IMG/VR virus record: IMGVR_UViG_3300032320_000838
Coordinates: 13,760-77,759 of that record
Length of the DNA stretch: 64,000 nt
Strand: one strand, 5' to 3'
Origin: a virus
Lineage: Duplodnaviria; Caudoviricetes
The translations under genes and the position numbers were made by a program. Shown piece after piece: positions 1 through 64,000 of the stretch. The notes under the pieces were generated by a model. That model worked only from the letters and a program-made list of their open reading frames with translations. It did no database searches and had not been told where the DNA came from. Within the stretch, counting starts at the first letter, position 1. Each line of letters opens with the position of its first letter.

Positions 1-232
1 ACGATTGATTGTATAGCGTTTGATCAAGACCCACACGAAGACGAAAATCGTCCGATGCTTCTAGCGGAATCACGGTGCGTGTTCCAAGAACATCGCCAGG
101 ATCTGCCTCTGTTGAGAGTTGCACGAAACCCGCATTGATTTCTGTCTGTGGAGTCACTACTTGTAACTCGTATGTTGCACTGACATTCGCAAGACCCGCC
201 GAATTGTTTCCACCTTTAATTTGAACGCCCAT
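1..232 (-). CDS. Hypothetical, probably virion-associated protein; 5' part only, runs off the window start; not in the ORF track
   Basis: ATG at 232, with GGAG (241-244) directly after the stop of the 833-aa gene. Open for 77 codons to the window edge: MGVQIKGGNNSAGLANVSATYELQVVTPQTEINAGFVQLSTEADPGDVLGTRTVIPLEASDDFRLRVGLDQTLYNQS. Confidence 0.75.
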   Translation of the reverse strand, partial: MGVQIKGGNNSAGLANVSATYELQVVTPQTEINAGFVQLSTEADPGDVLGTRTVIPLEASDDFRLRVGLDQTLYNQS

Positions 233-244
233 TATCAATTCTCC

Positions 245-2746
245 TTATTGTGCAAAGCACTTTACTGTATATTTTCCGTATGTTCCGTTTGGTGCGTAAC
301 CTATTATATCGAATCCTGTACCAACTACAAGATTATTTATCTCGAATTTGACTTCTTCTAATACTGCATCCTCTACATCGTGATCAGTTGATGTTCCGCC
401 AAGAAGTCTACATGATATGCAAGAATCAGATGCAACCCAAGACTGTCCTGTTACTGTTTTAACAACATAAGTTTCTGGTTTATGATATAAATTAATATTT
501 GTTATTGAAGTCCAATATTCTAAAGGAACAGTTGGAGTTTGAATATAAACAGCATTTATAGTTTCAGCAATAACACCTTCCGCAGTTGTGCTTGTACCAC
601 CAACAAATGGTGGTTTTATTACTAATCTTGCTGACCACCCATTTGTATCATCATAAAATGATTCGATACTTTCTAACTCACATGAGATGTAGGATGCTGT
701 TCCCGTATCTATTGTTACTGGGGTATTTTCAATACCATATTTTTCTATATTTTGCAAAGAGGTATTAAAATCTACACCTAAACCATATATTGTTAATTGT
801 ATTTGATTAATGTTTACTGAAAAATCAACGGTTTGTGTCGTGGAAGTAGATACCACGGTCTGTGCAGTTAATCTTCCACCGACAGTAAGCGAATCTGTTG
901 TTTTATTATAAGTAAGACCAGAATCACCACCAAGAGAGGTTCCACCATCATTAAACTGAACCTGAGTATTAGATCCTGCTGCTCCAGCGGACGCGCTGGC
1001 CCAAGAAAGCGTACCCGAACCATTTGTGGTCAATACCTGTCCATTACTTCCATTAGTGGTTGGGAAGGTATATAAACCAGTTCCCGTATCAAATGTAATT
1101 GTTCCTGCACTATCATTAACTGTCAATATAGTGCTGTTGCCCACACCATCAACATCACCTATTTGAATAGGACTACCTGATGTATTACACTTGATATTCA
1201 TTCCGTTAGCAGAACCATCTGTAAGATTGGAATAGAATAACATTCCAGAACCAGTTCTTGAGAATGATATGTTTCCGTTACAGAGATTTATTACAGCACC
1301 GTTGGCATTTGTTCCAAGATTTACGGTGGTTGCAGCGGCGGTTCCCACATTGATAGTGGTTGCATTATTGTTGTACAAAGATGCCGAGCCTGTGGTAGTT
1401 GTTGTAATATCTCCACCGTTTACTGCAATATCTCCAGCAAGTGTAACACTGTCGGTTGTCTTGTTGTAAGTGAAACCGGCATCACCACCAAAAGTGCTAC
1501 CATCATTAAACTGTACATAAGTATCAGAACCACCAGGCGAACCAGAACCAGATACAGTCGCCCACTGTAGGGTTGCATCATTTCCTGCAACTGAAGCAAT
1601 CTGCAATACTTGATTTGCAGATCCTACTGCGGATGGAAGCGTATAGATGTTGTTGTTAGATACTGTTGCTGGAGCCTGAAAGGCGACATAGTTGGAGGAA
1701 TCTGAATCAGCAAGACGCAAATCTCCCTGCGAACCTATCTGTAGGTTCGTACCGTCAAAAATTAGATCAGCATCACCCTTGAGGTTCTTAGTACCACTGT
1801 CATAGAACTGAATTTGCTGATTTGTAGGAGATGCCATAACACCAACAGTTCCACCAGCATCTGGTAGAGTGATCGTCCTATCAGCAGTAGGATCCTCGAC
1901 AGTTAATGTGGTTTCGTTAGTATTGTTCGTTGCTCCTTCAAATATGATGTTTACAGGAGTAAAAGTAGCATCATCTGCTGTCTTTCGAGCAAGAAAAAGA
2001 TCTCCACCAGCAATCTCGACTACACCTGTTGCTCCATCTGTATTCTCCACAGTAATAGAGGGAATGCTTCCTTGGAACAAAATACCCGTAGTGGGTGCAA
2101 GAATAACCTCACCATAAGGAGATATGGTTATATGATTGGTAGATCCGCTATTTGTAACTACACTGGATGCTGTGTTTCCTAATGTTAAAGTAGCATTTCT
2201 TATTGCAGCAGTTCCGCTCGTTGCTCCCATCGTCAGAGTGGTTGCAGCACCACCAACACTTAAATTAGTAACGGTAGTATTGAAGACCGTAGCAGTGGTG
2301 GCACTTGTGGTTATGTCACCACCGTTTACTGCTAAATCTAATGTAGTTGTGAGATTGTTCCTCACCAGTGTAGTGCCAGTGGTTGCACCAAAAGTCAGAG
2401 TGGTTGCGCTACGAAATGCTGTAGCGTTGGTTATGGACGCACCATCAAGCAAGGCAACAGTGGATGCCGTACTAGTAATATCTCCACCGTTGACGGCGAG
2501 ATCACCAGTAACAGTCAGAGTATCCGTTGTCTTGTTGTATGTAAGACCCGAATCGCCACCCATCACTCCACCATCATTAAACTGTACTTGAGTATCGGAA
2601 CCGCCAGGAGCAGAACCAATAAGATCGCCGCTACCACCAGCATTACCGATGTATATTCTTTTGTTAGTGGTGTCTACTGCCAACTCGTATTCAGTCAGTC
2701 CTGTAGATGGTGCTCCCGATCCTCGTTTTGGTTTGATAGTTGCCAT
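245..2746 (-). CDS. Tail/virion fibre-like protein, 833 aa, with Mtd-N-like head and a distinct C-terminal cap domain
   Basis: Thr/Gly/Ser-rich beta-repeat composition. N-terminus MATIKPKRGSGAPSTGLTEYELAVDTTNKRIYIG. Three QVQFNDG-x-GGD[SA]G[LF]TYNKTTD repeats and three [LI]AVNGGDIT repeats. SD GGAG upstream. Confidence 0.75.
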   Translation of the reverse strand: MATIKPKRGSGAPSTGLTEYELAVDTTNKRIYIGNAGGSGDLIGSAPGGSDTQVQFNDGGVMGGDSGLTYNKTTDTLTVTGDLAVNGGDITSTASTVALLDGASITNATAFRSATTLTFGATTGTTLVRNNLTTTLDLAVNGGDITTSATTATVFNTTVTNLSVGGAATTLTMGATSGTAAIRNATLTLGNTASSVVTNSGSTNHITISPYGEVILAPTTGILFQGSIPSITVENTDGATGVVEIAGGDLFLARKTADDATFTPVNIIFEGATNNTNETTLTVEDPTADRTITLPDAGGTVGVMASPTNQQIQFYDSGTKNLKGDADLIFDGTNLQIGSQGDLRLADSDSSNYVAFQAPATVSNNNIYTLPSAVGSANQVLQIASVAGNDATLQWATVSGSGSPGGSDTYVQFNDGSTFGGDAGFTYNKTTDSVTLAGDIAVNGGDITTTTTGSASLYNNNATTINVGTAAATTVNLGTNANGAVINLCNGNISFSRTGSGMLFYSNLTDGSANGMNIKCNTSGSPIQIGDVDGVGNSTILTVNDSAGTITFDTGTGLYTFPTTNGSNGQVLTTNGSGTLSWASASAGAAGSNTQVQFNDGGTSLGGDSGLTYNKTTDSLTVGGRLTAQTVVSTSTTQTVDFSVNINQIQLTIYGLGVDFNTSLQNIEKYGIENTPVTIDTGTASYISCELESIESFYDDTNGWSARLVIKPPFVGGTSTTAEGVIAETINAVYIQTPTVPLEYWTSITNINLYHKPETYVVKTVTGQSWVASDSCISCRLLGGTSTDHDVEDAVLEEVKFEINNLVVGTGFDIIGYAPNGTYGKYTVKCFAQ

Positions 2747-2772
2747 TATTTCTCCAGAATATAAAGATCAAA

Positions 2773-2991
2773 TCAGTATGTCTGACCGTCTAGTGATTCT
2801 TCCTTCTTCTTGGACTTCTTTTGTCCTTCTACCTTTGCTTGCAGTGCTTCAACCTTTGCCTGTAGATCTCTGTTTTTGGCCTGTTCTACAAGCAAATTTA
2901 CTTCCAAAACAAGATTGTTATTCACAAGATCTTGATATTTCTTCTGTAAGACAGGTATGACTACTGTTTCACTATAGTTCACTTCGCTCAT
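2773..2991 (-). CDS. Small coiled-coil protein, 72 aa, ending in LDGQTY
   Basis: SD AAGGAG. Heptad pattern LEVNLLVEQAKNRDLQAKVEALQAKVE. The C-terminus matches the tail motif of neighbouring fibre genes. Confidence 0.75.
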   Translation of the reverse strand: MSEVNYSETVVIPVLQKKYQDLVNNNLVLEVNLLVEQAKNRDLQAKVEALQAKVEGQKKSKKKEESLDGQTY

Positions 2992-3009
2992 TATAAATCT
3001 CCTTTACAT

Positions 3010-3016
3010 TATGTAT
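3010..3016 (-). promoter_or_regulatory. Putative late promoter variant (ATACATA)
   Basis: One mismatch from ATAAATA, intergenic, just upstream of the SD of the 72-aa gene. The same variant occurs upstream of gp18. Confidence 0.45.
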
Positions 3017-4392
3017 CAGAAGGTTCCACCATCCACGATGGCTTCTACTTTATAGGCAGTCAAAACACCAGTGGAAGGAACATAAGAAAGAACAGAAAGA
3101 CCTGCTTGAGCAGTGGCATCAATCTTAAGAGCACCAGAAGCACCAGAAGCAGCAAATGTCAGATAAAGAGCAGTGTTGTCGGAAGAAGTTGCTTCAGTCA
3201 GTCCGACATTAGTTGCTGTTGTTGCAGTGGTCGCTGTTGTAGCAGAACCTACCGAAAGAGAGGACTGAGAGGTCCAAGTCGGAGCAGCGGCTCCAGCAGA
3301 TGTGAGAACTTGTCCAGATGTGCCAGCGGCAGATATTGCCATTGCAGATGCGGTAGAATAAACCACACCACCGTTTACTGCTGTGAGAGATGCATTCGTA
3401 CCACCGTGAGAAAGTCCAACATCAGTTGCTTCCCAAGTACCAGTACCGATTGTACCAACAGATGTTAGAGAAGATGCAGTCACACCAGAACCAAGTGTAT
3501 TCGAGGAAAGAACACTTGTTCCGTTGATGTAATACGCCTTACCAGAAGCAAGATTGAGATGCTCGGAAGAAGTCCAAGCATCAGTGGCATCTACCCAGTT
3601 AAATGTCTTATCGGTTGCACCCTTAAGAGTAATACCACCACCATCAGCAGTAAGATCAGAAGGTGTGGCCACATCTCCGATTATAACATTCTTGTCTTCC
3701 ACGACCAGATTGGTTGTGTTAATATTTGTTGTCGTACCATTTACAGTCAAATCACCGCTAAGGGTGAGTCCTACTGCTGTGATTACACCAGTGCTTGGGT
3801 TATAAGAAAGTGGTGTGGTGGTGTCATCGACATACAGAGTAGAACCAGATCCAGCAGTGGTAGACATCACCAAATATCTGGTGGTGTTGGTGTTGTCTGA
3901 AGTTGTGGTTACGGTTGTAGCAGAAGAAGCATCCGCCCAAGACAATTGAGATATATTAGAAGAAGGAACAGCAGCGGAAAGAACTTGTCCTGCTGTTGGA
4001 TCTGTGGTTGGCATCAAATATGTGATGTTTGTTGTTCTAGCAGAACCACGGAAAGCAGAGTAGTTAGAACCATCATCTGTATCTTCCAACAGACGGATTT
4101 CACCTGGCGCAGTTGCACCTTGTCCAAAGTTAACGACACCAGTGAAAGTTCCACCTGCCTTGGGCATAAAGGTGGTGTTGATGGCAGATTGTGTTGCTAG
4201 TTTTACTGCACTTGTCCAATCGCCAGGAGAGGTCTCGATTTGAGCACCAACCCAGATCGGAGTCGTTGTACCATCATCTGCGGTTTTCAGCCAGATCTTG
4301 GGTGTACTGGTATTCGCTGCCAACTCACCAGAGTTGGTTACATTTGCTGCTGTAGGATCGGTTGTACCTCTTTTGATTCTAATTGTAGCCAT
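3016..4392 (-). CDS. Fibre-like protein, 458 aa
   Basis: MATIRIKRGTTDP...GELA head (Mtd-N-like). VEDKNVIIG...TADGGGITLKGATDKT module. Ends IVDGGTF. Confidence 0.75.
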   Translation of the reverse strand: MATIRIKRGTTDPTAANVTNSGELAANTSTPKIWLKTADDGTTTPIWVGAQIETSPGDWTSAVKLATQSAINTTFMPKAGGTFTGVVNFGQGATAPGEIRLLEDTDDGSNYSAFRGSARTTNITYLMPTTDPTAGQVLSAAVPSSNISQLSWADASSATTVTTTSDNTNTTRYLVMSTTAGSGSTLYVDDTTTPLSYNPSTGVITAVGLTLSGDLTVNGTTTNINTTNLVVEDKNVIIGDVATPSDLTADGGGITLKGATDKTFNWVDATDAWTSSEHLNLASGKAYYINGTSVLSSNTLGSGVTASSLTSVGTIGTGTWEATDVGLSHGGTNASLTAVNGGVVYSTASAMAISAAGTSGQVLTSAGAAAPTWTSQSSLSVGSATTATTATTATNVGLTEATSSDNTALYLTFAASGASGALKIDATAQAGLSVLSYVPSTGVLTAYKVEAIVDGGTF

Positions 4393-4407
4393 TTTCCACT
4401 CCTAATT

Positions 4408-5223
4408 TTAGAAAGTCCCACCATCCATAACCATATTTTCACCCAGATATTCCAATTCAGCGTCTGTTCCGCCCCGAACCCCGACATCAGTTTCCAAATA
4501 TCCAGAAACTATGAGGTTCCCTGTTATGTATATGTTTCCGTCACCCCCTGCAACCAAGTTAGTAACTCCGCCAATACTACCATTACCAACACTAAAATTC
4601 ATTTCTAATGTATTTGATAGATTGATTTGTTGAGATTGAATGTTTAAAGGACAGGTTATTGTACCTATTACCAATTCTTCTGTCGGTGCAATTATTACAT
4701 TTGAACCATTTATATAAACCTTGGAATTTAAACCTTCCGTGTCTATTTTTAAAATATCTATTTTAACACCCGATGCATTCTGTAAAGTACTCATTCTAAA
4801 TGCATTTGGATTATTGTCTTGTAGAGATATTCCAAAAAACTCGTCATTTGAACCATCATATAACGAGGTAGACAAACCAAGATACATACCACTTCTTAGT
4901 AAATTCTGTAATGTGATCAAATCTGTAGTACCAGTGGAAACATCTAGAAAAGGCAACTTGTCTGCTTTATTGATACTCGTGTCTGTTCTCGTTATTGTAA
5001 ACAAATCTAAGTTGAGATTGTTGTTGGTGTTTATATTAACACCCTCACCGCTACTGTAAACATCCGCAGTGAAATTGTAATCCGAAATCAAAGCAGGGGA
5101 TGCAGTACCATCACCGATCCAGATCTTCTTGTCTGGAATGTTTACTGCCATTTCACCCATTTCTAGATCAGTAGGTATTACTCCAGAGGTAGTGGAACGC
5201 TTGGTTCTTAATACTACGGACAT
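4408..5223 (-). CDS. Fibre-associated protein, 271 aa
   Basis: LRTKRSTTSGVIPTDLEMGEMAVNIPDKKIWIGDG head (Mtd-N/hyaluronidase-N-like). Ends MVMDGGTF. Confidence 0.7.
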   Translation of the reverse strand: MSVVLRTKRSTTSGVIPTDLEMGEMAVNIPDKKIWIGDGTASPALISDYNFTADVYSSGEGVNINTNNNLNLDLFTITRTDTSINKADKLPFLDVSTGTTDLITLQNLLRSGMYLGLSTSLYDGSNDEFFGISLQDNNPNAFRMSTLQNASGVKIDILKIDTEGLNSKVYINGSNVIIAPTEELVIGTITCPLNIQSQQINLSNTLEMNFSVGNGSIGGVTNLVAGGDGNIYITGNLIVSGYLETDVGVRGGTDAELEYLGENMVMDGGTF

Positions 5224-6398
5224 CAGTAGAACCCTCCATCTATGTCTATATCACCCACAGTAGCGGTTCCTGTGACTGTCAGATCTCCGTATATGGTAGT
5301 TGCAGTTATTCCATCAGTGGAACCATCACCAATCTCTATGAGTTCTGCTGCACCACCGATACTCAGATCTGTTATGTTTGTGTCGAAGATAGAGGCGGCA
5401 CCCGTCAAACTGCTTTTAATAGTCGCAGGATACGATACGCTTGCTTCTGTATATGGGGTTATATCAATATAACTTTCTATACCTATTGGAGAAAGAAATG
5501 TCTGCTTTCCTTTTGTTGCACCATCAGATCCGAGTAGAGCGACTTTTGCTCCCGCTGTGTCCGCAAGATAGGCATTAAACGCAGCAAATGATTGTACAAA
5601 TCCCAACTGTACGGTTGCTGGCTCTGCGCCGTTTGCAGCATATACTGTCTTAGAACACAAGAAATAGTAAACACCACCACCAGAATTGCCTGGAACCCAT
5701 ATGTCGCCATCATTTCCAGTTTGGTCGGGAAAACAATACTTTAAAGAAGCAGTAACTCTGTTTGCAAAATTGCTGTTAAAAGTAGTAACACTGTCACCAG
5801 ATGAAACACCACCATTCGCATTAGTCCATGCACCAAATTCTATAAATTCTCTATTGGTGCCGGTAGTATCGGGTTGGGCCGTATCCGTAAGATCGAGTTT
5901 TCTTTCATATACACGCAAAGGCATCGCTGAAATTGCCTTCTGTGTGACCAAGACATAATCAGAAGGTCTATTCCAATCTGCCTTTAGAACAACAAAATTT
6001 CCATTAGATCCACCATCCTCTTTTTGAGGATAATACGCTCGTATCTCTGCACCGACCCAGAGAGGTCTTGTCTGATCAACATTTGTCGCTGGACTACCAG
6101 TGTAAGGATAGGCATTAGTATACTGAGAATTATCGAATGTAGTATCGCTTTCAGCGGTTCCTCCATTAGTCGAACCAAAACTGTCCATACCCAACCACAA
6201 ACGATTAGGATAGTTGTTTTTTGCGAAACCAGTAAGACCGGTAGTTGATCTATAAAACTCAGACAACCCCACTATCTGAGCGGCAGGCATACCCTTAAGC
6301 AATACCTTTGCGTCAGTATCAGGATCTGTATTATCCTGTGTGTAATCGTACGGCATCACAGAGCCGCGCTTGAGTAGTAGATTACCAGTTCCTGCCAT
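5223..6398 (-). CDS. Fibre-like protein, 391 aa, paralogue of the 1068-aa protein N-terminus
   Basis: MAGTGNLLLKRG, NYPNRLW, LWVGAEIRA and DWNRPSDYVLVTQKAI blocks are shared with the 1068-aa ORF. Ends IDIDGGFY. TGATG coupling to the next gene. Confidence 0.7.
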   Translation of the reverse strand: MAGTGNLLLKRGSVMPYDYTQDNTDPDTDAKVLLKGMPAAQIVGLSEFYRSTTGLTGFAKNNYPNRLWLGMDSFGSTNGGTAESDTTFDNSQYTNAYPYTGSPATNVDQTRPLWVGAEIRAYYPQKEDGGSNGNFVVLKADWNRPSDYVLVTQKAISAMPLRVYERKLDLTDTAQPDTTGTNREFIEFGAWTNANGGVSSGDSVTTFNSNFANRVTASLKYCFPDQTGNDGDIWVPGNSGGGVYYFLCSKTVYAANGAEPATVQLGFVQSFAAFNAYLADTAGAKVALLGSDGATKGKQTFLSPIGIESYIDITPYTEASVSYPATIKSSLTGAASIFDTNITDLSIGGAAELIEIGDGSTDGITATTIYGDLTVTGTATVGDIDIDGGFY

Positions 6399-6431
6399 TA
6401 TTCATCCTATAGAGTTCGAAGGAAACAGAAG

Positions 6432-6438
6432 TATTTAG
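6432..6438 (-). promoter_or_regulatory. Putative gp55-dependent late promoter (CTAAATA)
   Basis: Intergenic, about 35 nt upstream of the 391-aa ATG. Confidence 0.6.
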
Positions 6439-6445
6439 TTAAGTA

Positions 6446-9400
6446 TCAGGTGTATGATCCGCAATCCAAAGTTGCTCCGATGTAGTCGCAGTAGAGAGTT
6501 CCTGTCCCATTACCGACCTCATAAAACAGACCAGTGCTTGAATTTGTTGGAGCAGATGGTGTACTTTGCATAGTCGCGTTGGTCGCATCTGTAAACAGGT
6601 AAGCAGTGGCTGTATTACCATCCGCAGACAAACCACTCCAAGAAGAAGCAGGATTATTATCAGAACTGGAACCCAAGAAAGGAACAGGATACTTAGTAGT
6701 GGTAGCGTTTGATTCTGTTCTTACAGTTACTGTACTTGCAGAAGAACTACCCCAAGACAAATTACCAGAACCATCATTAGTCAGAACAGTGTTTGCACCA
6801 CCCTGTGCTGCTGGCAAAGACAAAGTATACGATGTAGTGATTGCGTTTGGATTGATTGTAATATTTCCACTTGTGCTCCCATATAACTTTAAAGTTGTTT
6901 TATTCAGAACAATATCATCCACAACAGTAAAAGATTTACCGCTTGCGATACTGAAGTGCTCAGAAGACCTCCAAACACCTGTAGTACCTGATATAGAAGT
7001 GTTGTTCCACAATAAAGTTTTATCAGTTGTACCTTTGAGAGTAATACCACCACCATCTGCTGTAGTGGCATCATTAGGAGTGGTGACAGATCCAATTTCG
7101 ATATTTTTGTCATCTACTGTTAAAGTCGTGGAATTTACTGTTGTTGTTGTTCCCTCGACAACAAGATTACCTTTAACATTTACTGTCGCGCCAGTGGATC
7201 CACCACCAAGATTAATAGTAGCAGTACTTGAACCAATATTTACTGTTGTGGCCGCGCCTCCGAGATTAAGGGTAGTGGCATTCGCGTTAAACACATTCGC
7301 TGTAGGGGCATTAGTGTTGATAGTCGCAGATCCGCTACCAGTGGCGCCTCTGATGTTAAGACTACTACTTCCACCTGTTTTTCCTATATTTACTACAGCA
7401 CTATCATCACCCAAATGAATAGTGCTTGCACCACCAGTATTTGTTGTTGCTGATGTGCTACTTGTTCCTATTCTTACTACAGTTGCTGTTGTTGCAAACA
7501 AACTCGCTTCAGAAGTCGTTGTCGTGATATCCGCGCTTGTTGCTCCGTTTACGGCAAGATCACCACCAACACTTGCACTACCAGCGATAGCAACAGTACC
7601 TGAAGCATTACCTATATTCATACCCGATGTTGCACCACCACCGATATTGACTGTAACGGCATTAGTATTAAATAGTGTTGCAGTACCAGTTGATGTAGTT
7701 GTGATGTCTCCACCATTTACGGCAAGATCACCCGTCATAGTCAATTTATCAGTAGACGGATTGTATGTGATACCATCAGAACTGTCTATAGAAAGACCAA
7801 GAGTACCGCCGGACAAAGCAAGTGGTCCTAATACCAAGTTATATTCTGCGTTATCACTTACTTCAGTTCCGCTAACAGTGGAAGCATTACCAGTAGATGC
7901 CCAAGTAAGAGCACCCGAAGTACCACTCGCAACAAGAGCATAACCGCTAGTACCAGATGGAGCATCTGGTAATGTCAGAGTGTAAGAAGAAGCAACCGAA
8001 TCTGGTGACTTTATACCAACATATTGACTTCCATTTCCAGATGCTTCGAACAGTTGGACGGTTTTTGTAGTAGCACCTCCACCAATCTTAAGATCACTGG
8101 CAACGGCAACAATACCAGAACTATTTCCAATATTAACAGCAGTAGTAGCACCACCACCAAAGTTTATTGTAGTTGCCGTACTGTTCAGAAGACTCACAGT
8201 ACTATTACTTGTTCCTAATGTGTTTCCTATATTTACGACACCATCAAGTGTGAATGTTGTTGTGGAGTCATTAAACGAGAAAGAAGAAGAACCCAAAAGA
8301 TTTCTTGTCGTTGTATCGTAATATGGTATTCTACCATCAGTCAAGGCGGTAGATGTATCAAGAACACCCACAGTACCAGAAGCATTAGGCAAAGTTATTG
8401 TTCTATCAGCAGTAGGATCCTCGACAGTCAATGTCGTTTCAGAACCATCAGCAGTTGTTCCTTCGAATATTATATTTACTGGAGTAGAGGCTCCACCATC
8501 TGTTATTATTTTATTTCCTAGATAAAGATCACCACCTTCAATATTGACAAACTGATTATTTGTTCCCGATAATTGACCAGGCATTACAGTTAAAGTTGGT
8601 CTTGTACTACCGTCAACAGTAGCCTGACTTCCTCTTATCACAGTACCATTACCACCAGAAGCATTTATTTCTAAAGTATTGTTATTTCCTATTTTTTCGG
8701 TAGTCAATCCTGATGCACCATTAAGAATCATAGCATTAGTTGTGATGGTGTTTGTGCTTGGATTGTATGTAAGATCAGTATCGGTTCTTACATTTTCATT
8801 TCCTGTAGCGGCATCAACAAATGTGATATAGTGTGTGGCGTTTGTGCTGTTTGTTGCCGTTAGTTTTATATTTGTCGCAGATACTGTAGCAGAACCTGTG
8901 GAAGTGGTTACAGAAATATCTCCACCAAGCACACCGAGAGCAGTACCTATAGTGAAATTTCTGGTAACATTCGAATTAGAGATATCAACACCAGACAAAA
9001 AATCACCAACAGCAGGTGAGGGTTCGGTAGTAAGTTCGGATAAATCCAAACTAAAAGTAACTGTGTCACCAGAAACAGCAGTATCTACACCAGTTCCGCC
9101 AGTCAGGGTTAATGTGTCACTATCGACTATGGTTGTAGTGGTAGAACCATCAGAAACAGTAAACGAAGACATAGATCCAGCACCCAAAGTAGTGGTGGCC
9201 CAAGTATGAATTGCTTTCTGTGTGACGAGAACATAATCGGAGGGATTGTCCCAATCTGCTCGCATTACTACTGGTGAATCGGGAGGTGTATTGCTATTAG
9301 AATCACCGGTCGCATATACAGCGGTATCTGCTCTGATTTCAGCACCCATCCAAAGAGAACGATTGTTTCCACCAGTCGGTAGACCGTAAGGCATACTACC

Positions 9401-9652
9401 TATCGTACCACCAGGTCCAGTACCCGCTTCCGAAGAAGTAGAACCATAACCTTCAACACCAACCCAAAGACGATTTGGATAATTATCATACGCAAATGGT
9501 CCAGAAGCACTACCAGCACTGTTAGAAGGTCTAGATAAACCCATAATTTGAACAGCAGGCATACCATTTATAAGAGAAATGGTTGCGCTATTTTGTGCGG
9601 TAAGTGGCGTTGTCGTACCGCGCTTAAGAATTAAATTACCAGTTCCAGCCAT
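6446..9652 (-). CDS. Long tail-fibre-like protein, 1068 aa
   Basis: Thr/Gly/Ser-rich, built from modules shared with the 833-, 458- and 391-aa ORFs. Starts MAGTGNLILKRG, ends TLDCGSYT. Confidence 0.8.
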   Translation of the reverse strand: MAGTGNLILKRGTTTPLTAQNSATISLINGMPAVQIMGLSRPSNSAGSASGPFAYDNYPNRLWVGVEGYGSTSSEAGTGPGGTIGSMPYGLPTGGNNRSLWMGAEIRADTAVYATGDSNSNTPPDSPVVMRADWDNPSDYVLVTQKAIHTWATTTLGAGSMSSFTVSDGSTTTTIVDSDTLTLTGGTGVDTAVSGDTVTFSLDLSELTTEPSPAVGDFLSGVDISNSNVTRNFTIGTALGVLGGDISVTTSTGSATVSATNIKLTATNSTNATHYITFVDAATGNENVRTDTDLTYNPSTNTITTNAMILNGASGLTTEKIGNNNTLEINASGGNGTVIRGSQATVDGSTRPTLTVMPGQLSGTNNQFVNIEGGDLYLGNKIITDGGASTPVNIIFEGTTADGSETTLTVEDPTADRTITLPNASGTVGVLDTSTALTDGRIPYYDTTTRNLLGSSSFSFNDSTTTFTLDGVVNIGNTLGTSNSTVSLLNSTATTINFGGGATTAVNIGNSSGIVAVASDLKIGGGATTKTVQLFEASGNGSQYVGIKSPDSVASSYTLTLPDAPSGTSGYALVASGTSGALTWASTGNASTVSGTEVSDNAEYNLVLGPLALSGGTLGLSIDSSDGITYNPSTDKLTMTGDLAVNGGDITTTSTGTATLFNTNAVTVNIGGGATSGMNIGNASGTVAIAGSASVGGDLAVNGATSADITTTTSEASLFATTATVVRIGTSSTSATTNTGGASTIHLGDDSAVVNIGKTGGSSSLNIRGATGSGSATINTNAPTANVFNANATTLNLGGAATTVNIGSSTATINLGGGSTGATVNVKGNLVVEGTTTTVNSTTLTVDDKNIEIGSVTTPNDATTADGGGITLKGTTDKTLLWNNTSISGTTGVWRSSEHFSIASGKSFTVVDDIVLNKTTLKLYGSTSGNITINPNAITTSYTLSLPAAQGGANTVLTNDGSGNLSWGSSSASTVTVRTESNATTTKYPVPFLGSSSDNNPASSWSGLSADGNTATAYLFTDATNATMQSTPSAPTNSSTGLFYEVGNGTGTLYCDYIGATLDCGSYT

Positions 9653-9675
9653 ATTCTAACCCCTTTGCGAAAAAG

Positions 9676-10071
9676 TCAGTAGTTTCCACAATCCATCAAC
9701 ATACCGTTTCCAAGATATTCCAACGCTTCATCCGTTCCACCACGAATACCTGTGTCCGTCTCCAGATAGCCAGTGAGTATGATGTTTGCATCTATATGTA
9801 TATTTCCAAAAGCATCTGGTATTAACATAATAACCTGACGCCAATTGGCATTATCTGTCCCCCCAATCAGAGTATAGAAAGCATTATTTGTACTTTCATA
9901 CACCATCATTCCAACCTGTCTACGATCACTGGATATACCTTCTCTTTCCGTCGAATCGACCACAGTGCGTAGACCACCAAGACCATACTTCGGGTTGGTT
10001 ACTGGGTAAGTGTCCAACTCCGAAGTTGGTGCAATCGGTGCAGCAACTGTGACGGTATTCGTGATTGGCAT
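9676..10071 (-). CDS. Virion/fibre-associated protein, 131 aa
   Basis: YPVTNPKYGLGGLRTV...RRQVGMMVYE block typical of phage fibre-associated domains. The last ~35 aa are near-identical to the end of the 271-aa ORF. Ends MLMDCGNY. Confidence 0.65.
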   Translation of the reverse strand: MPITNTVTVAAPIAPTSELDTYPVTNPKYGLGGLRTVVDSTEREGISSDRRQVGMMVYESTNNAFYTLIGGTDNANWRQVIMLIPDAFGNIHIDANIILTGYLETDTGIRGGTDEALEYLGNGMLMDCGNY

Positions 10072-10072
10072 A

Positions 10073-11080
10073 TCAGGTTATATTCAGAGTGAAATCTCCA
10101 TTAAGTTGATTAGTGGACTTGTATACCCTATAGGTAGAACTCGCTCCAGATGCATTCGTAAAGGTATAACTGGAAGAAACCAGAGGAAATGCTGGTGTCT
10201 GATCGGTCGTTCCTATGGATATGGATGTTATTGGGTTTAGGGAAGTGTGAACAAAAATATACACATATCCAGATCCTGCGGTAAGAGAAATACCAGATGC
10301 AGCAGGAGATGAACTGGAAGTGATGAACTGACTTGTTCCGTTGCTCAACTGTGCGTGATTTGTGATTGTAGTATGGTCGCTACTTGTGTTCTTACCGACA
10401 TAGATCTTGCTTCTCCAAGAAATCGTCTGTGTACGAGTTGCCGCGGATCCTTCTTCCTGTGCAACACTTATTGTGTATATCAAGGTAGAACCAACTGTCG
10501 TAGTGGTTATTGCTGGAGGGTTCACGGATACGGATCCAGATGATGCTGGATTTGCACCACTCAAAACGCTACCAGAAAACCCACCAGAGTACACATATGT
10601 GATGTTTGTTCCCGTTGCAGTTGCGTTGGAGATGTTCTGCAAACTCCAAGTAGGATTCAAGGCAGTAGTGGGAGATGTCTGTCCTATCTCAAATACAGTC
10701 TGAGAATAGTTCATACTGAAAGATGACACGGATACTGCCAGATATGGATACAATATCCTCTCAAGAATGTCTATTGCAGTAAGACCAGTTAGAACATCAC
10801 CCTGCTCAACACCACCTAATGTGATGTACACTGGTTCTGGGTTTGTCCAAGTTTCCGCTACTATTCCTGCGATATTATCAGCATACAGGGTTCCGCAACG
10901 AAGAATATCGACCTTGGATATGTCGTTGGTTATGATCGCTGCGTTAGGTAGTAGCGTTCCTTGTTGATCATAACCTCGCAATAGTTGACGCATTTCCGAG
11001 ATTGTAGGTCTCGGTGCATCGGGTATTGGGAAGGGCTGAGCAACTCCATTTCTTACGATGTAGTTTTGTCTCTCAGCCAT
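10073..11080 (-). CDS. Putative structural protein, 335 aa, beta-rich/Ig-like
   Basis: SD GAGGTG. Ser/Thr-rich. TWTNPEP...LGGVEQG...ILERILYPY motif. Sits in the fibre cluster. Confidence 0.6.
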   Translation of the reverse strand: MAERQNYIVRNGVAQPFPIPDAPRPTISEMRQLLRGYDQQGTLLPNAAIITNDISKVDILRCGTLYADNIAGIVAETWTNPEPVYITLGGVEQGDVLTGLTAIDILERILYPYLAVSVSSFSMNYSQTVFEIGQTSPTTALNPTWSLQNISNATATGTNITYVYSGGFSGSVLSGANPASSGSVSVNPPAITTTTVGSTLIYTISVAQEEGSAATRTQTISWRSKIYVGKNTSSDHTTITNHAQLSNGTSQFITSSSSPAASGISLTAGSGYVYIFVHTSLNPITSISIGTTDQTPAFPLVSSSYTFTNASGASSTYRVYKSTNQLNGDFTLNIT

Positions 11081-11083
11081 TTA

Positions 11084-11203
11084 TCACCTCGTATATACTA
11101 TACTCGTTTTGTTGCTCTGTATTTTGACCTTGAACACATTCACTTGATCCCTGACAGGTGTTATTTTAGGACGGACCTGCTCCGTTATTTTTATCTTGTT
11201 CAC
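11084..11203 (-). CDS. Small 39-aa ORF, not in the ORF track
   Basis: GTG start overlaps the TGA of the 129-aa gene (GTGA) and has GGAGG upstream. Fills the 119-nt gap. MNKIKITEQVRPKITPVRDQVNVFKVKIQSNKTSIVYTR. Confidence 0.6.
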   Translation of the reverse strand: MNKIKITEQVRPKITPVRDQVNVFKVKIQSNKTSIVYTR

Positions 11204-11589
11204 GGAGCCTCCACCACGAATCTACCCTTCAGCAAACAATCCACCACATCGGTACTTGTTTCCAAAAACAGGTAGTAGAAATAAGGACCAGGATAAACAG
11301 TAGTCATCGTTTCGGTGCTGATGGTGATAGTCACCTCTTCACCAGAAACCAAAATTGTTCCATAGGATCCTACAAGTGGTAAAGACAAATAACCTTCTTC
11401 GATATTGTCATCATAAGACAACTCAAAGAGATTCTTTTCCTGCGGAATGGCAGATCTTCTCACCACAAATCTTACATTTTCATATGTGGGGAGAATATCC
11501 AAAGCAGTATCATCACTTCCAAAGTACTGGAAAGCGATGGTATACTCAGAACCCTGTTCGGCATAAATGTCGTGTATTCCTGCAAGCAT
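11200..11589 (-). CDS. Beta-sandwich virion protein, 129 aa (BppU/fibre-adaptor-like)
   Basis: MLAGIHDIYAEQGSEYTIAF start and YFYYLFL...CLLKGRFVVE end are typical of this phage beta-sandwich family. Coupled to regA by TGATG. Confidence 0.55.
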   Translation of the reverse strand: MLAGIHDIYAEQGSEYTIAFQYFGSDDTALDILPTYENVRFVVRRSAIPQEKNLFELSYDDNIEEGYLSLPLVGSYGTILVSGEEVTITISTETMTTVYPGPYFYYLFLETSTDVVDCLLKGRFVVEAP

Positions 11590-11990
11590 CAGTTCTTCTT
11601 TCCTATGTGATATTTAGGAATAAGTTGCCAAGCATTCTTATCCTTAAATGGAATGATTTTAATCTGATTTATTCCTGCAAACTTACCCTCTATACGATTG
11701 GGATCCACTATTTGCAGTAAACCCCATTCCTCCAATAGAGTGGCTATTGTATTTCTTCTGGCAAGATCATTTTCGTCTATAGAAGAAGAAAGTCCATCAA
11801 GGAGAAACAACTCCTTAAAATGGACTATGTAATACTTACCCTTCTTGTGCAGGATATGGCAGGATTGCCAGAGTTTGTTTTCTGTCTTGGAGGACACACC
11901 TATTCGTGTGAGAGTTTCCTTTATTTTTAGAAAATCATCTTCTTTCGGTAGTGTAACTTCTAATAAATCGTCAACTGAAATGGTAGCCAT
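11589..11990 (-). CDS. regA: Translational repressor RegA
   Basis: DDFLKIKETLTRIGVSS...LWQSCHILHKKGKYYIVHFKELFLLDG...RRNTIATLLEEWGL...WQLIPKYHIG. Follows gp62. Confidence 0.97.
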   Translation of the reverse strand: MATISVDDLLEVTLPKEDDFLKIKETLTRIGVSSKTENKLWQSCHILHKKGKYYIVHFKELFLLDGLSSSIDENDLARRNTIATLLEEWGLLQIVDPNRIEGKFAGINQIKIIPFKDKNAWQLIPKYHIGKKN

Positions 11991-12003
11991 AATGTTCCCT
12001 CAA

Positions 12004-12030
12004 AAATAAAGGTAGATCCCTTTATTTATG
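12004..12030 (-). promoter_or_regulatory. Late promoter (CATAAATA) embedded in the 5' arm of a 9-bp hairpin upstream of regA
   Basis: Minus strand reads CATAAATAAAGG-GATCTA-CCTTTATTT-TT-GAGG-GAACATT-ATG. Arms 12004-12012 and 12019-12027 are perfectly complementary. Confidence 0.65.
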
Positions 12031-12038
12031 AAAAAACA

Positions 12039-12419
12039 TCATTTACGAGATCCGCCAATATCCATTTCTTTTTTAATATTAGAAATCTGATCCTTAGACA
12101 GAATACGAAGAGCCTCTCTGGCTCTCTTGTCCGAATATCCGAAGTAGTTCTTTACCAGTTCTATATCGTTACTTTCTTCCTTCTTTAACCACTTAGAGAA
12201 GCGTTTACGAGCACGAATGGAACCAAGGTAATAATCGTACTGAACCTTCTTGTCTAGGAAGTTCAGACGATTCATCTCGTTGGCGTGAAGTAAAGTGTCG
12301 GGGAAATACGATAAACACCTATTTACCACATACGGTGCATATGTCCTTTCCGTTTCTACATCGACCATCAAGTTCTTCTTGGAATAGTTGATGGAGTTGA
12401 GATATTCCGTCAAGTTCAT
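12039..12419 (-). CDS. gp62: Clamp loader small subunit
   Basis: YLNSINYSKKNL...YAPYVVNRCLSYFPDT...ANEMN...QYDYY...RKRFSKWLK. Adjacent to gp44. Confidence 0.95.
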   Translation of the reverse strand: MNLTEYLNSINYSKKNLMVDVETERTYAPYVVNRCLSYFPDTLLHANEMNRLNFLDKKVQYDYYLGSIRARKRFSKWLKKEESNDIELVKNYFGYSDKRAREALRILSKDQISNIKKEMDIGGSRK

Positions 12420-13369
12420 TTAAAGTTGCACTCCATCATCAACTGAACGATGCAAGCGGTGAGATTAATCTCGTGATCCGCAACAAATGCTGCTTTGTAC
12501 TGATAGTCGGCAATAATCAGAATGGCAGGAGGAATACTAGAAGGTTCCAAGTTCTCCTGTAGAGCATCATACATCTTTCGGAAGATATGTGAAGTATCGT
12601 TGTCTAGGTTCATCGTCACCCACTTACGAACATCCTGAAAGTTCTTACCCTTCATCGCCTTGATCAGTTCCTCTACGGCAATATCCCCCGCTTCGGACAG
12701 AATACCGACATCAACAGAACCTGAACGAGAATACCGCTGTAGTTCGTTGATAAGCCTACGGAAGTCGGGCGAATGCTTGACGATGAGTTTTGCAAGAACC
12801 TTCTCATCGAACTCCACCTTCTCGGAAGTGAGAATGAACTTTGCACGATCCATAAACTTGGATGCAAACTTCATCTTCTCCTTGCTGTCGAACTTAAAGT
12901 CGATGCAAGTGCAACGAGAATGAAGGGGTTCGATCACTCGGTTCTTGAAGTTGCAAGTGAGAATGAACCTACAGTTCTTGGAGAACTCCTCCATAAACCC
13001 ACGAAGAGCGGGTTGCATCGACTGTGGATTAGCATAATCAAACTCGTCTAGGATCACCGCTTTCTTGTTTCCAGAGATGGAAATACTACTGGCAAACTGA
13101 CGAATCTTTGTTCGCAGTGTGTCAATGTTTCCATCCTCAGAGCAGTTGATGAGGATCCAATCCGTGTTTAGTTCGTTGCAGAGTGCCTTTGCTACTGTGG
13201 TCTTGCCGCAACCAGGTCCACCAGACAGGAGAAGATTCTGGAGTTCACCAGAATCAACGATCTCCTGAAAGGTGTTCTTGAGGTTGTCGGGAAGAATGCA
13301 ATCGACAATCCGCTGTGGGCGATACTTCTCCACCCACAGGTAATTTGCGTTGTCTGTAATCATAATCAC
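12416..13369 (-). CDS. gp44: Clamp loader AAA+ subunit
   Basis: LWVEKYRP, Walker A GGPGCGKTT, Walker B ILDEFD, FILTCN...IEPLHSRC. Confidence 0.97.
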   Translation of the reverse strand: MIMITDNANYLWVEKYRPQRIVDCILPDNLKNTFQEIVDSGELQNLLLSGGPGCGKTTVAKALCNELNTDWILINCSEDGNIDTLRTKIRQFASSISISGNKKAVILDEFDYANPQSMQPALRGFMEEFSKNCRFILTCNFKNRVIEPLHSRCTCIDFKFDSKEKMKFASKFMDRAKFILTSEKVEFDEKVLAKLIVKHSPDFRRLINELQRYSRSGSVDVGILSEAGDIAVEELIKAMKGKNFQDVRKWVTMNLDNDTSHIFRKMYDALQENLEPSSIPPAILIIADYQYKAAFVADHEINLTACIVQLMMECNFK

Positions 13370-14067
13370 TTATTAAAGTTAGAGTCGGCTTCGAGAGCGA
13401 TCCAATAGTTTAGGTTCATCGACTGGTTGCTGAACTTACTTACAACCTTCTCACAGATCTCCACATCATAATCACCAGTGAGCAACTTGAGGTTCTCGAT
13501 CTTGAAGAACATCTCAAACGAGTTGGAACCTTCATATTCACCTACACCGATGGAATATGTGTTGCTGCTTACATCTGCCTTATCAAGGGCAGTCATACTG
13601 ATCAGAGTTCCATCATTAGTTACGGAAATATCAGACACCTGAAGAACGGATGCTGCCTTCTGCAACTCCGCAAACTTCTTCTGTGTCAGAGTGAAGTTGA
13701 TGGCAGTAGATGGCATGTTGATCTTCTTGGTCGGAACAGTGAGCAACTTTGGTTCGCAGTAGTGATACTTGACCGAACCGTTGCTGCCGCTGATGCGAAC
13801 ATACTTCTCCTCAAACTCGAACTCTGGATCATTAAACAAGGAAACCACACCAAGGAACTTGTTCAGATCCCAAATACCAAACTCGGTGTCAAAGGTTTCT
13901 TCCACGGTTGCTTCTGCCAAGACATTCTTGACGGGAGAGATAGTGGTGATCTTGTTGCCTGGATGAACAAGAATGTTGGAGTTGATGGACGCAAAGTTCT
14001 TAAGGATGTCTAGTGTCTTCTTGGAAATTTTCATCGCTGTTGTTGTGCTCATAATATATTTCTCCAA
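13366..14067 (-). CDS. gp45: Sliding clamp; likely start at 14052
   Basis: MKISKKTLDILKNFASINSNI...FGIWDLNKFL...FKIENLKLLTGDYDV...YWIALEADS. GGAG 9 nt before the ATG at 14052. Confidence 0.95.
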   Translation of the reverse strand: MEKYIMSTTTAMKISKKTLDILKNFASINSNILVHPGNKITTISPVKNVLAEATVEETFDTEFGIWDLNKFLGVVSLFNDPEFEFEEKYVRISGSNGSVKYHYCEPKLLTVPTKKINMPSTAINFTLTQKKFAELQKAASVLQVSDISVTNDGTLISMTALDKADVSSNTYSIGVGEYEGSNSFEMFFKIENLKLLTGDYDVEICEKVVSKFSNQSMNLNYWIALEADSNFNK

Positions 14068-14652
14068 TCACTTTGGATTGCTATGCTGTGTAATATACTC
14101 TATACCGTACCGCTTTTCCAGTTCTTTCTTTCTGGAATTCTCACTTACTCCTTCTTCGGAAGGAGCATAGTCGCTAAATCCTGGCATCTTAAACGGACAG
14201 GAAACCTTTGGATAATCTAGTTTGGAATACTGTGACTCACCATTAATGGTCATGTTGATCAACTGAGTGCCTTTCTTGTCTCCACAACCACAAGCACCAC
14301 AGTAATACGATCCTTCGTACTTTGCACTTTGTTTTCTTTCCGAGCAGGGAGGGAGAAGATCTGTGTTGTCCCCGTGACAACTGAAAAGCCTCAGAACCTT
14401 GGTTTCACCGCTGCATTCTTTCTTAGAAAATCCCTTGGAAAGAACTGCTTCTGCATATGTCTTTGCTTTGGCAAAGACAGAAGCATCTTTATGCTCTACT
14501 TTTTCATCTTTTAGTTTCTTGAAGGCTTCTTGCTCTTCTAGCAACTTTTTATTGATTTCTACAACATCTTCGTCGGTGAGTTTACTTTTTCTTGGATTTT
14601 CCATGGTCGTCTTCCTCGTAATCTGGGAAATCTTCTTCATCCACATTACCAA
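14068..14652 (-). CDS. Cys-rich hypothetical protein, putative metal binding; likely start at 14604
   Basis: CHG...PPC...YYCGACGC...SCP motif. GAGGAAG precedes the ATG at 14604. Confidence 0.65.
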   Translation of the reverse strand: MVMWMKKISQITRKTTMENPRKSKLTDEDVVEINKKLLEEQEAFKKLKDEKVEHKDASVFAKAKTYAEAVLSKGFSKKECSGETKVLRLFSCHGDNTDLLPPCSERKQSAKYEGSYYCGACGCGDKKGTQLINMTINGESQYSKLDYPKVSCPFKMPGFSDYAPSEEGVSENSRKKELEKRYGIEYITQHSNPK

Positions 14653-14767
14653 AAGTGAACTCTCGTAGATGCGCCTTTTCAGAGTTGCGAGTATTCTTCT
14701 TCATCTGCTTTCGTACTCGGCGGCGATCACGATCATCATAATCGTCATTATGAAAACTTCTACCCAT
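14582..14767 (-). CDS. Small highly charged hypothetical protein, 61 aa
   Basis: Fills the gap between two genes with GGA[GA]-type SD spacing. Basic N-half, acidic C-half. Confidence 0.6.
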   Translation of the reverse strand: MGRSFHNDDYDDRDRRRVRKQMKKNTRNSEKAHLREFTFGNVDEEDFPDYEEDDHGKSKKK

Positions 14768-14768
14768 A

Positions 14769-15194
14769 TTATTCCCCTAATAGATCAGGAAATGCCTTAA
14801 GGGCAAGTTCCTTGCTGATGTATGGCAATTCCGTCTTGAGAATGATCGCTTCCAAGATCGGTGTTTCCGTCCAGTGTATTATTTCCAATATGTTGGAAAG
14901 TTTTCTGTTTCGAATAGCATCATTCTTGATGTATTGATTGGTATTCAAAAAGAACGGAATACGAACATATTCCCTGTGCAGACCACTGATGCTCAACCCT
15001 ACAGGGGAATCATCTGGCCGATAAGGCGGGATGCTGGTGTATGATGTGGTGAACCTGTCATCATAGGCAAAACGAAGAAGTGCAAGAAGTGCAGTACCCT
15101 TGCTTCTTCGCAGAAAATCAATCTTGTCTTCTTCTGTTTGTAGTTTGCCTACTGTCAGGAAAATATCTGAAATAAAATCTGCTTGGGTTTTCAT
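14769..15194 (-). CDS. Conserved T4-like hypothetical protein that typically follows rnh
   Basis: ISDIF...KIDFLRR...LLRFAYD...PPYRP...ILEIIHWTE...AFPDL. TAATG coupling to rnh. Confidence 0.65.
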   Translation of the reverse strand: MKTQADFISDIFLTVGKLQTEEDKIDFLRRSKGTALLALLRFAYDDRFTTSYTSIPPYRPDDSPVGLSISGLHREYVRIPFFLNTNQYIKNDAIRNRKLSNILEIIHWTETPILEAIILKTELPYISKELALKAFPDLLGE

Positions 15195-16057
15195 TATATC
15201 AACTCATCAACGCTTTCTAGAATAAGTTTCATATTATTCTTGACAAGATAATCAAACACCTTGCCCTTGTTTCCTGCATATGGAACAGCATATTCGTTGA
15301 GAATATTCTGCTCGATGTCCTCTGGTATGTATGCAAGATCCACTAGATTTTTGTTTCTGTCGAAGTTTCTTTCGTGTTCTGGGGGAACACCATCGAACGC
15401 CCAGTCGTTTACCTTCTTTGTAGAAAGTGGCTTCTGACGCTTGGTGTCGTTCACAAAGGTGTCGTCATCCGACAGAATATTTGGCACACCGTCACCAGTG
15501 TCGCCACGGAGAATGTGTTCGAACAGATGCTTCTCGGGATTCTCGCACTTCAGAAAGTCCTTGTGAATAGGACTGAACTGCACGATATTCGGAAAGCGTT
15601 GCAGTTGCTGAAAATCCTTATCGCTAGAGACAATAAGGATCTTCTCCTGTGTGTGAAACTTCTTTGCAAGAGTGGCAATAATGTCGTCCGCTTCGCAGCG
15701 GTCAACTCGCATATTCTTGTAAGGAAAGTTCTCCATAATCTCTTGACGAATCTTGGTCAAGATTTCGAAGATCTTATCCCACTGCTCCTTGTCCTTATCA
15801 TGGGCCTTCTTACGGTTAGCCTTGTAATGTGGAAACATCTCCCTACGCCAAGGATTAGCGGAGTCCTGACAGATGACAAGATCACCGTATTCGTCCTTAA
15901 AACGAGTTCGGTACATTCTGTATGTGTTGATCACGATATGTCGAACGACATCTTCAGACACATCGTTCATATTCTTGTATTGTGAGAAGATACTTGCAAT
16001 CAAAATTTGTGTATTGTCGATGAGAATCATTTTGTAATCGCTTGCAGAATAATGCAC
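15194..16057 (-). CDS. rnh: T4-type RNase H (5'-3' exonuclease, FEN1 family)
   Basis: ILID, WRREMFPHYKANRK, EADDIIA, ILIVSSDKDFQQLQ, HILRGDTGDGVPNILS. Confidence 0.95.
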   Translation of the reverse strand: MHYSASDYKMILIDNTQILIASIFSQYKNMNDVSEDVVRHIVINTYRMYRTRFKDEYGDLVICQDSANPWRREMFPHYKANRKKAHDKDKEQWDKIFEILTKIRQEIMENFPYKNMRVDRCEADDIIATLAKKFHTQEKILIVSSDKDFQQLQRFPNIVQFSPIHKDFLKCENPEKHLFEHILRGDTGDGVPNILSDDDTFVNDTKRQKPLSTKKVNDWAFDGVPPEHERNFDRNKNLVDLAYIPEDIEQNILNEYAVPYAGNKGKVFDYLVKNNMKLILESVDELI

Positions 16058-17130
16058 TGCTCGTTGACTTTACCGTTTACTGGCTTTTCTTTTGTCTTAA
16101 TCTCGCCGAATGCGTTGTTGATGGCACGAATACCACCCAAGAACTTACTGACAGACTTCTTTGGATCTCGTACCTTCTTCATAGTGGATGTCTTGATGTC
16201 GTAGTTGAGAATCTTGTTTCCCTTGACACTCAAGCCACTTGACAGTTCCGACGAGTTGTATACAGCAACAACCTGTGTCTTGGTATTATACACCACAAGT
16301 CGGTTCGCACCGATTATTTCCGCAGGATTGATTGATTTGATGGAGAGTTCTGCAAACTCTTTCATATAAACCATCTTAGACACCAGTTGCTCTGGAGTCT
16401 TTTGCTTCTTCTTGCGGGGTTTACGATTGGTCTTCGCTACGCTCACCTGCTCCTTGGCAAGAGTGATGATCTCTGTATAGAAATCGGCATACTTTCTTAG
16501 ACCTGGTTTCGACAACCAAGAGTATGCCTCCTTCATATCCTTGTCCCCTTCTAGGGCCAGATTGATGTCATCTAGACGAGGTTGGAAATGAGTAGAAATG
16601 AAATCCGCTTGAGCGGCTTTTACTTCATGTCGCTTAAACCATTCCACAAGATCATAAGAATGCTTCTTACTGTTCTTGAGTGCCACTGCCAAGGAATCTA
16701 TTTCCAACTCCAAAGAACAAATAAGCCTATGTGCTTTTTCTTTAATGTGATCCTGTACACTCAGTTTTGGCGCATCTTCTACTGGTTTAGTAGCGGTTTT
16801 CTCCAAAAGATAGTTGATACTGTCCTTGAGTTTCTTGGATGCATCTTCTGGAAGAGACACACCACGGGACACCATTCTGCCATAAGCAGCGGCAGCGAAG
16901 TATTCGTATGCTTTCTTTGGTCCCTTGACTGCTCTGGAGATTTCATCTTTAGAAAAAGATTGCTTCTCCATATATTCCTTGATGAACTTTGGATACATCT
17001 TTGCTGGCGCATTCCTGTACCAATTAAGGGCACTAGGAATCTGGCCATCATCCGTTACATCGGGTTCGGAGCCAATAAGAACACTGATGGGATCAGATCC
17101 CTTACTGAGTGTTTTGTATCGCTTAGTCAT
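16027..17130 (-). CDS. Conserved hypothetical protein of large T4-like phages, 367 aa
   Basis: ALNWY start region and IIGANRLVVYNTKT...GLSVKGNKILNYD...KKVRDP...GKVNEQCIIL C-terminal domain. Lys-rich. Confidence 0.7.
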   Translation of the reverse strand: MTKRYKTLSKGSDPISVLIGSEPDVTDDGQIPSALNWYRNAPAKMYPKFIKEYMEKQSFSKDEISRAVKGPKKAYEYFAAAAYGRMVSRGVSLPEDASKKLKDSINYLLEKTATKPVEDAPKLSVQDHIKEKAHRLICSLELEIDSLAVALKNSKKHSYDLVEWFKRHEVKAAQADFISTHFQPRLDDINLALEGDKDMKEAYSWLSKPGLRKYADFYTEIITLAKEQVSVAKTNRKPRKKKQKTPEQLVSKMVYMKEFAELSIKSINPAEIIGANRLVVYNTKTQVVAVYNSSELSSGLSVKGNKILNYDIKTSTMKKVRDPKKSVSKFLGGIRAINNAFGEIKTKEKPVNGKVNEQCIILQAITK

Positions 17131-17136
17131 ATCAAT

Positions 17137-17164
17137 ATTCTACAACAAGATACACCGAAGTCAA
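17137..17164 (-). promoter_or_regulatory. sigma70-type promoter TTGACT-N16-TAGAAT; likely leaderless transcript of the 367-aa gene
   Basis: -35 at 17159-17164, -10 at 17137-17142. ATG begins 7 nt after the -10 box and no SD is present. Confidence 0.6.
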
Positions 17165-17165
17165 G

Positions 17166-18743
17166 TCAAGGTTTCCAGAATACAAACACAGGTTCATATT
17201 TTAAATACCGCCCATCCACCTTGCAGTAGTTCTTACACTTAGGAATACCATCTTCACCGATACGGTTGGTTCCAGGCATAGGTTCTAGAGCCATCTTTAC
17301 AGTCATCTTGTATTTCATTCCAAGTTCTTCTAGTATCTTTCTAGAATCCTCTTCCAGTGGCAGATAATCCCCCTTTACAAGAAGATCAGCAATATTCCAA
17401 AGCAAATAACGCTGTGGTCGCAACCACTCGACACAGGTTTCTAGAGTAGGTCGTAGAAACCCATCTCTCCAGTTTTCATATGAAGAAAACTTCTTGTAGG
17501 ATTGATTAGAGTCCTCGGAATATGCCTCTCTATTAAAATATGGCGGAGAGGTGAAAACTAGATCTACTTTTCCTTTGTGCTCGGCGAATCTTTCATTATT
17601 TCTAATAACTTCTGATCCAAGCATATGGACTTCGTAAGTGTTTGTCTCGGAGAAGAATCCGCTTCCCCTGTATGTCTTGGTGTTGTAAAAATCCGCAATA
17701 CAGCCGTATTTACCACACGGATGCATCCCTTCAGGATAGTTCTCGGGATTAGTACCCACATAATGAACTCTACGGTCATCACGCACAGACATAGCACCAA
17801 GAATACGACCACCCCAACCACTGGATGGGTCGTATATGACAACTCGGTCTTGGTCCTTGCAGTGTTCCGTGAACCGTTCATAGAGGTACTTTGCTGTGAG
17901 TGGAGGAAAGTTTACTGCCGGCTGTATGTATCCGATTCGAAACGAAGCAAACCCTGCTGGAAATACTTTTTCACCTTTTTTATAGATACGCAGAGCATAT
18001 ATTCTATCGTCTGGTAGATTGTCCGCATCGAATGTGGAATAATGTCTATAAGACATCTTTGATTTCCACTTGACGAACTGTTCTTTAGAAAGATGCAAGA
18101 TCTTGTTTTGTTCGATCTGGAAATAACCAGAGTTCAGTCCCTCTCTTGGCTCCACTTGCTCCAGCATAAAATCATATCCAACGAACACAGAAGGATTACT
18201 AAAGAAAGCATCCATCCACTCATCAGCGTTATTCACATCCACTATGGAATACTTCTTGTCGTTGCGAATAGCAGACAGCGCGTGCTTGTACATAGAGTCA
18301 CGACGAAGATGACGCATAGCACCTTTGACTACACGGGGAAGAAACTCGTCTTTTGCGAATAGATCGTAGATAGAATACCCCGTATCCTTGTCTGAATAAT
18401 TGATACGAGTCTTAAACATATTGGAGAAGAACTGATCGACCTCCACACCTACTCTCGACTTATTGATAATCACATCGTCTGGTGTGTTGGAAAGTTGATC
18501 TGAGTTGGTGAATTCGTGTACAGGAAACGACTCAAGCCGATTAAACTGCTCGATGATTTCCTGCTCGGTCTTACCTGTTCTTGGCGGACAACCATTCGTA
18601 TCCCACGAATGCAGGATTTCTTTTCGCATATCTCCCACCCACTTCTCGAAATCTTGTGGTGTCATTTCAAGAAGATCCTCAAAGAGAACATTTATCTTTG
18701 AGTTGATCACATAATCGTTGCGTTCATAATATGGTTTGTTCAT
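17166..18743 (-). CDS. SAM-dependent amino-(N4C/N6A) DNA methyltransferase-like protein, 525 aa
   Basis: SAM-binding motif I IYDPSSGWGGR, then catalytic motif IV DLVFTSPPYF. Long N-terminal extension. Confidence 0.8.
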   Translation of the reverse strand: MNKPYYERNDYVINSKINVLFEDLLEMTPQDFEKWVGDMRKEILHSWDTNGCPPRTGKTEQEIIEQFNRLESFPVHEFTNSDQLSNTPDDVIINKSRVGVEVDQFFSNMFKTRINYSDKDTGYSIYDLFAKDEFLPRVVKGAMRHLRRDSMYKHALSAIRNDKKYSIVDVNNADEWMDAFFSNPSVFVGYDFMLEQVEPREGLNSGYFQIEQNKILHLSKEQFVKWKSKMSYRHYSTFDADNLPDDRIYALRIYKKGEKVFPAGFASFRIGYIQPAVNFPPLTAKYLYERFTEHCKDQDRVVIYDPSSGWGGRILGAMSVRDDRRVHYVGTNPENYPEGMHPCGKYGCIADFYNTKTYRGSGFFSETNTYEVHMLGSEVIRNNERFAEHKGKVDLVFTSPPYFNREAYSEDSNQSYKKFSSYENWRDGFLRPTLETCVEWLRPQRYLLWNIADLLVKGDYLPLEEDSRKILEELGMKYKMTVKMALEPMPGTNRIGEDGIPKCKNYCKVDGRYLKYEPVFVFWKP

Positions 18744-18892
18744 TTTTTCTTTCCTAGATTAACAAGCAAAATAACTAGATCCCATATCCAAAAAAGTAAA
18801 AACACCAAAGTGGCAGAAACTATCAATCCAATATGGACTAGAAAATAAGTAACAACATCAAATATTGTATTTTTTACTTTTTGTAAGTACAT
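18740..18892 (-). CDS. 50-aa hydrophobic membrane protein, not in the ORF track
   Basis: MYLQKVKNTIFDVVTYFLVHIGLIVSATLVFLLFWIWDLVILLVNLGKKK. AAGGT upstream. The start overlaps the end of the phosphoesterase gene and the TGA overlaps the MTase ATG (ATGA). Confidence 0.7.
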   Translation of the reverse strand: MYLQKVKNTIFDVVTYFLVHIGLIVSATLVFLLFWIWDLVILLVNLGKKK

Positions 18893-19647
18893 AGAATTAT
18901 ACCTTTTCCATCACCATTATCAATCAAATAATTAAGATTAGATTCATCTGTCCAACACCCACAGTTAAGATAATGAATCTTTCCTATCATCTTATCTGCT
19001 GGTTCGTGAATATGTCCGCACACTACACCATCATATCCGTTTTGTTCTGCGTAGGTCGCAAGATGCTTCTCAAAGTTTCCTATGAACATCGTTGCTTTTT
19101 TAAACTTTACTTTTACATATTTGGATAAAGATGAATACTTAAATCCTAGTTTTTTTCTAAACCAATTATACCATTCATTTACATCAATCAACAACTCATA
19201 TCCAACATCACCTATTTTAGAAACAAATGTGCCTATTTTATATTTACATACTAAGTCGAATTGATGTCCGTGAAGAACCAAATATCGTCTACCATCCGAT
19301 GCAACATAATCGCATCTTTCGTGTAAATGCACTCCTCCGAAAGATTTTGATTCGGAAAAACGATGCATAAACTCATCGTGATTTCCCCAAATGTAATGAA
19401 CTTGTCCGTGTTTTGCTTTCTTCAGTAATCTCCTAATGCAGTCAACATGATGCGTCTGTGTATCAACTCCCATCTTAAATACTTGTTTAAATCTCCAAAT
19501 ATCAATAACATCTCCGACTAAGTAAATACAAGAACTAGAATCATTTTTTATAAAATCAGACAAAAGTTTTGCTTTACATTTATTTGATGCTATATGCAAA
19601 TCCGATATAAAAAGTGTCTGTTTATAATCAAAGTATGATTTGTTCAT
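18874..19647 (-). CDS. Calcineurin-like metallophosphoesterase, UDP-2,3-diacylglucosamine hydrolase (LpxH/YbbF)-like
   Basis: FISDLHI, YLVGDVIDIW, WGNHDE, LVLHGHQFD, VVCGHIH, YLNCGCWT. Confidence 0.85.
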   Translation of the reverse strand: MNKSYFDYKQTLFISDLHIASNKCKAKLLSDFIKNDSSSCIYLVGDVIDIWRFKQVFKMGVDTQTHHVDCIRRLLKKAKHGQVHYIWGNHDEFMHRFSESKSFGGVHLHERCDYVASDGRRYLVLHGHQFDLVCKYKIGTFVSKIGDVGYELLIDVNEWYNWFRKKLGFKYSSLSKYVKVKFKKATMFIGNFEKHLATYAEQNGYDGVVCGHIHEPADKMIGKIHYLNCGCWTDESNLNYLIDNGDGKGIILCTYKK

Positions 19648-20080
19648 TTGAATACCTGAATATTAGTCCTGCTAGGGTTCCGTTCATCCACTTTACTGTA
19701 CCAACTTCGGAGAAGCCACTTTTCTCATAAAAAGCAGTTGCTCTTGAGTTGTCTCCACGAACACTCAACCAAACTGCTGGCAAGTTGAGCGAAGATATGT
19801 AGGCAAGAAACTGCTTGAGAACTTCCTTTGCTTTACCGTTTCCTTCATTACCATTCACGATCTGATGAAGCATACAGTTGTTTCTTGGTATGGAGCAAGT
19901 TCCCACTCTGGTTCTCTTTTTGTATATACTGAAGATAATCACGACACCATCTTGATACACGCACCTACCGCTGCTTATAGCGCGCATCAGGTAATCGTAT
20001 CTTATATGAGGGAAAAAATCTACCCTCTTTCTGAAGATTTCGTATATCTCCTTACTTTGTTCTTTTGTAGCAAATATCAT
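19628..20080 (-). CDS. GNAT-family acetyltransferase
   Basis: LHQIVNGNEGNGKAKEVL (motif A-like) and VWLSVRGDNSRATAFYEKSGF (motif B). ATGA coupling to gp46. Confidence 0.8.
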   Translation of the reverse strand: MIFATKEQSKEIYEIFRKRVDFFPHIRYDYLMRAISSGRCVYQDGVVIIFSIYKKRTRVGTCSIPRNNCMLHQIVNGNEGNGKAKEVLKQFLAYISSLNLPAVWLSVRGDNSRATAFYEKSGFSEVGTVKWMNGTLAGLIFRYSNEQIIL

Positions 20081-21777
20081 AGCATTTTACTGAAGTTGTT
20101 CTTCTTGATGAAGGAAATGTGTTGCTGGAACTTGTCTTGCAAAAGTTCCTTTGATTTATGTGAGATGACATAGATGTTTGTGTCTGTACCGAACGACTTG
20201 AGAATATTGAGGAACGACTCGGTTGCATAATCATCCAAACTTCCATCAAGGACTTCATCAAAAATCAACAGATTACAACTCAAGGAGTTCTTGATGGCAG
20301 CAATCTTTCTCCAAGCAAACAGAAGAGCCAAGTCAATCTTACGCTTCTCACCTTCACTGAAACTATCATATGTGAAGATGTCTCGGTGACGGGACTTGAT
20401 GGTTTCTTCGAAAGATTCGCTCAACTCAAACTGAACAAAGAAATCCATCTGTGCCAGATACTTATTGATTACCTTGTTCATAATAGGCAGATAATGCTTG
20501 ATGATCTTACCTTTGATGCCACTATCCTTGAGAAGAGATGCTGCGATAGTGTGATAGTGAACATCCTCGACTATGGTCTTTCTGTTCTCAGTTGCATTAA
20601 GACCTTCTTGTACTAGCAGATTGAACTTTTCCTTCTCATCGTCCACATTCTTTGTATCGTTTGCCGCTTTATTGATCTGTTCGGTGGTCTTGTTGATTAT
20701 ACCTTTGGCAAAAGCAATCTTTGCATTATTCAACTGAATCTGCTTGTTTAGATCAGTTATTGATTTGTTTGTCTTGGAGTTGCTTTCAATATGATCTTTG
20801 ATCACCTTCATTCTTCCAAGAACTGTTGTTTTCTTGGAACTTAGATTGGATAGATCTTCCTTGAGGACCTTTGTTATGCTTTGCTTATGTTCCTCGCAGA
20901 GATCTTGCTTACAACGAGTACACGAACTGTTCTTCTCATAGAAGGATATTTCCTTTTCCAACTTGCTCTCTTCCGTCTCTATCTTGGACAGTTCGATGTC
21001 CTGAATAGCCATATCCGTTGGAATGAGTTTTTTCTCCAACTCATCAACTTGTGTGAGCAGTTTTTCGTTCTCTTCAGTCAGAGTTTCTATTTCTTTTCTA
21101 TACTCCTCAAGAGAACTGTGCGATTTCTCTATTTGCTCCTTGTTGGAACTCTCTAGAGTTTTCACCAGTTTCTTCTGACCCTCTGCTCTTTCTCGCAATA
21201 GGACTATCTTGGTGTCCGCATCCTTCTGCTGATCCTTTAGAAGAGACAACTTTCCTTTTAGAAGAATATTCATATTGGAGAATACATCTATATCCAATAG
21301 GTTCTCTACGACCGATCTACGCTCCGCCGCAGTTAGACGCATAAACGGAACATAGTTGGTGGAACCAAGAATAACCACCTGGCAAAAGGATTTGTAAGAC
21401 ATTCGCAGGATCTGATCCTCGAACATCTTCTGGTAATCCTTGTTTGTGGCATCTTGATCTATTAGTTTGCCATCTTTGTATATCTCAAAGAACTTTGGAG
21501 CAATACCACGACGAACCTTGTACTTGATCCCAGATACATCAAACTCGATTTCCGTCACACAATCTTTTTGATTGATCGAGTTCACTAGTTGAGGTATGTT
21601 GATGTTTCTATAAGGTTTGCCAAATAAACAAAACACAATAGCGTCAAGAACAGTGGTCTTACCAGCACCATTCTCGCCGCTAATCAGTGTTGTTTCAGTT
21701 TTGTTGAGTTGTAACTCTGTAAAGACATTACCTGTTGAGAGAAAGTTTCTCCAACGGATCTTCTCAAATTTGATCAT
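20077..21777 (-). CDS. gp46: Recombination endonuclease subunit, Rad50/SbcC-like
   Basis: WRNFLSTGN, Walker A GENGAGKTT, Zn-hook CTRCKQ, signature FSEGEK, Walker B/D-loop LIFDEVLDGSLD, VISHK. Confidence 0.97.
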   Translation of the reverse strand: MIKFEKIRWRNFLSTGNVFTELQLNKTETTLISGENGAGKTTVLDAIVFCLFGKPYRNINIPQLVNSINQKDCVTEIEFDVSGIKYKVRRGIAPKFFEIYKDGKLIDQDATNKDYQKMFEDQILRMSYKSFCQVVILGSTNYVPFMRLTAAERRSVVENLLDIDVFSNMNILLKGKLSLLKDQQKDADTKIVLLRERAEGQKKLVKTLESSNKEQIEKSHSSLEEYRKEIETLTEENEKLLTQVDELEKKLIPTDMAIQDIELSKIETEESKLEKEISFYEKNSSCTRCKQDLCEEHKQSITKVLKEDLSNLSSKKTTVLGRMKVIKDHIESNSKTNKSITDLNKQIQLNNAKIAFAKGIINKTTEQINKAANDTKNVDDEKEKFNLLVQEGLNATENRKTIVEDVHYHTIAASLLKDSGIKGKIIKHYLPIMNKVINKYLAQMDFFVQFELSESFEETIKSRHRDIFTYDSFSEGEKRKIDLALLFAWRKIAAIKNSLSCNLLIFDEVLDGSLDDYATESFLNILKSFGTDTNIYVISHKSKELLQDKFQQHISFIKKNNFSKML

Positions 21778-21783
21778 AATAAA

Positions 21784-22305
21784 TCACTTCTTGTGTTTTT
21801 TATCTTCGTGATGTGGTTTGTGTGGTCGTCTTTTCATAGAAATCTTACGACGACGATTTGCTTGCGAACGCTTTCTTCTTGCTTTTCTGGCAGCACGGCG
21901 TGCTCTTCTCTTCATTTTCATCAGATCTCTGGAAGATCTCTTCGCACACCTACGACCTATCTTCTTCTGCCCTGGAGGGCACTTAAAGATGATCCTTCTC
22001 TTACCCTTGCGAATGACGACTTTTCTTTTGGCAGATGCTTCCATCAAATCGGATGCGGAAGCAGTATCTAGTTCATAATCTTCCAGTTCTTCCAATACTT
22101 CGTCAATCGGATCATATACTTCCACACCCTCTTCGATTATACCATATGCGAAGTCGTTTTCCTCAAGAAAAATAGTAAGTTCTTCCACAGGAATAGTATC
22201 GGAAACCAAGATCACGCGATCATCTGTTTCTACGATTTCCAGTAGACCAGTGTTTTCACGCAACTGGTGTAACTTGTGCATTTCCTCTTGTAACTTGTAG
22301 CGCAT
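21784..22305 (-). CDS. Putative prohead core protein (gp68-like): acidic N-half, extremely basic C-tail
   Basis: Acidic N-domain, L-x-E site (DLME/ASA), then KRKVVIRKGKRR...KRRARRAARKARRKRSQANRRRKISMKRR. Same architecture as T4 gp68. Confidence 0.55.
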   Translation of the reverse strand: MRYKLQEEMHKLHQLRENTGLLEIVETDDRVILVSDTIPVEELTIFLEENDFAYGIIEEGVEVYDPIDEVLEELEDYELDTASASDLMEASAKRKVVIRKGKRRIIFKCPPGQKKIGRRCAKRSSRDLMKMKRRARRAARKARRKRSQANRRRKISMKRRPHKPHHEDKKHKK

Positions 22306-22858
22306 TTAGACCCTCGGTATACCAGTCAGGAACATTACCCATCTTCCACTTAGCGAAGCGGGACTTCTCATTTATGTAGTATTGGCGATACGCTGTGACA
22401 GGATCTGGATCCTTGTATTGTGGCGGCATTGCCTGTGGAAACTCTGTGAGAATATTATGCTTGTGATGAACAAACATCTTTGGAGTATGGATCAAATAGT
22501 CCCAATATAGAGATTCCATCTTGTGTACTTTACCGTAACGCGCAGTGTATTCTTGCAATAATTGCATACCGTGACGACACAACCACTTGTAGTTTTCCCG
22601 TGTCTCTATACACCAAGCAGTGCAGGGGTGATTTGGCATAACCGCTTTACATAGAATATTGTCCCATTCTGCATCTGGCATAACATATTTCTTATACTTT
22701 CTACCAGAAGCAGAAGTGCTATTCAGAGGCACACCGTCAAGTACACGGTGTGCGGTGGAAAGCATCTGGGCGGTTTCCACGATCATCTTGACCACATGCT
22801 TGTCGCACATCTGTTTAGCAGCAATATAAGGATCATTGGCCAATACAAAGATATTCAT
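22256..22858 (-). CDS. Pyrimidine dimer DNA glycosylase / endonuclease V-related protein
   Basis: MNIFVL..DP..AA..MCDKHVVKMIVETAQMLSTAH...NHPCT.W...NY.WL...FPQAMP.QYK..DPV.AYR.YY..EK. Confidence 0.8.
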   Translation of the reverse strand: MNIFVLANDPYIAAKQMCDKHVVKMIVETAQMLSTAHRVLDGVPLNSTSASGRKYKKYVMPDAEWDNILCKAVMPNHPCTAWCIETRENYKWLCRHGMQLLQEYTARYGKVHKMESLYWDYLIHTPKMFVHHKHNILTEFPQAMPPQYKDPDPVTAYRQYYINEKSRFAKWKMGNVPDWYTEGLNALQVTRGNAQVTPVA

Positions 22859-23898
22859 AGTGTCAGGCTTTCCATATAGAGTTCTTGTACGATCTTCTTT
22901 AACTTAGATTTGTCATCGACTTCTTCCATAGAGTCGATCTCGTTATTGATGATTGTAATAGTATCTTCTGTCGTGTCAACTATATCTTCCTTGGAAATCT
23001 CAATCACATCTTCTATAAAGGTCACGGAGGTAGGTTGTACCGAATATATGGCATCAACATACCGATCATAAGTATATGGTTTTGTCTTGTTAGTTACTAT
23101 AATTTTAACAAAACTATTCTTGTATTTACTGACATCCAATCCCTTAAGAGGATCTTCTGTTTTGTCATCATAAGTCAACACATAGAACATCTTTCTTTCA
23201 TTAGGAATGAAAGTCATACTACGATCTTCCGTGTCGAAGATGTGGAATCCCTTGATGTCATATGCATCCGAAAATGTTATTTGATAAGGTGTTCCAAGAT
23301 ATGTTATGTTTCCGTCTGACTGCTTTATATGAAAATGACCAGAATAAACAGCATCAAACTTATCGAACAAGGAAGGAGAAAGACCGTGTTCGTGTTTTAC
23401 TCCAGACACAACCTGAAATCCGTTGATCTCAAAATGACCCATTACAACAGAAACACCAGCATCTTGCAGAAACTTAATACACTCATCTGTATTTGCTTCA
23501 TTTATCCACGGAACCAGACCAATATCCATACCATCTAGATTGATAGTAACTGGATTACTGTAAATATGAACATTCTTATAATGAGAAAACAACTCTGACA
23601 TAGAGTTGATGCTGCTGGTATTTCGATAGAATGTATCGTGATTACCTAGAATGATGTGCAGAGTTATATTGTGCTTCTCGAAGAAGGACATAAATCTATC
23701 TCTGACTTGTGCCAGAGTATAGAAGTTTACGAACTTTCTTCGATCTAGAAGATCACCCAGATGTAAGACTGTAGTGATATTATTTTCTAGAAGATAGGGA
23801 AAGAACTGTTTTTCGAAGAAAGCGAGAAACTCATCTAGGAAAAGAGGAGAATCATTCTTCACACCAAAATGCGTATCCGTTACAACGGCAACTTTCAT
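22855..23898 (-). CDS. gp47: Recombination endonuclease subunit, Mre11/SbcD-like
   Basis: VTDTHFG, LHLGDLLDRRK, ILGNHD, MGHFEI, SGHFH, YLGTPYQ. Confidence 0.97.
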   Translation of the reverse strand: MKVAVVTDTHFGVKNDSPLFLDEFLAFFEKQFFPYLLENNITTVLHLGDLLDRRKFVNFYTLAQVRDRFMSFFEKHNITLHIILGNHDTFYRNTSSINSMSELFSHYKNVHIYSNPVTINLDGMDIGLVPWINEANTDECIKFLQDAGVSVVMGHFEINGFQVVSGVKHEHGLSPSLFDKFDAVYSGHFHIKQSDGNITYLGTPYQITFSDAYDIKGFHIFDTEDRSMTFIPNERKMFYVLTYDDKTEDPLKGLDVSKYKNSFVKIIVTNKTKPYTYDRYVDAIYSVQPTSVTFIEDVIEISKEDIVDTTEDTITIINNEIDSMEEVDDKSKLKKIVQELYMESLTL

Positions 23899-24386
23899 TC
23901 TTTCTTCTTTCCTTTTGGTTTCTTTTCTAGAGTCTGAAAGTGCTGGGTTTCTTCTTCAGTTATTCCCATCGCTTTTAATATCTCCGAGAAATCACCCTTC
24001 TTATCCAGAGACTCTAGATATTTGTATTTTACATAGTTCTGTTTCTTTTCTTTTTGTATTCGTCTAAGAAAAGCGTAGTAGATTATTTGTGTAAAGTACG
24101 AGAAAGGATTGTTGGACTTCTCTGGATCAAAGTTTGCACAATACATCAGACAGTTTTCTACCCCATCACTTATCATATCCTCTTTAAAAGGATAGTTCAT
24201 AAAGTTGGGTTTCTTAGCAAGATTTTCACCTATTTCTAGAAAGCATCTAGCGATATAGTCAGTCACCTGTGGTTTAGGTTCATCTGTCTCTTCTGCTTCC
24301 TTTACTTTCTTCTTCCAATCTAACATCTCTTGATAGAACTTGGCATTATCTACATAATGCTCTTTTGCTTTCTTTTGTTTCTTCAT
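23895..24386 (-). CDS. gp55: Late transcription sigma factor
   Basis: HYVDNAKF...YIARCFLEIGENLAKKPNFMNY..KEDMISDGVENCLMY..NFDPEKS.NPFSYFTQI.YYAFLRRIQKEKKQ. Confidence 0.97.
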   Translation of the reverse strand: MKKQKKAKEHYVDNAKFYQEMLDWKKKVKEAEETDEPKPQVTDYIARCFLEIGENLAKKPNFMNYPFKEDMISDGVENCLMYCANFDPEKSNNPFSYFTQIIYYAFLRRIQKEKKQNYVKYKYLESLDKKGDFSEILKAMGITEEETQHFQTLEKKPKGKKKE

Positions 24387-24405
24387 AACGAATCTCCTTG
24401 CACAG

Positions 24406-24433
24406 ATTATAGATCAAAATGATCTTCAGTCAA
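24406..24433 (-). promoter_or_regulatory. sigma70-type promoter for gp55 (TTGACT-N16-TATAAT) with palindrome AGATCA-N3-TGATCT across the spacer
   Basis: -35 at 24428-24433, perfect -10 at 24406-24411, SD AAGGAG downstream. Inverted repeat at 24411-24425. Confidence 0.75.
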
Positions 24434-24461
24434 GAAAATATTGAGATTTTGATAGAGGGCC

Positions 24462-24490
24462 TTGACTTTTGTTGGTTGGGCGATTACAAT
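24462..24490 (+). promoter_or_regulatory. Divergent sigma70-type promoter (TTGACT-N17-TACAAT) pointing antisense into the uvsW/late operon
   Basis: -35 at 24462-24467, 17-nt spacer, -10 at 24485-24490, followed by inverted repeat CAACTG-N3-CAGTTG (24491-24505). Confidence 0.6.
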
Positions 24491-24527
24491 CAACTGTGTC
24501 AGTTGGAAAGGGAATAAGGCCTAAGAC

Positions 24528-25163
24528 CTACTTAAGATAGTCATTAGGATCTGGTGACCAGTCGTCGGGACTGTTGCCAAAGGTAAGAGATGGATCTCTT
24601 TTATTCTTATTAGCCGCTGACTTTCTTGCAGAAGGAACAGGTGGAGGAGGCGGAGGTTGGAAATCAGCATCATCCTCTAGATCTAAATCTTCTGGGTCTT
24701 CCTCTTCCTCGTCCGCTTCATCATCCAGATCCTCAAACTCAATACCTAACAGTTCTAGAAACTGTTCGCTTGCTTCAGGTGGCAGTTGTAGTTGGATGTT
24801 CATTTTTTGCATAGGAAAATCATTCTCATCCATACCCTGTGGAGGCAAGTTGAGAGGAGTAATCTCTTGAGGATTGTCTTCTTTTTCCTTTTCCAGATTA
24901 TAGACCATAACAAGTTTTTCGTCTGGTTGTAGTATAGCCAATATACTATCGTTTGGTATTTCTACTGCTTTATCTGTAGAATATTCTGCCCAGTTACGAA
25001 TGAGAAGATAATCCCTTACCCCCATACTTTTATCATCCATAACAGTCATCGTCTTGAACTGCATTGGTCTTTCTAATATCAGAGTGTTCTTTTCAGTTAT
25101 AGAACCCAATCCTGCGATTACCGAATCACCGTTCTTGAGTTTTAATATTCTGTAGTTTTCCAT
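24528..25163 (-). CDS. Conserved uvsW-adjacent hypothetical protein (Sm-like N-domain, acidic/Pro-rich tail)
   Basis: YRILKLKNGDSVIA...LILERPM N-terminus. Occupies the usual uvsW-gp55 slot in T4-like phages. Confidence 0.7.
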   Translation of the reverse strand: MENYRILKLKNGDSVIAGLGSITEKNTLILERPMQFKTMTVMDDKSMGVRDYLLIRNWAEYSTDKAVEIPNDSILAILQPDEKLVMVYNLEKEKEDNPQEITPLNLPPQGMDENDFPMQKMNIQLQLPPEASEQFLELLGIEFEDLDDEADEEEEDPEDLDLEDDADFQPPPPPPVPSARKSAANKNKRDPSLTFGNSPDDWSPDPNDYLK

Positions 25164-26659
25164 CAGGATTCTCCTATTGGAATAAGTATTTTCTTATACA
25201 CGAACTTTTCGGAATCGTAGATTTTTAATCTTTCTACGAAATGACGAAGAGTGTGGTTCTGATGCGACTTCCAAGAAAGATCATCTGCAATATCGTACAA
25301 CTTTGCTTTTTCCTTGTGTTCGGACTTACGCAACTGTCTTCCTATCGACTGTAGAACTCTAATCCTGCTCTTGGAAGGGGAGGAGAACACAATATTATGT
25401 AGTCTTCTAATGGATACACCAGTAGAGAAGGTTCCATAAGAAGCCACAAGAATGGCATCTTCTTCCTTCTCCACGATATGTCTTATCTGTTCTCTGTCTT
25501 CCGCTTCCGTACCACCGTGAATGAAGAACACTTTTCTTTTGTTTGCCAGTTTCTTTATCTTGTCGAACAGAGGTTGTCCGTGCTTTTCGACAAACTGGAA
25601 CAATACTAAAGTATTTCCTTTTGTATTCTTTGCAAGTTTGGCAATAAAATCATTTCTTGCTTCGTTCTGGACCAACCAATCTATCTCTTCTTGATATGTC
25701 AACTTTTTTGTGCTTTGGCGTATTTCGTCTGGATATTGTAGAACCAGGCAATCTATATTGAGTTCAGACAATAGATTCTTTTCCATCAACTCTTTGGTGG
25801 ATGTGAGACGATGTACTCGACCAAACAATCCTTCGATTACCAGTTTATGTGTAAAGGAACCGTCAAGAGTTCCTGTTGTTCCTATTCTGTATGGACAATC
25901 CTTCAGTTTTGTCATAATACTGGTGAGTGATTTTGATTTAAACAAATGACACTCGTCTCCTATGACAGCACTGAACTGCTGAAAATATTTCTCTGGTAGA
26001 TTGTATATGCTCTGCCAAGTCGTGATGACTATCTTCTTGTCCGTATCTTTCTCTTGACCACCAAAGATCTTATGACAGTTCTCTCTGCATTTCCAAGAAG
26101 TACCTTTTGAGTAATCGAAGAAATCAGAATACATCTGTGACACAAGAGATATTGTGGGAACTATCAGGAGTATTTTCTTATCATCCGCAATCTGGTTTTG
26201 TAAATAACGACATATAACATAAATCATCAAACTCTTACCAGAACCAGTAGGAGAAAGTAACAAACATCTTTCTTTCGACAAAGCGTGAGTTATTCCGTCT
26301 ATTTGGTGATCGTGTGGATCTATTGTTTTTCCTGCTGCTTTTAGATCCAGAGTCTTACAATAATCCTTGATGTATTCGGAAGTAATATCTTGGTTATGTG
26401 GCTGATCGTGAGTTGTAATAGAATAAGAACGATCATTTGCAAACTTCACGACATAATCATATAGACCTGCGTAGATTTCCTTGGTGAGTGAGTTGTAGAG
26501 TTTTATCTTGCCATCCCACATCTTGTTGCGATATGCTGGCATAAACTTGTGACCTGGAACCTGAAATGTGAAATGATCGGACAACTCTTTTGTGAAGCCG
26601 GCATCACATTTTACGCGAATGAATACGCTGTTAATAGGTTCTACTACAAAATCACTCAT
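25163..26659 (-). CDS. uvsW: SF2 DNA helicase UvsW
   Basis: FMPAYRNKMWDGKI, SPTGSGKS, IGDECHLFK, TTGTL, QSIGRQLR. Confidence 0.97.
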   Translation of the reverse strand: MSDFVVEPINSVFIRVKCDAGFTKELSDHFTFQVPGHKFMPAYRNKMWDGKIKLYNSLTKEIYAGLYDYVVKFANDRSYSITTHDQPHNQDITSEYIKDYCKTLDLKAAGKTIDPHDHQIDGITHALSKERCLLLSPTGSGKSLMIYVICRYLQNQIADDKKILLIVPTISLVSQMYSDFFDYSKGTSWKCRENCHKIFGGQEKDTDKKIVITTWQSIYNLPEKYFQQFSAVIGDECHLFKSKSLTSIMTKLKDCPYRIGTTGTLDGSFTHKLVIEGLFGRVHRLTSTKELMEKNLLSELNIDCLVLQYPDEIRQSTKKLTYQEEIDWLVQNEARNDFIAKLAKNTKGNTLVLFQFVEKHGQPLFDKIKKLANKRKVFFIHGGTEAEDREQIRHIVEKEEDAILVASYGTFSTGVSIRRLHNIVFSSPSKSRIRVLQSIGRQLRKSEHKEKAKLYDIADDLSWKSHQNHTLRHFVERLKIYDSEKFVYKKILIPIGES

Positions 26660-26667
26660 CCTATTAT

Positions 26668-27117
26668 TTATACTACACCATTAACGAACTTCTTCCAACT
26701 AATGGCATCTCGAATGTGATATTGGCGTGTATTCAGACCTTTTATAATGCTCTCAAGGTAGTTTACTTTTTCCTGTTGATATTCCATTCGTCCTTCAGCA
26801 ACAACGAGATCTTCATCGGCATTCATATACAGTTCTACATCCTGCTTGAGAATGCGAAGAGCAAAAGGTTCCCATCCTTTTTCCTTAAGAGTTTCTTCAT
26901 CAATTTTACCTGTATAATATTCCCACTTCAGTTTCTGAAGTTTGCGGAAATCTATTCTGTATTTTTGTAAAAGTAGTTTCTCGTCGTGTAGAATATTTAA
27001 ATATTTGTTATGAAGACGGGGAACATTAAGAGATTCTTTGTCTAGAGATGTTTCATCTATTGGCAGATCTTTTTCTGCCATCTCACGAATTTGTTTTAGA
27101 TCCATTTTATCCTTCAA
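26668..27117 (-). CDS. uvsY: Recombination mediator UvsY
   Basis: LDKESLNVPRLHNKYL...KWEYYTGK...YMNADEDL...IKDAISW-type ending. Adjacent to uvsW. Confidence 0.9.
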   Translation of the reverse strand: MKDKMDLKQIREMAEKDLPIDETSLDKESLNVPRLHNKYLNILHDEKLLLQKYRIDFRKLQKLKWEYYTGKIDEETLKEKGWEPFALRILKQDVELYMNADEDLVVAEGRMEYQQEKVNYLESIIKGLNTRQYHIRDAISWKKFVNGVV

Positions 27118-27697
27118 TAATGTATTCTACATCCATACCAGAATATGCAAAACGAACATCGCAAGTTGCTGGTTGTATGTCTGTCACAGTAGTAGCAAAA
27201 TCTATTCCACCTATTTCTATGGGCCAGCATCTAAAGAATGTGGCTTTCACAAACGGTTTAGATTTACTGTTCATAAGAATCAAAGTCGCATCCGATACTT
27301 TTTCTGGTTCCCAAGAGTTCTGTGAGAAATCTCTTTCACCTGTTAGAAGTTTCATCCAGTTTCTAATTTCAAACCAGTTTGTCATATTTTCATCTACTAT
27401 GAACTTTACCATAAGATCACCCATAATAGTAGAAGTTCCAGGTCTTCTGACTTTGGTGGAGTATGGTGTTGGTTGTAATGTCTCTCCTATGATAATACCA
27501 GGCAGATTTGCAGATTGACACATATACACGACTGCTGGTGTTCTGTGTAGAACAAACTTAAACTCGTTTAGTTGCAGAAAGTTGTCGTTGGAAATCTGGC
27601 GTGACATCGCGTTCTTCAGCGAAGCACTATCCAAATATGTTGGCATACCTTTGTTTCGTGGATCCATATTAACTCCCATAGTATCTATAAACAACAA
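27107..27697 (-). CDS. gp3: Tail tube terminator / tail completion protein; likely start at 27667
   Basis: NFLQLNEFKF...CQSANLPGI...FIVDENMTNWFEI.NWM. Directly after gp23. GGAG before the ATG at 27667. Confidence 0.85.
   Translation of the reverse strand: MLFIDTMGVNMDPRNKGMPTYLDSASLKNAMSRQISNDNFLQLNEFKFVLHRTPAVVYMCQSANLPGIIIGETLQPTPYSTKVRRPGTSTIMGDLMVKFIVDENMTNWFEIRNWMKLLTGERDFSQNSWEPEKVSDATLILMNSKSKPFVKATFFRCWPIEIGGIDFATTVTDIQPATCDVRFAYSGMDVEYIIEG
27682..27689 (-). promoter_or_regulatory. Putative late promoter variant (TATAGATA) just downstream of the gp23 terminator
   Basis: One mismatch from TATAAATA, upstream of the gp3 SD. Confidence 0.5.
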
Positions 27698-27720
27698 GGG
27701 GGATCTTTCGATCCCCCTTG
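27691..27720 (-). terminator. Rho-independent terminator after gp23
   Basis: 11-bp stem CAAGGGGGATC / GATCCCCCTTG with GAAA loop, followed by TTGTTT. Confidence 0.85.
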
Positions 27721-27743
27721 CTTACCTATACATTATTCAACTA

Positions 27744-29195
27744 TCAGTTTGAGGCTGGGTTGAATGTGGCGTCATTACCGTGGAGGTTGTCTACACGGAA
27801 GATGCGGTAGTATTGGTTGGTGCGGCGAGTGAGTGCTTCGCCGTCTGGTGTTGTACCACCAACTGTTGTTGTGACGAATGGATTACTTACCATACCGTAA
27901 CGGGTCTTGAAGCCGATCTTTGGTTGGAATGTACCAGTGTCAACTGCTCTTACCATTTGGAGAGGTACATATGGGCAGTAGAAGAGGCCTGCATCATATG
28001 GACTTGTACCCTTATATCCGAGGCAGACATAATTGATTGGGGTGAAGTCATTATAGTTGGTTGGCATAGAATATGGGTCGATGTAGACCTTGATTCTACC
28101 TTGGTGGAGAGTTCCAGCGAAGGTGTTGCCGTTTACATCAGTGTTGATTTGACCACTGAATGCTGGGGAGAAGTCGAGAAGACCGCTCATGGAGAGAGCA
28201 GCAGCAACATCTGGGGAGACGATTGCGATGTTACCCTTACCACGACGGGTTTCTGCACCGATGACATTACATTCACGCTCAATCTGGAATGTCAAGCCAC
28301 GGAACTTCTCAGCAGACCAACGACCGTCTGAGTCGAGTTCGAGATCGTATACACCACCGAATGTACTCTGCAACTTTCTTGTTGTCATAGAAGCGAGATC
28401 TGCTTGCTTGCAACCAAGTTTAGCAACTTCATAGATTGTACGAACGAGTTCGCGGTTGATTTCGAACATAATCTCGGTGGAGAGAATGTTAGCCAACTCT
28501 GTCTCAGCATCAAGTCCGTGAACGGCCTTGAGGTCTTGAGCGAGTTCGGTTGTGTATTCAGCCTTGAGAGCACGGCTCTTAGCAGTTACGGATGTCTTCT
28601 CGATGGAGAATGTCATCTCGTTGAATGCTGTACCACCTGCGGCACCGAGACGCTCGGCTGTGGTTGTTGCCATTGGACGACCTGCTTCGAATGTATTGTC
28701 AGAAAGACCGTCTTCGAAGATGTCTGCCATTGTACCGTATGTTGGGCTGGAGTTAGAACCAGACTTGTTGAGGGCTTCGTTATAGAGAGCCTCGAGGCCG
28801 CTTCTTGCTCCGTTAGATTCAACTGCGGAACCGTTTGTGTTGCCGTACTTAGACTTCATAGCGAAGATGAGTCCTGTTGGACCATTCATTGGCTGTACAC
28901 CAGCGATGTCGTAAGCCATTAGATTTGGCATAGCACGACGAACGAGGCTGATGAGGATTGGATCGAATGCATCAATACCTTGTCCTGCTACAGTAGATGC
29001 ACCACCGATTGTTCCAAGTCCTGTTCCAGCGATGCCTTGGAGGCTGTCTTCGCGGAGGAATTTCTCTTGATTCTCAAGAAGGATGGTTGTTACATTCTTC
29101 TTGTAGGAATCCTTGATCTCTGGGAGAGCCTTGTGTTCTACGATAGGCGCCCACTTCTTTCTTGTGCTTTCATTAAGCATTACTCTGTTATCCAT
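27744..29195 (-). CDS. gp23: Major capsid protein
   Basis: DPILISLVRRAMPNLMAYDIAGVQPM.GPTGLIFAM, AKSRALKAEYT.ELAQDLKAVHGLDAE.ELANIL, YCPYVPLQMVRA...FQPKIGFKTRYG. Confidence 0.99.
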   Translation of the reverse strand: MDNRVMLNESTRKKWAPIVEHKALPEIKDSYKKNVTTILLENQEKFLREDSLQGIAGTGLGTIGGASTVAGQGIDAFDPILISLVRRAMPNLMAYDIAGVQPMNGPTGLIFAMKSKYGNTNGSAVESNGARSGLEALYNEALNKSGSNSSPTYGTMADIFEDGLSDNTFEAGRPMATTTAERLGAAGGTAFNEMTFSIEKTSVTAKSRALKAEYTTELAQDLKAVHGLDAETELANILSTEIMFEINRELVRTIYEVAKLGCKQADLASMTTRKLQSTFGGVYDLELDSDGRWSAEKFRGLTFQIERECNVIGAETRRGKGNIAIVSPDVAAALSMSGLLDFSPAFSGQINTDVNGNTFAGTLHQGRIKVYIDPYSMPTNYNDFTPINYVCLGYKGTSPYDAGLFYCPYVPLQMVRAVDTGTFQPKIGFKTRYGMVSNPFVTTTVGGTTPDGEALTRRTNQYYRIFRVDNLHGNDATFNPASN

Positions 29196-29225
29196 TTTTT
29201 TCTCCTTTAACTATTTCTAGTTTTT

Positions 29226-30482
29226 TTAGTTTTTGATTACTCGATTGATTGTCTCATAATATACTTTCATAGAGGCTGGAACTTCTGCTTCTTCCTCTAC
29301 TGTTTCTTCTTCCAGAACAACTCTTTCGAAGAGTGGCTTTGGTGTTTGTTTCTTTGATTCGTTGAGTTGTTTCTTGGAAGATGTCTTTACAACACCTTCT
29401 ACGAGCACACCAATCTTGGAACGATAGTCTTGTTCAGACTCAAACTGAACATTTTCTGCAAGTGGGCGAAGTTGCTCTGCTTGCATATTTGTCAGGTTGT
29501 TTGTTGCTTCTGCAAAGATTTGTTGTGCTTTGAGTGTCTTGATTGTTCCGATGAGTTTGGCGTTTGCTTCGATCTCCTCGTTGAGACGGTTCTCAAGATG
29601 ATCAACTGCTTCTGCCATCTCATCAAATGCGTTTGCCTTGTCTTGTGGGACTTCGATATAGGACTCGGTGAAGAGATCCTTGAGTTTGCCCATGAAGTTT
29701 TCTGCGATTTCGGTACGAAGACCGTTTTCGATGGCGATCTCGTTTTCCTTCATCCATTCCTCAACGACATAGTTGAGATATGTGTCAAGTTGCTCTTCGA
29801 GTGTGCTCTTGACAGCGAGGATCTTCTCCTCGAACTGTTCTGCAAGTTCTACACGGAGACTTTCGGCAATTTGAGAAACCTTTGTAACGACTGCTGCTTC
29901 GTAGAGAGAAGCGGCCTTGCTTACAAACTCCTCGGAGAGATCTTCATCTCCACCGAACATCACACGAACATCGTTCTCAAGTTGTTCTCTCTGAACCGAT
30001 GGCATGGAAGCGTTTGCAAAAGATGGCTTCATCTGAAGGGAGGATGCTGCTTGACCAGGAGCATAACCAACGGTTTGCTTGGTTTGTAGTTCGAAACCCT
30101 TACCTGCGGCATCGTGAGCAGTTCCACCATGAGCATCGGATTCCAGATCATTACCAGCAGATGGAACTCCACCAGTTGGCATTTGAGCACTTGCCCAAGA
30201 TGGTTTAGTTGCTAAAGTAGAGGCCAGACCACCTGTCTTAGAAGCACCTTGTGGTGCTGACTGCTTTGGTGCTTCTGGTGCTTCATCTTCATCTTCGTCG
30301 CCATAATCTTCGTCTTCAGACTCATCGGCGTCTTCAGCACTATCTTCAGCGCCTTCATCTTCGCCTTCGTCCTCGTCTTCTTCGTCTTTTTCTTCCTCTT
30401 CGTAGAGATCGTCCTCGTAAACCTCGTCGTTATTCTCGAACAAGTTCTCTAATATTTCTTTAGCAAGTTGCTTAGGATCCAT
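29226..30482 (-). CDS. gp22: Prohead scaffold/core protein
   Basis: Acidic N-terminus. LSEEFVSKAASLYEAAV, LDTYLNYVVEEWMKENEIAIENGLRTEIAENFM..LK.LF.E.YIEVP. Confidence 0.93.
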   Translation of the reverse strand: MDPKQLAKEILENLFENNDEVYEDDLYEEEEKDEEDEDEGEDEGAEDSAEDADESEDEDYGDEDEDEAPEAPKQSAPQGASKTGGLASTLATKPSWASAQMPTGGVPSAGNDLESDAHGGTAHDAAGKGFELQTKQTVGYAPGQAASSLQMKPSFANASMPSVQREQLENDVRVMFGGDEDLSEEFVSKAASLYEAAVVTKVSQIAESLRVELAEQFEEKILAVKSTLEEQLDTYLNYVVEEWMKENEIAIENGLRTEIAENFMGKLKDLFTESYIEVPQDKANAFDEMAEAVDHLENRLNEEIEANAKLIGTIKTLKAQQIFAEATNNLTNMQAEQLRPLAENVQFESEQDYRSKIGVLVEGVVKTSSKKQLNESKKQTPKPLFERVVLEEETVEEEAEVPASMKVYYETINRVIKN

Positions 30483-30510
30483 TTTCTATTCTCCTTAAGT
30501 GTATACTTTT

Positions 30511-30518
30511 TATTTATA
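30511..30518 (-). promoter_or_regulatory. Late promoter TATAAATA (gp22-gp23)
   Basis: Exact T4 late consensus overlapping the gp21 stop codon. Confidence 0.8.
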
Positions 30519-31167
30519 ACTTCTTTAGTTTTGACAAAAAACTCTCAAATACCTTGAGTTTTGTCTTCTCAAGGTCACGAGATGATGATCTGGATATTTG
30601 TTTTTTAGCATTTTCGAGATCTACTGCCTTGAAAATACCGTGTTCCAGAACCCATTCACGACCTTCCATAATACCATTAACGAATGCATTAGGAGCAGAA
30701 GGATCTGCAACAATATCTACTGCGGCAAGCATAAAGTCCTCTTGGACTTCCTGATAGCCGTTCTTTTCGATCAACGAACCCATACCACGGGAAGAAACAC
30801 CAAGTTTGGCGCCTTCGTCCATAAGGTTCTTGACGATCTTACCGTATGGTGTGTCGAGAACTTTGGCTCTACCGCAGATTTGGTTCTTATCGAAGTGTAG
30901 TTCTTTGATCATATGGGCAGCACGCTCAAGATTGACGGTTGGACCTTCTGGGTGTCCGAGTTCTCCGAGTGCTCTGCTGGTGTTCACATATTCTGTGATG
31001 TAGCGGTTTACCTCTTTTTGCATAATAGGCATGGGGTAAACTCTACCATTTCTATTTCTCGCATCAGACTCCATAAAGACACCTTCGATGAAATAGTTCT
31101 TCTTTCCATCGGTGGATGCTTCTGTGAGGACACGAACATCAAGTGTTGTTTCGGTGATTAACTTCAT
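30514..31167 (-). CDS. gp21: Prohead protease
   Basis: [63 protein letters not shown]. Confidence 0.98.
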
Positions 31168-31460
31168 TTTTTACCCTTTATGGCCTTACCGATTGCTTTT
31201 CTGCGGTTCTTTAGATAAGAATCGGTGTTATTTACTTTTCCATCATTATTGATGTCAGAATCCTCTTTACCAACTGGATCTAGTTTTTCATCTATTTGCT
31301 CACCACAAGAAGAGCATTCTTCTTCGGTGAAAAGATCAGAAGCAAGTTCTTTCTTTCTTTCCGCCAAAGCATCACTGACCTTGGAATACAGATTGGCGTT
31401 TACGGACTGTTTAAACAGTTCCAGTTCGCCGTTGATTAGGTGGTTTATTTCATTAGACAT
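31164..31460 (-). CDS. Small prohead core protein (gp67-like) with C-terminal Ca-binding-loop-like motif
   Basis: Position directly before gp21. Helical N-domain [18 protein letters not shown]-terminal [32 protein letters not shown]. Confidence 0.65.
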
Positions 31461-31480
31461 AAGTTAATCTCCAGTGTTTG

Positions 31481-31504
31481 TATTTATTCATTTCTATTAT
31501 TTAG
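31481..31504 (-). promoter_or_regulatory. Tandem late promoters (CTAAATA 31498-31504, ATAAATA 31481-31487)
   Basis: Both lie in the 49-nt gap between the Cys-rich cassette and the prohead core gene. Confidence 0.65.
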
Positions 31505-31509
31505 TAGAG

Positions 31510-34182
31510 TTATGTTACTGTAACTTGTAGACCTATACCGTCACCCCAAGCAAGACGGTTTCCGAACTCATCGGATAAACAGGTTGTGGCAGGTGGATTA
31601 GACCACATGCTGTCTAAAGTCAAAGGTCCAAAATCCGATGGAGTGATTGGTGTTGTTCCTACTGGTACACAGTGTGCAGTTGAATAAAATGCTTTAACGG
31701 GACATTCTTCTCCAGTAGTGCAGAAACAACCAATAATAGAAATAATTTCTCCAGTAATAGGATCTGTAATCACACTTTGGAATTCTCCCGGTCGTACCTC
31801 TATCTCGGTTCTAAGTTTAGCCATATATCTTCTACCGTATAGTATAGCGGTAGTTGTACCGTCGCCTGTATATTCTGCAATTGTTGGATTTCCCGAAGAA
31901 TCTCCAGCATAATCTGGTCCTGTTGGAGAAGTGCTGCAAGTAACATCGAATGGGTATGCGGCAGTCCCTCTCCATCTTGCACCCCACCAGTAATTGGAAG
32001 AACCTGTAGCGGTTATACCTCTGGAACCAAGTACACTATTAATGACACTGGCAAATTGAGCAGGGGTTCCATTACCAGTAAATGTACAGCCATCTATTGT
32101 TATGGTTGCCTCATCGGTGCTTGCACTTCCTGGGCTACAAAAAACCCAGGCAAAAGGAGATGTGGATGGACAAGTTCTGGTTATAGTTAAAGCAACACCA
32201 AAAGGATCAGAGCATTCTCCCTGTATTACAGTTCCATCAAAAACCTGCTCTGCCATCATCACCGTTTCTATGTCTGCTTGGTGTAATGGACGAATACAAC
32301 TAGTAAATTGTGGCTGATCTGGAGTTACGGTACATAAACCTTCTTGAATAAAATATGTACCCATCAAACTATTAAAAAGACAATCAATACCATTATTACT
32401 TGGTTCTTCTGTGCAATTCCAGCACTGAGGTGATACATCTCCTACTTCACTACCACAAGGAGAAATACCATCAAGCCATTCTTTGCACATTTTATACGAA
32501 GCAACATAATCTATCATTGTGTTGTCTGGACATGCCGCATTCCTCGGATTATCGAAAGTCAATCCGTTATATGGAAATGTAAGAGTATATGTCGAGTTAC
32601 ATCTAAACCCACCAGTGTCTGTATTTGGTCCAACAGTCCAAGTTGTCTGTGTGGTTTCTGTGCATGGCCATGCACCTATGGATTTAAGTGTTCCTTCATT
32701 CAGAGGTGTTGGTGGTTCTGTCAAACAATCACCATCGGAAGGATTAAATAGAAGTTTATAATCACAACCCAAATAGGTGATAAGGATACAATCCATATTA
32801 TTGATGTCACACATAGAGACACCTAAAGTTTGTGTCAGGTATTGTTCACAGAAATATATGGTCGGTGGACATACTTCTGGACATCCGTTCAGACATTCAC
32901 CACCAATAAGTATTTTATTTGCCGCCCATATCTTACAGCAATATCCAGAATCGGAAACATATCTTCCACCGCTTATATCCGCAGTATCCACTAAACGGTC
33001 ACAAGGACGATCTATACCGACTTCGGTGTTGTTTAGATCTAGGTAATATGGCCATCCTTTGTAATCAAATCCAATCATACTACCGCACTGACCGTTGCTA
33101 TATGAAGCAAGATCTTTGATGCTGTTAAACTGATCTACTGTCAAGCAAATATGCAGTGCTGGTGGTAGTCCTGCTGGTGTTTCTTCGCAAGGACAATCAT
33201 CACACGCTCTCCACTGTATGACTGCTCTGCCGTCTCCTCCAACACCAAGTCCACCGTCACCTATTCCTCTTGTGTTTGTTATTTGAGTGAAAGGACTTGC
33301 TTGTGTGTAACCATTTCTTCCAGCATGGCATCTGGTTAAATCGGAATCACCAACAAAAGACGCTCCACCAGAACCAGCACCACCGTATGTCGTGGTTGTT
33401 GGTGTCGTTATTGTTTGATTGCCTCCTCCACCTCCACCACCAAATCCTCCTCCACCTCCTCCACCTCCACCTTGTCCTGTGGTTGCGTTTACTGCCGCAC
33501 CAACACCACCAGCACCATTATTCGGTAAAGTTCCAAGAATACCACTTCCGCCACCAACAACACCACCAGAACCTGCTGTTGTATTGTTTGCGTTTCCGCC
33601 GGCTGAGATATTAGATGATGGTGAAATGGAGGAACTTATTCCTGCGTCACCACCTCTTCCGTGTAGATTAGTTGATGTAAAAAAGTTGAGAGAGGATGCA
33701 CCACCACCACCGCCTGCAATAAAGACATCTGATGTTTGTGTAGAGGATGATAGAGCAGTTCTATAACTAGTGGAGCCTCCACCATATCTGTATTGATTTG
33801 CAGGCGCAGTTGCAGGACCTATTCTACCACCACCAAACATGGTGTTGGCAATATTTGTGATTGGTCCACCAACACCAACTCTTATAGTAGATGTCTGTGA
33901 TATATTAAAGTTTGTTTCTATATAAGCACCACCACCACCAGAGTAACCACCATTTCCTGCACCACCAGCACCTATAAGAACAAGAAAAACTTCTGTCTCT
34001 ATAGGCGGTATGAACGAGTTGGGTGATCCTCCAGATGAGGTGACTAATGTTTGTGGAGTTGCGTTATTCGAAGTGGGAGAACCATTATTATTAAAAACTC
34101 TCTCTCGCATTTCCCAGCAAGGATATGCGATATATCTACCGTTTTCGCAGGGGCAACACCCTAAAGGTGATACTGAACTCAT
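31510..34182 (-). CDS. Gly-rich plus Cys-rich protein, 890 aa; putative virion appendage / receptor-binding protein
   Basis: GCCPC start. Gly-rich domain (LVLIGAGGAG...IRVGVGG...GGDGRAVIQW) of the phage Gly-rich/ALK-LTK-like type. About 41 Cys by manual count. Confidence 0.7.
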   Translation of the reverse strand: MSSVSPLGCCPCENGRYIAYPCWEMRERVFNNNGSPTSNNATPQTLVTSSGGSPNSFIPPIETEVFLVLIGAGGAGNGGYSGGGGAYIETNFNISQTSTIRVGVGGPITNIANTMFGGGRIGPATAPANQYRYGGGSTSYRTALSSSTQTSDVFIAGGGGGASSLNFFTSTNLHGRGGDAGISSSISPSSNISAGGNANNTTAGSGGVVGGGSGILGTLPNNGAGGVGAAVNATTGQGGGGGGGGGFGGGGGGGNQTITTPTTTTYGGAGSGGASFVGDSDLTRCHAGRNGYTQASPFTQITNTRGIGDGGLGVGGDGRAVIQWRACDDCPCEETPAGLPPALHICLTVDQFNSIKDLASYSNGQCGSMIGFDYKGWPYYLDLNNTEVGIDRPCDRLVDTADISGGRYVSDSGYCCKIWAANKILIGGECLNGCPEVCPPTIYFCEQYLTQTLGVSMCDINNMDCILITYLGCDYKLLFNPSDGDCLTEPPTPLNEGTLKSIGAWPCTETTQTTWTVGPNTDTGGFRCNSTYTLTFPYNGLTFDNPRNAACPDNTMIDYVASYKMCKEWLDGISPCGSEVGDVSPQCWNCTEEPSNNGIDCLFNSLMGTYFIQEGLCTVTPDQPQFTSCIRPLHQADIETVMMAEQVFDGTVIQGECSDPFGVALTITRTCPSTSPFAWVFCSPGSASTDEATITIDGCTFTGNGTPAQFASVINSVLGSRGITATGSSNYWWGARWRGTAAYPFDVTCSTSPTGPDYAGDSSGNPTIAEYTGDGTTTAILYGRRYMAKLRTEIEVRPGEFQSVITDPITGEIISIIGCFCTTGEECPVKAFYSTAHCVPVGTTPITPSDFGPLTLDSMWSNPPATTCLSDEFGNRLAWGDGIGLQVTVT

Positions 34183-35615
34183 GCTTCACACCTTGCCTTA
34201 TATGCATTTGGTATGGAGAATGCATATGTCTCTGGATTTTTATTTTTCTGCATCAAAACTACTACACCTGTTCTAATCGGAAGCATCTCGAAACTACCAG
34301 CAGGAAAGTTGTCGAATATACCATCACCTATACCTTCTATATCATTTAATATTTCGCTGCCATTAATAGCGGTTCCAGTTATTCCACTAGTGGTTGTGGT
34401 GAATCCATTAGATGTGTTGGGAAACACTTGCTCGAATTGATATGTCCATTTAAAGAATGGTGGTGTTGCACCAACACCAGTTGATCCAGTTATTCTTGCG
34501 AAGAATGTATTATCTACTGGTGGATTTCTTACTGCGGGTGGTGGTGGTATTTCTGGGAAGGATGGTTGTCTTCGAAGAGGTATACCGTTCTGGTTAAATC
34601 GAGGAGAACCAGATGGCCAATCTTGATCGTCCCGTGTATACATTACTCCGTTTTCAGTATCCACAAACACATCACAAGAAGTCAAACCAGATATTGTGCT
34701 CAGAATATTAGCATCAGGTGGACCCTGAATACAATCTATACAATCATATGCAACACCTATGCTTCCATCTGATTTTATAATCTCGTGTCCAAGATTGCTT
34801 ACTGTTGCTGGATTATCGGAAGAATATGTGTCAGATCTTATGGTTCCACTAACTATTCCTGACACAGTGTTTTTAAACTGTGTTGGGTAATATGGACCAT
34901 TGACGCCACCCATAGCAGCACCTTCTTTGGATATGAAGGTGTATGGTCTATTGTTTGGTACTTGTGCATTTACACAGTTAAGTAAACTGGGAATATCGTT
35001 TCTATAACCAACAGTATACAGTTCCGCTGGAGTTGAGTATGAAGGATCTTTTGATGCTGCATCTCTCAAACCACACATTTCCAAGAACTGTTGGAACGAA
35101 GGTGTGTGATTGTAATATGATATTCCAGTCGGACCTACTGTCTGGTATGCTATTGGATAAAAAGTATCTTCATTACTGATCTGCCCAGATCCAATAGTAC
35201 CATTTATGTTTAGAAAAGAAATATCACCATTTGGATATGTAACAACATCTGCGTCTATTTCTGCTACAGAATAGTTACCACCAACAACACTGAGTCGGAC
35301 GATCTCACCCTTGCTACCAAGTAGATCCTGAAATGCCTGTTCGTCTATACCAGTGGTACTGGAAGAAACAAGAGGTCCAGCATAAACATTAGAGCATCCA
35401 GTAGAACCAGAATCTCCTCTTGGACCCGCTGGACCAGGAGGTCCCTGTGGACCTGGAGGACAATCACAACAACCATCACCACTACCACCACCACCACCAG
35501 AGGTCGAAACACCTGGTCTGTTGATTATGTAGTTTATGTTGCAACTATCATCGGAACAACCAACTCTTCTGGATTGTTCGTAATCTTCTGCTGTGAACTT
35601 CGGAAACTCTGGCAT
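34179..35615 (-). CDS. Collagen-motif, Cys-containing protein, 478 aa
   Basis: GCCDCPP-GPQ-GPP-GPA-GPR-GDS-GST-GC. C-terminal FFARITG...WTYQFEQV...AING.E...PIRTGVVV.M...YAFSIPNAY..RC domain. SD GGAGG. Confidence 0.7.
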   Translation of the reverse strand: MPEFPKFTAEDYEQSRRVGCSDDSCNINYIINRPGVSTSGGGGGSGDGCCDCPPGPQGPPGPAGPRGDSGSTGCSNVYAGPLVSSSTTGIDEQAFQDLLGSKGEIVRLSVVGGNYSVAEIDADVVTYPNGDISFLNINGTIGSGQISNEDTFYPIAYQTVGPTGISYYNHTPSFQQFLEMCGLRDAASKDPSYSTPAELYTVGYRNDIPSLLNCVNAQVPNNRPYTFISKEGAAMGGVNGPYYPTQFKNTVSGIVSGTIRSDTYSSDNPATVSNLGHEIIKSDGSIGVAYDCIDCIQGPPDANILSTISGLTSCDVFVDTENGVMYTRDDQDWPSGSPRFNQNGIPLRRQPSFPEIPPPPAVRNPPVDNTFFARITGSTGVGATPPFFKWTYQFEQVFPNTSNGFTTTTSGITGTAINGSEILNDIEGIGDGIFDNFPAGSFEMLPIRTGVVVLMQKNKNPETYAFSIPNAYKARCEA

Positions 35616-35634
35616 ATGTGCCTCCTACTTTTGT

Positions 35635-35642
35635 TATTTATA
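35635..35642 (-). promoter_or_regulatory. Late promoter TATAAATA driving the Cys-rich cassette
   Basis: Exact consensus overlapping the gp20 stop, about 10 nt upstream of GGAGG. Confidence 0.8.
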
Positions 35643-37296
35643 GAAGGCTACTTGCGTCGTAATCGACTCCCTTATTGCTGATGAAAGTGCTCTGGACTTG
35701 ACCAGGTTGAGCGTCTGGTGCAGGAGCACCACCCATATTAGGTGAACCTCCCATATCCGCACCAGGCATCGGTTGTCCATCTGGGCCCATAGGTTGCTGA
35801 GATTGCATCTGCGCCAACTCTTCAGCCTTCTGTTGCTCGATTTGTGCGTCGATCTCTGCAATATCTTCATCAGTTTGTCGGAGAATATTCTTACGAATCC
35901 AGTAATCAGAATAGAATTTACCAGAGTAATCTGCGACCTCGCGCATAATTGCCATGCGATCCTTCATAATCTCTGCTTGCTTGGATTCTGCAAAATATGA
36001 ATCGGTTGCGAAATCCAACTTGATGTTTTGATAGATCTCTATCCAATCCTCTTCGTTCATTATCTGTTTTGCAAGACACTGAATCTTTAGGAAGTTTGTG
36101 ATGAGTTCACCGAAGCGAAGACGGATTCTGCCAATCATCTTAGCATACTTGAGTTCGTCTCTATTGATCTCGGATGCTCTTCCCATATTAAAACCATTAT
36201 CTGCTTGTAGGCGAGATTCTGGAATACCGAGAGCACGCATTAGTTTCTTCTGGAAATATAGAACATCTGCCATTTCACCGAGGTTCTGTCCGCCTGGAAG
36301 TGTTTCGATGGAAGTTCCCTTACCACCTTCTCTTCTTGGAAGCCAGAAATCCTCCAACATACTCATATGCTTCTTGTCGTCGCGGATTTCACCTGTGCTT
36401 GCATCGTACACTACCTTGTTTCGGTAGCGATTCATAACTTCGCGCAGATACTGTTCTGCCTTGTTCTTTGGTAGAGAACCAACATCAATATAGAATATTC
36501 TACGCTCGGGTGCTCTAGACCAGCGGTAGATGACAGTAGCATCCTCTACCATTCTCAACTGATTGAGTGGTTTGATTGCCTTGTGTAAGTATCCAATCAC
36601 TTTACGAGTGTTTGGATCATACATTCCTGAATGCACATAATTGATGGAATCTGGAGAAATCTTTATTCCCTGCTCTGGGGAGTTGTAGTTTATGTTGTAT
36701 GTACTTGGCATGGTCTTCTCAAAAGGCATGTACAAGTAATATTCTTCCATCTCCGTTGGAACTTCTACATTTCCAACTCTTTCCTTTTCCTTCACTTCCT
36801 TGATTTTCTTGATGCGAAGAGGATCGACATAACGATACTCTTTTGCACCCTTCTTCTTATTCTCGTGAAGTATTATGTGGTAGTAAAGTCTTCCGTCGAT
36901 GTAAAACCGGCGGAAGATGTCGTATCCTTTTCTCTCAAAATCAAGAAGATACAGAACCTCTTTGAAGGAGTCCTGTATCTTCTCTTTGATTGATTGTGGA
37001 ACATCAACTTTATCTAAGTTGAGTTTAACTACTTGGTTTCTAGCATCTTCGGTGATTACTTCATTCACAACATCGTCTATGGCCATATCGACTTCTGCGT
37101 GTAAGGCCATTTCACGATACTTTCGTATCATGTCGATCTCGTTACGGAGAGTTCCGTCAAGATCAACATAATATCCCTGAAGACCTCCACCCTCTATAAC
37201 AGTCGCACCATCCTCAGCGGATGGTGGGACTATCGAGAATACTTCTTCGTCGGTTTCCTTGCGACCAAAAGTAAATCCGAAAATATTAAAAGCCAT
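35638..37296 (-). CDS. gp20: Portal vertex protein
   Basis: IRKYREMALHAEVDMAIDDVVNE, FYIDGRLYYH, YLHKAIKPLNQLRMVEDA.VIYR.SRAPERRIFYIDVG.LPK.KAEQYL, MSMLEDFWLPRREGGKGT.IETLPGGQNLG. Confidence 0.99.
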   Translation of the reverse strand: MAFNIFGFTFGRKETDEEVFSIVPPSAEDGATVIEGGGLQGYYVDLDGTLRNEIDMIRKYREMALHAEVDMAIDDVVNEVITEDARNQVVKLNLDKVDVPQSIKEKIQDSFKEVLYLLDFERKGYDIFRRFYIDGRLYYHIILHENKKKGAKEYRYVDPLRIKKIKEVKEKERVGNVEVPTEMEEYYLYMPFEKTMPSTYNINYNSPEQGIKISPDSINYVHSGMYDPNTRKVIGYLHKAIKPLNQLRMVEDATVIYRWSRAPERRIFYIDVGSLPKNKAEQYLREVMNRYRNKVVYDASTGEIRDDKKHMSMLEDFWLPRREGGKGTSIETLPGGQNLGEMADVLYFQKKLMRALGIPESRLQADNGFNMGRASEINRDELKYAKMIGRIRLRFGELITNFLKIQCLAKQIMNEEDWIEIYQNIKLDFATDSYFAESKQAEIMKDRMAIMREVADYSGKFYSDYWIRKNILRQTDEDIAEIDAQIEQQKAEELAQMQSQQPMGPDGQPMPGADMGGSPNMGGAPAPDAQPGQVQSTFISNKGVDYDASSLL

Positions 37297-37326
37297 TATG
37301 TAGTCAACCTTTCGAGGTTAGAGTTA

Positions 37327-37920
37327 TTATCTCTTGCCGCCGAGGTTGAGTTGTGCGCCTGGTCCTTGCTTGACTTGGAAGTATGTGTAACCGAATGTAA
37401 CTTGGAATTCGGATACAGTGTCGTTTTGGTCATAAGCAAGTTCGATTGCAGCAACATCCTTGGGGAAGCAAGCGATCAGTTCGTACTTCTGTACTGTCTG
37501 ACCCTTTCTATTTAGTTGCTCTACAGTAGCGGTGCAACCAGTTACATGGCCCCAGAATGGAGCGGATGTTTCTGTTGTTGCAGCACCAGTGACATCGCCG
37601 ACCATGTTGTTGACGATGCCGTTGTAGTAACGGTTCCACTTCTCGAACTCGTTGCGGATTGTATAGTCCTCTGTGTTGAGAACTGTTACAGTCCAGTCTT
37701 CGAAGGTTCTGTCGCCAGGAACCTTGATCTGACGGCCCAAGTATGGTACGGTGATTTCACCGAGTGTTGAGCCTGGAATGGAGGTTGCCTTTGCGTAGAA
37801 GGTGAGACGGTTGCTGAACTTGATTACACCTGATCTGTCTGTTACTGTAACTCTGAACAGTGTTGGTCTAGAACCACCGTCAAAGTCCTGAATAAATCTG
37901 TCAATTCCTAAGTATGCCAT
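37327..37920 (-). CDS. gp19: Tail tube protein
   Basis: GGSRPTLFRV, AKATSIPGSTLG.I.VPYLGRQIKVPGDRTFEDWTVTV.N..DY.IR..FE.W. Confidence 0.96.
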   Translation of the reverse strand: MAYLGIDRFIQDFDGGSRPTLFRVTVTDRSGVIKFSNRLTFYAKATSIPGSTLGEITVPYLGRQIKVPGDRTFEDWTVTVLNTEDYTIRNEFEKWNRYYNGIVNNMVGDVTGAATTETSAPFWGHVTGCTATVEQLNRKGQTVQKYELIACFPKDVAAIELAYDQNDTVSEFQVTFGYTYFQVKQGPGAQLNLGGKR

Positions 37921-37971
37921 TTATGGTACTCCTATGTTCGTGAGTTTTATCTTTGTTCTTTAACGGGTTTA

Positions 37972-39747
37972 TTAGGATGCAGTGCCGGTAAGTTCGGCGA
38001 ATGCGAGTCCTGTTGGGGTTGCCACGAAGTTCAACTGTACGAAGTTGATGGATCTTGTTGGCTTGATGAAGATGTCGCCGACAAATCCGTTCGAGTCGAT
38101 TACTTGTGGTGTGTTGTTGGTTTCGTCGCAAACTACACGGAAGTCCGTAATACCGCGGCGTCCTGCAACTTCACGAAGGAATGGCTGAACCAGTTGTTCG
38201 AACTGATTTCTGGTGAACTCGTCGTTGAACTCGAAGAGAATAAATCTGGATGCGGTGGAGATGGCCTTCTCAAGGACGATGAACAGACGACGAACATTGA
38301 TGCGGTCGAATGCGGATGGTCTGTTGAGGAGGGTCTTATCACCGAAGAGGATTGCGCCTTCGCCTGGGAAGGTAGCAACTGGATTAACTTGCTTCTTGTA
38401 GAGTTCATCGCGGTCGGTTTGACCTGGGTTGTATGCAAGACGAACAACATTCTTGATACGACCTCTGTCATAACCGGCTGGAGAGAACCAAGGATCTTGA
38501 TTGGTGTCTGTTCTTACGCAGCAACCAGCGATGTCGGCATTGAGTGGAGTGTAGATGTAACGATCATTATAGGAATCATACTGGAGTTTGTAACCAGAGT
38601 CCATGAAACCGTAAGAAGAAGACAGGTTAAGTGCTGATCTATAAGCCAAGCACTCATCCAGAGACTGAGAAGCGATTGTATCATAATCTCCTGCGTTGTT
38701 TGGAGAAACGAAAGCAACACAGTCCTTTCTGGATTCGGCGACATTAATCACGGTTGCAGCGTGAGTTGCACTCATTGGGCCAGTGATGAGAATACTGACA
38801 TCAATATTCTGACCGCTGAGGAAGAATGTCTCGAATGCAGTGGCGCAATCACCTTCTACAGTATCAACATTAGCAGCGTTGATTGTGGTGATGACGCCTC
38901 CTGTGAGTGATTTTACACTTATTCCAGAAGTGAGAGACTTGAACACGCTTGCATCGTCGATGTCCAGTGCATCACCCCAATCAGAGTTGGCGCCAGAACC
39001 AGCAACGCTTGCTGTTGGGTGTGAAAGCCATCTTACATATTCGGAGTTAGTGTTAACAACATCCTTGTAATAGTTTGATTGTCCGTCAGCGTTTTGGGCG
39101 TTAGATGCCTTGGAAACGAACGCAAATCTCTCAAGAACTGTTCCTGCTACACCAGAGAACAAACCACCCTTGTCTACTACGAGAACATGGAGTTCGTCTT
39201 TGGCGCCTGTAGCACCGATGCTTTGTGCCCACACAGAGGTTGCTGGAGCATCATCGAAGTTTTTGATGTAATCGGCATATTCATCTTCGAGTAGAGGATC
39301 GCCGTCTGTGTTACCGTTTCCACCATTATCGAGAACTACAACTTTGAGGCTGTCTCCTAGTTTGCCTGGATAACGAGCACACCAAGGTCCGTTAGCAGCA
39401 TTGGAAGCAGCGTTGTCGGAATATGTGGTATCGTTGTAGATGTTGGCAATACCAGAAACACAAGATGCAGTACGGTCACCAGTTACTTTAACTCTGACTA
39501 CATTAAGGTTACTTCCGTAGTCGAGGAAGTTGGATGCCGTCCACCAGAATCTTGCGTAGTACGCATCTCTATCTGGTTTACCGAACTTTGCGAGAAGTTC
39601 TCTCTTATCTGAAAGAAGGGTAGTCTCATCGACTGGACCCCATGTGAAGGCTCCGACGAAGGCAGCAGGAGTTGTTGCTACTGCTGGCACGATGAGTGTC
39701 AGATCCTTTTCTGTTACTGTAACGCCTGGACTGATTTGGAATGCCAT
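37972..39747 (-). CDS. gp18: Tail sheath protein
   Basis: MAFQISPGV.V.EKDLT, PWFSPAG..RG.IKN, LYKKQVNPV..FPGEG..LFGDKT...SAFDRINVRRLFIVLEKAI, IKPTRSINFV.LNFVA. Confidence 0.98.
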   Translation of the reverse strand: MAFQISPGVTVTEKDLTLIVPAVATTPAAFVGAFTWGPVDETTLLSDKRELLAKFGKPDRDAYYARFWWTASNFLDYGSNLNVVRVKVTGDRTASCVSGIANIYNDTTYSDNAASNAANGPWCARYPGKLGDSLKVVVLDNGGNGNTDGDPLLEDEYADYIKNFDDAPATSVWAQSIGATGAKDELHVLVVDKGGLFSGVAGTVLERFAFVSKASNAQNADGQSNYYKDVVNTNSEYVRWLSHPTASVAGSGANSDWGDALDIDDASVFKSLTSGISVKSLTGGVITTINAANVDTVEGDCATAFETFFLSGQNIDVSILITGPMSATHAATVINVAESRKDCVAFVSPNNAGDYDTIASQSLDECLAYRSALNLSSSYGFMDSGYKLQYDSYNDRYIYTPLNADIAGCCVRTDTNQDPWFSPAGYDRGRIKNVVRLAYNPGQTDRDELYKKQVNPVATFPGEGAILFGDKTLLNRPSAFDRINVRRLFIVLEKAISTASRFILFEFNDEFTRNQFEQLVQPFLREVAGRRGITDFRVVCDETNNTPQVIDSNGFVGDIFIKPTRSINFVQLNFVATPTGLAFAELTGTAS

Positions 39748-39802
39748 TGTTTGTTCTCCTTTGATACTTTACTGAAATCACTATGAGTTGGATTACTAGT
39801 TT

Positions 39803-39810
39803 TATGTATA
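39803..39810 (-). promoter_or_regulatory. Putative late promoter variant (TATACATA) for gp18-19
   Basis: One mismatch from TATAAATA in the gp17-gp18 gap. Confidence 0.55.
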
Positions 39811-39822
39811 AAATTGTATTTT

Positions 39823-41442
39823 TTAGTTGTTGTACCAGACAGTACCTTTATTGTCTGTCTCGATATCCTCTTCCAAACCATTATCAATAAATCCAAAAGG
39901 AACGATTTCATCCTCAAGTTCTTTCAACTTTGCATCAAATAGTGTCTTTCTGATGTCCATGTTGGTCAGATCTTTAAAATAACCTTGAGTCGTCAACCAA
40001 CAGAAAAGCACCATACACATAACCAGATCGTCATTGTGTCCCGTATCCGCTTCATATGAAGTAGATTTGGCAACAAAGGTCACAAGTTCCTGTATTATAT
40101 TTAGATCCTGAATGATCAGTTTATCGTCTTCTATCATACTTTTCAGAAGAGAACAGCCAATTCTCTTCAGCGGTTTGGTCGTCCTAACACCTAGTTGCGT
40201 CTGGGAAGCACCGAAACCACCGTCCAAGGTCTGTCCCTTACGACCTCGGAAACTAGACATAAGCATATTTTCGTATTCTAGTTCATTATACAAAATATCC
40301 GCCACTTGTCCGCCAATATCGTTTATCTCTACCAGAATGTAAGCATCGTTGTATTTCTGTGCTATGGGATAGATGGCATTTGGATAAATCATGGGCGACA
40401 TTTCGTTGTTCTTAAAAGAAGCAACTACCTTGTAGGGTATGGTGGTAATGTCTACCACGATATAGGCATGATAGTCGAACCCCACACCTCTGGAAGTATC
40501 CACCGTCATTACATAAATGTGATCTTTATGTGGGTACTCATATATGCTCAAACCTTGCTCGCTCTTGGATATTGGCGTCTTGTATGCCATACTCTTCAGT
40601 TTTGTGGCAGCAATCAGGGTATTTGTGGAACCGATAAAGTCACATTCATACTCTACCCTGAACTGTTCTTCAGAAGAGTTAGCGATCTGTTGCTTTCTCC
40701 AGTTTTGATCACGACCAGGGATGTCCGACCAGTGAACGGAAACCGTCTGAAAGGAGTTTCTCTTCTCCTCAGCATCCGTCCAGATCTTGTAGTACATATT
40801 CAATCCATTAGGTGTAGAGAAGATCAACACCTTGGTGTCCGTACCAGACGAAATAGTGGGGTAGGCTGACGCATAGAAGTCATCTGCGATGTTTGGGGGG
40901 ACATACGCAAACTCGTCCAAGAAGATCATATTGAAAGAACCACCACGAATAGCGGAAGACGAAGTGGCAGATGCTTTTACTTTAGATTTGTTTTCAAGAA
41001 CAACCGATCCTTTGTTCCATTCAACTACGCCCTGCTGCAACCACTTTGGAAGATATTCATATGCTACTTTTAGTTTACCTAATAGTTCACGAGCAATCTC
41101 CTGCTTGTGTGCAAGAATCGCAACATTCACTTCTGGATTAAATAAAATGTAGTGCAGGATATAAGAAACAACCGTGGTGGATTTACCTGACTGACGGGGT
41201 AGTTTGGCAATCGTAAAACGATTATTGTGTATGGTTTTCACCATATCTTCCTGAAACTTATACATCTGAAAATCCACCAAACCCTTATCCAGATTTATGA
41301 TCTTGATGTATTTTTTGATAAAATAAACAGGATCTTGAGAACACTTGATGTATTCCTCAAGTTGCTCTGGTGTCCACTGAACCTTTACTCCAGCGGCCTT
41401 AAGATTTTCATTTCCGAGATAGGAGTTATTGCTCATCTGCAA
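39823..41442 (-). CDS. gp17: Terminase large subunit
   Basis: YLGN.NLK, LPRQSGKST, SSSAIRGGSFNMIFLDEFA, STPNGLN, VDTSRGVG.DY, HNDDLVM. Confidence 0.98.
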   Translation of the reverse strand: MQMSNNSYLGNENLKAAGVKVQWTPEQLEEYIKCSQDPVYFIKKYIKIINLDKGLVDFQMYKFQEDMVKTIHNNRFTIAKLPRQSGKSTTVVSYILHYILFNPEVNVAILAHKQEIARELLGKLKVAYEYLPKWLQQGVVEWNKGSVVLENKSKVKASATSSSAIRGGSFNMIFLDEFAYVPPNIADDFYASAYPTISSGTDTKVLIFSTPNGLNMYYKIWTDAEEKRNSFQTVSVHWSDIPGRDQNWRKQQIANSSEEQFRVEYECDFIGSTNTLIAATKLKSMAYKTPISKSEQGLSIYEYPHKDHIYVMTVDTSRGVGFDYHAYIVVDITTIPYKVVASFKNNEMSPMIYPNAIYPIAQKYNDAYILVEINDIGGQVADILYNELEYENMLMSSFRGRKGQTLDGGFGASQTQLGVRTTKPLKRIGCSLLKSMIEDDKLIIQDLNIIQELVTFVAKSTSYEADTGHNDDLVMCMVLFCWLTTQGYFKDLTNMDIRKTLFDAKLKELEDEIVPFGFIDNGLEEDIETDNKGTVWYNN

Positions 41443-41881
41443 ACTTCGTTTCGTCTAGTTCTTTCATTCTTCCTTTGAGCATTTTCTGTAACTCAGTAGT
41501 GCTTCCAACGAAAATAGAATTATTAGTGATGCTTGTGTTGTTGTCGCCCTGGACCTCTATCTTCTTTATTTCTTTCATTTGTTTATGAAGACCTATGAGA
41601 TCCTTATTAGCATCAGAAACACTCTTTATGAGTGTTGCGACGACTTCGTATGCTCTGGGTGATTGGGTTTCCGATGCAACCATCATTATTCCGTCGATTG
41701 CTTCGGTTCCTCTTTTTACTATTTCTTTTAGATTTTCTCTTACAGTAGTGTAATCCTTGTCGGCATCTTCTTTATCCACTACCACTTCCTTAACTACAGG
41801 AACTATATCTCCGACTGTGCTAGGGACTTCTTTTTTCTCCAAGGAGAAAACCTGTTCCATTTTGTTTTCGAACTCATCCAT
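41426..41881 (-). CDS. gp16: Terminase small subunit
   Basis: DYTTVRENL...SPRAYEV.ATLIK...TNNSIFVGST.ELQKML. Directly before gp17. Confidence 0.93.
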   Translation of the reverse strand: MDEFENKMEQVFSLEKKEVPSTVGDIVPVVKEVVVDKEDADKDYTTVRENLKEIVKRGTEAIDGIMMVASETQSPRAYEVVATLIKSVSDANKDLIGLHKQMKEIKKIEVQGDNNTSITNNSIFVGSTTELQKMLKGRMKELDETKFADEQ

Positions 41882-41891
41882 AATAAACCTT

Positions 41892-42101
41892 TCATCCTAT
41901 CAGTATTCCTTCGTATCTAAACTCACCGTGATTTTCCAGTTGTTTTATAGTTACGAAAGCATAATCTTCTGAAGCACTCACTTGTTGTCTGTTTTTAGAC
42001 ACAACTTTATCGCCATTACTATCTATCACAAAATCATTATTAGTATTGGTTTCGTATACTACTGGATAGAAAGTCATAGAAACCAGTTTATTTGTGGGCA
42101 T
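41892..42101 (-). CDS. Hypothetical protein, 69 aa
   Basis: Fills the gp15-gp16 gap with AAGGA upstream. No recognisable motif. Confidence 0.6.
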   Translation of the reverse strand: MPTNKLVSMTFYPVVYETNTNNDFVIDSNGDKVVSKNRQQVSASEDYAFVTIKQLENHGEFRYEGILIG

Positions 42102-42110
42102 GTTTTATCC

Positions 42111-42794
42111 TTATGGTTGATCGTTTTCTATATCCACTATATTTGCTTCGATGTAGTTTATAACATTATGCTGCTTTACTGGACCGTATAGGTTTATCTT
42201 GGCAGTAAATGTCATATCCCACATAATAAATCTACTATTTTCTGTAACAAGTGGTCCTTCGAATGCTTCTTCAGTTGTCACTTGAGTTAGAATAATAGGT
42301 ATGTCTAGTTTTTCTTGTTCATTACCAAGAACGCCAGGTTTGATCGTCATACTGAACTCTGGAGTAAAATACGGGAGTATCTGCTCCACTATCTGAAGTC
42401 CATCATCCATATTTCTGACATAACTGGATAGTGTGATGTCTAGGTTGTAAGGAACTGGCATATGGTGGTATGAATATTCTGTATCACCATTTGTGTTGAT
42501 AGTTTCCATATATCTTCTGTTTATGCTGTTCTTCTTTCTTTCAGCATCATAAGAGATATTTGTGATTGCAAAAGACATTCTAGGTAGAGTGATCTGGACT
42601 GCTTGATTGCTGAGATCAGCCAAACTCACACTCAAACGATTTACGAACTTTTCCTTGACAGAATATGTAAGAGGAACCTTTATTCTCTGGGAAACACCAT
42701 TTGGTATTTCTCTATTAATATGAATATTGTTAAATAAGGTTCCAAAGGAAACTACTGTTTTTCTTATTATTCCGTGGTAGAAATCTGTAAACAT
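42111..42794 (-). CDS. gp15: Tail sheath terminator / head-tail connector
   Basis: FYHGIIRKTVVSFGTLFNNI.I.R, IKVPL.Y, LPRMSF, PVPYNL, LQIVEQILPYF.P. Confidence 0.95.
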   Translation of the reverse strand: MFTDFYHGIIRKTVVSFGTLFNNIHINREIPNGVSQRIKVPLTYSVKEKFVNRLSVSLADLSNQAVQITLPRMSFAITNISYDAERKKNSINRRYMETINTNGDTEYSYHHMPVPYNLDITLSSYVRNMDDGLQIVEQILPYFTPEFSMTIKPGVLGNEQEKLDIPIILTQVTTEEAFEGPLVTENSRFIMWDMTFTAKINLYGPVKQHNVINYIEANIVDIENDQP

Positions 42795-43486
42795 CAGTAG
42801 TTGCCTTCCGAGAATGGATCAACTTCTGTAAAATCAAGAAGAGATGCTGCGTTTTGCTGAATAATAGTGTTGTCCTTTATTGTCTTACCATCCTGTATTG
42901 CGTCGGGTGTTCCGTCACCGTCTTCGTCTATCAGAGATACTATATTCTCTTCTATTGCATCAATATCAGACACACCCGTGTCGATCTCTTCCATAGAATA
43001 CTTGAAGAGTTCACAATCCAATCTATATGTGTATAGTTTTCCACCTTGGAAAAATACTTGTTTATTATCCACATATTTGATCTCAAACAGACCCTTCGAT
43101 AATGGAAAATAAATTAGATCACCCATCATAGGTGCTTCTAATTCTATTGGACGATCTGCCATAGTCGGAACTTTTGCTGCTTCTTGCTGAAATCTCTTCT
43201 TAGCAACAACCAAGGACATATTGTCACGGACTTCTATGCCAAACTTGGAAACTATTTCTCTTTCGCCCTCGAAACCATTAAATGTTTCCAGATACATTTC
43301 TATCGGAAAAGAAACATCAAAATGTGAAAGAACATCTTCACCAAAAATCTGATCAAGTTTTCTGAATCTTCTTGGGATGTAATACACATCCATACCCTTG
43401 CTCTTGATGGATTCGATCATAAGATCTTCCATCAAATCTTGAGTTGGTGCATATTTGTTGTTGTTAAAATACGGATTTGTAGCCAT
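42794..43486 (-). CDS. gp14: Neck protein
   Basis: EDL..ESIK.KGMDVYYIPR, FGEDV.S.F, SKFGIE.RD, P..GDLIYFPL...LFEIKYV, DF.E.DPFSE. Confidence 0.95.
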   Translation of the reverse strand: MATNPYFNNNKYAPTQDLMEDLMIESIKSKGMDVYYIPRRFRKLDQIFGEDVLSHFDVSFPIEMYLETFNGFEGEREIVSKFGIEVRDNMSLVVAKKRFQQEAAKVPTMADRPIELEAPMMGDLIYFPLSKGLFEIKYVDNKQVFFQGGKLYTYRLDCELFKYSMEEIDTGVSDIDAIEENIVSLIDEDGDGTPDAIQDGKTIKDNTIIQQNAASLLDFTEVDPFSEGNY

Positions 43487-43488
43487 TT

Positions 43489-44307
43489 TTATCCGACAAA
43501 GAAGTTAGGTGGAAGTTCGTATTTGTTCTGTACTTGCTGCTCAAGTTCCTTGATGTTTTCTCTAGCGGACGACAATATTTCACCGCCATTAAGTGTTACA
43601 CCGCCTGGTAGAGACACATTATTAAACTTGGATAGGTTCATACCCCACTGTTCCTGTATTCTGTATGTGCAATATTCTTTTAGCAAACGATCATTAAATA
43701 TTTCACCATATGTTTCTGGATCAAGAACCCTGTACGCTTCGAACATCATATAGTTTCCAATAACTGGATGTGTTTCCCAATCCATATCCACATATATTCT
43801 GTTCGTCACTCTGCTGAAAGTCACTGCTTTTTCTGGTGTAAGCATATCTTGTAACATCTGCATATGTGATCTTGTAAAGTTATATGAGATGAGAGAATCG
43901 CTGTATGTGTTGGTTCTGAGTCCATAAAGATCGTTGAGTGCAATCTGGTAGCGAGCATCAAACATACCAGTTCCACCGAGAGTGTCGTATAGTTGAAAAC
44001 AACGAATAACACTTATGATTGATTTGCCATTAGGATCCAACGCTGGAGCCGCCTGTATTCCTACAGACGAATCTGCCAGCGTTGGTTGCGTCAAGTCGAT
44101 ATACTTCTGATCTATATCGTCCTGAGTTATTTGTTTTCTTAAATAGCATCTTTCCACACCATCGAAGTGATATTCAGCAAAGAACTGTAAAGCATCGTCT
44201 ATTCTATCCTCGATTTGTGCATCGTCGATATTGATCTCGATGACTGGATAGCCTAGCCTGCGTAAGCAGTATTGCTTCAGTTGTTCTCTGGTTTGTGGTT
44301 GTGCCAT
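43489..44307 (-). CDS. gp13: Neck protein
   Basis: TREQLKQYCLRRLG.PVIEIN.DD.QIEDRIDDALQFF.EYHFDG, QWGMNLSKF..V.LPGGVTLNG. Confidence 0.96.
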   Translation of the reverse strand: MAQPQTREQLKQYCLRRLGYPVIEINIDDAQIEDRIDDALQFFAEYHFDGVERCYLRKQITQDDIDQKYIDLTQPTLADSSVGIQAAPALDPNGKSIISVIRCFQLYDTLGGTGMFDARYQIALNDLYGLRTNTYSDSLISYNFTRSHMQMLQDMLTPEKAVTFSRVTNRIYVDMDWETHPVIGNYMMFEAYRVLDPETYGEIFNDRLLKEYCTYRIQEQWGMNLSKFNNVSLPGGVTLNGGEILSSARENIKELEQQVQNKYELPPNFFVG

Positions 44308-44324
44308 TTGTTCTCCTTTAGTAA

Positions 44325-44332
44325 TATTTATA
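44325..44332 (-). promoter_or_regulatory. Late promoter TATAAATA (gp13 operon)
   Basis: Exact consensus, upstream of SD AAGGAG. Confidence 0.8.
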
Positions 44333-44352
44333 CTTCTCGGAGAACTCTAATA

Positions 44353-44706
44353 TCAGTCGCGGAAAAGGAACTGGATCTTGGTGATCTCCGACACAGAAAG
44401 TTCTACATTTCCCAGAGAGTCGATAGAAATTGGATCCCAATCCACATCTATTTGTGTCTCTAGAAGTTCACTGAATTCCTTGAGGAAATCTTCCTTGTGC
44501 TTCTCCAAGACAGAAACCACTCCGTCTTTCTCTTCTCCGTACTTGTTGATCAACTTCTGTCTCTCGTCCTCCAACATCTTTAGTTCGTCATTAAACTTCT
44601 TCATAATCTTGACAAACTTATATGATGATTTGGCGGGAAGTGCCAAATCTACCAGTTTGTTAAGGACACCAACGGACGAATAAATCTCAAATAAACTCAC
44701 TTTCAT
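44353..44706 (-). CDS. Small helical hypothetical protein, 117 aa (DUF1617-like, possible fibre/tail chaperone)
   Basis: L..L....LPAK.SYK..K..K....EL...E..R..LI.KYG pattern. Follows the 1535-aa fibre. Confidence 0.5.
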   Translation of the reverse strand: MKVSLFEIYSSVGVLNKLVDLALPAKSSYKFVKIMKKFNDELKMLEDERQKLINKYGEEKDGVVSVLEKHKEDFLKEFSELLETQIDVDWDPISIDSLGNVELSVSEITKIQFLFRD

Positions 44707-44725
44707 TATATAATCTCCTTAGTCG

Positions 44726-47700
44726 TTATGCTTGGATCGACATCTTATGTAGGGTGATATTGTATGTTCCCTGCATACATTTGTTGAGTGTTATTCCTAC
44801 TTCGTTTGCACCCAGAGATGGTAGAGCAACGCTACAATCTGGTGAAACTGGCAATATGGAAATATCACCCTGAGCACCAGTTCCCGTAACTGGAGTTAGC
44901 AATACTATTCCTGCTCCAGAATTTTCTTCGCTGTTGACGAACAGTTCAGAAGAATCTGACTGTACCATAGTGTTTATTATTTCTAAACTTCTGAAATTGG
45001 ATCCGTTGATTATGACATTAAACTCAACTAATGCGCTTTCCGCAGGAACAAGAGAGTTTTGTATGTACATAAAATATTTTATTGCTTTTTCTGTACTAGT
45101 GTTATAGTTAATTACATCCAAATATCCACTGCTCATGCCACCAGTACCTGAAATAGTTCCACCAGTATTACCAGTGGGAACAGTTATAGATCCATTCTTT
45201 ACTCTATAGAATCCAGATTTGTTGGTTGATTGTAACTTAAGAGCACCAGAAAAATCATTACTTTCCACATTTATAGTGATATTCTTATCAGAAGCGGTTA
45301 TTGTCTTGCTATCAAGAAGAATATCAGAATTAAACTGCACTCTTGTCGATCCAGATGTTGGGATGGTAGAAAGTCCAGTTGCACCAGAAACAAGTATCAA
45401 GTTTCCTGTAGTGTTGTTTGTAATGATGCCTGTATTGTTGCCGTCAAATCTAAAAGCACAATAATTTGTATTTGATACACCAGTTACTCTGACATCATAA
45501 CCAGCCGCTGCTGTTTGTATTGCTAGGTGTTTGTTTACGGCCGAAGTTCCTATCGTAACTATACCGCCCACACCACTTTCTAATAATATGTGTTTTGCTG
45601 TGGTTGATGTAGAAAGTGCAGTGATGCTTAGTGTAGATGCTGTCTTAATGCTGGGAGAAGTTCCTCCTATAAGAACTGCTCCTCCTCTCAGTGGAGTCAA
45701 TCCCAAATCTACAGAAACAGATAATTCGCCCGACGCCGCGCAACCTATAGTAGGAACACCTGTACCAGAAGGACCAGAAGATATTGTGAAATGTCTGGTG
45801 TTTCCAGAAACAGAAGAAAATGCTAGGATATTGCTTCCTGTTCGTGTAAAACTAAATGTAGATACATCCAGATTACCTCCCAAAGAAGGAGCAGTGTCAG
45901 AGGAAACAACTGTCTGACTACTTATTGTGAAAGTAGATGTACCCGATCCTGCATCATGTGTCGGAACAACTGTGGTTCTTGCTCCTGCTGCTACTGAAAG
46001 AATATGTGGACCATTTCCTGTTACGGCAACATTTGTGGATCCGTTGGAAATGGTAGTATAATATGGCAAACCGTTAGTCGTACTCGCAACCTGTCTGAGT
46101 GTTGCGCTGCACAGAGAACCGTTGGCCTGTCTGTATAGAAGAGAGTTTACATTCAGTTGCAGATTTGCAGCAAGATGTCCCTCTACTCCATTTCTTTCTG
46201 TCGGATTAGCAGTCGTGGAGCCATTGAATGTAGCAATATTATTTGCTGTTTTTATAGATCCTGCTGGCATCAAACCGAGATCGTAATCTATTCTGATGTT
46301 ATCACCATTTAAAGTTGGAACTAGATCTATGTTCTCATATGAGGTAGAAGTAATAGGATCTACTAGATTAACTAGACCTACAGTAAAACTGGCAGGATTG
46401 TTTAGTTGGACATCTGTTTCTATATCAGTAGCAGTTATTCTCGTCAATCCACTGGTAGCACCACCAAGTGAATTTATGGTGTAAGTATTAGTAGAACCCA
46501 CTCTGGTTATACTGATGTTGGTTCCTTCTTGTAGAACGAATGTTTCGTTCAAAGAACTTGCTGTTATTAGAGAACCAGATACTTCAGAACCAGCAGAGTT
46601 GTTTATCTTTATGCTCTTGAAGTAGTTGCTGGAAGTCAATCCAAGTATTTGCTTGACTTCAGTGGAGGTGAGGGACTTGATGTTCTGTCCTGAAAGTCTA
46701 CCGAGGATTTGGTTTTCACCGATTAGGAGATCCACTGGATTTGGATCATCTGTGTTATTTACGCTTGCTTTGACTGTGTTTACTGGCATATTTGCAAGCA
46801 TATCATTCGTTATAGACTCTGGTTTGATGTAGAAAACCAAACCAAGATTGGTGCTTACATCCACTCCAACAGCGTCACTATCATCTATTTCTATTACACC
46901 AGCGGTTTCTCCTGTGGTGAAGAAATTTCCAGTTCTTGTGTTTATTATGTTCTGGAAACCACCAGCAGTATCGGCAGCATCTATACGAATAGCGATCTTA
47001 TTGTCGGGTGCTCCAGTATTAGTTTTTGTCAGAGTGATATTATCTCCCTGAATGAAAACCAGTTCTCCTGCTTTACCATCAGCAGTTTGAGATTGTATTA
47101 CTGATCCACCAGTATCATATAAGAACCAAGAGTTAAACAGATTAGAGTTTTCTTCCAAGAAACCTGTTGGAGATGCACCTAATATGCTTCTAAGTTCTTC
47201 TCTACCCAAAGCAGTTATATTGGATATTTGACCAGTTTCGTCAACCCATCTACCAAACACATATCCCGCTATTTCTGTTGGTGGTGCCCATGCAAGAACA
47301 CTATTTCCAGATATACTCTGAATGGTTGTGTATTCTGTACTGGTTTCCTGATCTGTATAGATCTTGGGATCACCAATATCACCAGTTCCAGTAACAACAT
47401 ATGGCAGTGATGACAATCTATCAAGTGGATCAAAAATATCAATTGGTCTTCCGCTGGATTGTGCTCCCTTGATGCTGAAAGGAACCATATCATCTAGTTT
47501 ATTATTAGTAATAGAACCATCAGCGGGAACAGATAATCCAGTTGCTTCGAACAGAATATCATTATTACTGTTTGATGTTATGCTTATACCCGTTCCAGAA
47601 CGCAGATAAAGAACATCGTTTGCACTTTCAGCCTCTAGAGTATAATCAAGTTCGTTTGTATTTACTCCTATAATCTGTACAGTGGAGTATCCGTTTGCGC

Positions 47701-49333
47701 CGTTGATAAAGACAGTATTTCCACCTGGTGCAAAAGTTTGAATACCATTTTGACCAACGATAGTTGCAGTATCTTCTCCCGAAGCAGTAATAATACCAAA
47801 ATCACCCTGTATTACCTTGAAGTAATCTGCTTGAGACAAAGAAGCAGCACTTATTTCGATTTCATTATTTGTATTCTTTTCTATAGTGATGTTTGCGCCT
47901 GGAATAAGTGTCAAAGTATCACTGACACTATTTGCATCCACAAGTGCTCCACCAGAAATCTGCACATTTGCAAAAGAAGGACTTGAAGAGGACGAAGACG
48001 AAGTAATAAGACCAACAGTGGTTGCATAAGCAAACATAACTGGTTTCACCAGTCCCGTCGTTGGTTTGGTTGTTGTCATTTTACCAGGCAAAGTCTGAGA
48101 AAGATAATACAGAGAACCAGAGGTAAGTCCTGTTGTATTGAACAAACCTGTCAAAGCAATCCATATTTTGCCACCAGAAATACGCTCAACTATACCGAAT
48201 ATTTCCGAGTTAGATTCACTATTTGCTTGAGAGCGGACAAACTGCGAAGCGTTCCATCTTACAACATCACCCACTACTATAGAACCATCATATGATGTGG
48301 AGGTGAATCTGTTTGTGAACTTGTAATCGACAATACCATTCGTATTGGTCAACGGAACCTTGTGTTCTGTGTAATCTGAACTCGTCAGGAACTGAGTGGA
48401 GTTCTGAATATCTTCGATGTATATTCTACCACCAACATTAAACAGAACATAACTACCACCACTATCGTATTTTCCATAAAATAGAGGTGTTCTGGCTCCA
48501 GAGTTGGTTATGTAAGAAACATCAAAAGCATTAGTTGAGTCTATTGCTCTAAGAGTGATGCTTTCGTCCGTATCTGTCGTTATGATTTCTGTGGTTCTTG
48601 TACCGAGAAGCATATTGATCTCGGTATTTGCCTGAGTTGCACCTTTTGGACTGAAGTTAAACTTTGCATATGTGGATCCAGAGGGACCTTCCGACACAAA
48701 TGCCTGATCATAGGATAAACCGATATTCTGATTGGTGTACCAAGCAAGAAGATCACCACGATATACCAGAGAAGGATCCTCATCCAGTGCGTCTATTCTG
48801 AACCCCACCGACGATATGGCAGATCTTGCTGTTGAGGAAACATTACCGATCTTGATTGAACTTGCTTTTAGATGCGTATTGGAAGAATCTACAGTGAAGT
48901 TTGCGGTTGATATGTCAATAGACGAAGAACCACCACCTACAAAATCGTGATCTCCTGAAACCGTATATGGGAGAATATTGGTTGCTTCTACTCTTCTGAA
49001 TGTTTCACAATCAGTAGCATCTGTGGTGATATTTGTGCTATTAGCAAGTTCTATAATATAGTTGTCTTGTTCGTCTGGTATTGTTTTTTCTGGTAGGTTT
49101 TGTATATCCAGAGTCAAAGATACATTTGCATCGTGACGAAGACCACAACCAACATTTACACTAAGAACAGCAACACCATCGGTTATTCTGGTTACAGTTA
49201 TACCAGGTCCAGCAGCAACATCATAGATGTTCAAAGGATTAAGTGCTTCAGAAATACTGTTGGTAGTTTCCCACCAGTTGTAGAAAGTGTCACTCAGTTT
49301 TAGTGGTTGGATTGGATCAAAGAGCGTGCTCAT
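44726..49333 (-). CDS. Large baseplate-attached fibre protein, 1535 aa
   Basis: N-terminal SDTFYNWWETTN anchor motif of T4-like fibres. Repeated DTL.L..G.NI.I units. DTAPSLGGNLD motif. Ser/Thr/Gly-rich. Confidence 0.75.
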   Translation of the reverse strand: MSTLFDPIQPLKLSDTFYNWWETTNSISEALNPLNIYDVAAGPGITVTRITDGVAVLSVNVGCGLRHDANVSLTLDIQNLPEKTIPDEQDNYIIELANSTNITTDATDCETFRRVEATNILPYTVSGDHDFVGGGSSSIDISTANFTVDSSNTHLKASSIKIGNVSSTARSAISSVGFRIDALDEDPSLVYRGDLLAWYTNQNIGLSYDQAFVSEGPSGSTYAKFNFSPKGATQANTEINMLLGTRTTEIITTDTDESITLRAIDSTNAFDVSYITNSGARTPLFYGKYDSGGSYVLFNVGGRIYIEDIQNSTQFLTSSDYTEHKVPLTNTNGIVDYKFTNRFTSTSYDGSIVVGDVVRWNASQFVRSQANSESNSEIFGIVERISGGKIWIALTGLFNTTGLTSGSLYYLSQTLPGKMTTTKPTTGLVKPVMFAYATTVGLITSSSSSSSPSFANVQISGGALVDANSVSDTLTLIPGANITIEKNTNNEIEISAASLSQADYFKVIQGDFGIITASGEDTATIVGQNGIQTFAPGGNTVFINGANGYSTVQIIGVNTNELDYTLEAESANDVLYLRSGTGISITSNSNNDILFEATGLSVPADGSITNNKLDDMVPFSIKGAQSSGRPIDIFDPLDRLSSLPYVVTGTGDIGDPKIYTDQETSTEYTTIQSISGNSVLAWAPPTEIAGYVFGRWVDETGQISNITALGREELRSILGASPTGFLEENSNLFNSWFLYDTGGSVIQSQTADGKAGELVFIQGDNITLTKTNTGAPDNKIAIRIDAADTAGGFQNIINTRTGNFFTTGETAGVIEIDDSDAVGVDVSTNLGLVFYIKPESITNDMLANMPVNTVKASVNNTDDPNPVDLLIGENQILGRLSGQNIKSLTSTEVKQILGLTSSNYFKSIKINNSAGSEVSGSLITASSLNETFVLQEGTNISITRVGSTNTYTINSLGGATSGLTRITATDIETDVQLNNPASFTVGLVNLVDPITSTSYENIDLVPTLNGDNIRIDYDLGLMPAGSIKTANNIATFNGSTTANPTERNGVEGHLAANLQLNVNSLLYRQANGSLCSATLRQVASTTNGLPYYTTISNGSTNVAVTGNGPHILSVAAGARTTVVPTHDAGSGTSTFTISSQTVVSSDTAPSLGGNLDVSTFSFTRTGSNILAFSSVSGNTRHFTISSGPSGTGVPTIGCAASGELSVSVDLGLTPLRGGAVLIGGTSPSIKTASTLSITALSTSTTAKHILLESGVGGIVTIGTSAVNKHLAIQTAAAGYDVRVTGVSNTNYCAFRFDGNNTGIITNNTTGNLILVSGATGLSTIPTSGSTRVQFNSDILLDSKTITASDKNITINVESNDFSGALKLQSTNKSGFYRVKNGSITVPTGNTGGTISGTGGMSSGYLDVINYNTSTEKAIKYFMYIQNSLVPAESALVEFNVIINGSNFRSLEIINTMVQSDSSELFVNSEENSGAGIVLLTPVTGTGAQGDISILPVSPDCSVALPSLGANEVGITLNKCMQGTYNITLHKMSIQA

Positions 49334-49590
49334 TTAAGTCCTCTATTTAACAGTTCTTTTAGCATTTTATTCATTTCGAACAGATTGTTTTTTAACTCTC
49401 TTACTTCTTGTTCCATTTTTATGTATCTTTGCTGATCTTCTTTTCTTTTCTTAGCAGCAATATAACCCGCCCTGTTTGTTGACAGTATGGCTTTACTATG
49501 TCCATCTCTAATGATGTCTGTTCTGTTTTCGAATGGATATTTCATAGGACTGCAATTGCTCTGAGATCTCTTATTTTTGGAACATTCCAA
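49330..49590 (-). CDS. Small coiled-coil protein conserved downstream of VrlC-like genes; likely start at 49545
   Basis: IIRD..SKAIL.T...Y...K...E..ELK..L.E...MLK.LL. ATGA overlap with the upstream gene at 49542-49545. Confidence 0.65.
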   Translation of the reverse strand: MECSKNKRSQSNCSPMKYPFENRTDIIRDGHSKAILSTNRAGYIAAKKRKEDQQRYIKMEQEVRELKNNLFEMNKMLKELLNRGLK

Positions 49591-52500
49591 GGTTGATCAC
49601 TATACAGACACACCTTAATGCAGAAACGATTAAATGGTGTTTCTGTATCGTTTAACATAGAGAACTCTACTTCTCTGAAATCATTTGGATTGTCTGTGTA
49701 ATATGTATCGAAATTAGTAACATTTGGCGTCAGTGCAATATATGAGTTTGAGTGGAAATCATCGGTATTTTCACTGTCCTGTACTTTGGCAAAAACTTGT
49801 ATGTTTGTTCCTATTGGTTTATTGATAGACAGAGCAACTTTCATATTGCTGGAATCGAAACCATCCTCCAAAGTCACCACGCGACTGATGTATCTTGCTC
49901 TAGCAATACCTGTGCTGATGGGGACGAATGGATCAAGTTCACCGTTACTAGAAGCATCATTACCTTCTACCAGATTCTTCACTGCAAACAAACTAAGGGA
50001 TTGTAGATCTATGATGGGAGATACATCCTTGTTTGTTGTTCTTGCATTTATGGTGAGGTTAAATGGAACCACGGTTGATGGTGAACCAGTTCTTGTTCCA
50101 TATGAATATGTGCTTCCCAGTTCTACATTCGTATTTGGCTCAACAACAATATTAGGCGATACTCCGCCAACAAGTGGCGTGATGTTCACATTCCAAGAAG
50201 CACGACATGAGTTAAAATCGACATATTTACTGTTGATGTTGAACAACTCGAACTGATTATCGGTTTCTATACTTTCATTCACCAAAACCATCTGATATGA
50301 TGTATTTGTAGCAAATTCGCATTTATTGAGTACCATCATCATATCGGTGTTCTGGTCTGCACTCCAAGTGCTTGCATTTGCCGATGTGAAGAAGACACCC
50401 ACATATGGTTGATTTGTCACCTTTGTGTCCGAATCCAATATAAAATCACCAAGAGTTGCTACGAAAATTTCATATTCACTTGTGTCTCCCTTAACTACCA
50501 GTGCGTGTTCGCCTGGTGGGAGATGGACAGGCATATTAAATGCAAATGTTGTTTTCACTGAAGCATCTTCGGATACTTGTATTTCGCCTGGTAGTTTGAT
50601 TACTTTTCCGCCTGGATATATTCTAGTGGAATCTGGATAACCATTAACGACTGGTCTTATTTGTATCTGTACTGGTATTTTTGTAGTATCTTCTGGTTTT
50701 CTTGCAAAATAAAGATCAACGCTGGATAAGAAAATACCCTCTGGATGTTCAGCAGAATCCACAAAGAATGTCTGTGCAAGAGGATCATTTTGTCTTGTCT
50801 GCACAACTATGGTGGATGAACTTTCAGTGAAAATGCCAGTATTGTTGATATTTCTAGTTTCGCTGCTCTGTATTGGATCACTGATTTGGAAGTTTCTGGT
50901 TGTTGCTATTGTTTCTTCCATTTCGGTTCTAAGTCCACTGGCACTATAGACACCAAATGCATAGGTGGATGCTCTTTCTTTATTGTTTCGTGGATCGCTT
51001 GTGATTTCGAACTTACGATCACCTACACGGAACATACCATCTGGCATTCTGAATTCTATGAAAATGTTTCCATTAATATCTGTTTTTAGATTTTCTGGGG
51101 CAGCGGTTGCAAAATGTACACCCGATGTTCCTTGTGCAAGTTCTGAGCCTGGATAATCTATAAGTTGTTGTCCAGCAGATATTGCAAAAAGATTCGGTAC
51201 TGATGTATACCTGTAGCAATACTCTTCTACATTCACACCATCAAAGAAGACATAAACTCTTGTAGAAGGTTTCATGCCTTTTGCCATTATCTTGATGTTG
51301 TTTCCTCTCATATATGGAATCAGTCGAACATCTACGACTCTATCTCCCAGAGAAATATCCGTGGTGGATGTAGAAAGAGTTCTGTTGATTCCATTTCTTA
51401 TTTGTTCAAGTTGCTCGTCTACCAAGAAGGTATTTATTGTTATGTTTTCCAGAGTTCTCTGATCCTGTCCAGCACCACTACCACCGTGAGCATGACCAGG
51501 TCTTACAAGATGCCAATCTTCTAAGACATTAGTGACTGTTTCACTATCGACAAATGTTTTCGTACCTGTTCTCGATAATGTTTCCCATTCTCCCCACTGT
51601 GTTCCGAATGGAGCGAGGTTGTTGTTATTAAAGGCAGACACCATCAGATTCCAAGCATCGTTTTCACCAGCCAGATTTACATTTACATCTGGTCGTTTTG
51701 TCGTGGAAACCCAGTTGTCTATAGATGGAGTCATTTCTACGACACCTTCATACTGAATGGTGTCGTGTGGTTGGACTGTTATTGCTCTGGTTGCAAGTGG
51801 TTGTGCAACAAAAATCACTTCGTCATATGGGAACATAAAGACATCAGCAAAAGTTCCAGATCTTTGTGAAGAATAACCTTCGAATGTTGTTGAGCCAGAT
51901 GGGTTCTTTATAAAGTTGTTGCTATATGTTCTGAAAGGAGGTCTAGCATATCTGTTGGTGAAATCGACGGATATGTTGTAATCTCTATTCGTAACATCAC
52001 CTATTCTGTGTCCTTCGAATGTATCGACAAGAATACCATTCTTAAATCTATCATTTCCATTAGCATCCAGAACAAGCATATCCTCTGCTTTCTTTTCCAA
52101 GATAGACAGAGTAGTATAATATTCTAGTTTCTGTACTCTCTTTTCTATCTTACCAATATCACGCATAGTGTATCTGCGGTTGTCGATCATCTTGGTCTTG
52201 ATGCTAGATGGACCAAACACAAATGGATCCTTTTCTAGCAGATAGAGAGACATGGAGTTTGGTATATCAGATGGATATTTTGGTGATAAACTTGGCTTAC
52301 CGTACAGTACCTCAAACTTACCATCTCTGGTCAAAATAAGTTTATCTCTTCTTGGTAGATAATAACTTGTCTGAATTTCATCTGCCCAGTCGATATGTGG
52401 AGTGATTTTACCTTCCAAGTAGAAATCATCTGTAGATTGTAGATTGTTTGGTCTAAAATCAATAAAAGCAGATTCGTGAACAAGATCACCAGTGTTCTTA

Positions 52501-55415
52501 CTGTAATAGAAAGGAATGTCAGAGTTGGATACAAGTTCATTCGATGCATCAACGAACGATTCTCTTACAGAAATATTAGACGAGAAATCATCAAACTCAT
52601 AATATTCATAAGTTATTTTAAGAGATATTGTGAGTGGATCAGTGTTGTTTCCGAACAAACTACCTTCCACTTCAGTTCCATTTGGTTTGACATAAGCAGA
52701 ACCGAGTACTAGTTTTGGTTTTGAGATTTTCTGATCAGTAGATCCACTGTCCAAAACAAACGCATATGTTATATTTTCTCCACCCTTGACTATGTTTCCA
52801 GCAGTATCAACAGCATAAACGGTAATCACCGAGTTAATGGATCCAGGCTTATAACCAGAGGGCATAGTAGCACCCATAAGTTCCATATAATACTGCTTTT
52901 TGGTGCTGTCGGTTGTTCCTAGTACAAAACCAGTTATTGTTTCTGTTACTGTCTTTAGAACTTTCTTTCTGATGTTTGTAGTGTTGAATGTTCTTGCTGT
53001 CTTTGCAAAAAGAATAATATTCGCACCTTCAGTGGCAAGGGCAACGGGTGAGTGGATTATCAAAGAACCACTTTCTTCGTTGTGAGTAAATCCTAGTTGA
53101 TTTAATGCGTAATCGGGTGTCGCTGTTTCTATAAGATTGTATGTAAGACCACTATCAGCATTAACAGCAAACCAGTTGATATTTGGATCTGATGCCAAGA
53201 ACTTATCGTTTGTTCCTGCTTCCTCACCGACATTCCACGATAGTGCTGGTGTAGAAGGATTGTCGAAGGTGTGGGTGAAGATCTTCTGCAACTCTACAGT
53301 TACTGGTTGCATCAGTACATTCTCAAAAACTTTTCCTGTAGGAATCTTAAAATATAACTTATCTTTAGATGGTTCGAATATTATTGTTTTCTTGGTGGAT
53401 ATAGTTTGGGAAGCACCAGAGAAAGATTGTTCTACTGTTCTTCTGCCAGTATTAGTTGCGATATTCACTATTGTTTTTGCTGCATCATTTTCTGTCTGAT
53501 AAACTATATTTGTTATATCACCAAATGTCGAGTCTGCATCTGTCAACTGTGTATCAAAAAGATAATATTTGTATAGAACAGATGCTTCTGAGTTTATTGG
53601 TGATGGACCCAAACTGACTCCTCTTATTCTAGTTGTGCCTACAGTAATAGAGAGAGGACTTTCATCTTGTTTGATAAAAACATCTTTATTATCACTGAAG
53701 AACACATTTGCTCCAGTTACATCATAAGGCCAGGCTTCTGCCTGTCCACCAGTAAAGGACAACAGTTCCTCTGGTATAATCTTTCCGTTGTAAAGGAAGT
53801 CACCAACTGGAATGTCTGGTAGACCACCTACTCGGAAATCTTGCAGAGCCTGGAACTCGTTGGTGTCTAGATAATCGCCTGGTTGTCCAGGTCCGACTCG
53901 ATCTATTCTAGCAACAAGAATCATAGGTCCTGCTGGTGTTTTTGTCAAATCTGGATATTCCCAAGAAACCACTGTCGCTGAAGCATAATCATAATCAGCA
54001 CTGGATCTTATCTGGTATATCTTGGAGTTGGGGGTGTAGTTGCTGGCAACATCATAAGGTATGCTTCTTGACAGAGTTTGTGCAAGAGTTTCACCACCAG
54101 TTTCCCAGTTTGCATTATAGTCTTTATTGTCGTATAGATTGTCTACATCATGTGATATGTTGATCAATCTGCCTCTTTTTACTTCAGCAAATTTAGTATC
54201 TGATGTAAAGGATCTATTACCCCAAGCAATATAGGTGGAACCTTGTAGTTGGTATATGGGTCCAAATCGCATCTCGAATGGTACATTTACATCGCATTCA
54301 TCAATATAAAGAGCACTCTCGTCCGCAACGAAAGCGTATGGAATTGCTTCTATTTGTCTGGCTTTACCTGTAAGAGCATCGAAATTGTCCCAAGAATATT
54401 GAAATACCGTATTTGGAGTCAAAGTGACATCTATCTGAGTGAAAGCATTTCCGTTCTCGGAAAACTCCACTCTTTTGAAGGTATTTGCAAAAGAACCGAC
54501 ATCAAATCTAAAACTAGAACCTATTCTGTATCTGAAGCAAGGATTTCCATTTGCTGCCTCAAGAGCAACCGATTCGATGTAATATGAAGTAGTGGTGCTT
54601 TCGTAAGCGGCGACTTCAGTGGCTCTGCTTCCATCTCCAGCAGTTGTATATGGTACAGAACCAGTTTGTAGGTGAACATGAGGGAAAGAAGCGGGATCGC
54701 CTGTTCCTTGAGTTGTCAGTGCAAACATATAACCAGTTGCGACCACTACACCAGAATTAGGACCACCGTCTGTGTATCTTCTGATTTGTACTGGGGTGGT
54801 TACTCCTGTGCCTGGAATATCTCCATAACCATATGGAAACGGAATAATAGTTGTTGCTTGATCGGATGTAAGTTGATTTTCCAGTATTGTCTGGAAACGA
54901 TAAACACCTTCCAGAGAATATATTTGCTTTATGCTGCTTCCCCAAGAAGTAGATGTTCCACCAGCAGTATCTTCTTGATAAAGAACACCGGCATCAGAAC
55001 CCGAAGAAACAAAAGTTCCAGTAGATACTTTGATATATCCTTCAGATTTATTTGTACTATCACCAGCAACCCATCGCAAACAGTGACCCTGAGCAGTGAT
55101 TTCCCCCAAACTATTCAGTTGTTTTATCAGATATTTCGACTGAGAGGAATAACCATCAACAAATCCAATACTTGAGGATTTATTTGCGTTTGGATCGTAT
55201 GCTTGCAGAAAATCAGTATGATCTGTTCCCTCGACACCCGCTTGCTCCAAAAATGATGCCTTCACTACATTATCGACAATATCGGAAACGATATGCATTC
55301 TGTGTGTAGTGCTGCTCGATAGACCAGTAACATAGTTGTACGGAGCAGTTCTACCGTTGCAAGCAGTAATTAGTGGTGGTTCTGTTGAAGCGTAGTAGTC
55401 GGAATTAAAGGCCAT
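49542..55415 (-). CDS. Large virion structural protein, DUF4815/VrlC-like C-terminal part, 1957 aa
   Basis: YYLPRRDKL, RRYTMRDIGKIEKRV.KLEYYT.LS.LE, RFKNGILVD.F.GH, DPLAQTFFV, VDLYFA.KP, FTSANASTWSA.Q..D, KIRDLRAIAV end. Confidence 0.85.
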   Translation of the reverse strand: MAFNSDYYASTEPPLITACNGRTAPYNYVTGLSSSTTHRMHIVSDIVDNVVKASFLEQAGVEGTDHTDFLQAYDPNANKSSSIGFVDGYSSQSKYLIKQLNSLGEITAQGHCLRWVAGDSTNKSEGYIKVSTGTFVSSGSDAGVLYQEDTAGGTSTSWGSSIKQIYSLEGVYRFQTILENQLTSDQATTIIPFPYGYGDIPGTGVTTPVQIRRYTDGGPNSGVVVATGYMFALTTQGTGDPASFPHVHLQTGSVPYTTAGDGSRATEVAAYESTTTSYYIESVALEAANGNPCFRYRIGSSFRFDVGSFANTFKRVEFSENGNAFTQIDVTLTPNTVFQYSWDNFDALTGKARQIEAIPYAFVADESALYIDECDVNVPFEMRFGPIYQLQGSTYIAWGNRSFTSDTKFAEVKRGRLINISHDVDNLYDNKDYNANWETGGETLAQTLSRSIPYDVASNYTPNSKIYQIRSSADYDYASATVVSWEYPDLTKTPAGPMILVARIDRVGPGQPGDYLDTNEFQALQDFRVGGLPDIPVGDFLYNGKIIPEELLSFTGGQAEAWPYDVTGANVFFSDNKDVFIKQDESPLSITVGTTRIRGVSLGPSPINSEASVLYKYYLFDTQLTDADSTFGDITNIVYQTENDAAKTIVNIATNTGRRTVEQSFSGASQTISTKKTIIFEPSKDKLYFKIPTGKVFENVLMQPVTVELQKIFTHTFDNPSTPALSWNVGEEAGTNDKFLASDPNINWFAVNADSGLTYNLIETATPDYALNQLGFTHNEESGSLIIHSPVALATEGANIILFAKTARTFNTTNIRKKVLKTVTETITGFVLGTTDSTKKQYYMELMGATMPSGYKPGSINSVITVYAVDTAGNIVKGGENITYAFVLDSGSTDQKISKPKLVLGSAYVKPNGTEVEGSLFGNNTDPLTISLKITYEYYEFDDFSSNISVRESFVDASNELVSNSDIPFYYSKNTGDLVHESAFIDFRPNNLQSTDDFYLEGKITPHIDWADEIQTSYYLPRRDKLILTRDGKFEVLYGKPSLSPKYPSDIPNSMSLYLLEKDPFVFGPSSIKTKMIDNRRYTMRDIGKIEKRVQKLEYYTTLSILEKKAEDMLVLDANGNDRFKNGILVDTFEGHRIGDVTNRDYNISVDFTNRYARPPFRTYSNNFIKNPSGSTTFEGYSSQRSGTFADVFMFPYDEVIFVAQPLATRAITVQPHDTIQYEGVVEMTPSIDNWVSTTKRPDVNVNLAGENDAWNLMVSAFNNNNLAPFGTQWGEWETLSRTGTKTFVDSETVTNVLEDWHLVRPGHAHGGSGAGQDQRTLENITINTFLVDEQLEQIRNGINRTLSTSTTDISLGDRVVDVRLIPYMRGNNIKIMAKGMKPSTRVYVFFDGVNVEEYCYRYTSVPNLFAISAGQQLIDYPGSELAQGTSGVHFATAAPENLKTDINGNIFIEFRMPDGMFRVGDRKFEITSDPRNNKERASTYAFGVYSASGLRTEMEETIATTRNFQISDPIQSSETRNINNTGIFTESSSTIVVQTRQNDPLAQTFFVDSAEHPEGIFLSSVDLYFARKPEDTTKIPVQIQIRPVVNGYPDSTRIYPGGKVIKLPGEIQVSEDASVKTTFAFNMPVHLPPGEHALVVKGDTSEYEIFVATLGDFILDSDTKVTNQPYVGVFFTSANASTWSADQNTDMMMVLNKCEFATNTSYQMVLVNESIETDNQFELFNINSKYVDFNSCRASWNVNITPLVGGVSPNIVVEPNTNVELGSTYSYGTRTGSPSTVVPFNLTINARTTNKDVSPIIDLQSLSLFAVKNLVEGNDASSNGELDPFVPISTGIARARYISRVVTLEDGFDSSNMKVALSINKPIGTNIQVFAKVQDSENTDDFHSNSYIALTPNVTNFDTYYTDNPNDFREVEFSMLNDTETPFNRFCIKVCLYSDQPWNVPKIRDLRAIAVL

Positions 55416-55434
55416 GTTGATCCCTGTTTATTTG

Positions 55435-55441
55435 TATTTAG
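55435..55441 (-). promoter_or_regulatory. Putative late promoter CTAAATA
   Basis: In the 32-nt gap between the two VrlC-like halves, upstream of AGGGA. Confidence 0.6.
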
Positions 55442-55447
55442 TGCTTA

Positions 55448-57415
55448 TTAGATGTCTTCTACAAAAATGACACTTTCGTATTTTCTGTCAGTCTCAGTTA
55501 TTCCTTTTATATATTTGGAAGCACCAGACGACCAAAGTTTATAAGGACTCCAAGAGTATATTGGCGCTTCTGCTGTTATATTATCACCTTCTTGTATCAC
55601 CAATATGAACAGATCATCACTATTGAGTTTAAACTTTGGCAATCTTTCCCAATCTATGACTGCTTGCACTGTATCTTCGGCAAAAGAACCAACAACATAG
55701 TTTCCTAGAAGATTGTAAGAATCTAGAAGTATGTCCTGCTGTGCTTTAGAGTCATTATCTCTTTTTTCATATTCTGCATTTGTTGGATAGTAGTTTTCGT
55801 ACTCGTATCCATACACATATGCTTTTCCTGGCTGAACGGAGAGAACCATTTTAGATGTATCTCCCGCTGGCAAATCCTGTGGAGAATATGTTCCCGAAGG
55901 ATCAATATTATAAGAACGCAGTTTTACTCTTAGATTTTTTGCTGTAGTGGTTCCTGGCTTCATATACAAAAGCAAACCATAGCCAAAAGTATCTGCTTCC
56001 GAATTAAAAGATATTCTTTTTGGACTCTTAGATTTCATGCGTACCAACAGACTGTTGGTGTTTATTTCCGATTTAGTTTCCTCGTATGGAACTATAGACA
56101 ACACTTCCAGAACAGCATATTCATTAAAATCGAAACCTGTTTCAAAAGGATTGATGCCTGGTTGACTATAAACATAAGAACCTACAACAAAATCTACATC
56201 TTGCTGATCTAAAACCAAAACTTCGTAATAGTCATTTCTGTAGTGATTCTTGACTTCCACTTGGAAAGGACGAACAGTATACGATCCAGATTCGTCATAT
56301 GTTCTTCTTGCAAACAGTTCCATTATTTCGGAATAGTTTGTCAGTCGTCTTATCCAGTCTGTTTTTCCATTTACCATTCTTGCCAGTTGGATAAAATCAG
56401 AGTTGGAATAGTTTTCTACATCCAAGGATTGTTTGTCAAAAGTAAGTTGACTGAGAACCAAATCCACGGTATATCTGTCTGCGCCTGGTGCATTTGCGTT
56501 GTAGAACCCACTGGCAGGATCTCTCAAAGTAGTATCGTCGTTTGCAGTAACAACACTTTTATTTGCAGTAAATCCTATTCTTACAGTGGGATATGTGAAT
56601 AGACGAACATTTGCTTCAGATACATCATACAACTGACCATCTTCCGAGAAAGCGGTATTGGCATCATCTGGATTGGTGGAATCGTAATATGGTGCTAATA
56701 TCTGATTGTAGTTTTTGACAAAAAGACCATCTAGGTAAAAAATACCATCATCTACCGATACTAGATTTGCTGTACCGAAAGGAGAAACGGCATATACTCC
56801 AGATAGTTCGTCTTTTGTTGGATTTATGACTCTGAAATAAATCTCTTCGTTCTTTACTTTGAGAATATCTCTTACACCAATACCATCATCGGAGCCAGTT
56901 AATGGCATGAAAAACAATACATTATAGTTGTCGGTAGAACTGTAACCAGATGGAGCATAATGTAGCATCAAAACAGTGGCACTGGGATCTTCCTCGTATT
57001 GGGAAGTATTACTGTCATATTTGTAAACTTCCAGTTGTTTCTTTTCCACTACTCCCAATATCTGATTGGTTTGTATTTCTCCATCATATGATATTTGAGT
57101 TCTGACTATTCCTTGTAGATAAGAGTTGGTGGTTGTAGTGGAAAGAACACCAGCAGAGGAAGAAAGGAATCTCTCCACACGAATGTAATTTACTGGTGAT
57201 ATATTTACCTTACCGCCTAATATCTGCGAACCATCTACGAAGATATGATCAGCAAACTTGGCAACCTGTGATTGTAGAATACTCTGTAGTTGTGTCAGTT
57301 CTCTTGCTTGGACGGCATAACCAGGCTTAAACAATACCTTGAGAAAGTTTTTTGTATCCTCAAAATCATCATAGTATGGTGTATTTGACTGTATCTCTGG
57401 GTGCTTATAAGGCAT
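55448..57415 (-). CDS. VrlC-like N-terminal structural protein, 655 aa
   Basis: PYYDDF...KNFLKVLFKPGYAVQARELTQLQSILQ.Q, N.NAPGADRY, LFARRTYDESGSY.V.PF, QPGKAYVYGYE. Confidence 0.85.
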   Translation of the reverse strand: MPYKHPEIQSNTPYYDDFEDTKNFLKVLFKPGYAVQARELTQLQSILQSQVAKFADHIFVDGSQILGGKVNISPVNYIRVERFLSSSAGVLSTTTTNSYLQGIVRTQISYDGEIQTNQILGVVEKKQLEVYKYDSNTSQYEEDPSATVLMLHYAPSGYSSTDNYNVLFFMPLTGSDDGIGVRDILKVKNEEIYFRVINPTKDELSGVYAVSPFGTANLVSVDDGIFYLDGLFVKNYNQILAPYYDSTNPDDANTAFSEDGQLYDVSEANVRLFTYPTVRIGFTANKSVVTANDDTTLRDPASGFYNANAPGADRYTVDLVLSQLTFDKQSLDVENYSNSDFIQLARMVNGKTDWIRRLTNYSEIMELFARRTYDESGSYTVRPFQVEVKNHYRNDYYEVLVLDQQDVDFVVGSYVYSQPGINPFETGFDFNEYAVLEVLSIVPYEETKSEINTNSLLVRMKSKSPKRISFNSEADTFGYGLLLYMKPGTTTAKNLRVKLRSYNIDPSGTYSPQDLPAGDTSKMVLSVQPGKAYVYGYEYENYYPTNAEYEKRDNDSKAQQDILLDSYNLLGNYVVGSFAEDTVQAVIDWERLPKFKLNSDDLFILVIQEGDNITAEAPIYSWSPYKLWSSGASKYIKGITETDRKYESVIFVEDI

Positions 57416-57427
57416 ATTTGACTCCGA

Positions 57428-59524
57428 TTAGAACCCCAACAGAGTTCTTGTTGTAAATATTGTATTACTGGCTAATGCCAATTCCTCTATGTTCTGTATG
57501 TATAGGACACTTCCACTGTATTTATTTACTATTATATCATCGTATGTGGTCGCCGTTTGTTCGACAGATACGGATACACCCGTATTACCAGCACACAAAT
57601 TGTCGTACAATTCTATGTCTTTAACAAATGGATCAATAACACACATCAGATCATCACCGACATCAAAAGATCCCTTTTCGGAAATGATGTAGAGATAAGC
57701 AGTAATATCCGAACCAACTACTTCTCTTTGTCCCACAGATACGATATATGCAGAAGCAGCGTCAACTGTGGTGTTGTCGGTTATTGTTCTTGGTTCCCTG
57801 TACAGATAAGATCCAACTGGAACTATGGAGTTGTCAAAAGTGCTACTGTTTGTTTTGATCAGTTTTATTTTTTGTATTACGGATGTTCGTATATTTGCTG
57901 GTGTATTTGTGGGTATTATGGATTGTGTAAGTCCATAAACGCTACGAGGAGCATATACAACAGAAAAATCATTACTTATACCCTGTTCGGTTTTATTTAC
58001 AAAAACTATTCTTTCACCGAGCGCAACGGATCCATCAATATTCAGTTTTGCTTTTTCGAAGTCACCTTTAACATCACTTATTTTAAGATTGAACAATCTA
58101 GGATTTGTTGGATTTATAGTCAACTGATCTACTTTGGCACTGGAAAAAGTGTCAGCACCTATTATGTGTGTGGTTTGTGAATTCAGTGTGGTTGAGTTAA
58201 AATCCAAAACGGAATTGTAATAATAATTGTCACCCACTATGGTGGTGCTGGGTTCTACCAACATCGTCATATCGTATTGCTGATAGTTTGCAGGAACCAC
58301 ATAATCCTCGTTTGTCATTATATTTTTAATAATACCATACTGTCTTATGCTTCCACCAACACCAAAATATCTTTCGCCGCCCTGTGCAACATCTGAGTAT
58401 TTAAACTCTTTTCTTATCAAGAGGTGTCTGGGTCTGAGTTCAGATATGATATCGAATCCATATCCCCCAGATGGAGGAATAACAACAGAAATCTGCACAT
58501 TTGGACCTGCCATGAAATAAGCATTCGCAAAATTGTAATCAGTACCACCGTTGATTATGTCTATGGAACTAAGAACATTACCAGAAAATACTGGTATTGC
58601 TACTGCCCCGTAACCATTACCTACTATATTGATTTTTGGAAGTATAGAATATCTGTCTCCAGTTTCTATATTATCGTTGGTTCCGTTGTCTGGGTATATC
58701 TCACAGAGTTCTATTGTTGCTGTGTTTCCTGAAACGGTGTATGTTTTTATTGTTCCTACTCGTCCACTATCAAAATAAACAACATAATTGTTATTGTAGT
58801 AATTGGAGGATGTTGCCAAATCGGACAACAAGTTCACCGTAAAAGTCAACTGAGATACGGTGCTTACTGTGTGTGTGGAATTTAAACTAGGATTGACTAA
58901 ATCCGTATACTGGGGGGAAGAACCATCTATGGTTATTTTTTCAATAAATCCATTAGCAGCATCTAACTTTACATCGAGAGCAAGTGCTCTTTCATCTGTA
59001 TAAGACACGCTTCCTATTTCTACTATGGGCATGAAACTCTCAGTTATGAACTTTTCCATTTGTTCATTAAATGCGTACATAAACTTCCAGACATAACCAT
59101 CGGAAGTTCTGATTTCTTGTGTACTTGTTCCCTCTGGTTTACTGGTAGAAGCAGCACCATTATTATTAGACAAACACATATAAACTCTGTATTCGTTGTC
59201 TTCTATAGTCAAGACATAATATTGTTTGTCAGAAAGATCAATATCATCTTCGTATTGATCATAGATCACTCCAGATGTCCAATTATATCTTTCCACCACC
59301 AGGCATACATCAGAAGGTAGTATGTGACTATAAAACAAAGAGTTTCTCTTTGCTTGGTTTTCTTCTTTAGCAGAATCTACTATTTCAGGAACAATACTTT
59401 CGTCTTCTCTCGACTTAACACCACCATAAAAGATATAATACTTATCCACAGATCTTGGATCTGTTAAACTTTTAAAGAATTCCTTTACAAAAGAAGATTT
59501 GATTGCGTTTGTAAGTAATGCCAT
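57428..59524 (-). CDS. gp8: Baseplate wedge subunit
   Basis: RYNWTSG..YDQY, YYVL....RVY.CL.NN.GA.ST..P, TSDGYVWK.MY. Follows gp6/gp7. Confidence 0.88.
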   Translation of the reverse strand: MALLTNAIKSSFVKEFFKSLTDPRSVDKYYIFYGGVKSREDESIVPEIVDSAKEENQAKRNSLFYSHILPSDVCLVVERYNWTSGVIYDQYEDDIDLSDKQYYVLTIEDNEYRVYMCLSNNNGAASTSKPEGTSTQEIRTSDGYVWKFMYAFNEQMEKFITESFMPIVEIGSVSYTDERALALDVKLDAANGFIEKITIDGSSPQYTDLVNPSLNSTHTVSTVSQLTFTVNLLSDLATSSNYYNNNYVVYFDSGRVGTIKTYTVSGNTATIELCEIYPDNGTNDNIETGDRYSILPKINIVGNGYGAVAIPVFSGNVLSSIDIINGGTDYNFANAYFMAGPNVQISVVIPPSGGYGFDIISELRPRHLLIRKEFKYSDVAQGGERYFGVGGSIRQYGIIKNIMTNEDYVVPANYQQYDMTMLVEPSTTIVGDNYYYNSVLDFNSTTLNSQTTHIIGADTFSSAKVDQLTINPTNPRLFNLKISDVKGDFEKAKLNIDGSVALGERIVFVNKTEQGISNDFSVVYAPRSVYGLTQSIIPTNTPANIRTSVIQKIKLIKTNSSTFDNSIVPVGSYLYREPRTITDNTTVDAASAYIVSVGQREVVGSDITAYLYIISEKGSFDVGDDLMCVIDPFVKDIELYDNLCAGNTGVSVSVEQTATTYDDIIVNKYSGSVLYIQNIEELALASNTIFTTRTLLGF

Positions 59525-59550
59525 TATTCTTCGTTCCTTATATTTGCATC

Positions 59551-61392
59551 TCAGTCAGCGACGGCAAGATCTTGTATCTGAAGATCAAAAAACTGTTCAA
59601 TAGATCCATTTGTATTATTTATGAGAACACTTGGATGAGGGAACACTACCCAATACAAGTATCTTTGATCCCAATCTGGAATAAGAGCAGAAACATTTGC
59701 GTAGTTTTCGAAATACGCACCACCTATATCTGTAGTTTCTGGAGCACTTCTGGAATCGTGTATAAAATATCCATCACTGTCTGGTGGAATGTCCCGACTC
59801 ATATTCACACCAGTAGGAAACAAATCTATATCCGTGTTTCCATCCAAAACAGTATCACGAAGATTGACATCTCCATTTATTCTGTATGCAATATAGTTTC
59901 CAATATAGTACGAAACGGATGCAAGTATATCTGTCTGGTAGTCCTCCACCGTAGGAGCAAGTGTCATTCTTTCGGTGATTATCTGAGATCCGAACAACTT
60001 ATATCCAGCAGGATGCACTGTTCTTTTTATGACATCCTGATATGCAGTTAAAGGTAGAGTAGAAACTATCTCATACGAATGTGTTTGGTAGTAATCATTA
60101 TCCTGAATGAAACTTCTATCACACAGAATACCATTATTGCTAGTATAATAACCTTCATAACTGAAGAAAATGTCAGATGTAGCAACTCCACTAAATCCAG
60201 TTCCGTTATCAGTTCTCACCTGTATTTCGTATCTTCCAGACAAAGATTGTTCATAGTTTGCTCCAAAATTCACTATGATAATTTTTGTAATCTGTCCTAA
60301 AGGACCTGGTTTATCGACCTTACCTATAAATCCAACACCTTCTGCAATCTGACCTTCTATTGGTACTAATCTTACTCTATCTCCTTCGGCATAGTTAAAT
60401 CCGCCATTTGTTATGTCTACGGAGATTATACCCAGTGTCAGATAATATGACAATTGTTCTTCTGCATCATCTATCACAACATCACAGAGGATAGGAGAAT
60501 CTTGATCAAAATCACCTATAATCTCTGTCAACTCCAATTCAGCAATATTGTATGGAGATTGCTTATAAAGAACACACGAAATAACTCTTGCAGAAACTAT
60601 GACATTTCCTTGATCATTGACCTGATAAATGGTGTTTCCGATCATAGATCTGGGTCTGTCGTCATTCAGTGCTATTATCTTTACTGTCTTCTTTTCCTTC
60701 CAGACAGCACCAGACACAACGAACATATGTTCTCTGGGATAATAAAACTCAACATCTTGATCGAACAATATTCTGAAGATAAAGTTAAAAGAATTCTGAG
60801 TACCCTTTGATCTATAGAATTCACTTGATCTCTTTATAAGAGTTTTCAGATTAAGAGGTTTGCCTGTTTGTAGATCGTATGTAAGTTCTTTTGGGAAATC
60901 GGGAACAAATTGTCTTCTGAACCTATCAAGAAAAAATTCCTGCGTAGTGTCTACATTAGAAAATTCGTATGAGGAGAAAGGAACCAACTTAGGATCATTT
61001 GATGTTTCCAGAAACTTATAATATTCTTCTATAAATGACACAAAGACTTGGTAATCGTTTTTTATGAACTCTGGAATCTGTGAAGGTAGTATGGATGAAA
61101 GTTTATTTCTTATCTGTAAAACATCATCGTTTGTATAAAAATACAACTTTGTTTCCGAACCTACTATCTTTTTGTTGTATTTGTTGACAAGATAAGCAAC
61201 AATAGTGTGTTTACCTTCAGCCAATGAACTTACTTCAAACCTACCCTTTAATTCAGTTTTTTCATATTTGGTAGCATCGACATAAAACACTACCTTTTCG
61301 GTGAATTTGGAATTCTGAGAAACTTCATATTCCACATACACCTTATCGGAGTATAGAAGCGTATCTTTGATTGGGCTGGTTATTGTAATCAT
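59551..61392 (-). CDS. gp7: Baseplate wedge initiator (gp7-like) with N-terminal Ig-like extension
   Basis: QIPEFI..DY..FV.F...YY.FLE, LIK....FYRSKGT..SF.F.FR.LF..DVE.YYP, IQDNDYYQ.HSYEI, KR.VHPAG.KLFG. Confidence 0.75.
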   Translation of the reverse strand: MITITSPIKDTLLYSDKVYVEYEVSQNSKFTEKVVFYVDATKYEKTELKGRFEVSSLAEGKHTIVAYLVNKYNKKIVGSETKLYFYTNDDVLQIRNKLSSILPSQIPEFIKNDYQVFVSFIEEYYKFLETSNDPKLVPFSSYEFSNVDTTQEFFLDRFRRQFVPDFPKELTYDLQTGKPLNLKTLIKRSSEFYRSKGTQNSFNFIFRILFDQDVEFYYPREHMFVVSGAVWKEKKTVKIIALNDDRPRSMIGNTIYQVNDQGNVIVSARVISCVLYKQSPYNIAELELTEIIGDFDQDSPILCDVVIDDAEEQLSYYLTLGIISVDITNGGFNYAEGDRVRLVPIEGQIAEGVGFIGKVDKPGPLGQITKIIIVNFGANYEQSLSGRYEIQVRTDNGTGFSGVATSDIFFSYEGYYTSNNGILCDRSFIQDNDYYQTHSYEIVSTLPLTAYQDVIKRTVHPAGYKLFGSQIITERMTLAPTVEDYQTDILASVSYYIGNYIAYRINGDVNLRDTVLDGNTDIDLFPTGVNMSRDIPPDSDGYFIHDSRSAPETTDIGGAYFENYANVSALIPDWDQRYLYWVVFPHPSVLINNTNGSIEQFFDLQIQDLAVAD

Positions 61393-63230
61393 CTGTTTCT
61401 ATATGGGATTTGTGTTGTGTTTATAGTCAAAGATCTAGAACTGGGATATTCGTGATATAGGAACATTTTTTGTTTTGCTACAATATCTCTTTCATATGGC
61501 ACAGCAAACAATACTATGGGGAAACCATCAACTAAAGAAGATGGTTTGAATTTAGTAAGTGTGACCTTACCTGTAGAATAATCTATAGTTCCTATTTTTG
61601 CATTTATTACTATTTTTTCATTATCCAAAACATAATACAAAACTACATTTCCATATCCATCATCTTCCAACAAACAATCACGATCTACCGCTTCATTTGC
61701 AGTAGTATCAACATAACCAAAAACATTAGAAGTGAGCACACTCTTATAACCATCTTGTGGATGATACAACTGATTGTTGAATCTTATTTCATAGTTGTGC
61801 GGTTTTGCATCAAATATTGGAACAAATCTCTTTTCCAGAGATACACCTATATCGTTGCTTATTATGTTGTCGTTTATTGACTGTATTTTTGTACTTAGAT
61901 CTGTAGCATAAAAATCTTTATCAAACTTATTAAGAGTTTCGTCAGTAAAATCGTATATCTCTCGGGTGACTTCTGCAACAAGATCACTCATGCCTGTGGG
62001 GAGATCTATTGGATCTACTTTGAGATTGACTGTAAGGTTTAGATAAAGTATCTCTGGATCTACGAATTCCACCAAAACACCTACAACATTTCTGGTAGAA
62101 GAAAGAGTGCTTATGATATTTGCTTTTTCTCCAGAAGAAAGTATAGCACCTGTTTTTGGTTTTACACTTACAAATACTCTTCCATATGCTGGTGGATCAT
62201 TATCTTCCCCTCCCCAACAAATAACATCCTCTATTATTGGAAAATCTTTCAGAATAATATTTCTATAATCTTCTTTTGTAACTGCTCGTTCTTGAGTGAC
62301 AAAGTTTCTTGTAGTATTAAATCGAATAGACTCTTTTGATTCTTCCTGAGAACCACCATTAGAAGGAACAACAGTCCTTATCGACACACCCGAGGCAGTT
62401 GGTATACTGAAATTAGATGTAGAATTTGCTATACCTACACCGTTTGCCTCTTCTCCAGAAGATTCTATAATCTCTATTCTTATGACATTTCCATCCGACA
62501 ATCTTCTACCCAAGACACCATCACCGAAAATGAGTTCCAAGTATCCATCAGCATTTTCTTCCAAGAAGTAAATATTGCTGTCTTGTCGCAAAAGAGTAAT
62601 ATTTGTTGCTTCTGTGTAAGCAACAGTCTGGGTACTTGCTATGGACGACTGAACTGTTACTCTCAGAGTGGACGCATCGACATTTCTGTAAGGTATTACA
62701 TATCTCTGGTCTTCTAGATCACCATCTACCAAAAATGTGTACTTTTTGAGAGAACCCTCTACAAACTCCACGGTTCCTGTGCTGAACTCTGTTGCTTCGC
62801 CGTTTTGATCATATTCGCTCACGGAAGCAATAACATCATCCAAAAGTATAAAAGAATAAGAAGATCCGTTATTTGATGCCAATATTCTTGTTCCCTTGGA
62901 GAAACCATCTTGCATGGTTTCTGGGGATCCAAAAAGTTCCACCAAAACTCTGGCAGATTTGATTGTTTTTGGTCTATAAGCAAAATGTTTTGCTATGGAT
63001 ACTATGGATGATCTTTTTATGGCACTATCCAAGAACATCTCGTTCACTGTCATATTATTATAAAATGCCTGATAATATGTGTTGTATGCCAAAATATCAA
63101 GAAGAATATTAAGCGCCGATCCCTCGAAGTTATATGAAGTAAACTCAGATTGAGAACGGAGATAGTTCTTTAGATTTTGTTTGATGAGGTCAAATTCGAC
63201 CTCAGTTATTCTTAGTTCTTTTGTGTTCAT
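61389..63230 (-). CDS. gp6: Baseplate wedge subunit
   Basis: EFDLIKQNLK.YL..Q.EF..YNFEGS.L..LLDILAYNTYY.AF..NM..NE.FLDSA, QERAVT..DY, WGGEDNDPP.YG.VF. Confidence 0.97.
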   Translation of the reverse strand: MNTKELRITEVEFDLIKQNLKNYLRSQSEFTSYNFEGSALNILLDILAYNTYYQAFYNNMTVNEMFLDSAIKRSSIVSIAKHFAYRPKTIKSARVLVELFGSPETMQDGFSKGTRILASNNGSSYSFILLDDVIASVSEYDQNGEATEFSTGTVEFVEGSLKKYTFLVDGDLEDQRYVIPYRNVDASTLRVTVQSSIASTQTVAYTEATNITLLRQDSNIYFLEENADGYLELIFGDGVLGRRLSDGNVIRIEIIESSGEEANGVGIANSTSNFSIPTASGVSIRTVVPSNGGSQEESKESIRFNTTRNFVTQERAVTKEDYRNIILKDFPIIEDVICWGGEDNDPPAYGRVFVSVKPKTGAILSSGEKANIISTLSSTRNVVGVLVEFVDPEILYLNLTVNLKVDPIDLPTGMSDLVAEVTREIYDFTDETLNKFDKDFYATDLSTKIQSINDNIISNDIGVSLEKRFVPIFDAKPHNYEIRFNNQLYHPQDGYKSVLTSNVFGYVDTTANEAVDRDCLLEDDGYGNVVLYYVLDNEKIVINAKIGTIDYSTGKVTLTKFKPSSLVDGFPIVLFAVPYERDIVAKQKMFLYHEYPSSRSLTINTTQIPYRNR

Positions 63231-63616
63231 CTGCTTCTGGTGACCTCTATATTAACTTCTTGTTTCGGGACATCTTCTCCCAATATTATGTAATATATTG
63301 TAATATTTAGTGTATTTTCTTCATTTTGTATAATTATGTCGTTTGCATTAACTTCTATTCTGGGTTCATATAGATTGAATAGAGTCAATAAAGTGTTTCT
63401 AACATCGTTTTCCAGAACATAGTTAAACTGATCAAACAATCTATTTGTTATATTTCCAGAAACAGTAGAAAATGGTTTTTCGAACATATTGAGAAGAACG
63501 AGCGTCTTGACAGATTGCTTGATTACATCCGCACCATTTTTAACAACGAGATTACCCGTCACAGGATGTGCCCTGAATGAAAAATCTAAATCAGTTATTT
63601 TTAAAGTTTTCTTCAT
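63227..63616 (-). CDS. gp25: Baseplate wedge subunit
   Basis: DLDFSF..HPVTG.L......IKQSVK.LV.....EKPF, YEPRI. Directly before gp6. Confidence 0.92.
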   Translation of the reverse strand: MKKTLKITDLDFSFRAHPVTGNLVVKNGADVIKQSVKTLVLLNMFEKPFSTVSGNITNRLFDQFNYVLENDVRNTLLTLFNLYEPRIEVNANDIIIQNEENTLNITIYYIILGEDVPKQEVNIEVTRSR

Positions 63617-63631
63617 TTCTATCCTTTTTTA

Positions 63632-63638
63632 TATTTAG
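63632..63638 (-). promoter_or_regulatory. Putative late promoter CTAAATA (baseplate operon)
   Basis: Intergenic, upstream of the gp25 SD. Confidence 0.6.
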
Positions 63639-63642
63639 CACA

Positions 63643-63999
63643 TCAGGCTTGTTTTCCACAGTTTGCTTTCTTATTTGTTGGAATCCATTTAGCGGGTGGA
63701 CATTTAATAAAGGGAACAGGTAGATTTGGATTTACTGGTGCTGCTATATCTGTCTGCAATGGCAACTCTTGAGCGACAAAAAGAGTGTTTTCTTGTTGTA
63801 CTTCCTTATTTGCCAATATCTCGTTTCCTGTAAATAACTTTATTCTCTGTAGCGCAGAAATACGAATTTCGTCTCTTGAGAAGATGTTTGTGGATTTCTT
63901 TCCTCCTATGAAGGAAGTATTCTCGGAATACATTCTCAGGACTGCTCCTTTATTTCTGGTATTTTCGTAAATACCAGCATCTATTATTATGCCAGCATA
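63643..63999 (-). CDS. C-terminal part of a gene entering from beyond the window; possibly gp5-like baseplate hub/spike
   Basis: The frame of the 96-aa track ORF stays open 22 more codons to the window edge (YAGIIIDAGIYENTRNKGAVLR-M). Alternating-hydrophobic beta pattern and position before gp25. Confidence 0.45.
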   Translation of the reverse strand, partial: YAGIIIDAGIYENTRNKGAVLRMYSENTSFIGGKKSTNIFSRDEIRISALQRIKLFTGNEILANKEVQQENTLFVAQELPLQTDIAAPVNPNLPVPFIKCPPAKWIPTNKKANCGKQA

Positions 64000-64000
64000 T

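What the first reader, a model, noticed from the sequence alone, without database searches (positions are those of the whole stretch)
245..10071. Candidate head-to-tail 'hook-and-socket' modular fibre system
Seen in the sequence: six consecutive genes end in the same tail, [ILMV]-D-[GC]-[GQ]-x-[FY]. These are 131 aa MDCGNY, 1068 aa LDCGSY(T), 391 aa IDGGFY, 271 aa MDGGTF, 458 aa VDGGTF and 72 aa LDGQTY. Five genes start with a shared head, hydrophobic-x-x-K-R-[GS] (1068 LILKRG, 391 LLLKRG, 271 LRTKRS, 458 IRIKRG, 833 IKPKRG), followed in three of them by an E-[LM]-A-hydrophobic...K-[IR]-[WY]-[IL] block. The distribution is asymmetric: 131 and 72 aa have only the tail, four genes have both, and 833 aa has only the head plus a unique C-terminal cap. 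Established: the head resembles the N-terminal domain of Bordetella phage Mtd, which docks Mtd trimers onto the fibre. Inference: the tail is a docking peptide for the head domain of the next subunit. The phage would then build chained or branched fibres from initiator, extender and cap subunits, tuning length or host range by subunit choice.
Basis: partly seen in the sequence, partly recalled or inferred. Interest (0 to 1): 0.88.

Follow-up and report, generated by a model that had tools for sequence, protein, structure and literature searches.

The report
Long tail fibre split into plug-together pieces
An uncultured marine T4-like phage encodes seven neighbouring fibre proteins that probably join end to end. 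Each would use the same kind of joint that links gp36 to gp37 in the phage T4 long tail fibre, here repeated five times and marked by a six-residue tail and a small start domain.

Summary
In the 77.8-kb contig exactly six ORFs end in h-D-[G/C]-[G/Q]-x-[F/Y], and all six are consecutive (0.002-0.01 expected by chance). Five consecutive ORFs start with h-x-x-K-R-[G/S].

Three heads (271, 458 and 833 aa) are homologous to the N-terminus of T-even gp37, the distal long-tail-fibre subunit. They are not significantly related to Mtd. T4 gp36 binds the N-terminal region of gp37, ends in ...QDFGYY (the same tail pattern), and is encoded just upstream of gene 37.

The cluster is therefore best read as a long tail fibre split into six or seven products, joined by repeated gp36C-gp37N-type joints.

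A tail-only DNA search of IMG/VR shows the grammar is widespread:
- 83% of informative tails have a head gene within 3 kb downstream.
- Gene order is directional (tail-only then head-only 30 times, reverse 2).
- Tail subtypes match the subtype of the next head.
- A complete cultured genome has exactly two tails and two heads, in the row T|HT|H.
- Fused proteins carry a tail-like motif directly before an internal head.

Binding itself was not tested, because the complex predictor was closed. The scan noted this pairing before on other DNA (giant viruses, phages). Verdict: a new variant of a known kind.

The parts
9676..10071 (-). 131-aa tail-only adaptor. Residues 1-82 form an N-domain; the C-terminal ~48 residues form a connector domain ending MDCGNY.
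   Evidence: The ORF and tail are seen. The N-domain is shared with the N-termini of collagen-like fibres in L013-L020. The AF2 model gives pLDDT 79-92 for residues 30-100 and below 50 for 108-131. The C-terminal domain is 56-64% identical to that of the 271-aa protein.
6446..9652 (-). 1068-aa fibre segment with a type III head (MAGTGNLILKRG, an N-domain of about 160 aa) and the tail LDCGSYT.
   Evidence: The head type is shared with the 391-aa protein and with L003, L004 and L007. In 8 of 8 non-redundant cases it is preceded by a D-C-G tail. The shaft matches PHROG virion structural protein families.
5223..6398 (-). 391-aa fibre segment with a type III head and the tail IDGGFY.
   Evidence: Its own head is type III, but its tail is the D-G-G type, matching the type I head of the next gene.
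4408..5223 (-). 271-aa fibre segment with a gp37-N-type head (residues 1-46) and a C-terminal connector domain ending MDGGTF.
   Evidence: An independent head HMM scores it 44.5 bits. hhalign of the head profile against T4 gp37 gives 97.8% probability. Against the L003 and L004 orthologues the head is 78% identical, the tail 100% and the middle 36%.
3016..4392 (-). 458-aa fibre segment with a gp37-N-type head (residues 1-42) and the tail VDGGTF.
   Evidence: The head HMM scores it 31.7 bits. The central part matches cyanophage virion structural proteins. The ends are 90-98% conserved against 59-63% for the middle.
2773..2991 (-). 72-aa helical (coiled-coil-like) protein with a lysine-rich C-terminal stretch and the tail LDGQTY.
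   Evidence: AF2 predicts one helix over residues 6-70, with pLDDT 93-97 for residues 10-50 and 56-59 for the last 20. Similar small helical genes sit between tail genes and head genes in many contigs, mostly without a tail.
245..2746 (-). 833-aa terminal segment with a gp37-N-type head (residues 1-44), a repeat shaft, a unique C-terminal region and no tail.
   Evidence: The head HMM scores it 32.2 bits. The head is 84% identical to the orthologues, while the last 30 residues are 7% identical. A PHROG tail fibre family matches.

Best explanation
The seven genes most likely encode the segments of one long tail fibre, or a small number of them. The segments would join head to tail through repeated copies of the joint that links gp36 to gp37 in the T4 long tail fibre.

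Each joint has two halves.
- The upstream half is the extreme C-terminus of one trimer: hydrophobic-D-[G/C]-G-x-[F/Y], followed by the free carboxylate.
- The downstream half is the ~45-residue N-terminal domain of the next trimer: h-x-h-K-R-[G/S]...G-E-h-A-x-N...K-h-[WY]-h-G.

Gene order gives assembly order, proximal to distal:
1. The 131-aa protein is an adaptor. Its N-domain sits on the virion or trimerises, and its C-terminus offers the first tail.
2. The 1068-, 391-, 271- and 458-aa proteins are extenders with a head and a tail.
3. The 833-aa protein, with a head but no tail and a variable C-terminal region, is the distal, probably receptor-binding, end.

Tail subtype (D-C-G or D-G-G) is matched to the head subtype of the next gene, and this probably sets the order.

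What is shown:
- the motifs themselves and their strictly terminal positions;
- homology of three heads to the gp37 N-terminus;
- the directional gene grammar and the subtype matching across many phages.

What is taken from the literature: T4 gp36 binds the N-terminal region of gp37.

What is inferred:
- that the last six residues are the contact;
- that the chain is linear;
- the role of the 72-aa helical protein (chaperone, clamp or second anchor).
For: 1. Non-random, protein-level motifs at the termini.

2. Homology of the heads to gp37.
- tblastn of a survey head finds 255 phage records, mostly gp37 of T4-like coliphages.
- hhalign of the head profile against the T4 gp37 N-terminus gives probability 97.8%, E 6.7e-13.
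- An HMM built only from 95 survey heads hits T4 gp37 residues 1-51 (46 bits) and the window's 271-, 833- and 458-aa proteins.

3. The T4 precedent. T4 gp36 ends ...VQDFGYY and Acinetobacter phage PhT2 gp36 ends ...ILDFGTF, each directly upstream of a gp37 head. [quoted passage not shown]

4. A search that knew nothing of heads. The DNA pattern for h-DGGT[FY]-stop in IMG/VR gave 159 unique tails. Of these, 94 have a head gene directly downstream, 20 have one within 3 kb, 22 lie in truncated loci and 23 have none.

5. The converse. Of 139 non-redundant heads, 111 are directly preceded by a tail and 9 more by a tail with one small gene between.

6. Direction of gene order.
- Tail-only then head+tail: 45.
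- Tail-only then head-only: 30.
- Head+tail then head-only: 32.
- Head-only then tail-only: 2.

7. Subtype matching.
- G-G-N tails precede type II heads in 10 of 10 cases.
- C-G tails precede type III heads in 8 of 8.
- Type I heads follow G-G-T tails 42 times and G-G-N tails never.
- In the window, tail type follows the next head in 6 of 6 cases, not the protein's own head (the 391-aa protein).
- The 131-aa family carries D-C-G before type III heads and D-G-G before 458-type heads.

8. Whole-genome census of cultured phage Melnitz-3 (141 kb): exactly two heads and two strict tails, in the row gp185 (T), gp186 (HT), gp187 (H), all annotated as or lying beside tail fibres.

9. A non-adjacent pair. 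In podovirus-like contigs a 77-aa tail-only gene follows the nozzle gene, while the single head-bearing fibre gene lies elsewhere. This holds in 2 of 2 near-complete contigs.

10. Fused forms. Proteins with an internal head carry ...TIDGED...YIDGNEP...TIDANT or ...SLDFTF immediately before it.

11. Ends are more conserved than middles between orthologues.

12. Summed length is 3152 residues, close to T4 gp34+gp36+gp37 at 2536.
Against: - No direct test of binding was possible, and the T4 gp36-gp37 joint itself has no solved structure in the PDB copy. That the last residues make the contact is therefore an inference.
- None of the window proteins matches Pfam Phage_T4_gp36.
- The 1068- and 391-aa heads are not demonstrably related to the gp37 type.
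- The window has six tails for five heads, so one tail (of the 458- or 72-aa protein) has no partner in the row.
- 23 of 137 informative tails have no head gene within 3 kb. These include terminal head+tail fibres followed only by a coiled-coil gene and a neck gene.
- The tail resembles an internal repeat turn (…AVNGGDIT…) of the same shafts, so it could be a structural end-cap.
- A tail and the next head lie less than 100 bp apart, so subtype matching could partly reflect linkage and shared descent.
- The AF2 monomer model leaves the connector domain of the 131-aa protein at low confidence, which says nothing either way.
Confidence: 0.6

Rival explanations
1. The tail-head joints are real, but the assembly is branched or alternative rather than one linear chain. 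Under this reading the three type I heads (271, 458, 833 aa) compete for the four D-G-G tails. The 72-aa helical protein would act as a second anchor or a competitor, and virions would carry a mixture of fibres of different length and tip.
For: - There are six tails for five heads.
- Four D-G-G tails and three type I heads show no obvious further discrimination.
- Group B relatives carry two separate short rows: an 80-aa tail-only gene then a 549-aa head-only gene, and 135 aa, then 863-1003 aa, then 346-353 aa.
- Branched receptor-binding complexes are known in other phages (own knowledge: CBA120, G7C, KP32).
Against: - Strict collinearity of the gene row is kept in all relatives.
- Tail subtype follows the next head in 6 of 6 window cases.
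- The T4 model is linear (PMC3004832).
Confidence: 0.2
2. There is no tail-head contact. The five head-bearing proteins would be parallel, independent fibres that each attach to the virion through their N-terminal domain. The shared tail would be a generic C-terminal folding or trimerisation cap, or a tag read by a common chaperone. The row would have arisen by tandem duplication.
For: - The tail looks like the N-G-G turn of an internal shaft repeat.
- Some terminal fibres carry a tail with no head gene nearby.
- Small coiled-coil genes that could be chaperones lie beside many tail genes.
- The shafts share modules, with 73% DNA identity over 183 nt between the 833- and 1068-aa genes.
Against: - Tails occur on small proteins that are not fibres: the 72-aa helix, an 80-aa protein, the 77-aa podovirus protein and the 131-aa adaptor.
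- Gene order is strongly directional, 30 against 2.
- Tail subtype matches the next head, not the protein's own head.
- The complete Melnitz-3 genome has exactly two tails and two heads in a row.
- In fused proteins a tail-like motif abuts an internal head.
- The head is homologous to the part of gp37 that binds gp36.
Confidence: 0.15
3. The conserved gene ends are DNA-level recombination junctions that allow cassette exchange between fibre genes, and have no role in the proteins.
For: - Fibre genes are mosaics, and their ends are more conserved than their middles.
- Recombination between conserved motifs is known in T-even fibre loci (own knowledge: Tetart et al. 1998).
Against: - The junctions share no nucleotide identity beyond the motif codons, use different codons for the same residues, and have gaps of -1 to 47 nt.
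- The motif is kept across heads that are less than 55% identical.
Confidence: 0.03

Closest known systems
Phage T4 long tail fibre, gp36-gp37 joint (distal half-fibre)
   Same: - The head is homologous to the gp37 N-terminus.
- The upstream gene product ends in D-x-G-x-aromatic.
- The upstream gene encodes the proximal partner.
- Trimeric gp36 binds the N-terminal region of gp37 (PMC3004832).
- The total chain length is comparable.
   Different: - Here the joint is used five times in a row instead of once.
- There is no gp36 homologue (PF03903 not hit) and no recognised gp34 or gp35.
- Small tail-only adaptors (131 aa, 72 aa) supply tails.
- At least two matched tail and head subtypes exist in one phage.
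- The tail is D-G-G-x-[FY] or D-C-G-x-Y rather than D-F-G-x-[YF].
Bordetella phage BPP-1 tail fibre Bbp9 and Mtd (Pfam Mtd_N, PF18454)
   Same: - Bbp9 ends ...GLADLGGIA, and the next gene, mtd, starts MSTAVQFRGGT.
- True Mtd_N heads in survey loci L053 and L060 (L060 scores 39 bits on Pfam Mtd_N) follow D-G-G-T-[FY] tails.
- The sequence pattern is similar: a basic strand followed by a G-E-x-x-V hairpin.
   Different: - The window heads do not reach the Pfam threshold.
- The head profile does not match Mtd (probability 1.9%).
- Mtd is a terminal C-type-lectin receptor binder, not a chain extender.
T-even gp37 C-terminus and gp38 N-terminus, described as a lock-and-key pair
   Same: Subtypes of one terminus are invariably associated in genomes with subtypes of the partner's terminus, and this has been read as evidence of docking (PMC3157838). 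The same logic is used here for tail and head subtypes.
   Different: The domains differ and are unrelated, and there is one joint per fibre.
Branched receptor-binding complexes (KP32/K11 anchor-branch, CBA120 TSP1-4, G7C)
   Same: Several host-recognition proteins from neighbouring genes dock on one another through conserved N-terminal modules (own knowledge).
   Different: Those systems use T4 gp10-like or XD branching domains, not a C-terminal hexapeptide. No such domain was found here.

Membership tests
T4 gp37-type N-terminal joint domain | An N-terminal domain of about 45 residues homologous to the gp37 N-terminus. | tested here: met
   Met for the 271-, 458- and 833-aa proteins. An independent HMM scores them 44.5, 31.7 and 32.2 bits and also hits T4 gp37 residues 1-51. 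The head profile matches T4 gp37 at 97.8% probability.
T4 gp37-type N-terminal joint domain | The same homology for the 1068- and 391-aa heads. | tested here: not met
   The independent HMM does not hit them. The type III profile against the head profile gives probability 3%. Only the L-x-L-K-R-G strand and a possible G-M-P-A-A-Q-I equivalent of G-E-L-A-V-N-I are shared.
T4 gp36-gp37 joint | The upstream partner ends in D-x-G-x-aromatic at the free C-terminus and is encoded directly upstream. | tested here: met
   The pattern holds in T4, VR5 and PhT2 gp36, in six window genes and in 111 of 139 heads in the survey.
T4 gp36-gp37 joint | The upstream partner is a gp36 homologue (Pfam PF03903). 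| tested here: not met
   T4 gp36 hits PF03903 at 178 bits. No window protein hits it.
T4 gp36-gp37 joint | Physical binding of the upstream C-terminus to the downstream N-terminal domain. | not testable with these tools
There is no solved structure of gp36 or of the gp37 N-terminus.
Mtd_N (Pfam PF18454) | A score above the Pfam gathering threshold of 26.3 bits. | tested here: not met
   The 271-aa protein scores 16.6 bits and the 833-aa protein 15.8 bits; the others show no hit. BPP-1 Mtd scores 64 bits. The head profile against Mtd gives probability 1.9%.
Intramolecular chaperone / Peptidase_S74 C-terminal domain | A C-terminal domain of about 120 residues with a Pfam match. | tested here: not met
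   No Pfam hit was found on any of the seven proteins.
Branched RBP anchors (gp10-like or XD domains) | Presence of a recognisable branching domain. | tested here: not met
   No Pfam or PHROG match of that kind was found.
Collagen XV/XVIII-type trimerisation domain (N-domain of the 131-aa protein) | Fold similarity at a significant level. | tested here: inconclusive
   Foldseek gives E 0.13-0.3, probability 0.85-0.95 and target TM-score about 0.6. The same N-domain precedes collagen-like repeats in L013-L020.

The most novel reading that the evidence does not exclude
The hexapeptide tail and the gp37-N/Mtd_N-like head may form a general connector system for viral fibres, with an order-setting code. 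Matched subtypes (G-G-T with type I, G-G-N with type II, C-G with type III) would specify which segment plugs into which. Phages could then build fibres of chosen length and tip from small adaptors, extenders and caps. The head family has 26,465 clusters at 50% identity, so such a connector would be one of the commonest assembly interfaces in the virosphere, and I found no description of it.
Probability: 0.35. Interest if true: 0.8.

Novelty: new variant of a known kind. Interest (0 to 1): 0.62.

Why it matters
- The gp36-gp37 joint of T4 has been known biochemically for decades but has no atomic description. Reading it as a six-residue C-terminal tail plus a 45-residue head makes it directly testable by point mutants, peptides and multimer models.
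- It gives an annotation rule for thousands of unannotated small genes beside fibre genes, which can be read as tail-only adaptors.
- If the subtype matching is a real specificity code, it tells which fibre genes of an uncultured phage assemble together and in what order.
- It would also offer a natural plug-in point for swapping receptor-binding tips between phages in laboratory host-range work.

Tried and rejected
No structural test of the joint was made.
- I considered folding a read-through of the in-frame 271-to-458 junction as a single chain. I dropped it because the monomer tool returns no contacts and a trimeric interface cannot be judged from it.
- The search for related loci with the head alignment A3 failed for lack of a conserved stretch, so the head-first survey was replaced by counts on heads not selected by the pattern.
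- PDB sequence searches with head profiles A1, A3 and A6 found nothing meaningful.
- A search for longer proteins carrying the 131-aa connector domain found none, which is weak evidence.
- Residue-level mutual information between tails and next heads only recovered the subtype split.
- PHROG and Pfam gave nothing for the small coiled-coil proteins, the 77-aa podovirus adaptor or the 493-aa downstream gene.
- S-PM2 fibres p175-p177 lack both motifs, so the system is not general to cyanomyoviruses.
- There is no T4 late promoter consensus inside the cluster.
- One literature search was wasted on 'Mtd_N' matching mtDNA. Targeted searches found no description of the tail motif.

Full report
**Setting**

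The window is bases 13760-77759 of a 77,759-base IMG/VR virus contig, estimated 43% complete. It is a T4-like marine myovirus. The clamp loader gp44 is about 55% identical to those of Synechococcus myoviruses. The fibre row lies on the minus strand between regA/gp62/gp44/gp45 and the gp43/uvsX/gp41 block. No near-identical phage record exists in GenBank phages.

- Over the whole contig, 464 ORFs of at least 40 aa contain the tail pattern six times, all in the consecutive genes.
- The expectation from composition is 0.002-0.011.
- The head pattern marks the five consecutive genes; about 0.08 is expected.
- The six junctions use different codons for the same residues and have gaps from -1 to 47 nt. 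What is conserved is protein, not DNA.
- The 131- and 271-aa proteins share a whole C-terminal domain of about 48 residues, not only the last six.

**What the head is**

Pfam gives only sub-threshold Mtd_N hits for two of the five heads. The head turned out to be a gp37-type domain instead.
- A tblastn search with a typical head from the survey found 255 phage records. Most are the 'long tail fibre distal subunit' gp37 of T4-like coliphages and Acinetobacter phages, plus cyanophage tail fibres.
- A profile of 42 heads, including three from the window, matches the first 48 residues of T4 gp37 with hhalign probability 97.8%. It matches BPP-1 Mtd with only 1.9%.
- An HMM built from 95 survey heads alone, with no window or T4 sequence, scores T4 gp37 residues 1-51 at 46 bits. 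It scores the window's 271-, 833- and 458-aa proteins at 44.5, 32.2 and 31.7 bits.
- It does not hit the 1068- or 391-aa proteins. Their 160-residue N-domain is a separate subtype (type III) that shares only the L-x-L-K-R-G strand.
- The head family is very large: 26,465 clusters at E <= 0.001 in 1.84 billion representatives. In 149 of the best 150 hits the best-scoring match starts at residue 1-3.

**What the tail is**

- T4 gp36 ends ...VIKDSVQDFGYY. VR5 gp36 ends the same way, and PhT2 gp36 ends ...ILDFGTF. Each is encoded directly upstream of a gp37 head.
- These share with the window tails an Asp at -5, a Gly at -3 and an aromatic residue at -1.
- The window's grammar is therefore that of a known, experimentally established head-to-tail joint.
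- No structure of gp36 or of the gp37 N-terminus is in the PDB copy. A 2026 preprint models the distal rod only at low resolution.
- BPP-1 shows a looser version: fibre protein Bbp9 ends ...ADLGGIA and the next gene is mtd.

**How general the pairing is**

I searched IMG/VR with a DNA pattern for h-D-G-G-T-[FY]-stop only, which contains no information about heads.
- Nearly all hits are true C-termini of fibre-like ORFs.
- Of 159 unique tails, 94 have a head gene directly downstream, 20 have one within 3 kb, 22 lie in truncated loci and 23 have none.
- Conversely, of 139 non-redundant heads, 111 are directly preceded by a tail and 9 by a tail with one small gene between.
- Many of the preceding tails are variants the pattern did not select, such as N-G-G, A-G-x and E-G-G.
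- Order is directional. Tail-only then head-only occurs 30 times and the reverse twice. Random clustering of fibre genes would not give that.
- Heads were never internal in these loci.

**Subtype matching**

- G-G-N tails precede type II heads (…N-A-E-L-A-F…) in 10 of 10 non-redundant cases.
- C-G tails precede type III heads in 8 of 8.
- Type I heads follow G-G-T tails 42 times and G-G-N tails never.
- Within the window, the two D-C-G tails (131 and 1068 aa) precede the two type III heads, and the four D-G-G/Q tails precede type I heads.
- The 391-aa protein has a type III head of its own but a D-G-G tail, so the tail follows the next head, not its own.
- The 131-aa family carries D-C-G where a type III head follows, and D-G-G-T-Y in relatives where a 458-type head follows.
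- Trojet et al. used the same kind of invariant subtype association to argue for a lock-and-key fit of the gp37 C-terminus with the gp38 N-terminus (PMC3157838).
- The caveat is linkage. A tail and the next head lie less than 100 bp apart and may simply be inherited together.

**Three further lines bear on that caveat**

1. In podovirus-like contigs a 77-aa tail-only gene lies right after the nozzle gene, while the only head-bearing fibre gene lies kilobases away, after the capsid gene. Both near-complete contigs tested had such a head.
2. The complete genome of cultured Methylophilales phage Melnitz-3 (141,372 bases, 621 ORFs) has exactly two heads and two strict tails. They sit in the row gp185 (90 aa, tail only), gp186 (tail fibre, head and tail) and gp187 (tail fibre, head only). 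Cyanosiphovirus S-CBS2 shows gp050 (tail variant), gp051 (type II head, D-G-G-T-F tail) and gp052 (type I head).
3. Among the 150 best head representatives, five have a second, internal head. It is immediately preceded by ...TIDGED...YIDGNEP...TIDANT...TISGN or ...SLDFTF. In fused form the tail-like motif and the head are thus contiguous, as expected if they are neighbours in the folded fibre.

**Anatomy of the window's row**

- *131-aa protein.* Its N-domain (pLDDT 79-92) also heads collagen-like fibres in other marine phages and weakly resembles collagen XV/XVIII trimerisation domains. Its connector domain is not folded in the monomer model.
- *72-aa protein.* It is one long helix with a less confident lysine-rich end carrying the tail. 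Similar small helical genes lie between tail genes and head genes in many phages, usually without a tail. It may therefore be a chaperone or clamp rather than a chain member.
- *Orthologue comparison.* Ends are better conserved than middles. For the 271-aa protein the figures are 78% head, 100% tail and 36% middle. For the 458-aa protein they are 98%, 90% and about 60%. The C-terminus of the 833-aa protein is not conserved at all, as expected for a distal, host-recognising tip.
- *Size.* The six chain candidates sum to 3152 residues, against 2536 for T4 gp34+gp36+gp37.

**Limits**

- Six tails face five heads.
- 23 of 137 informative tails lack a nearby head. These include terminal fibres followed only by a coiled-coil and a neck gene.
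- The tail resembles the N-G-G turn of an internal shaft repeat.
- No gp36 homologue is present.
- S-PM2 fibres lack both motifs.
- I found no paper describing the tail motif in the library searched. That library omits most subscription journals.

**Earlier notes and verdict**

Earlier notes of this scan report the same D-G-G-tail-before-head pairing in giant viruses and other phages, with binding only predicted. My survey reproduces its recurrence in phages and adds the homology to gp37.

The docking reading is the best explanation, and it rests on T4 gp36-gp37 rather than on Mtd. This is a new variant of a known kind: an iterated, adaptor-initiated, subtype-matched version of the T4 distal fibre joint.

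Noticed in passing
window 2-238 (runs on to contig 12516-13997; L001:257-1738, minus strand): A 493-aa ORF lies directly after the 833-aa gene and has neither head nor tail and no Pfam or PHROG match. Its N-terminal ...DDFRLRVG...TLYN resembles ...DAFGRQRVSEPFTLFDS of a 403-aa protein that follows a head+tail fibre in L033, and of a truncated ORF at the start of the contig. It may be a fibre-associated tip or assembly protein family.
   Followed up: partly
window 9826-10071 (131-aa protein, residues 1-82); L013-L020: This N-domain is also the N-terminus of long collagen-like (G-x-y repeat) fibres in other marine viral contigs. The AF2 model weakly resembles the collagen XV/XVIII trimerisation domain (Foldseek E 0.13-0.3).
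   Followed up: partly
L025:9525-9758, L136:3174-3407 and about ten other survey loci: A 70-89-aa tail-only family (MSNYTKTT.F..KD.L.SG...) is encoded right after the nozzle (tubular B-like) gene of podovirus-like contigs, far from the single head-bearing fibre gene. It looks like a stand-alone fibre dock.
   Followed up: partly
L008:5537-5755, L023:3499-3747, L039:2531-2737, L076:3858-4070, L125:1813-2031 and window 2773-2991: Small (55-180 aa) helical proteins recur between a tail-bearing fibre gene and the next head-bearing gene, or before the neck gene. Only the window's lineage gives them a tail (LDGQTY, LDGSTY, LDADTY). No family match was found. They may be a gp57A-like chaperone or a joint clamp.
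   Followed up: partly
window 1838-2020 and 8363-8548 (contig 22122-22307, L002): The 833- and 1068-aa genes share a shaft module at 73% DNA identity over 183 nt. The repeat L-T-Y-N-x-x-T-x-x-L-T-V-x-G-D-L-A-V-N-G-G-D-I-T recurs in the 833-aa protein, and in diverged form in the 1068- and 458-aa proteins.
   Followed up: no
window 1-11589: About 12 kb of fibre and structural genes sit inside the replication module, between regA/gp62/gp44/gp45 and gp43/uvsX/gp41. This is an unusual place for a T4-like late gene block. No TATAAATA late promoter consensus lies within it.
   Followed up: no
L147 (Prochlorococcus phage P-SSM2, 214444-216727): The head-bearing tail-fibre-like protein PSSM2_293 is preceded by a putative endonuclease gene instead of a tail gene. 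This may be an insertion that split a tail-head gene pair.
   Followed up: no

What the first reader, a model, noticed from the sequence alone, without database searches (positions are those of the whole stretch)
31510..35642. Two-gene Cys-rich cassette inserted in the portal-protease block with its own late promoter
About 4.1 kb sits between gp20 and the prohead core/gp21 genes, normally one of the most conserved junctions in T4-like phages. The cassette has a perfect TATAAATA promoter, a GGAGG SD and an ATGA overlap between its genes, and new late promoters restart downstream (31481-31504). It is therefore fully wired into late expression. The proteins hold 12 and about 41 Cys (manual counts), which is highly unusual for cytoplasm-assembled phage parts, plus collagen and Gly-rich fibre-type domains. 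Inference: a head- or portal-associated appendage (adhesin/decoration) that is disulfide-locked after release or metal-stapled. From recollection, not a search: the FxARITG...W.Y...E...NA...C domain followed by a 'GCC' start gene resembles tail-tip gene pairs in planctomycete-associated phages, which might hint at donor or host.
Basis: partly seen in the sequence, partly recalled or inferred. Interest (0 to 1): 0.8.

Follow-up and report, generated by a model that had tools for sequence, protein, structure and literature searches.

The report
Two-part cysteine-rich phage fibre module
Two late genes sitting between the portal and head-protease genes of an uncultured T4-like phage most likely encode a two-piece virion fibre, a three-stranded stalk plus a swappable cysteine-rich tip with a receptor-binding-type glycine-rich domain; the same undescribed gene pair sits in the tail modules of small unrelated phages.

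Summary
A 4.2-kb two-gene operon (478 aa with 12 Cys; 890 aa with 41 Cys) lies between gp20 and a small core gene plus gp21. It has a TATAAATA late promoter, a GGAGG ribosome-binding site and an ATGA overlap.

It is not an assembly artefact or a recent insertion. A gene-1 homologue follows the portal gene in all 11 related loci (nine distinct contigs). Cultured relatives (S-RIM50, Melnitz) carry only small ORFs there.

Gene 2 is exchangeable. Most relatives carry an unrelated 904-1009-aa protein with about 60 Cys in the same slot.

Gene 1 belongs to a wider family of ~235-aa proteins. In ~25 high-GC phage contigs of about 30 kb or less, these are followed by hypervariable Cys-rich proteins, downstream of head-tail adaptor and neck genes.

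Two end features are kept throughout: a Cys in the last 8 residues of gene 1 (58 of 62), and a CC(x)C cluster at residues 8-12 of gene 2 (27 of 29).

Residues 24-327 of gene 2 fold like the TNF-like plus glycine-rich receptor domain of the cyanophage Pam3 tail fibre, which is disulfide-anchored in the virion.

Best reading (about 0.55): a stalk-plus-adhesin virion appendage joined through the Cys ends. Tail versus neck location is unresolved, and disulfide versus metal is untested. The protein models were poor. The scan had noted these stretches before, only as first-reader notes on this same DNA.

The parts
35635..35642 (-). T4-type late promoter TATAAATA, overlapping the portal stop codon, 20 nt before the gene-1 ATG
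   Evidence: The same promoter is found before gene 1 in L005-L010 and L017, and is absent in L011 and L016.
35621..35625 (-). GGAGG ribosome-binding site of gene 1
34179..35615 (-). Gene 1 (P0001, 478 aa, 12 Cys): proposed trimeric stalk or adaptor
   Evidence: A homologue lies directly after gp20 in all 11 related loci. Identity is 35-54%, against 79-90% for the portal.
35592..35615 (-). Gene 1 N-terminal peptide MPEFPKFT (the M..FP.F motif), shared with the ~235-aa relatives (MxFPRFTSG)
35394..35471 (-). CCDC cluster, six collagen G-X-Y triplets and a closing Cys (residues 49-74)
   Evidence: columns invariant across 11 homologues; only weak collagen hits in the PDB.
34182..34541 (-). Gene 1 C-terminal domain (residues ~359-478), predicted OB-fold-like barrel ending in a conserved Cys (C476)
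   Evidence: 48 distant relatives beyond the seven full-length family members, E 4e-11 to 9e-4, nearly all matching this domain only; the small-family profile hits P0001 at E 1e-22; fold, Z 5-6, weak; terminal Cys in 58 of 62.
31510..34182 (-). Gene 2 (P0002, 890 aa, 41 Cys): proposed exchangeable distal protein
   Evidence: Relatives carry an unrelated Cys-rich protein in this slot.
34117..34158 (-). Gene 2 N-terminal Cys cluster CCPC...PC (residues 9-22), the proposed docking plug
   Evidence: CC(x)C starts at residues 8-12 in 27 of 29 gene-2 proteins from three families that are otherwise unrelated in sequence.
33202..34113 (-). TNF-like plus glycine-rich domain (residues ~24-327)
   Evidence: PF12810. 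ALK GRD 7nx3_A Z 8.6, Pam3 fibre 7ypx_A Z 8.3, Bxb1 tail tip 9d93_Pa Z 7.7, next unrelated row 4.9; many viral glycine-rich-domain proteins.
31513..33204 (-). Cys-rich C-terminal region (residues 327-890; 28 Cys invariant across 13 homologues), fold unknown
   Evidence: No fold match above Z 4.5. No other relatives found.
31481..31488 (-). AATAAATA late-promoter-like site, 21 nt before the 98-aa prohead-core-like gene

Best explanation
The two genes most likely encode a two-piece appendage of the virion that works in host recognition. Gene 1 would form a trimeric stalk. It has a short N-terminal anchoring peptide, a six-triplet collagen helix clamped by Cys clusters, a globular middle part, and a C-terminal barrel domain that ends in a conserved Cys. 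Gene 2 would be the exchangeable distal part. A conserved N-terminal three-Cys cluster docks on the end of the stalk, followed by a TNF-like plus glycine-rich domain of the kind that binds receptors in phage tail fibres, and then a large Cys-rich body. The three terminal Cys of a stalk trimer and the CC(x)C cluster of one gene-2 chain would be stapled by disulfides formed after lysis, or by a metal ion. Shown here: late-promoter wiring, fixed synteny, swapping of gene 2, the two conserved Cys ends, the fold of the glycine-rich domain, and tail-module context in other phages. Inferred: presence in the virion, trimer state, the docking contact, the chemistry of the Cys residues, the adhesin function, and where on the particle the appendage sits.
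For: 1. Late operon inside the structural block: TATAAATA, GGAGG and the ATGA overlap. ATAAATA is 10:0 on the coding strand. The promoter is conserved in 7 of the 9 related loci examined.
2. Gene 1 directly follows gp20 in all 11 related loci. It is 35-54% identical where the portal is 79-90% identical.
3. Gene 2 is replaced by an unrelated 904-1009-aa protein with 58-60 Cys in L005, L006, L008-L012, L015 and L016. This is the pattern expected of host-range cassettes.
4. The gene-1 C-terminal domain and N-terminal motif define a wider family (reciprocal E 1e-22). In ~25 high-GC contigs the ~235-aa member is followed by a 160-390-aa protein (mostly 220-330 aa) with 4-7.5% Cys. That protein is hypervariable, with 24% mean column identity apart from its CCC head.
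5. In those contigs the pair lies downstream of head-tail adaptor and Neck1 genes and before a weak tail-fibre hit. In L003 the order is tape measure, 256-aa ORF, gene-1-like, an Mtd_N protein, then the P0002 homologue.
6. Terminal Cys of gene 1 in 58 of 62 proteins; CC(x)C at residues 8-12 of gene 2 in 27 of 29.
7. P0002 residues 24-327 match the Pam3 tail fibre gp24, the ALK GRD and the Bxb1 tail tip at Z 7.7-8.6, against 4.9 for the next unrelated row.
8. Precedent: in Pam3 the glycine-rich tip recognises the host (PMC9608196). The three Cys28 of its fibre trimer are disulfide-bonded to a three-Cys cluster on the baseplate wedge, and DTT releases the fibres (PMC9942802).
9. P0053 fuses a collagen segment and a gene-1-type middle domain to a Cys-rich C-terminal region in one chain.
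Against: There is no virion proteomics or imaging, and no cultured phage carries either gene. Both AlphaFold models are poor (mean pLDDT 44.7 and 50.8), so the fold statements rest on sub-domains. The OB-fold and spike resemblance of gene 1 (Z 5-6) lies within the range of chance arrangements. The gene position next to the portal differs from the tail-module position of the relatives. The docking contact is inferred only from co-conserved termini. Proteins made in a reducing cytoplasm with 41 Cys need a folding route that I could not identify. No Erv1-type oxidase was found on this contig, but the contig is only 43% complete and the control search was silent.
Confidence: 0.55

Rival explanations
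1. The pair forms a head- or neck-attached appendage, such as a collar fibre or capsid decoration. The same two-part architecture would be anchored at the portal or neck rather than at the baseplate.
For: The only evidence is position: the pair lies directly after gp20, under a promoter that overlaps the portal stop codon, in all 11 related loci. One BFVD hit with a glycine-rich domain is labelled 'outer capsid protein' in a Synechococcus phage.
Against: Relatives of both genes in other phages lie in tail modules after the tape-measure or neck genes. The solved structures that match are tail fibres and a tail tip. Gene order in T4-like late operons does not fix where a protein sits in the particle.
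Confidence: 0.2
2. The pair forms a tail-tip or central-spike complex.
For: The C-terminal domain of P0001 aligns best with the OB-fold of P2 gpV (Z 6.0). It also aligns with many baseplate central spikes: Mu, phi92, R2 pyocin, phiKZ, Pam3 and A-1(L). In the small phages and in L003, gene 1 is the second gene after the tape-measure-like gene.
Against: Z 5-6 is within the noise range, and generic OB-folds (eIF1A, ribosomal proteins, ligases) score equally. No beta-helix or apex domain is present, and no PAAR family hit appears in Pfam. An 890-aa cap carrying a receptor-type glycine-rich domain is unlike any known spike tip. T4-like phages have their own gp5/gp27 spike.
Confidence: 0.12
3. The proteins are prohead-internal or ejected proteins, packaged through the scaffold and delivered with the DNA, like the T4 core and internal proteins encoded at this position.
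For: The position between portal and protease is where T4 encodes gp67 and gp68 (established knowledge). A 98-aa core-like gene follows immediately.
Against: There is no conserved capsid-targeting sequence or x-x-E cleavage motif. The P0001 'TAE' at residues 8-10 is not kept in homologues. The collagen stalk, the glycine-rich receptor-type domain and the tail-module context of relatives all argue against this reading.
Confidence: 0.06
4. The cassette is an assembly chimera, or the ORFs are not real genes.
For: The window comes from a metagenomic viral contig estimated at 43% complete.
Against: The same arrangement recurs in 11 loci from several samples. An identical protein is recorded on a 79.7-kb contig. 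Cys and Gly columns are conserved across 11-13 homologues. GC content matches the flanks.
Confidence: 0.01

Closest known systems
Cyanophage Pam3 tail fibre gp24 and its disulfide anchoring to the baseplate wedge (PDB 7YPX; PMC9608196, PMC9942802)
   Same: Both have a TNF-like plus glycine-rich domain (Z 8.3, 130 residues aligned, 29% identity). In Pam3 the fibre is attached through three Cys of a trimer bonded to a three-Cys cluster of a partner protein, which is the geometry proposed here.
   Different: Pam3 gp24 is 250 aa, docks through an N-terminal alpha-helical bundle and ends in the glycine-rich tip. P0002 has an N-terminal Cys cluster instead, and carries a further ~560 Cys-rich residues after the glycine-rich domain. 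Its proposed partner is a separate stalk protein, not the wedge. The genes lie in the head block.
gp37-gp38 fibre tip of T2/S16-type Straboviridae (gp38 adhesin with a polyglycine-II domain; PMC12032242, PMC12892980)
   Same: Both are two adjacent genes in which a separate glycine-rich adhesin attaches to the end of a trimeric fibre, with modular and variable receptor-binding parts.
   Different: There is no sequence match. gp38 is small (~260 aa), has few Cys and attaches through short helices. 6F45 was not among the listed fold matches.
ALK/LTK glycine-rich domain, Pfam PF12810
   Same: The Pfam score is above the gathering cut-off (27.2 against 24.5 bits). It is also the best fold match (7nx3_A Z 8.6, 7ls0_C 8.2).
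   Different: The Pfam family is named after animal receptor kinases. Here the domain is a phage structural-type domain, widespread in viral 'glycine-rich domain' proteins.
Mycobacteriophage Bxb1 tail-tip protein (PDB 9D93, chain Pa)
   Same: The glycine-rich domain matches in fold (Z 7.7), and the protein sits at a tail tip.
   Different: Only the glycine-rich domain matches. The host and the phage type are different.
T4 gp67/gp68 prohead core genes
   Same: They occupy the same genomic slot, between gp20 and gp21.
   Different: They are small, acidic or basic, Cys-poor core proteins with no similarity to the cassette. The 98-aa ORF downstream of the cassette is the likely counterpart.

Membership tests
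Pfam PF12810 (ALK_LTK_GRD) glycine-rich domain | Score above the Pfam gathering threshold | tested here: met
   27.2 bits against a cut-off of 24.5, residues 69-294.
Pfam PF12810 (ALK_LTK_GRD) glycine-rich domain | TNF-like sandwich plus glycine-rich lattice fold | tested here: met
   7nx3_A Z 8.6, 7ls0_C 8.2, 7lrz_A 7.7 and 7lir_B 7.5, well above the next unrelated row at 4.9. The model has low pLDDT in the Gly-rich stretches.
Pam3 gp24-type tail fibre | TNF-like plus glycine-rich receptor module | tested here: met
   7ypx_A Z 8.3, rmsd 3.4, 130 residues aligned, 29% identity.
Pam3 gp24-type tail fibre | N-terminal alpha-helical bundle that docks to the baseplate | tested here: not met
   The glycine-rich module starts at about residue 24. 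The N-terminus is a CCPC...PC cluster, and no helix is predicted there.
Pam3 gp24-type tail fibre | Trimeric fibre on the baseplate, disulfide-linked | not testable with these tools
   Needs virion structure or mass spectrometry.
gp38-type tail-fibre adhesin | Polyglycine-II sandwich related to S16 gp38 | tested here: inconclusive
   6F45 was not among the listed matches. The relation is only indirect, through Pam3 gp24 (PMC9608196).
Collagen triple helix (PF01391) | Run of G-X-Y repeats | tested here: inconclusive
   Six triplets are visible and invariant. This is too short for Pfam (no hit). PDB collagen hits reach only E 0.4.
T4 prohead core / internal proteins | N-terminal capsid-targeting sequence with a gp21 cleavage site (L/I-x-E) | tested here: not met
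   The N-terminal residues after FP.F are not conserved, and no conserved x-x-E is present.
Central spike proteins (P2 gpV / T4 gp5 type) | OB-fold followed by a beta-helix and an apex | tested here: inconclusive
   OB-fold-like match to 3qr8_A at Z 6.0, tied with generic OB-folds. The domain is C-terminal, and no beta-helix is seen.
PAAR spike-tip proteins | PAAR repeat domain | tested here: not met
   No PAAR family in Pfam scans of P0002, the type-B proteins or a small Cys-rich partner.

The most novel reading that the evidence does not exclude
This may be an undescribed, portable 'Cys plug and socket' connector. The terminal Cys of a trimeric stalk protein and a CC(x)C head on a monomeric partner would form a covalent or metal-stapled joint. 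That joint would let very different Cys-rich host-recognition proteins be swapped onto one stalk. It is shared between a clade of T4-like myoviruses, where it is wired to the portal gene, and small high-GC siphovirus-like phages. It would imply that some aquatic phages rely on extensive post-lysis oxidative cross-linking of their adsorption apparatus.
Probability: 0.3. Interest if true: 0.75.

Novelty: new variant of a known kind. Interest (0 to 1): 0.6.

Why it matters
Receptor-binding modules decide phage host range, and for uncultured aquatic T4-like phages they are mostly unknown. This pair gives a recognisable signature: an FP.F head and terminal Cys on gene 1, and a CC(x)C head on gene 2. 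That signature flags a swappable, probably host-recognition, cassette in two unrelated phage groups. Neither gene has a functional family in Pfam or PHROGs apart from the glycine-rich domain. If the Cys joint is real, it extends the single structural precedent (Pam3) for disulfide-attached fibres. It would also offer a defined attachment point for exchanging adhesins in laboratory phage-host studies. The 28 invariant Cys of the C-terminal region also pose a clear folding question for a protein made in the cytoplasm.

Tried and rejected
- tblastn of P0001, P0002 and the type-B protein against 50,697 cultured-phage records found no match.
- PDB sequence searches with both family profiles gave only noise.
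- ESM Atlas returned only collagen look-alikes for P0001 and nothing usable for P0002 residues 330-890.
- A word-index search with P0002 residues 330-890 returned family members only.
- AlphaFold models of both proteins were poor. BFVD Foldseek for P0001 gave only uncharacterised phage proteins.
- Pfam on neighbours in L021, L003 and L023 gave nothing beyond Mtd_N.
- P0002 and the type-B protein show no similarity by BLASTP.
- The L003 Mtd_N protein is not related to gene 1 by hhalign. The true gene-1-like ORF there is L003 5435-6223.
- L004 (a 183-kb high-GC contig) has a P0002 homologue but no detectable gene-1-like ORF within 10 kb.
- Searching 301 genomes of the class of the Terrimicrobiaceae MAG found the gene only in that MAG, so there is no host inference.
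- An Erv1/ALR oxidase search on the contig found nothing, and the control was silent, so it is uninformative.
- No tRNA genes were found in the window. The terminator and sigma-70 scans were at background.
- A first search for related loci attempt with the 27-sequence alignment failed because no stretch was conserved enough.


Full report
**Context.** The window is 64 kb of a 77.8-kb IMG/VR viral contig estimated at 43% complete. All genes are on the minus strand. Pfam and PHROGs identify the following:
- terminase (39823-41442)
- sheath gp18 (37972-39747)
- tube gp19 (37327-37920)
- portal gp20 (35638-37296; PF07230, E 6e-172)
- a 98-aa prohead-core-like ORF (31164-31460)
- protease gp21 (30514-31167)
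- scaffold gp22 and capsid gp23.

The nearest cultured phages are Kyanoviridae, at only 49% (portal) and 55% (capsid) identity. In two of them the portal-to-protease gap holds only small ORFs: one of 93 aa in S-RIM50, and three of 61-82 aa in Melnitz.

**The observation.** Two ORFs fill 4.2 kb between gp20 and the 98-aa gene. P0001 (34179-35615, 478 aa) has 12 Cys. P0002 (31510-34182, 890 aa) has 41 Cys.
- TATAAATA at 35642-35635 overlaps the portal stop codon. GGAGG lies 5 nt before the ATG, and the two genes overlap in ATGA.
- Four TATAAATA in the window is no more than chance.
- ATAAATA is 10:0 in favour of the coding strand, and six copies lie 6-33 nt before gene starts. The late-promoter reading is therefore reasonable.
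- The same promoter precedes gene 1 in 7 of the 9 related loci examined.
- Cys content is 4.6% and 2.5%, against 0.76% for the rest of the window. The other fibre and baseplate proteins have 0-0.7%.
- GC content matches the flanks.

**Not an artefact, and not private to this contig.** Each protein has only 10-12 clusters of relatives among 5.8 billion, all from metagenomes. In 11 loci (nine distinct contigs, L005-L012 and L015-L017) with portals 79-90% identical to this one, a gene-1 homologue follows the portal directly. It is only 35-54% identical.

**Gene 2 is exchangeable.**
- In L005, L006, L008-L012, L015 and L016 the slot holds a different protein of 904-1009 aa where it is complete, with 58-60 Cys (type B).
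- Type B shows no BLASTP similarity to P0002, but also starts with a CC(x)C cluster.
- P0002-type relatives at 35-43% identity occur in high-GC viral contigs L003 (33.8 kb) and L004 (183 kb).

**A wider gene-pair family.** I searched 1.84 billion representatives with a profile of gene 1 without its collagen part.
- Besides the seven full-length family members, the search found 48 distant relatives. Most are ~235 aa, and nearly all match only the last ~110 residues.
- These start MxFPRFTSG, like the MPEFPKF of P0001. They end ...FS.PNGY.V.C, like the ...FSIPNAYKARC of P0001.
- The reverse search with their profile hits P0001 at E 1e-22.
- In ~25 viral contigs with 54-66% GC, most of them 13-35 kb, this gene is followed about 350 nt later by a protein of 160-390 aa (mostly 220-330 aa) with 4-7.5% Cys. 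The same pair occurs on one 10-kb contig binned in a Terrimicrobiaceae MAG.
- Those partners are hypervariable, with 24% mean column identity. They share only a head of the form M-x(6-9)-CCC...C.
- Upstream genes are a head-tail adaptor and a Neck1/tail-completion protein. Downstream is a weak tail-fibre hit.
- In L003 the order is tape measure (E 6e-18), a 256-aa ORF, a gene-1-like ORF (E 2e-8), a protein with the N-terminal domain of the Bordetella phage tropism determinant Mtd (PF18454, E 7e-11), and then the P0002 homologue.

The planctomycete link was not shown: no other of 301 genomes sampled from the MAG's class had a match.

**Two co-conserved ends.**
- A Cys lies within the last 8 residues in 14 of 14 T4-type gene-1 proteins and in 44 of 48 distant relatives, whose median Cys content is only 1.1%.
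- A CC(x)C cluster starts at residues 8-12 in 27 of 29 gene-2 proteins from three families that are otherwise unrelated. The two exceptions look like mis-called start codons.
- P0053 joins a collagen segment and a gene-1-type middle domain to a Cys-rich C-terminal region in one chain.

**Folds.** Both AlphaFold models are poor overall (pLDDT 44.7 and 50.8).
- An exhaustive alignment against 48,161 PDB representatives puts P0002 residues 24-327 clearly with the ALK glycine-rich domain (Z 8.6), the cyanophage Pam3 fibre gp24 (Z 8.3, 29% identity) and the Bxb1 tail tip (Z 7.7). The next unrelated row is at 4.9. This agrees with the Pfam hit PF12810 and with many viral glycine-rich-domain proteins in BFVD.
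- The remaining 560 residues, with 28 invariant Cys, match nothing.
- P0001 residues 359-469 look like an OB-fold. P2 gpV and many baseplate spikes are among the best matches, but at Z 5-6 and mixed with generic OB-folds, so I treat this only as a lead.

[quoted passage not shown] The three Cys28 of each fibre trimer are disulfide-bonded to three-Cys clusters on the baseplate wedge, and DTT releases the fibres (PMC9942802).

By analogy, I propose that gene 1 is a trimeric stalk. The collagen triplets, clamped by the CCDC cluster and a closing Cys (conserved columns C49, C50, C52 and C74), argue for a trimer. Its three terminal Cys would meet the CC(x)C head of one gene-2 chain. The glycine-rich domain and the Cys-rich body would then be the variable, host-facing part.

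The scattered spacing of the Cys residues, with few CxxC pairs and an even number of invariant Cys (28), looks more like disulfides than zinc sites. This is inference only. Neither protein has a signal-peptide-like N-terminus, so any oxidation would have to come after lysis or from an unidentified oxidase.

**Location on the particle is open.** Relatives and fold matches point to the tail. The fixed position behind the portal gene is the only argument for the neck or head. Prohead-internal proteins are unlikely, because no conserved targeting or cleavage motif is present.

**Verdict.** This is a real, conserved, late-expressed two-gene module. It is most likely a stalk-plus-adhesin appendage with an unusual Cys-based joint. 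The glycine-rich domain is a known kind. The gene-1 family, the Cys head-and-tail signature, the Cys-rich bodies and the portal-linked position are not described in the libraries and papers I could search.

Noticed in passing
L006:4092-6806 and L016:11371-14400 (also partial in L005, L008-L012, L015): A second, unrelated family of 904-1009-aa proteins with 58-60 Cys occupies the gene-2 slot in most relatives. Its Cys-poor central part (around WLFNMTFERWWKIA ... DDYYFWAERQWVYFR) has no Pfam hit and might be an enzyme-like domain.
   Followed up: partly
L003:6156-6896: A 246-aa protein with the N-terminal domain of the Bordetella phage tropism determinant Mtd (PF18454, E 7e-11) lies between the gene-1-like ORF and the P0002 homologue. 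I did not check whether a diversity-generating retroelement is nearby.
   Followed up: no
L004 (183-kb high-GC IMG/VR contig), 15445-17304: A large high-GC phage carries a P0002 homologue without a detectable gene-1 partner. It lies near a protein matching phrog_25354 and, weakly, an RNA polymerase beta subunit.
   Followed up: no
window, whole: ATAAATA occurs 10 times on the coding strand and never on the other. Copies lie 6-33 nt before the gene starts at 44307, 35615, 31460, 30482, 26659 and 11990, which gives a usable map of late promoters.
   Followed up: partly
window 31164-31460: The 98-aa ORF after the cassette matches several PHROGs of unknown function and, weakly, a 'prohead' family (phrog_1064). 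It is probably the gp67/gp68 counterpart. It is 67% identical in L006.
   Followed up: partly
P0053 and P0055 (metagenomic proteins): Longer proteins combine a collagen segment and the gene-1 middle domain with either a Cys-rich tail (P0053) or two copies of the gene-1 C-terminal domain (P0055). This suggests domain shuffling within the family.
   Followed up: no
window 44726-55415: Two very large ORFs (1535 and 1957 aa) lie between the neck and baseplate genes. The second matches phrog_358 and phrog_877, both of unknown function (E 2e-205), and the first matches nothing.
   Followed up: no
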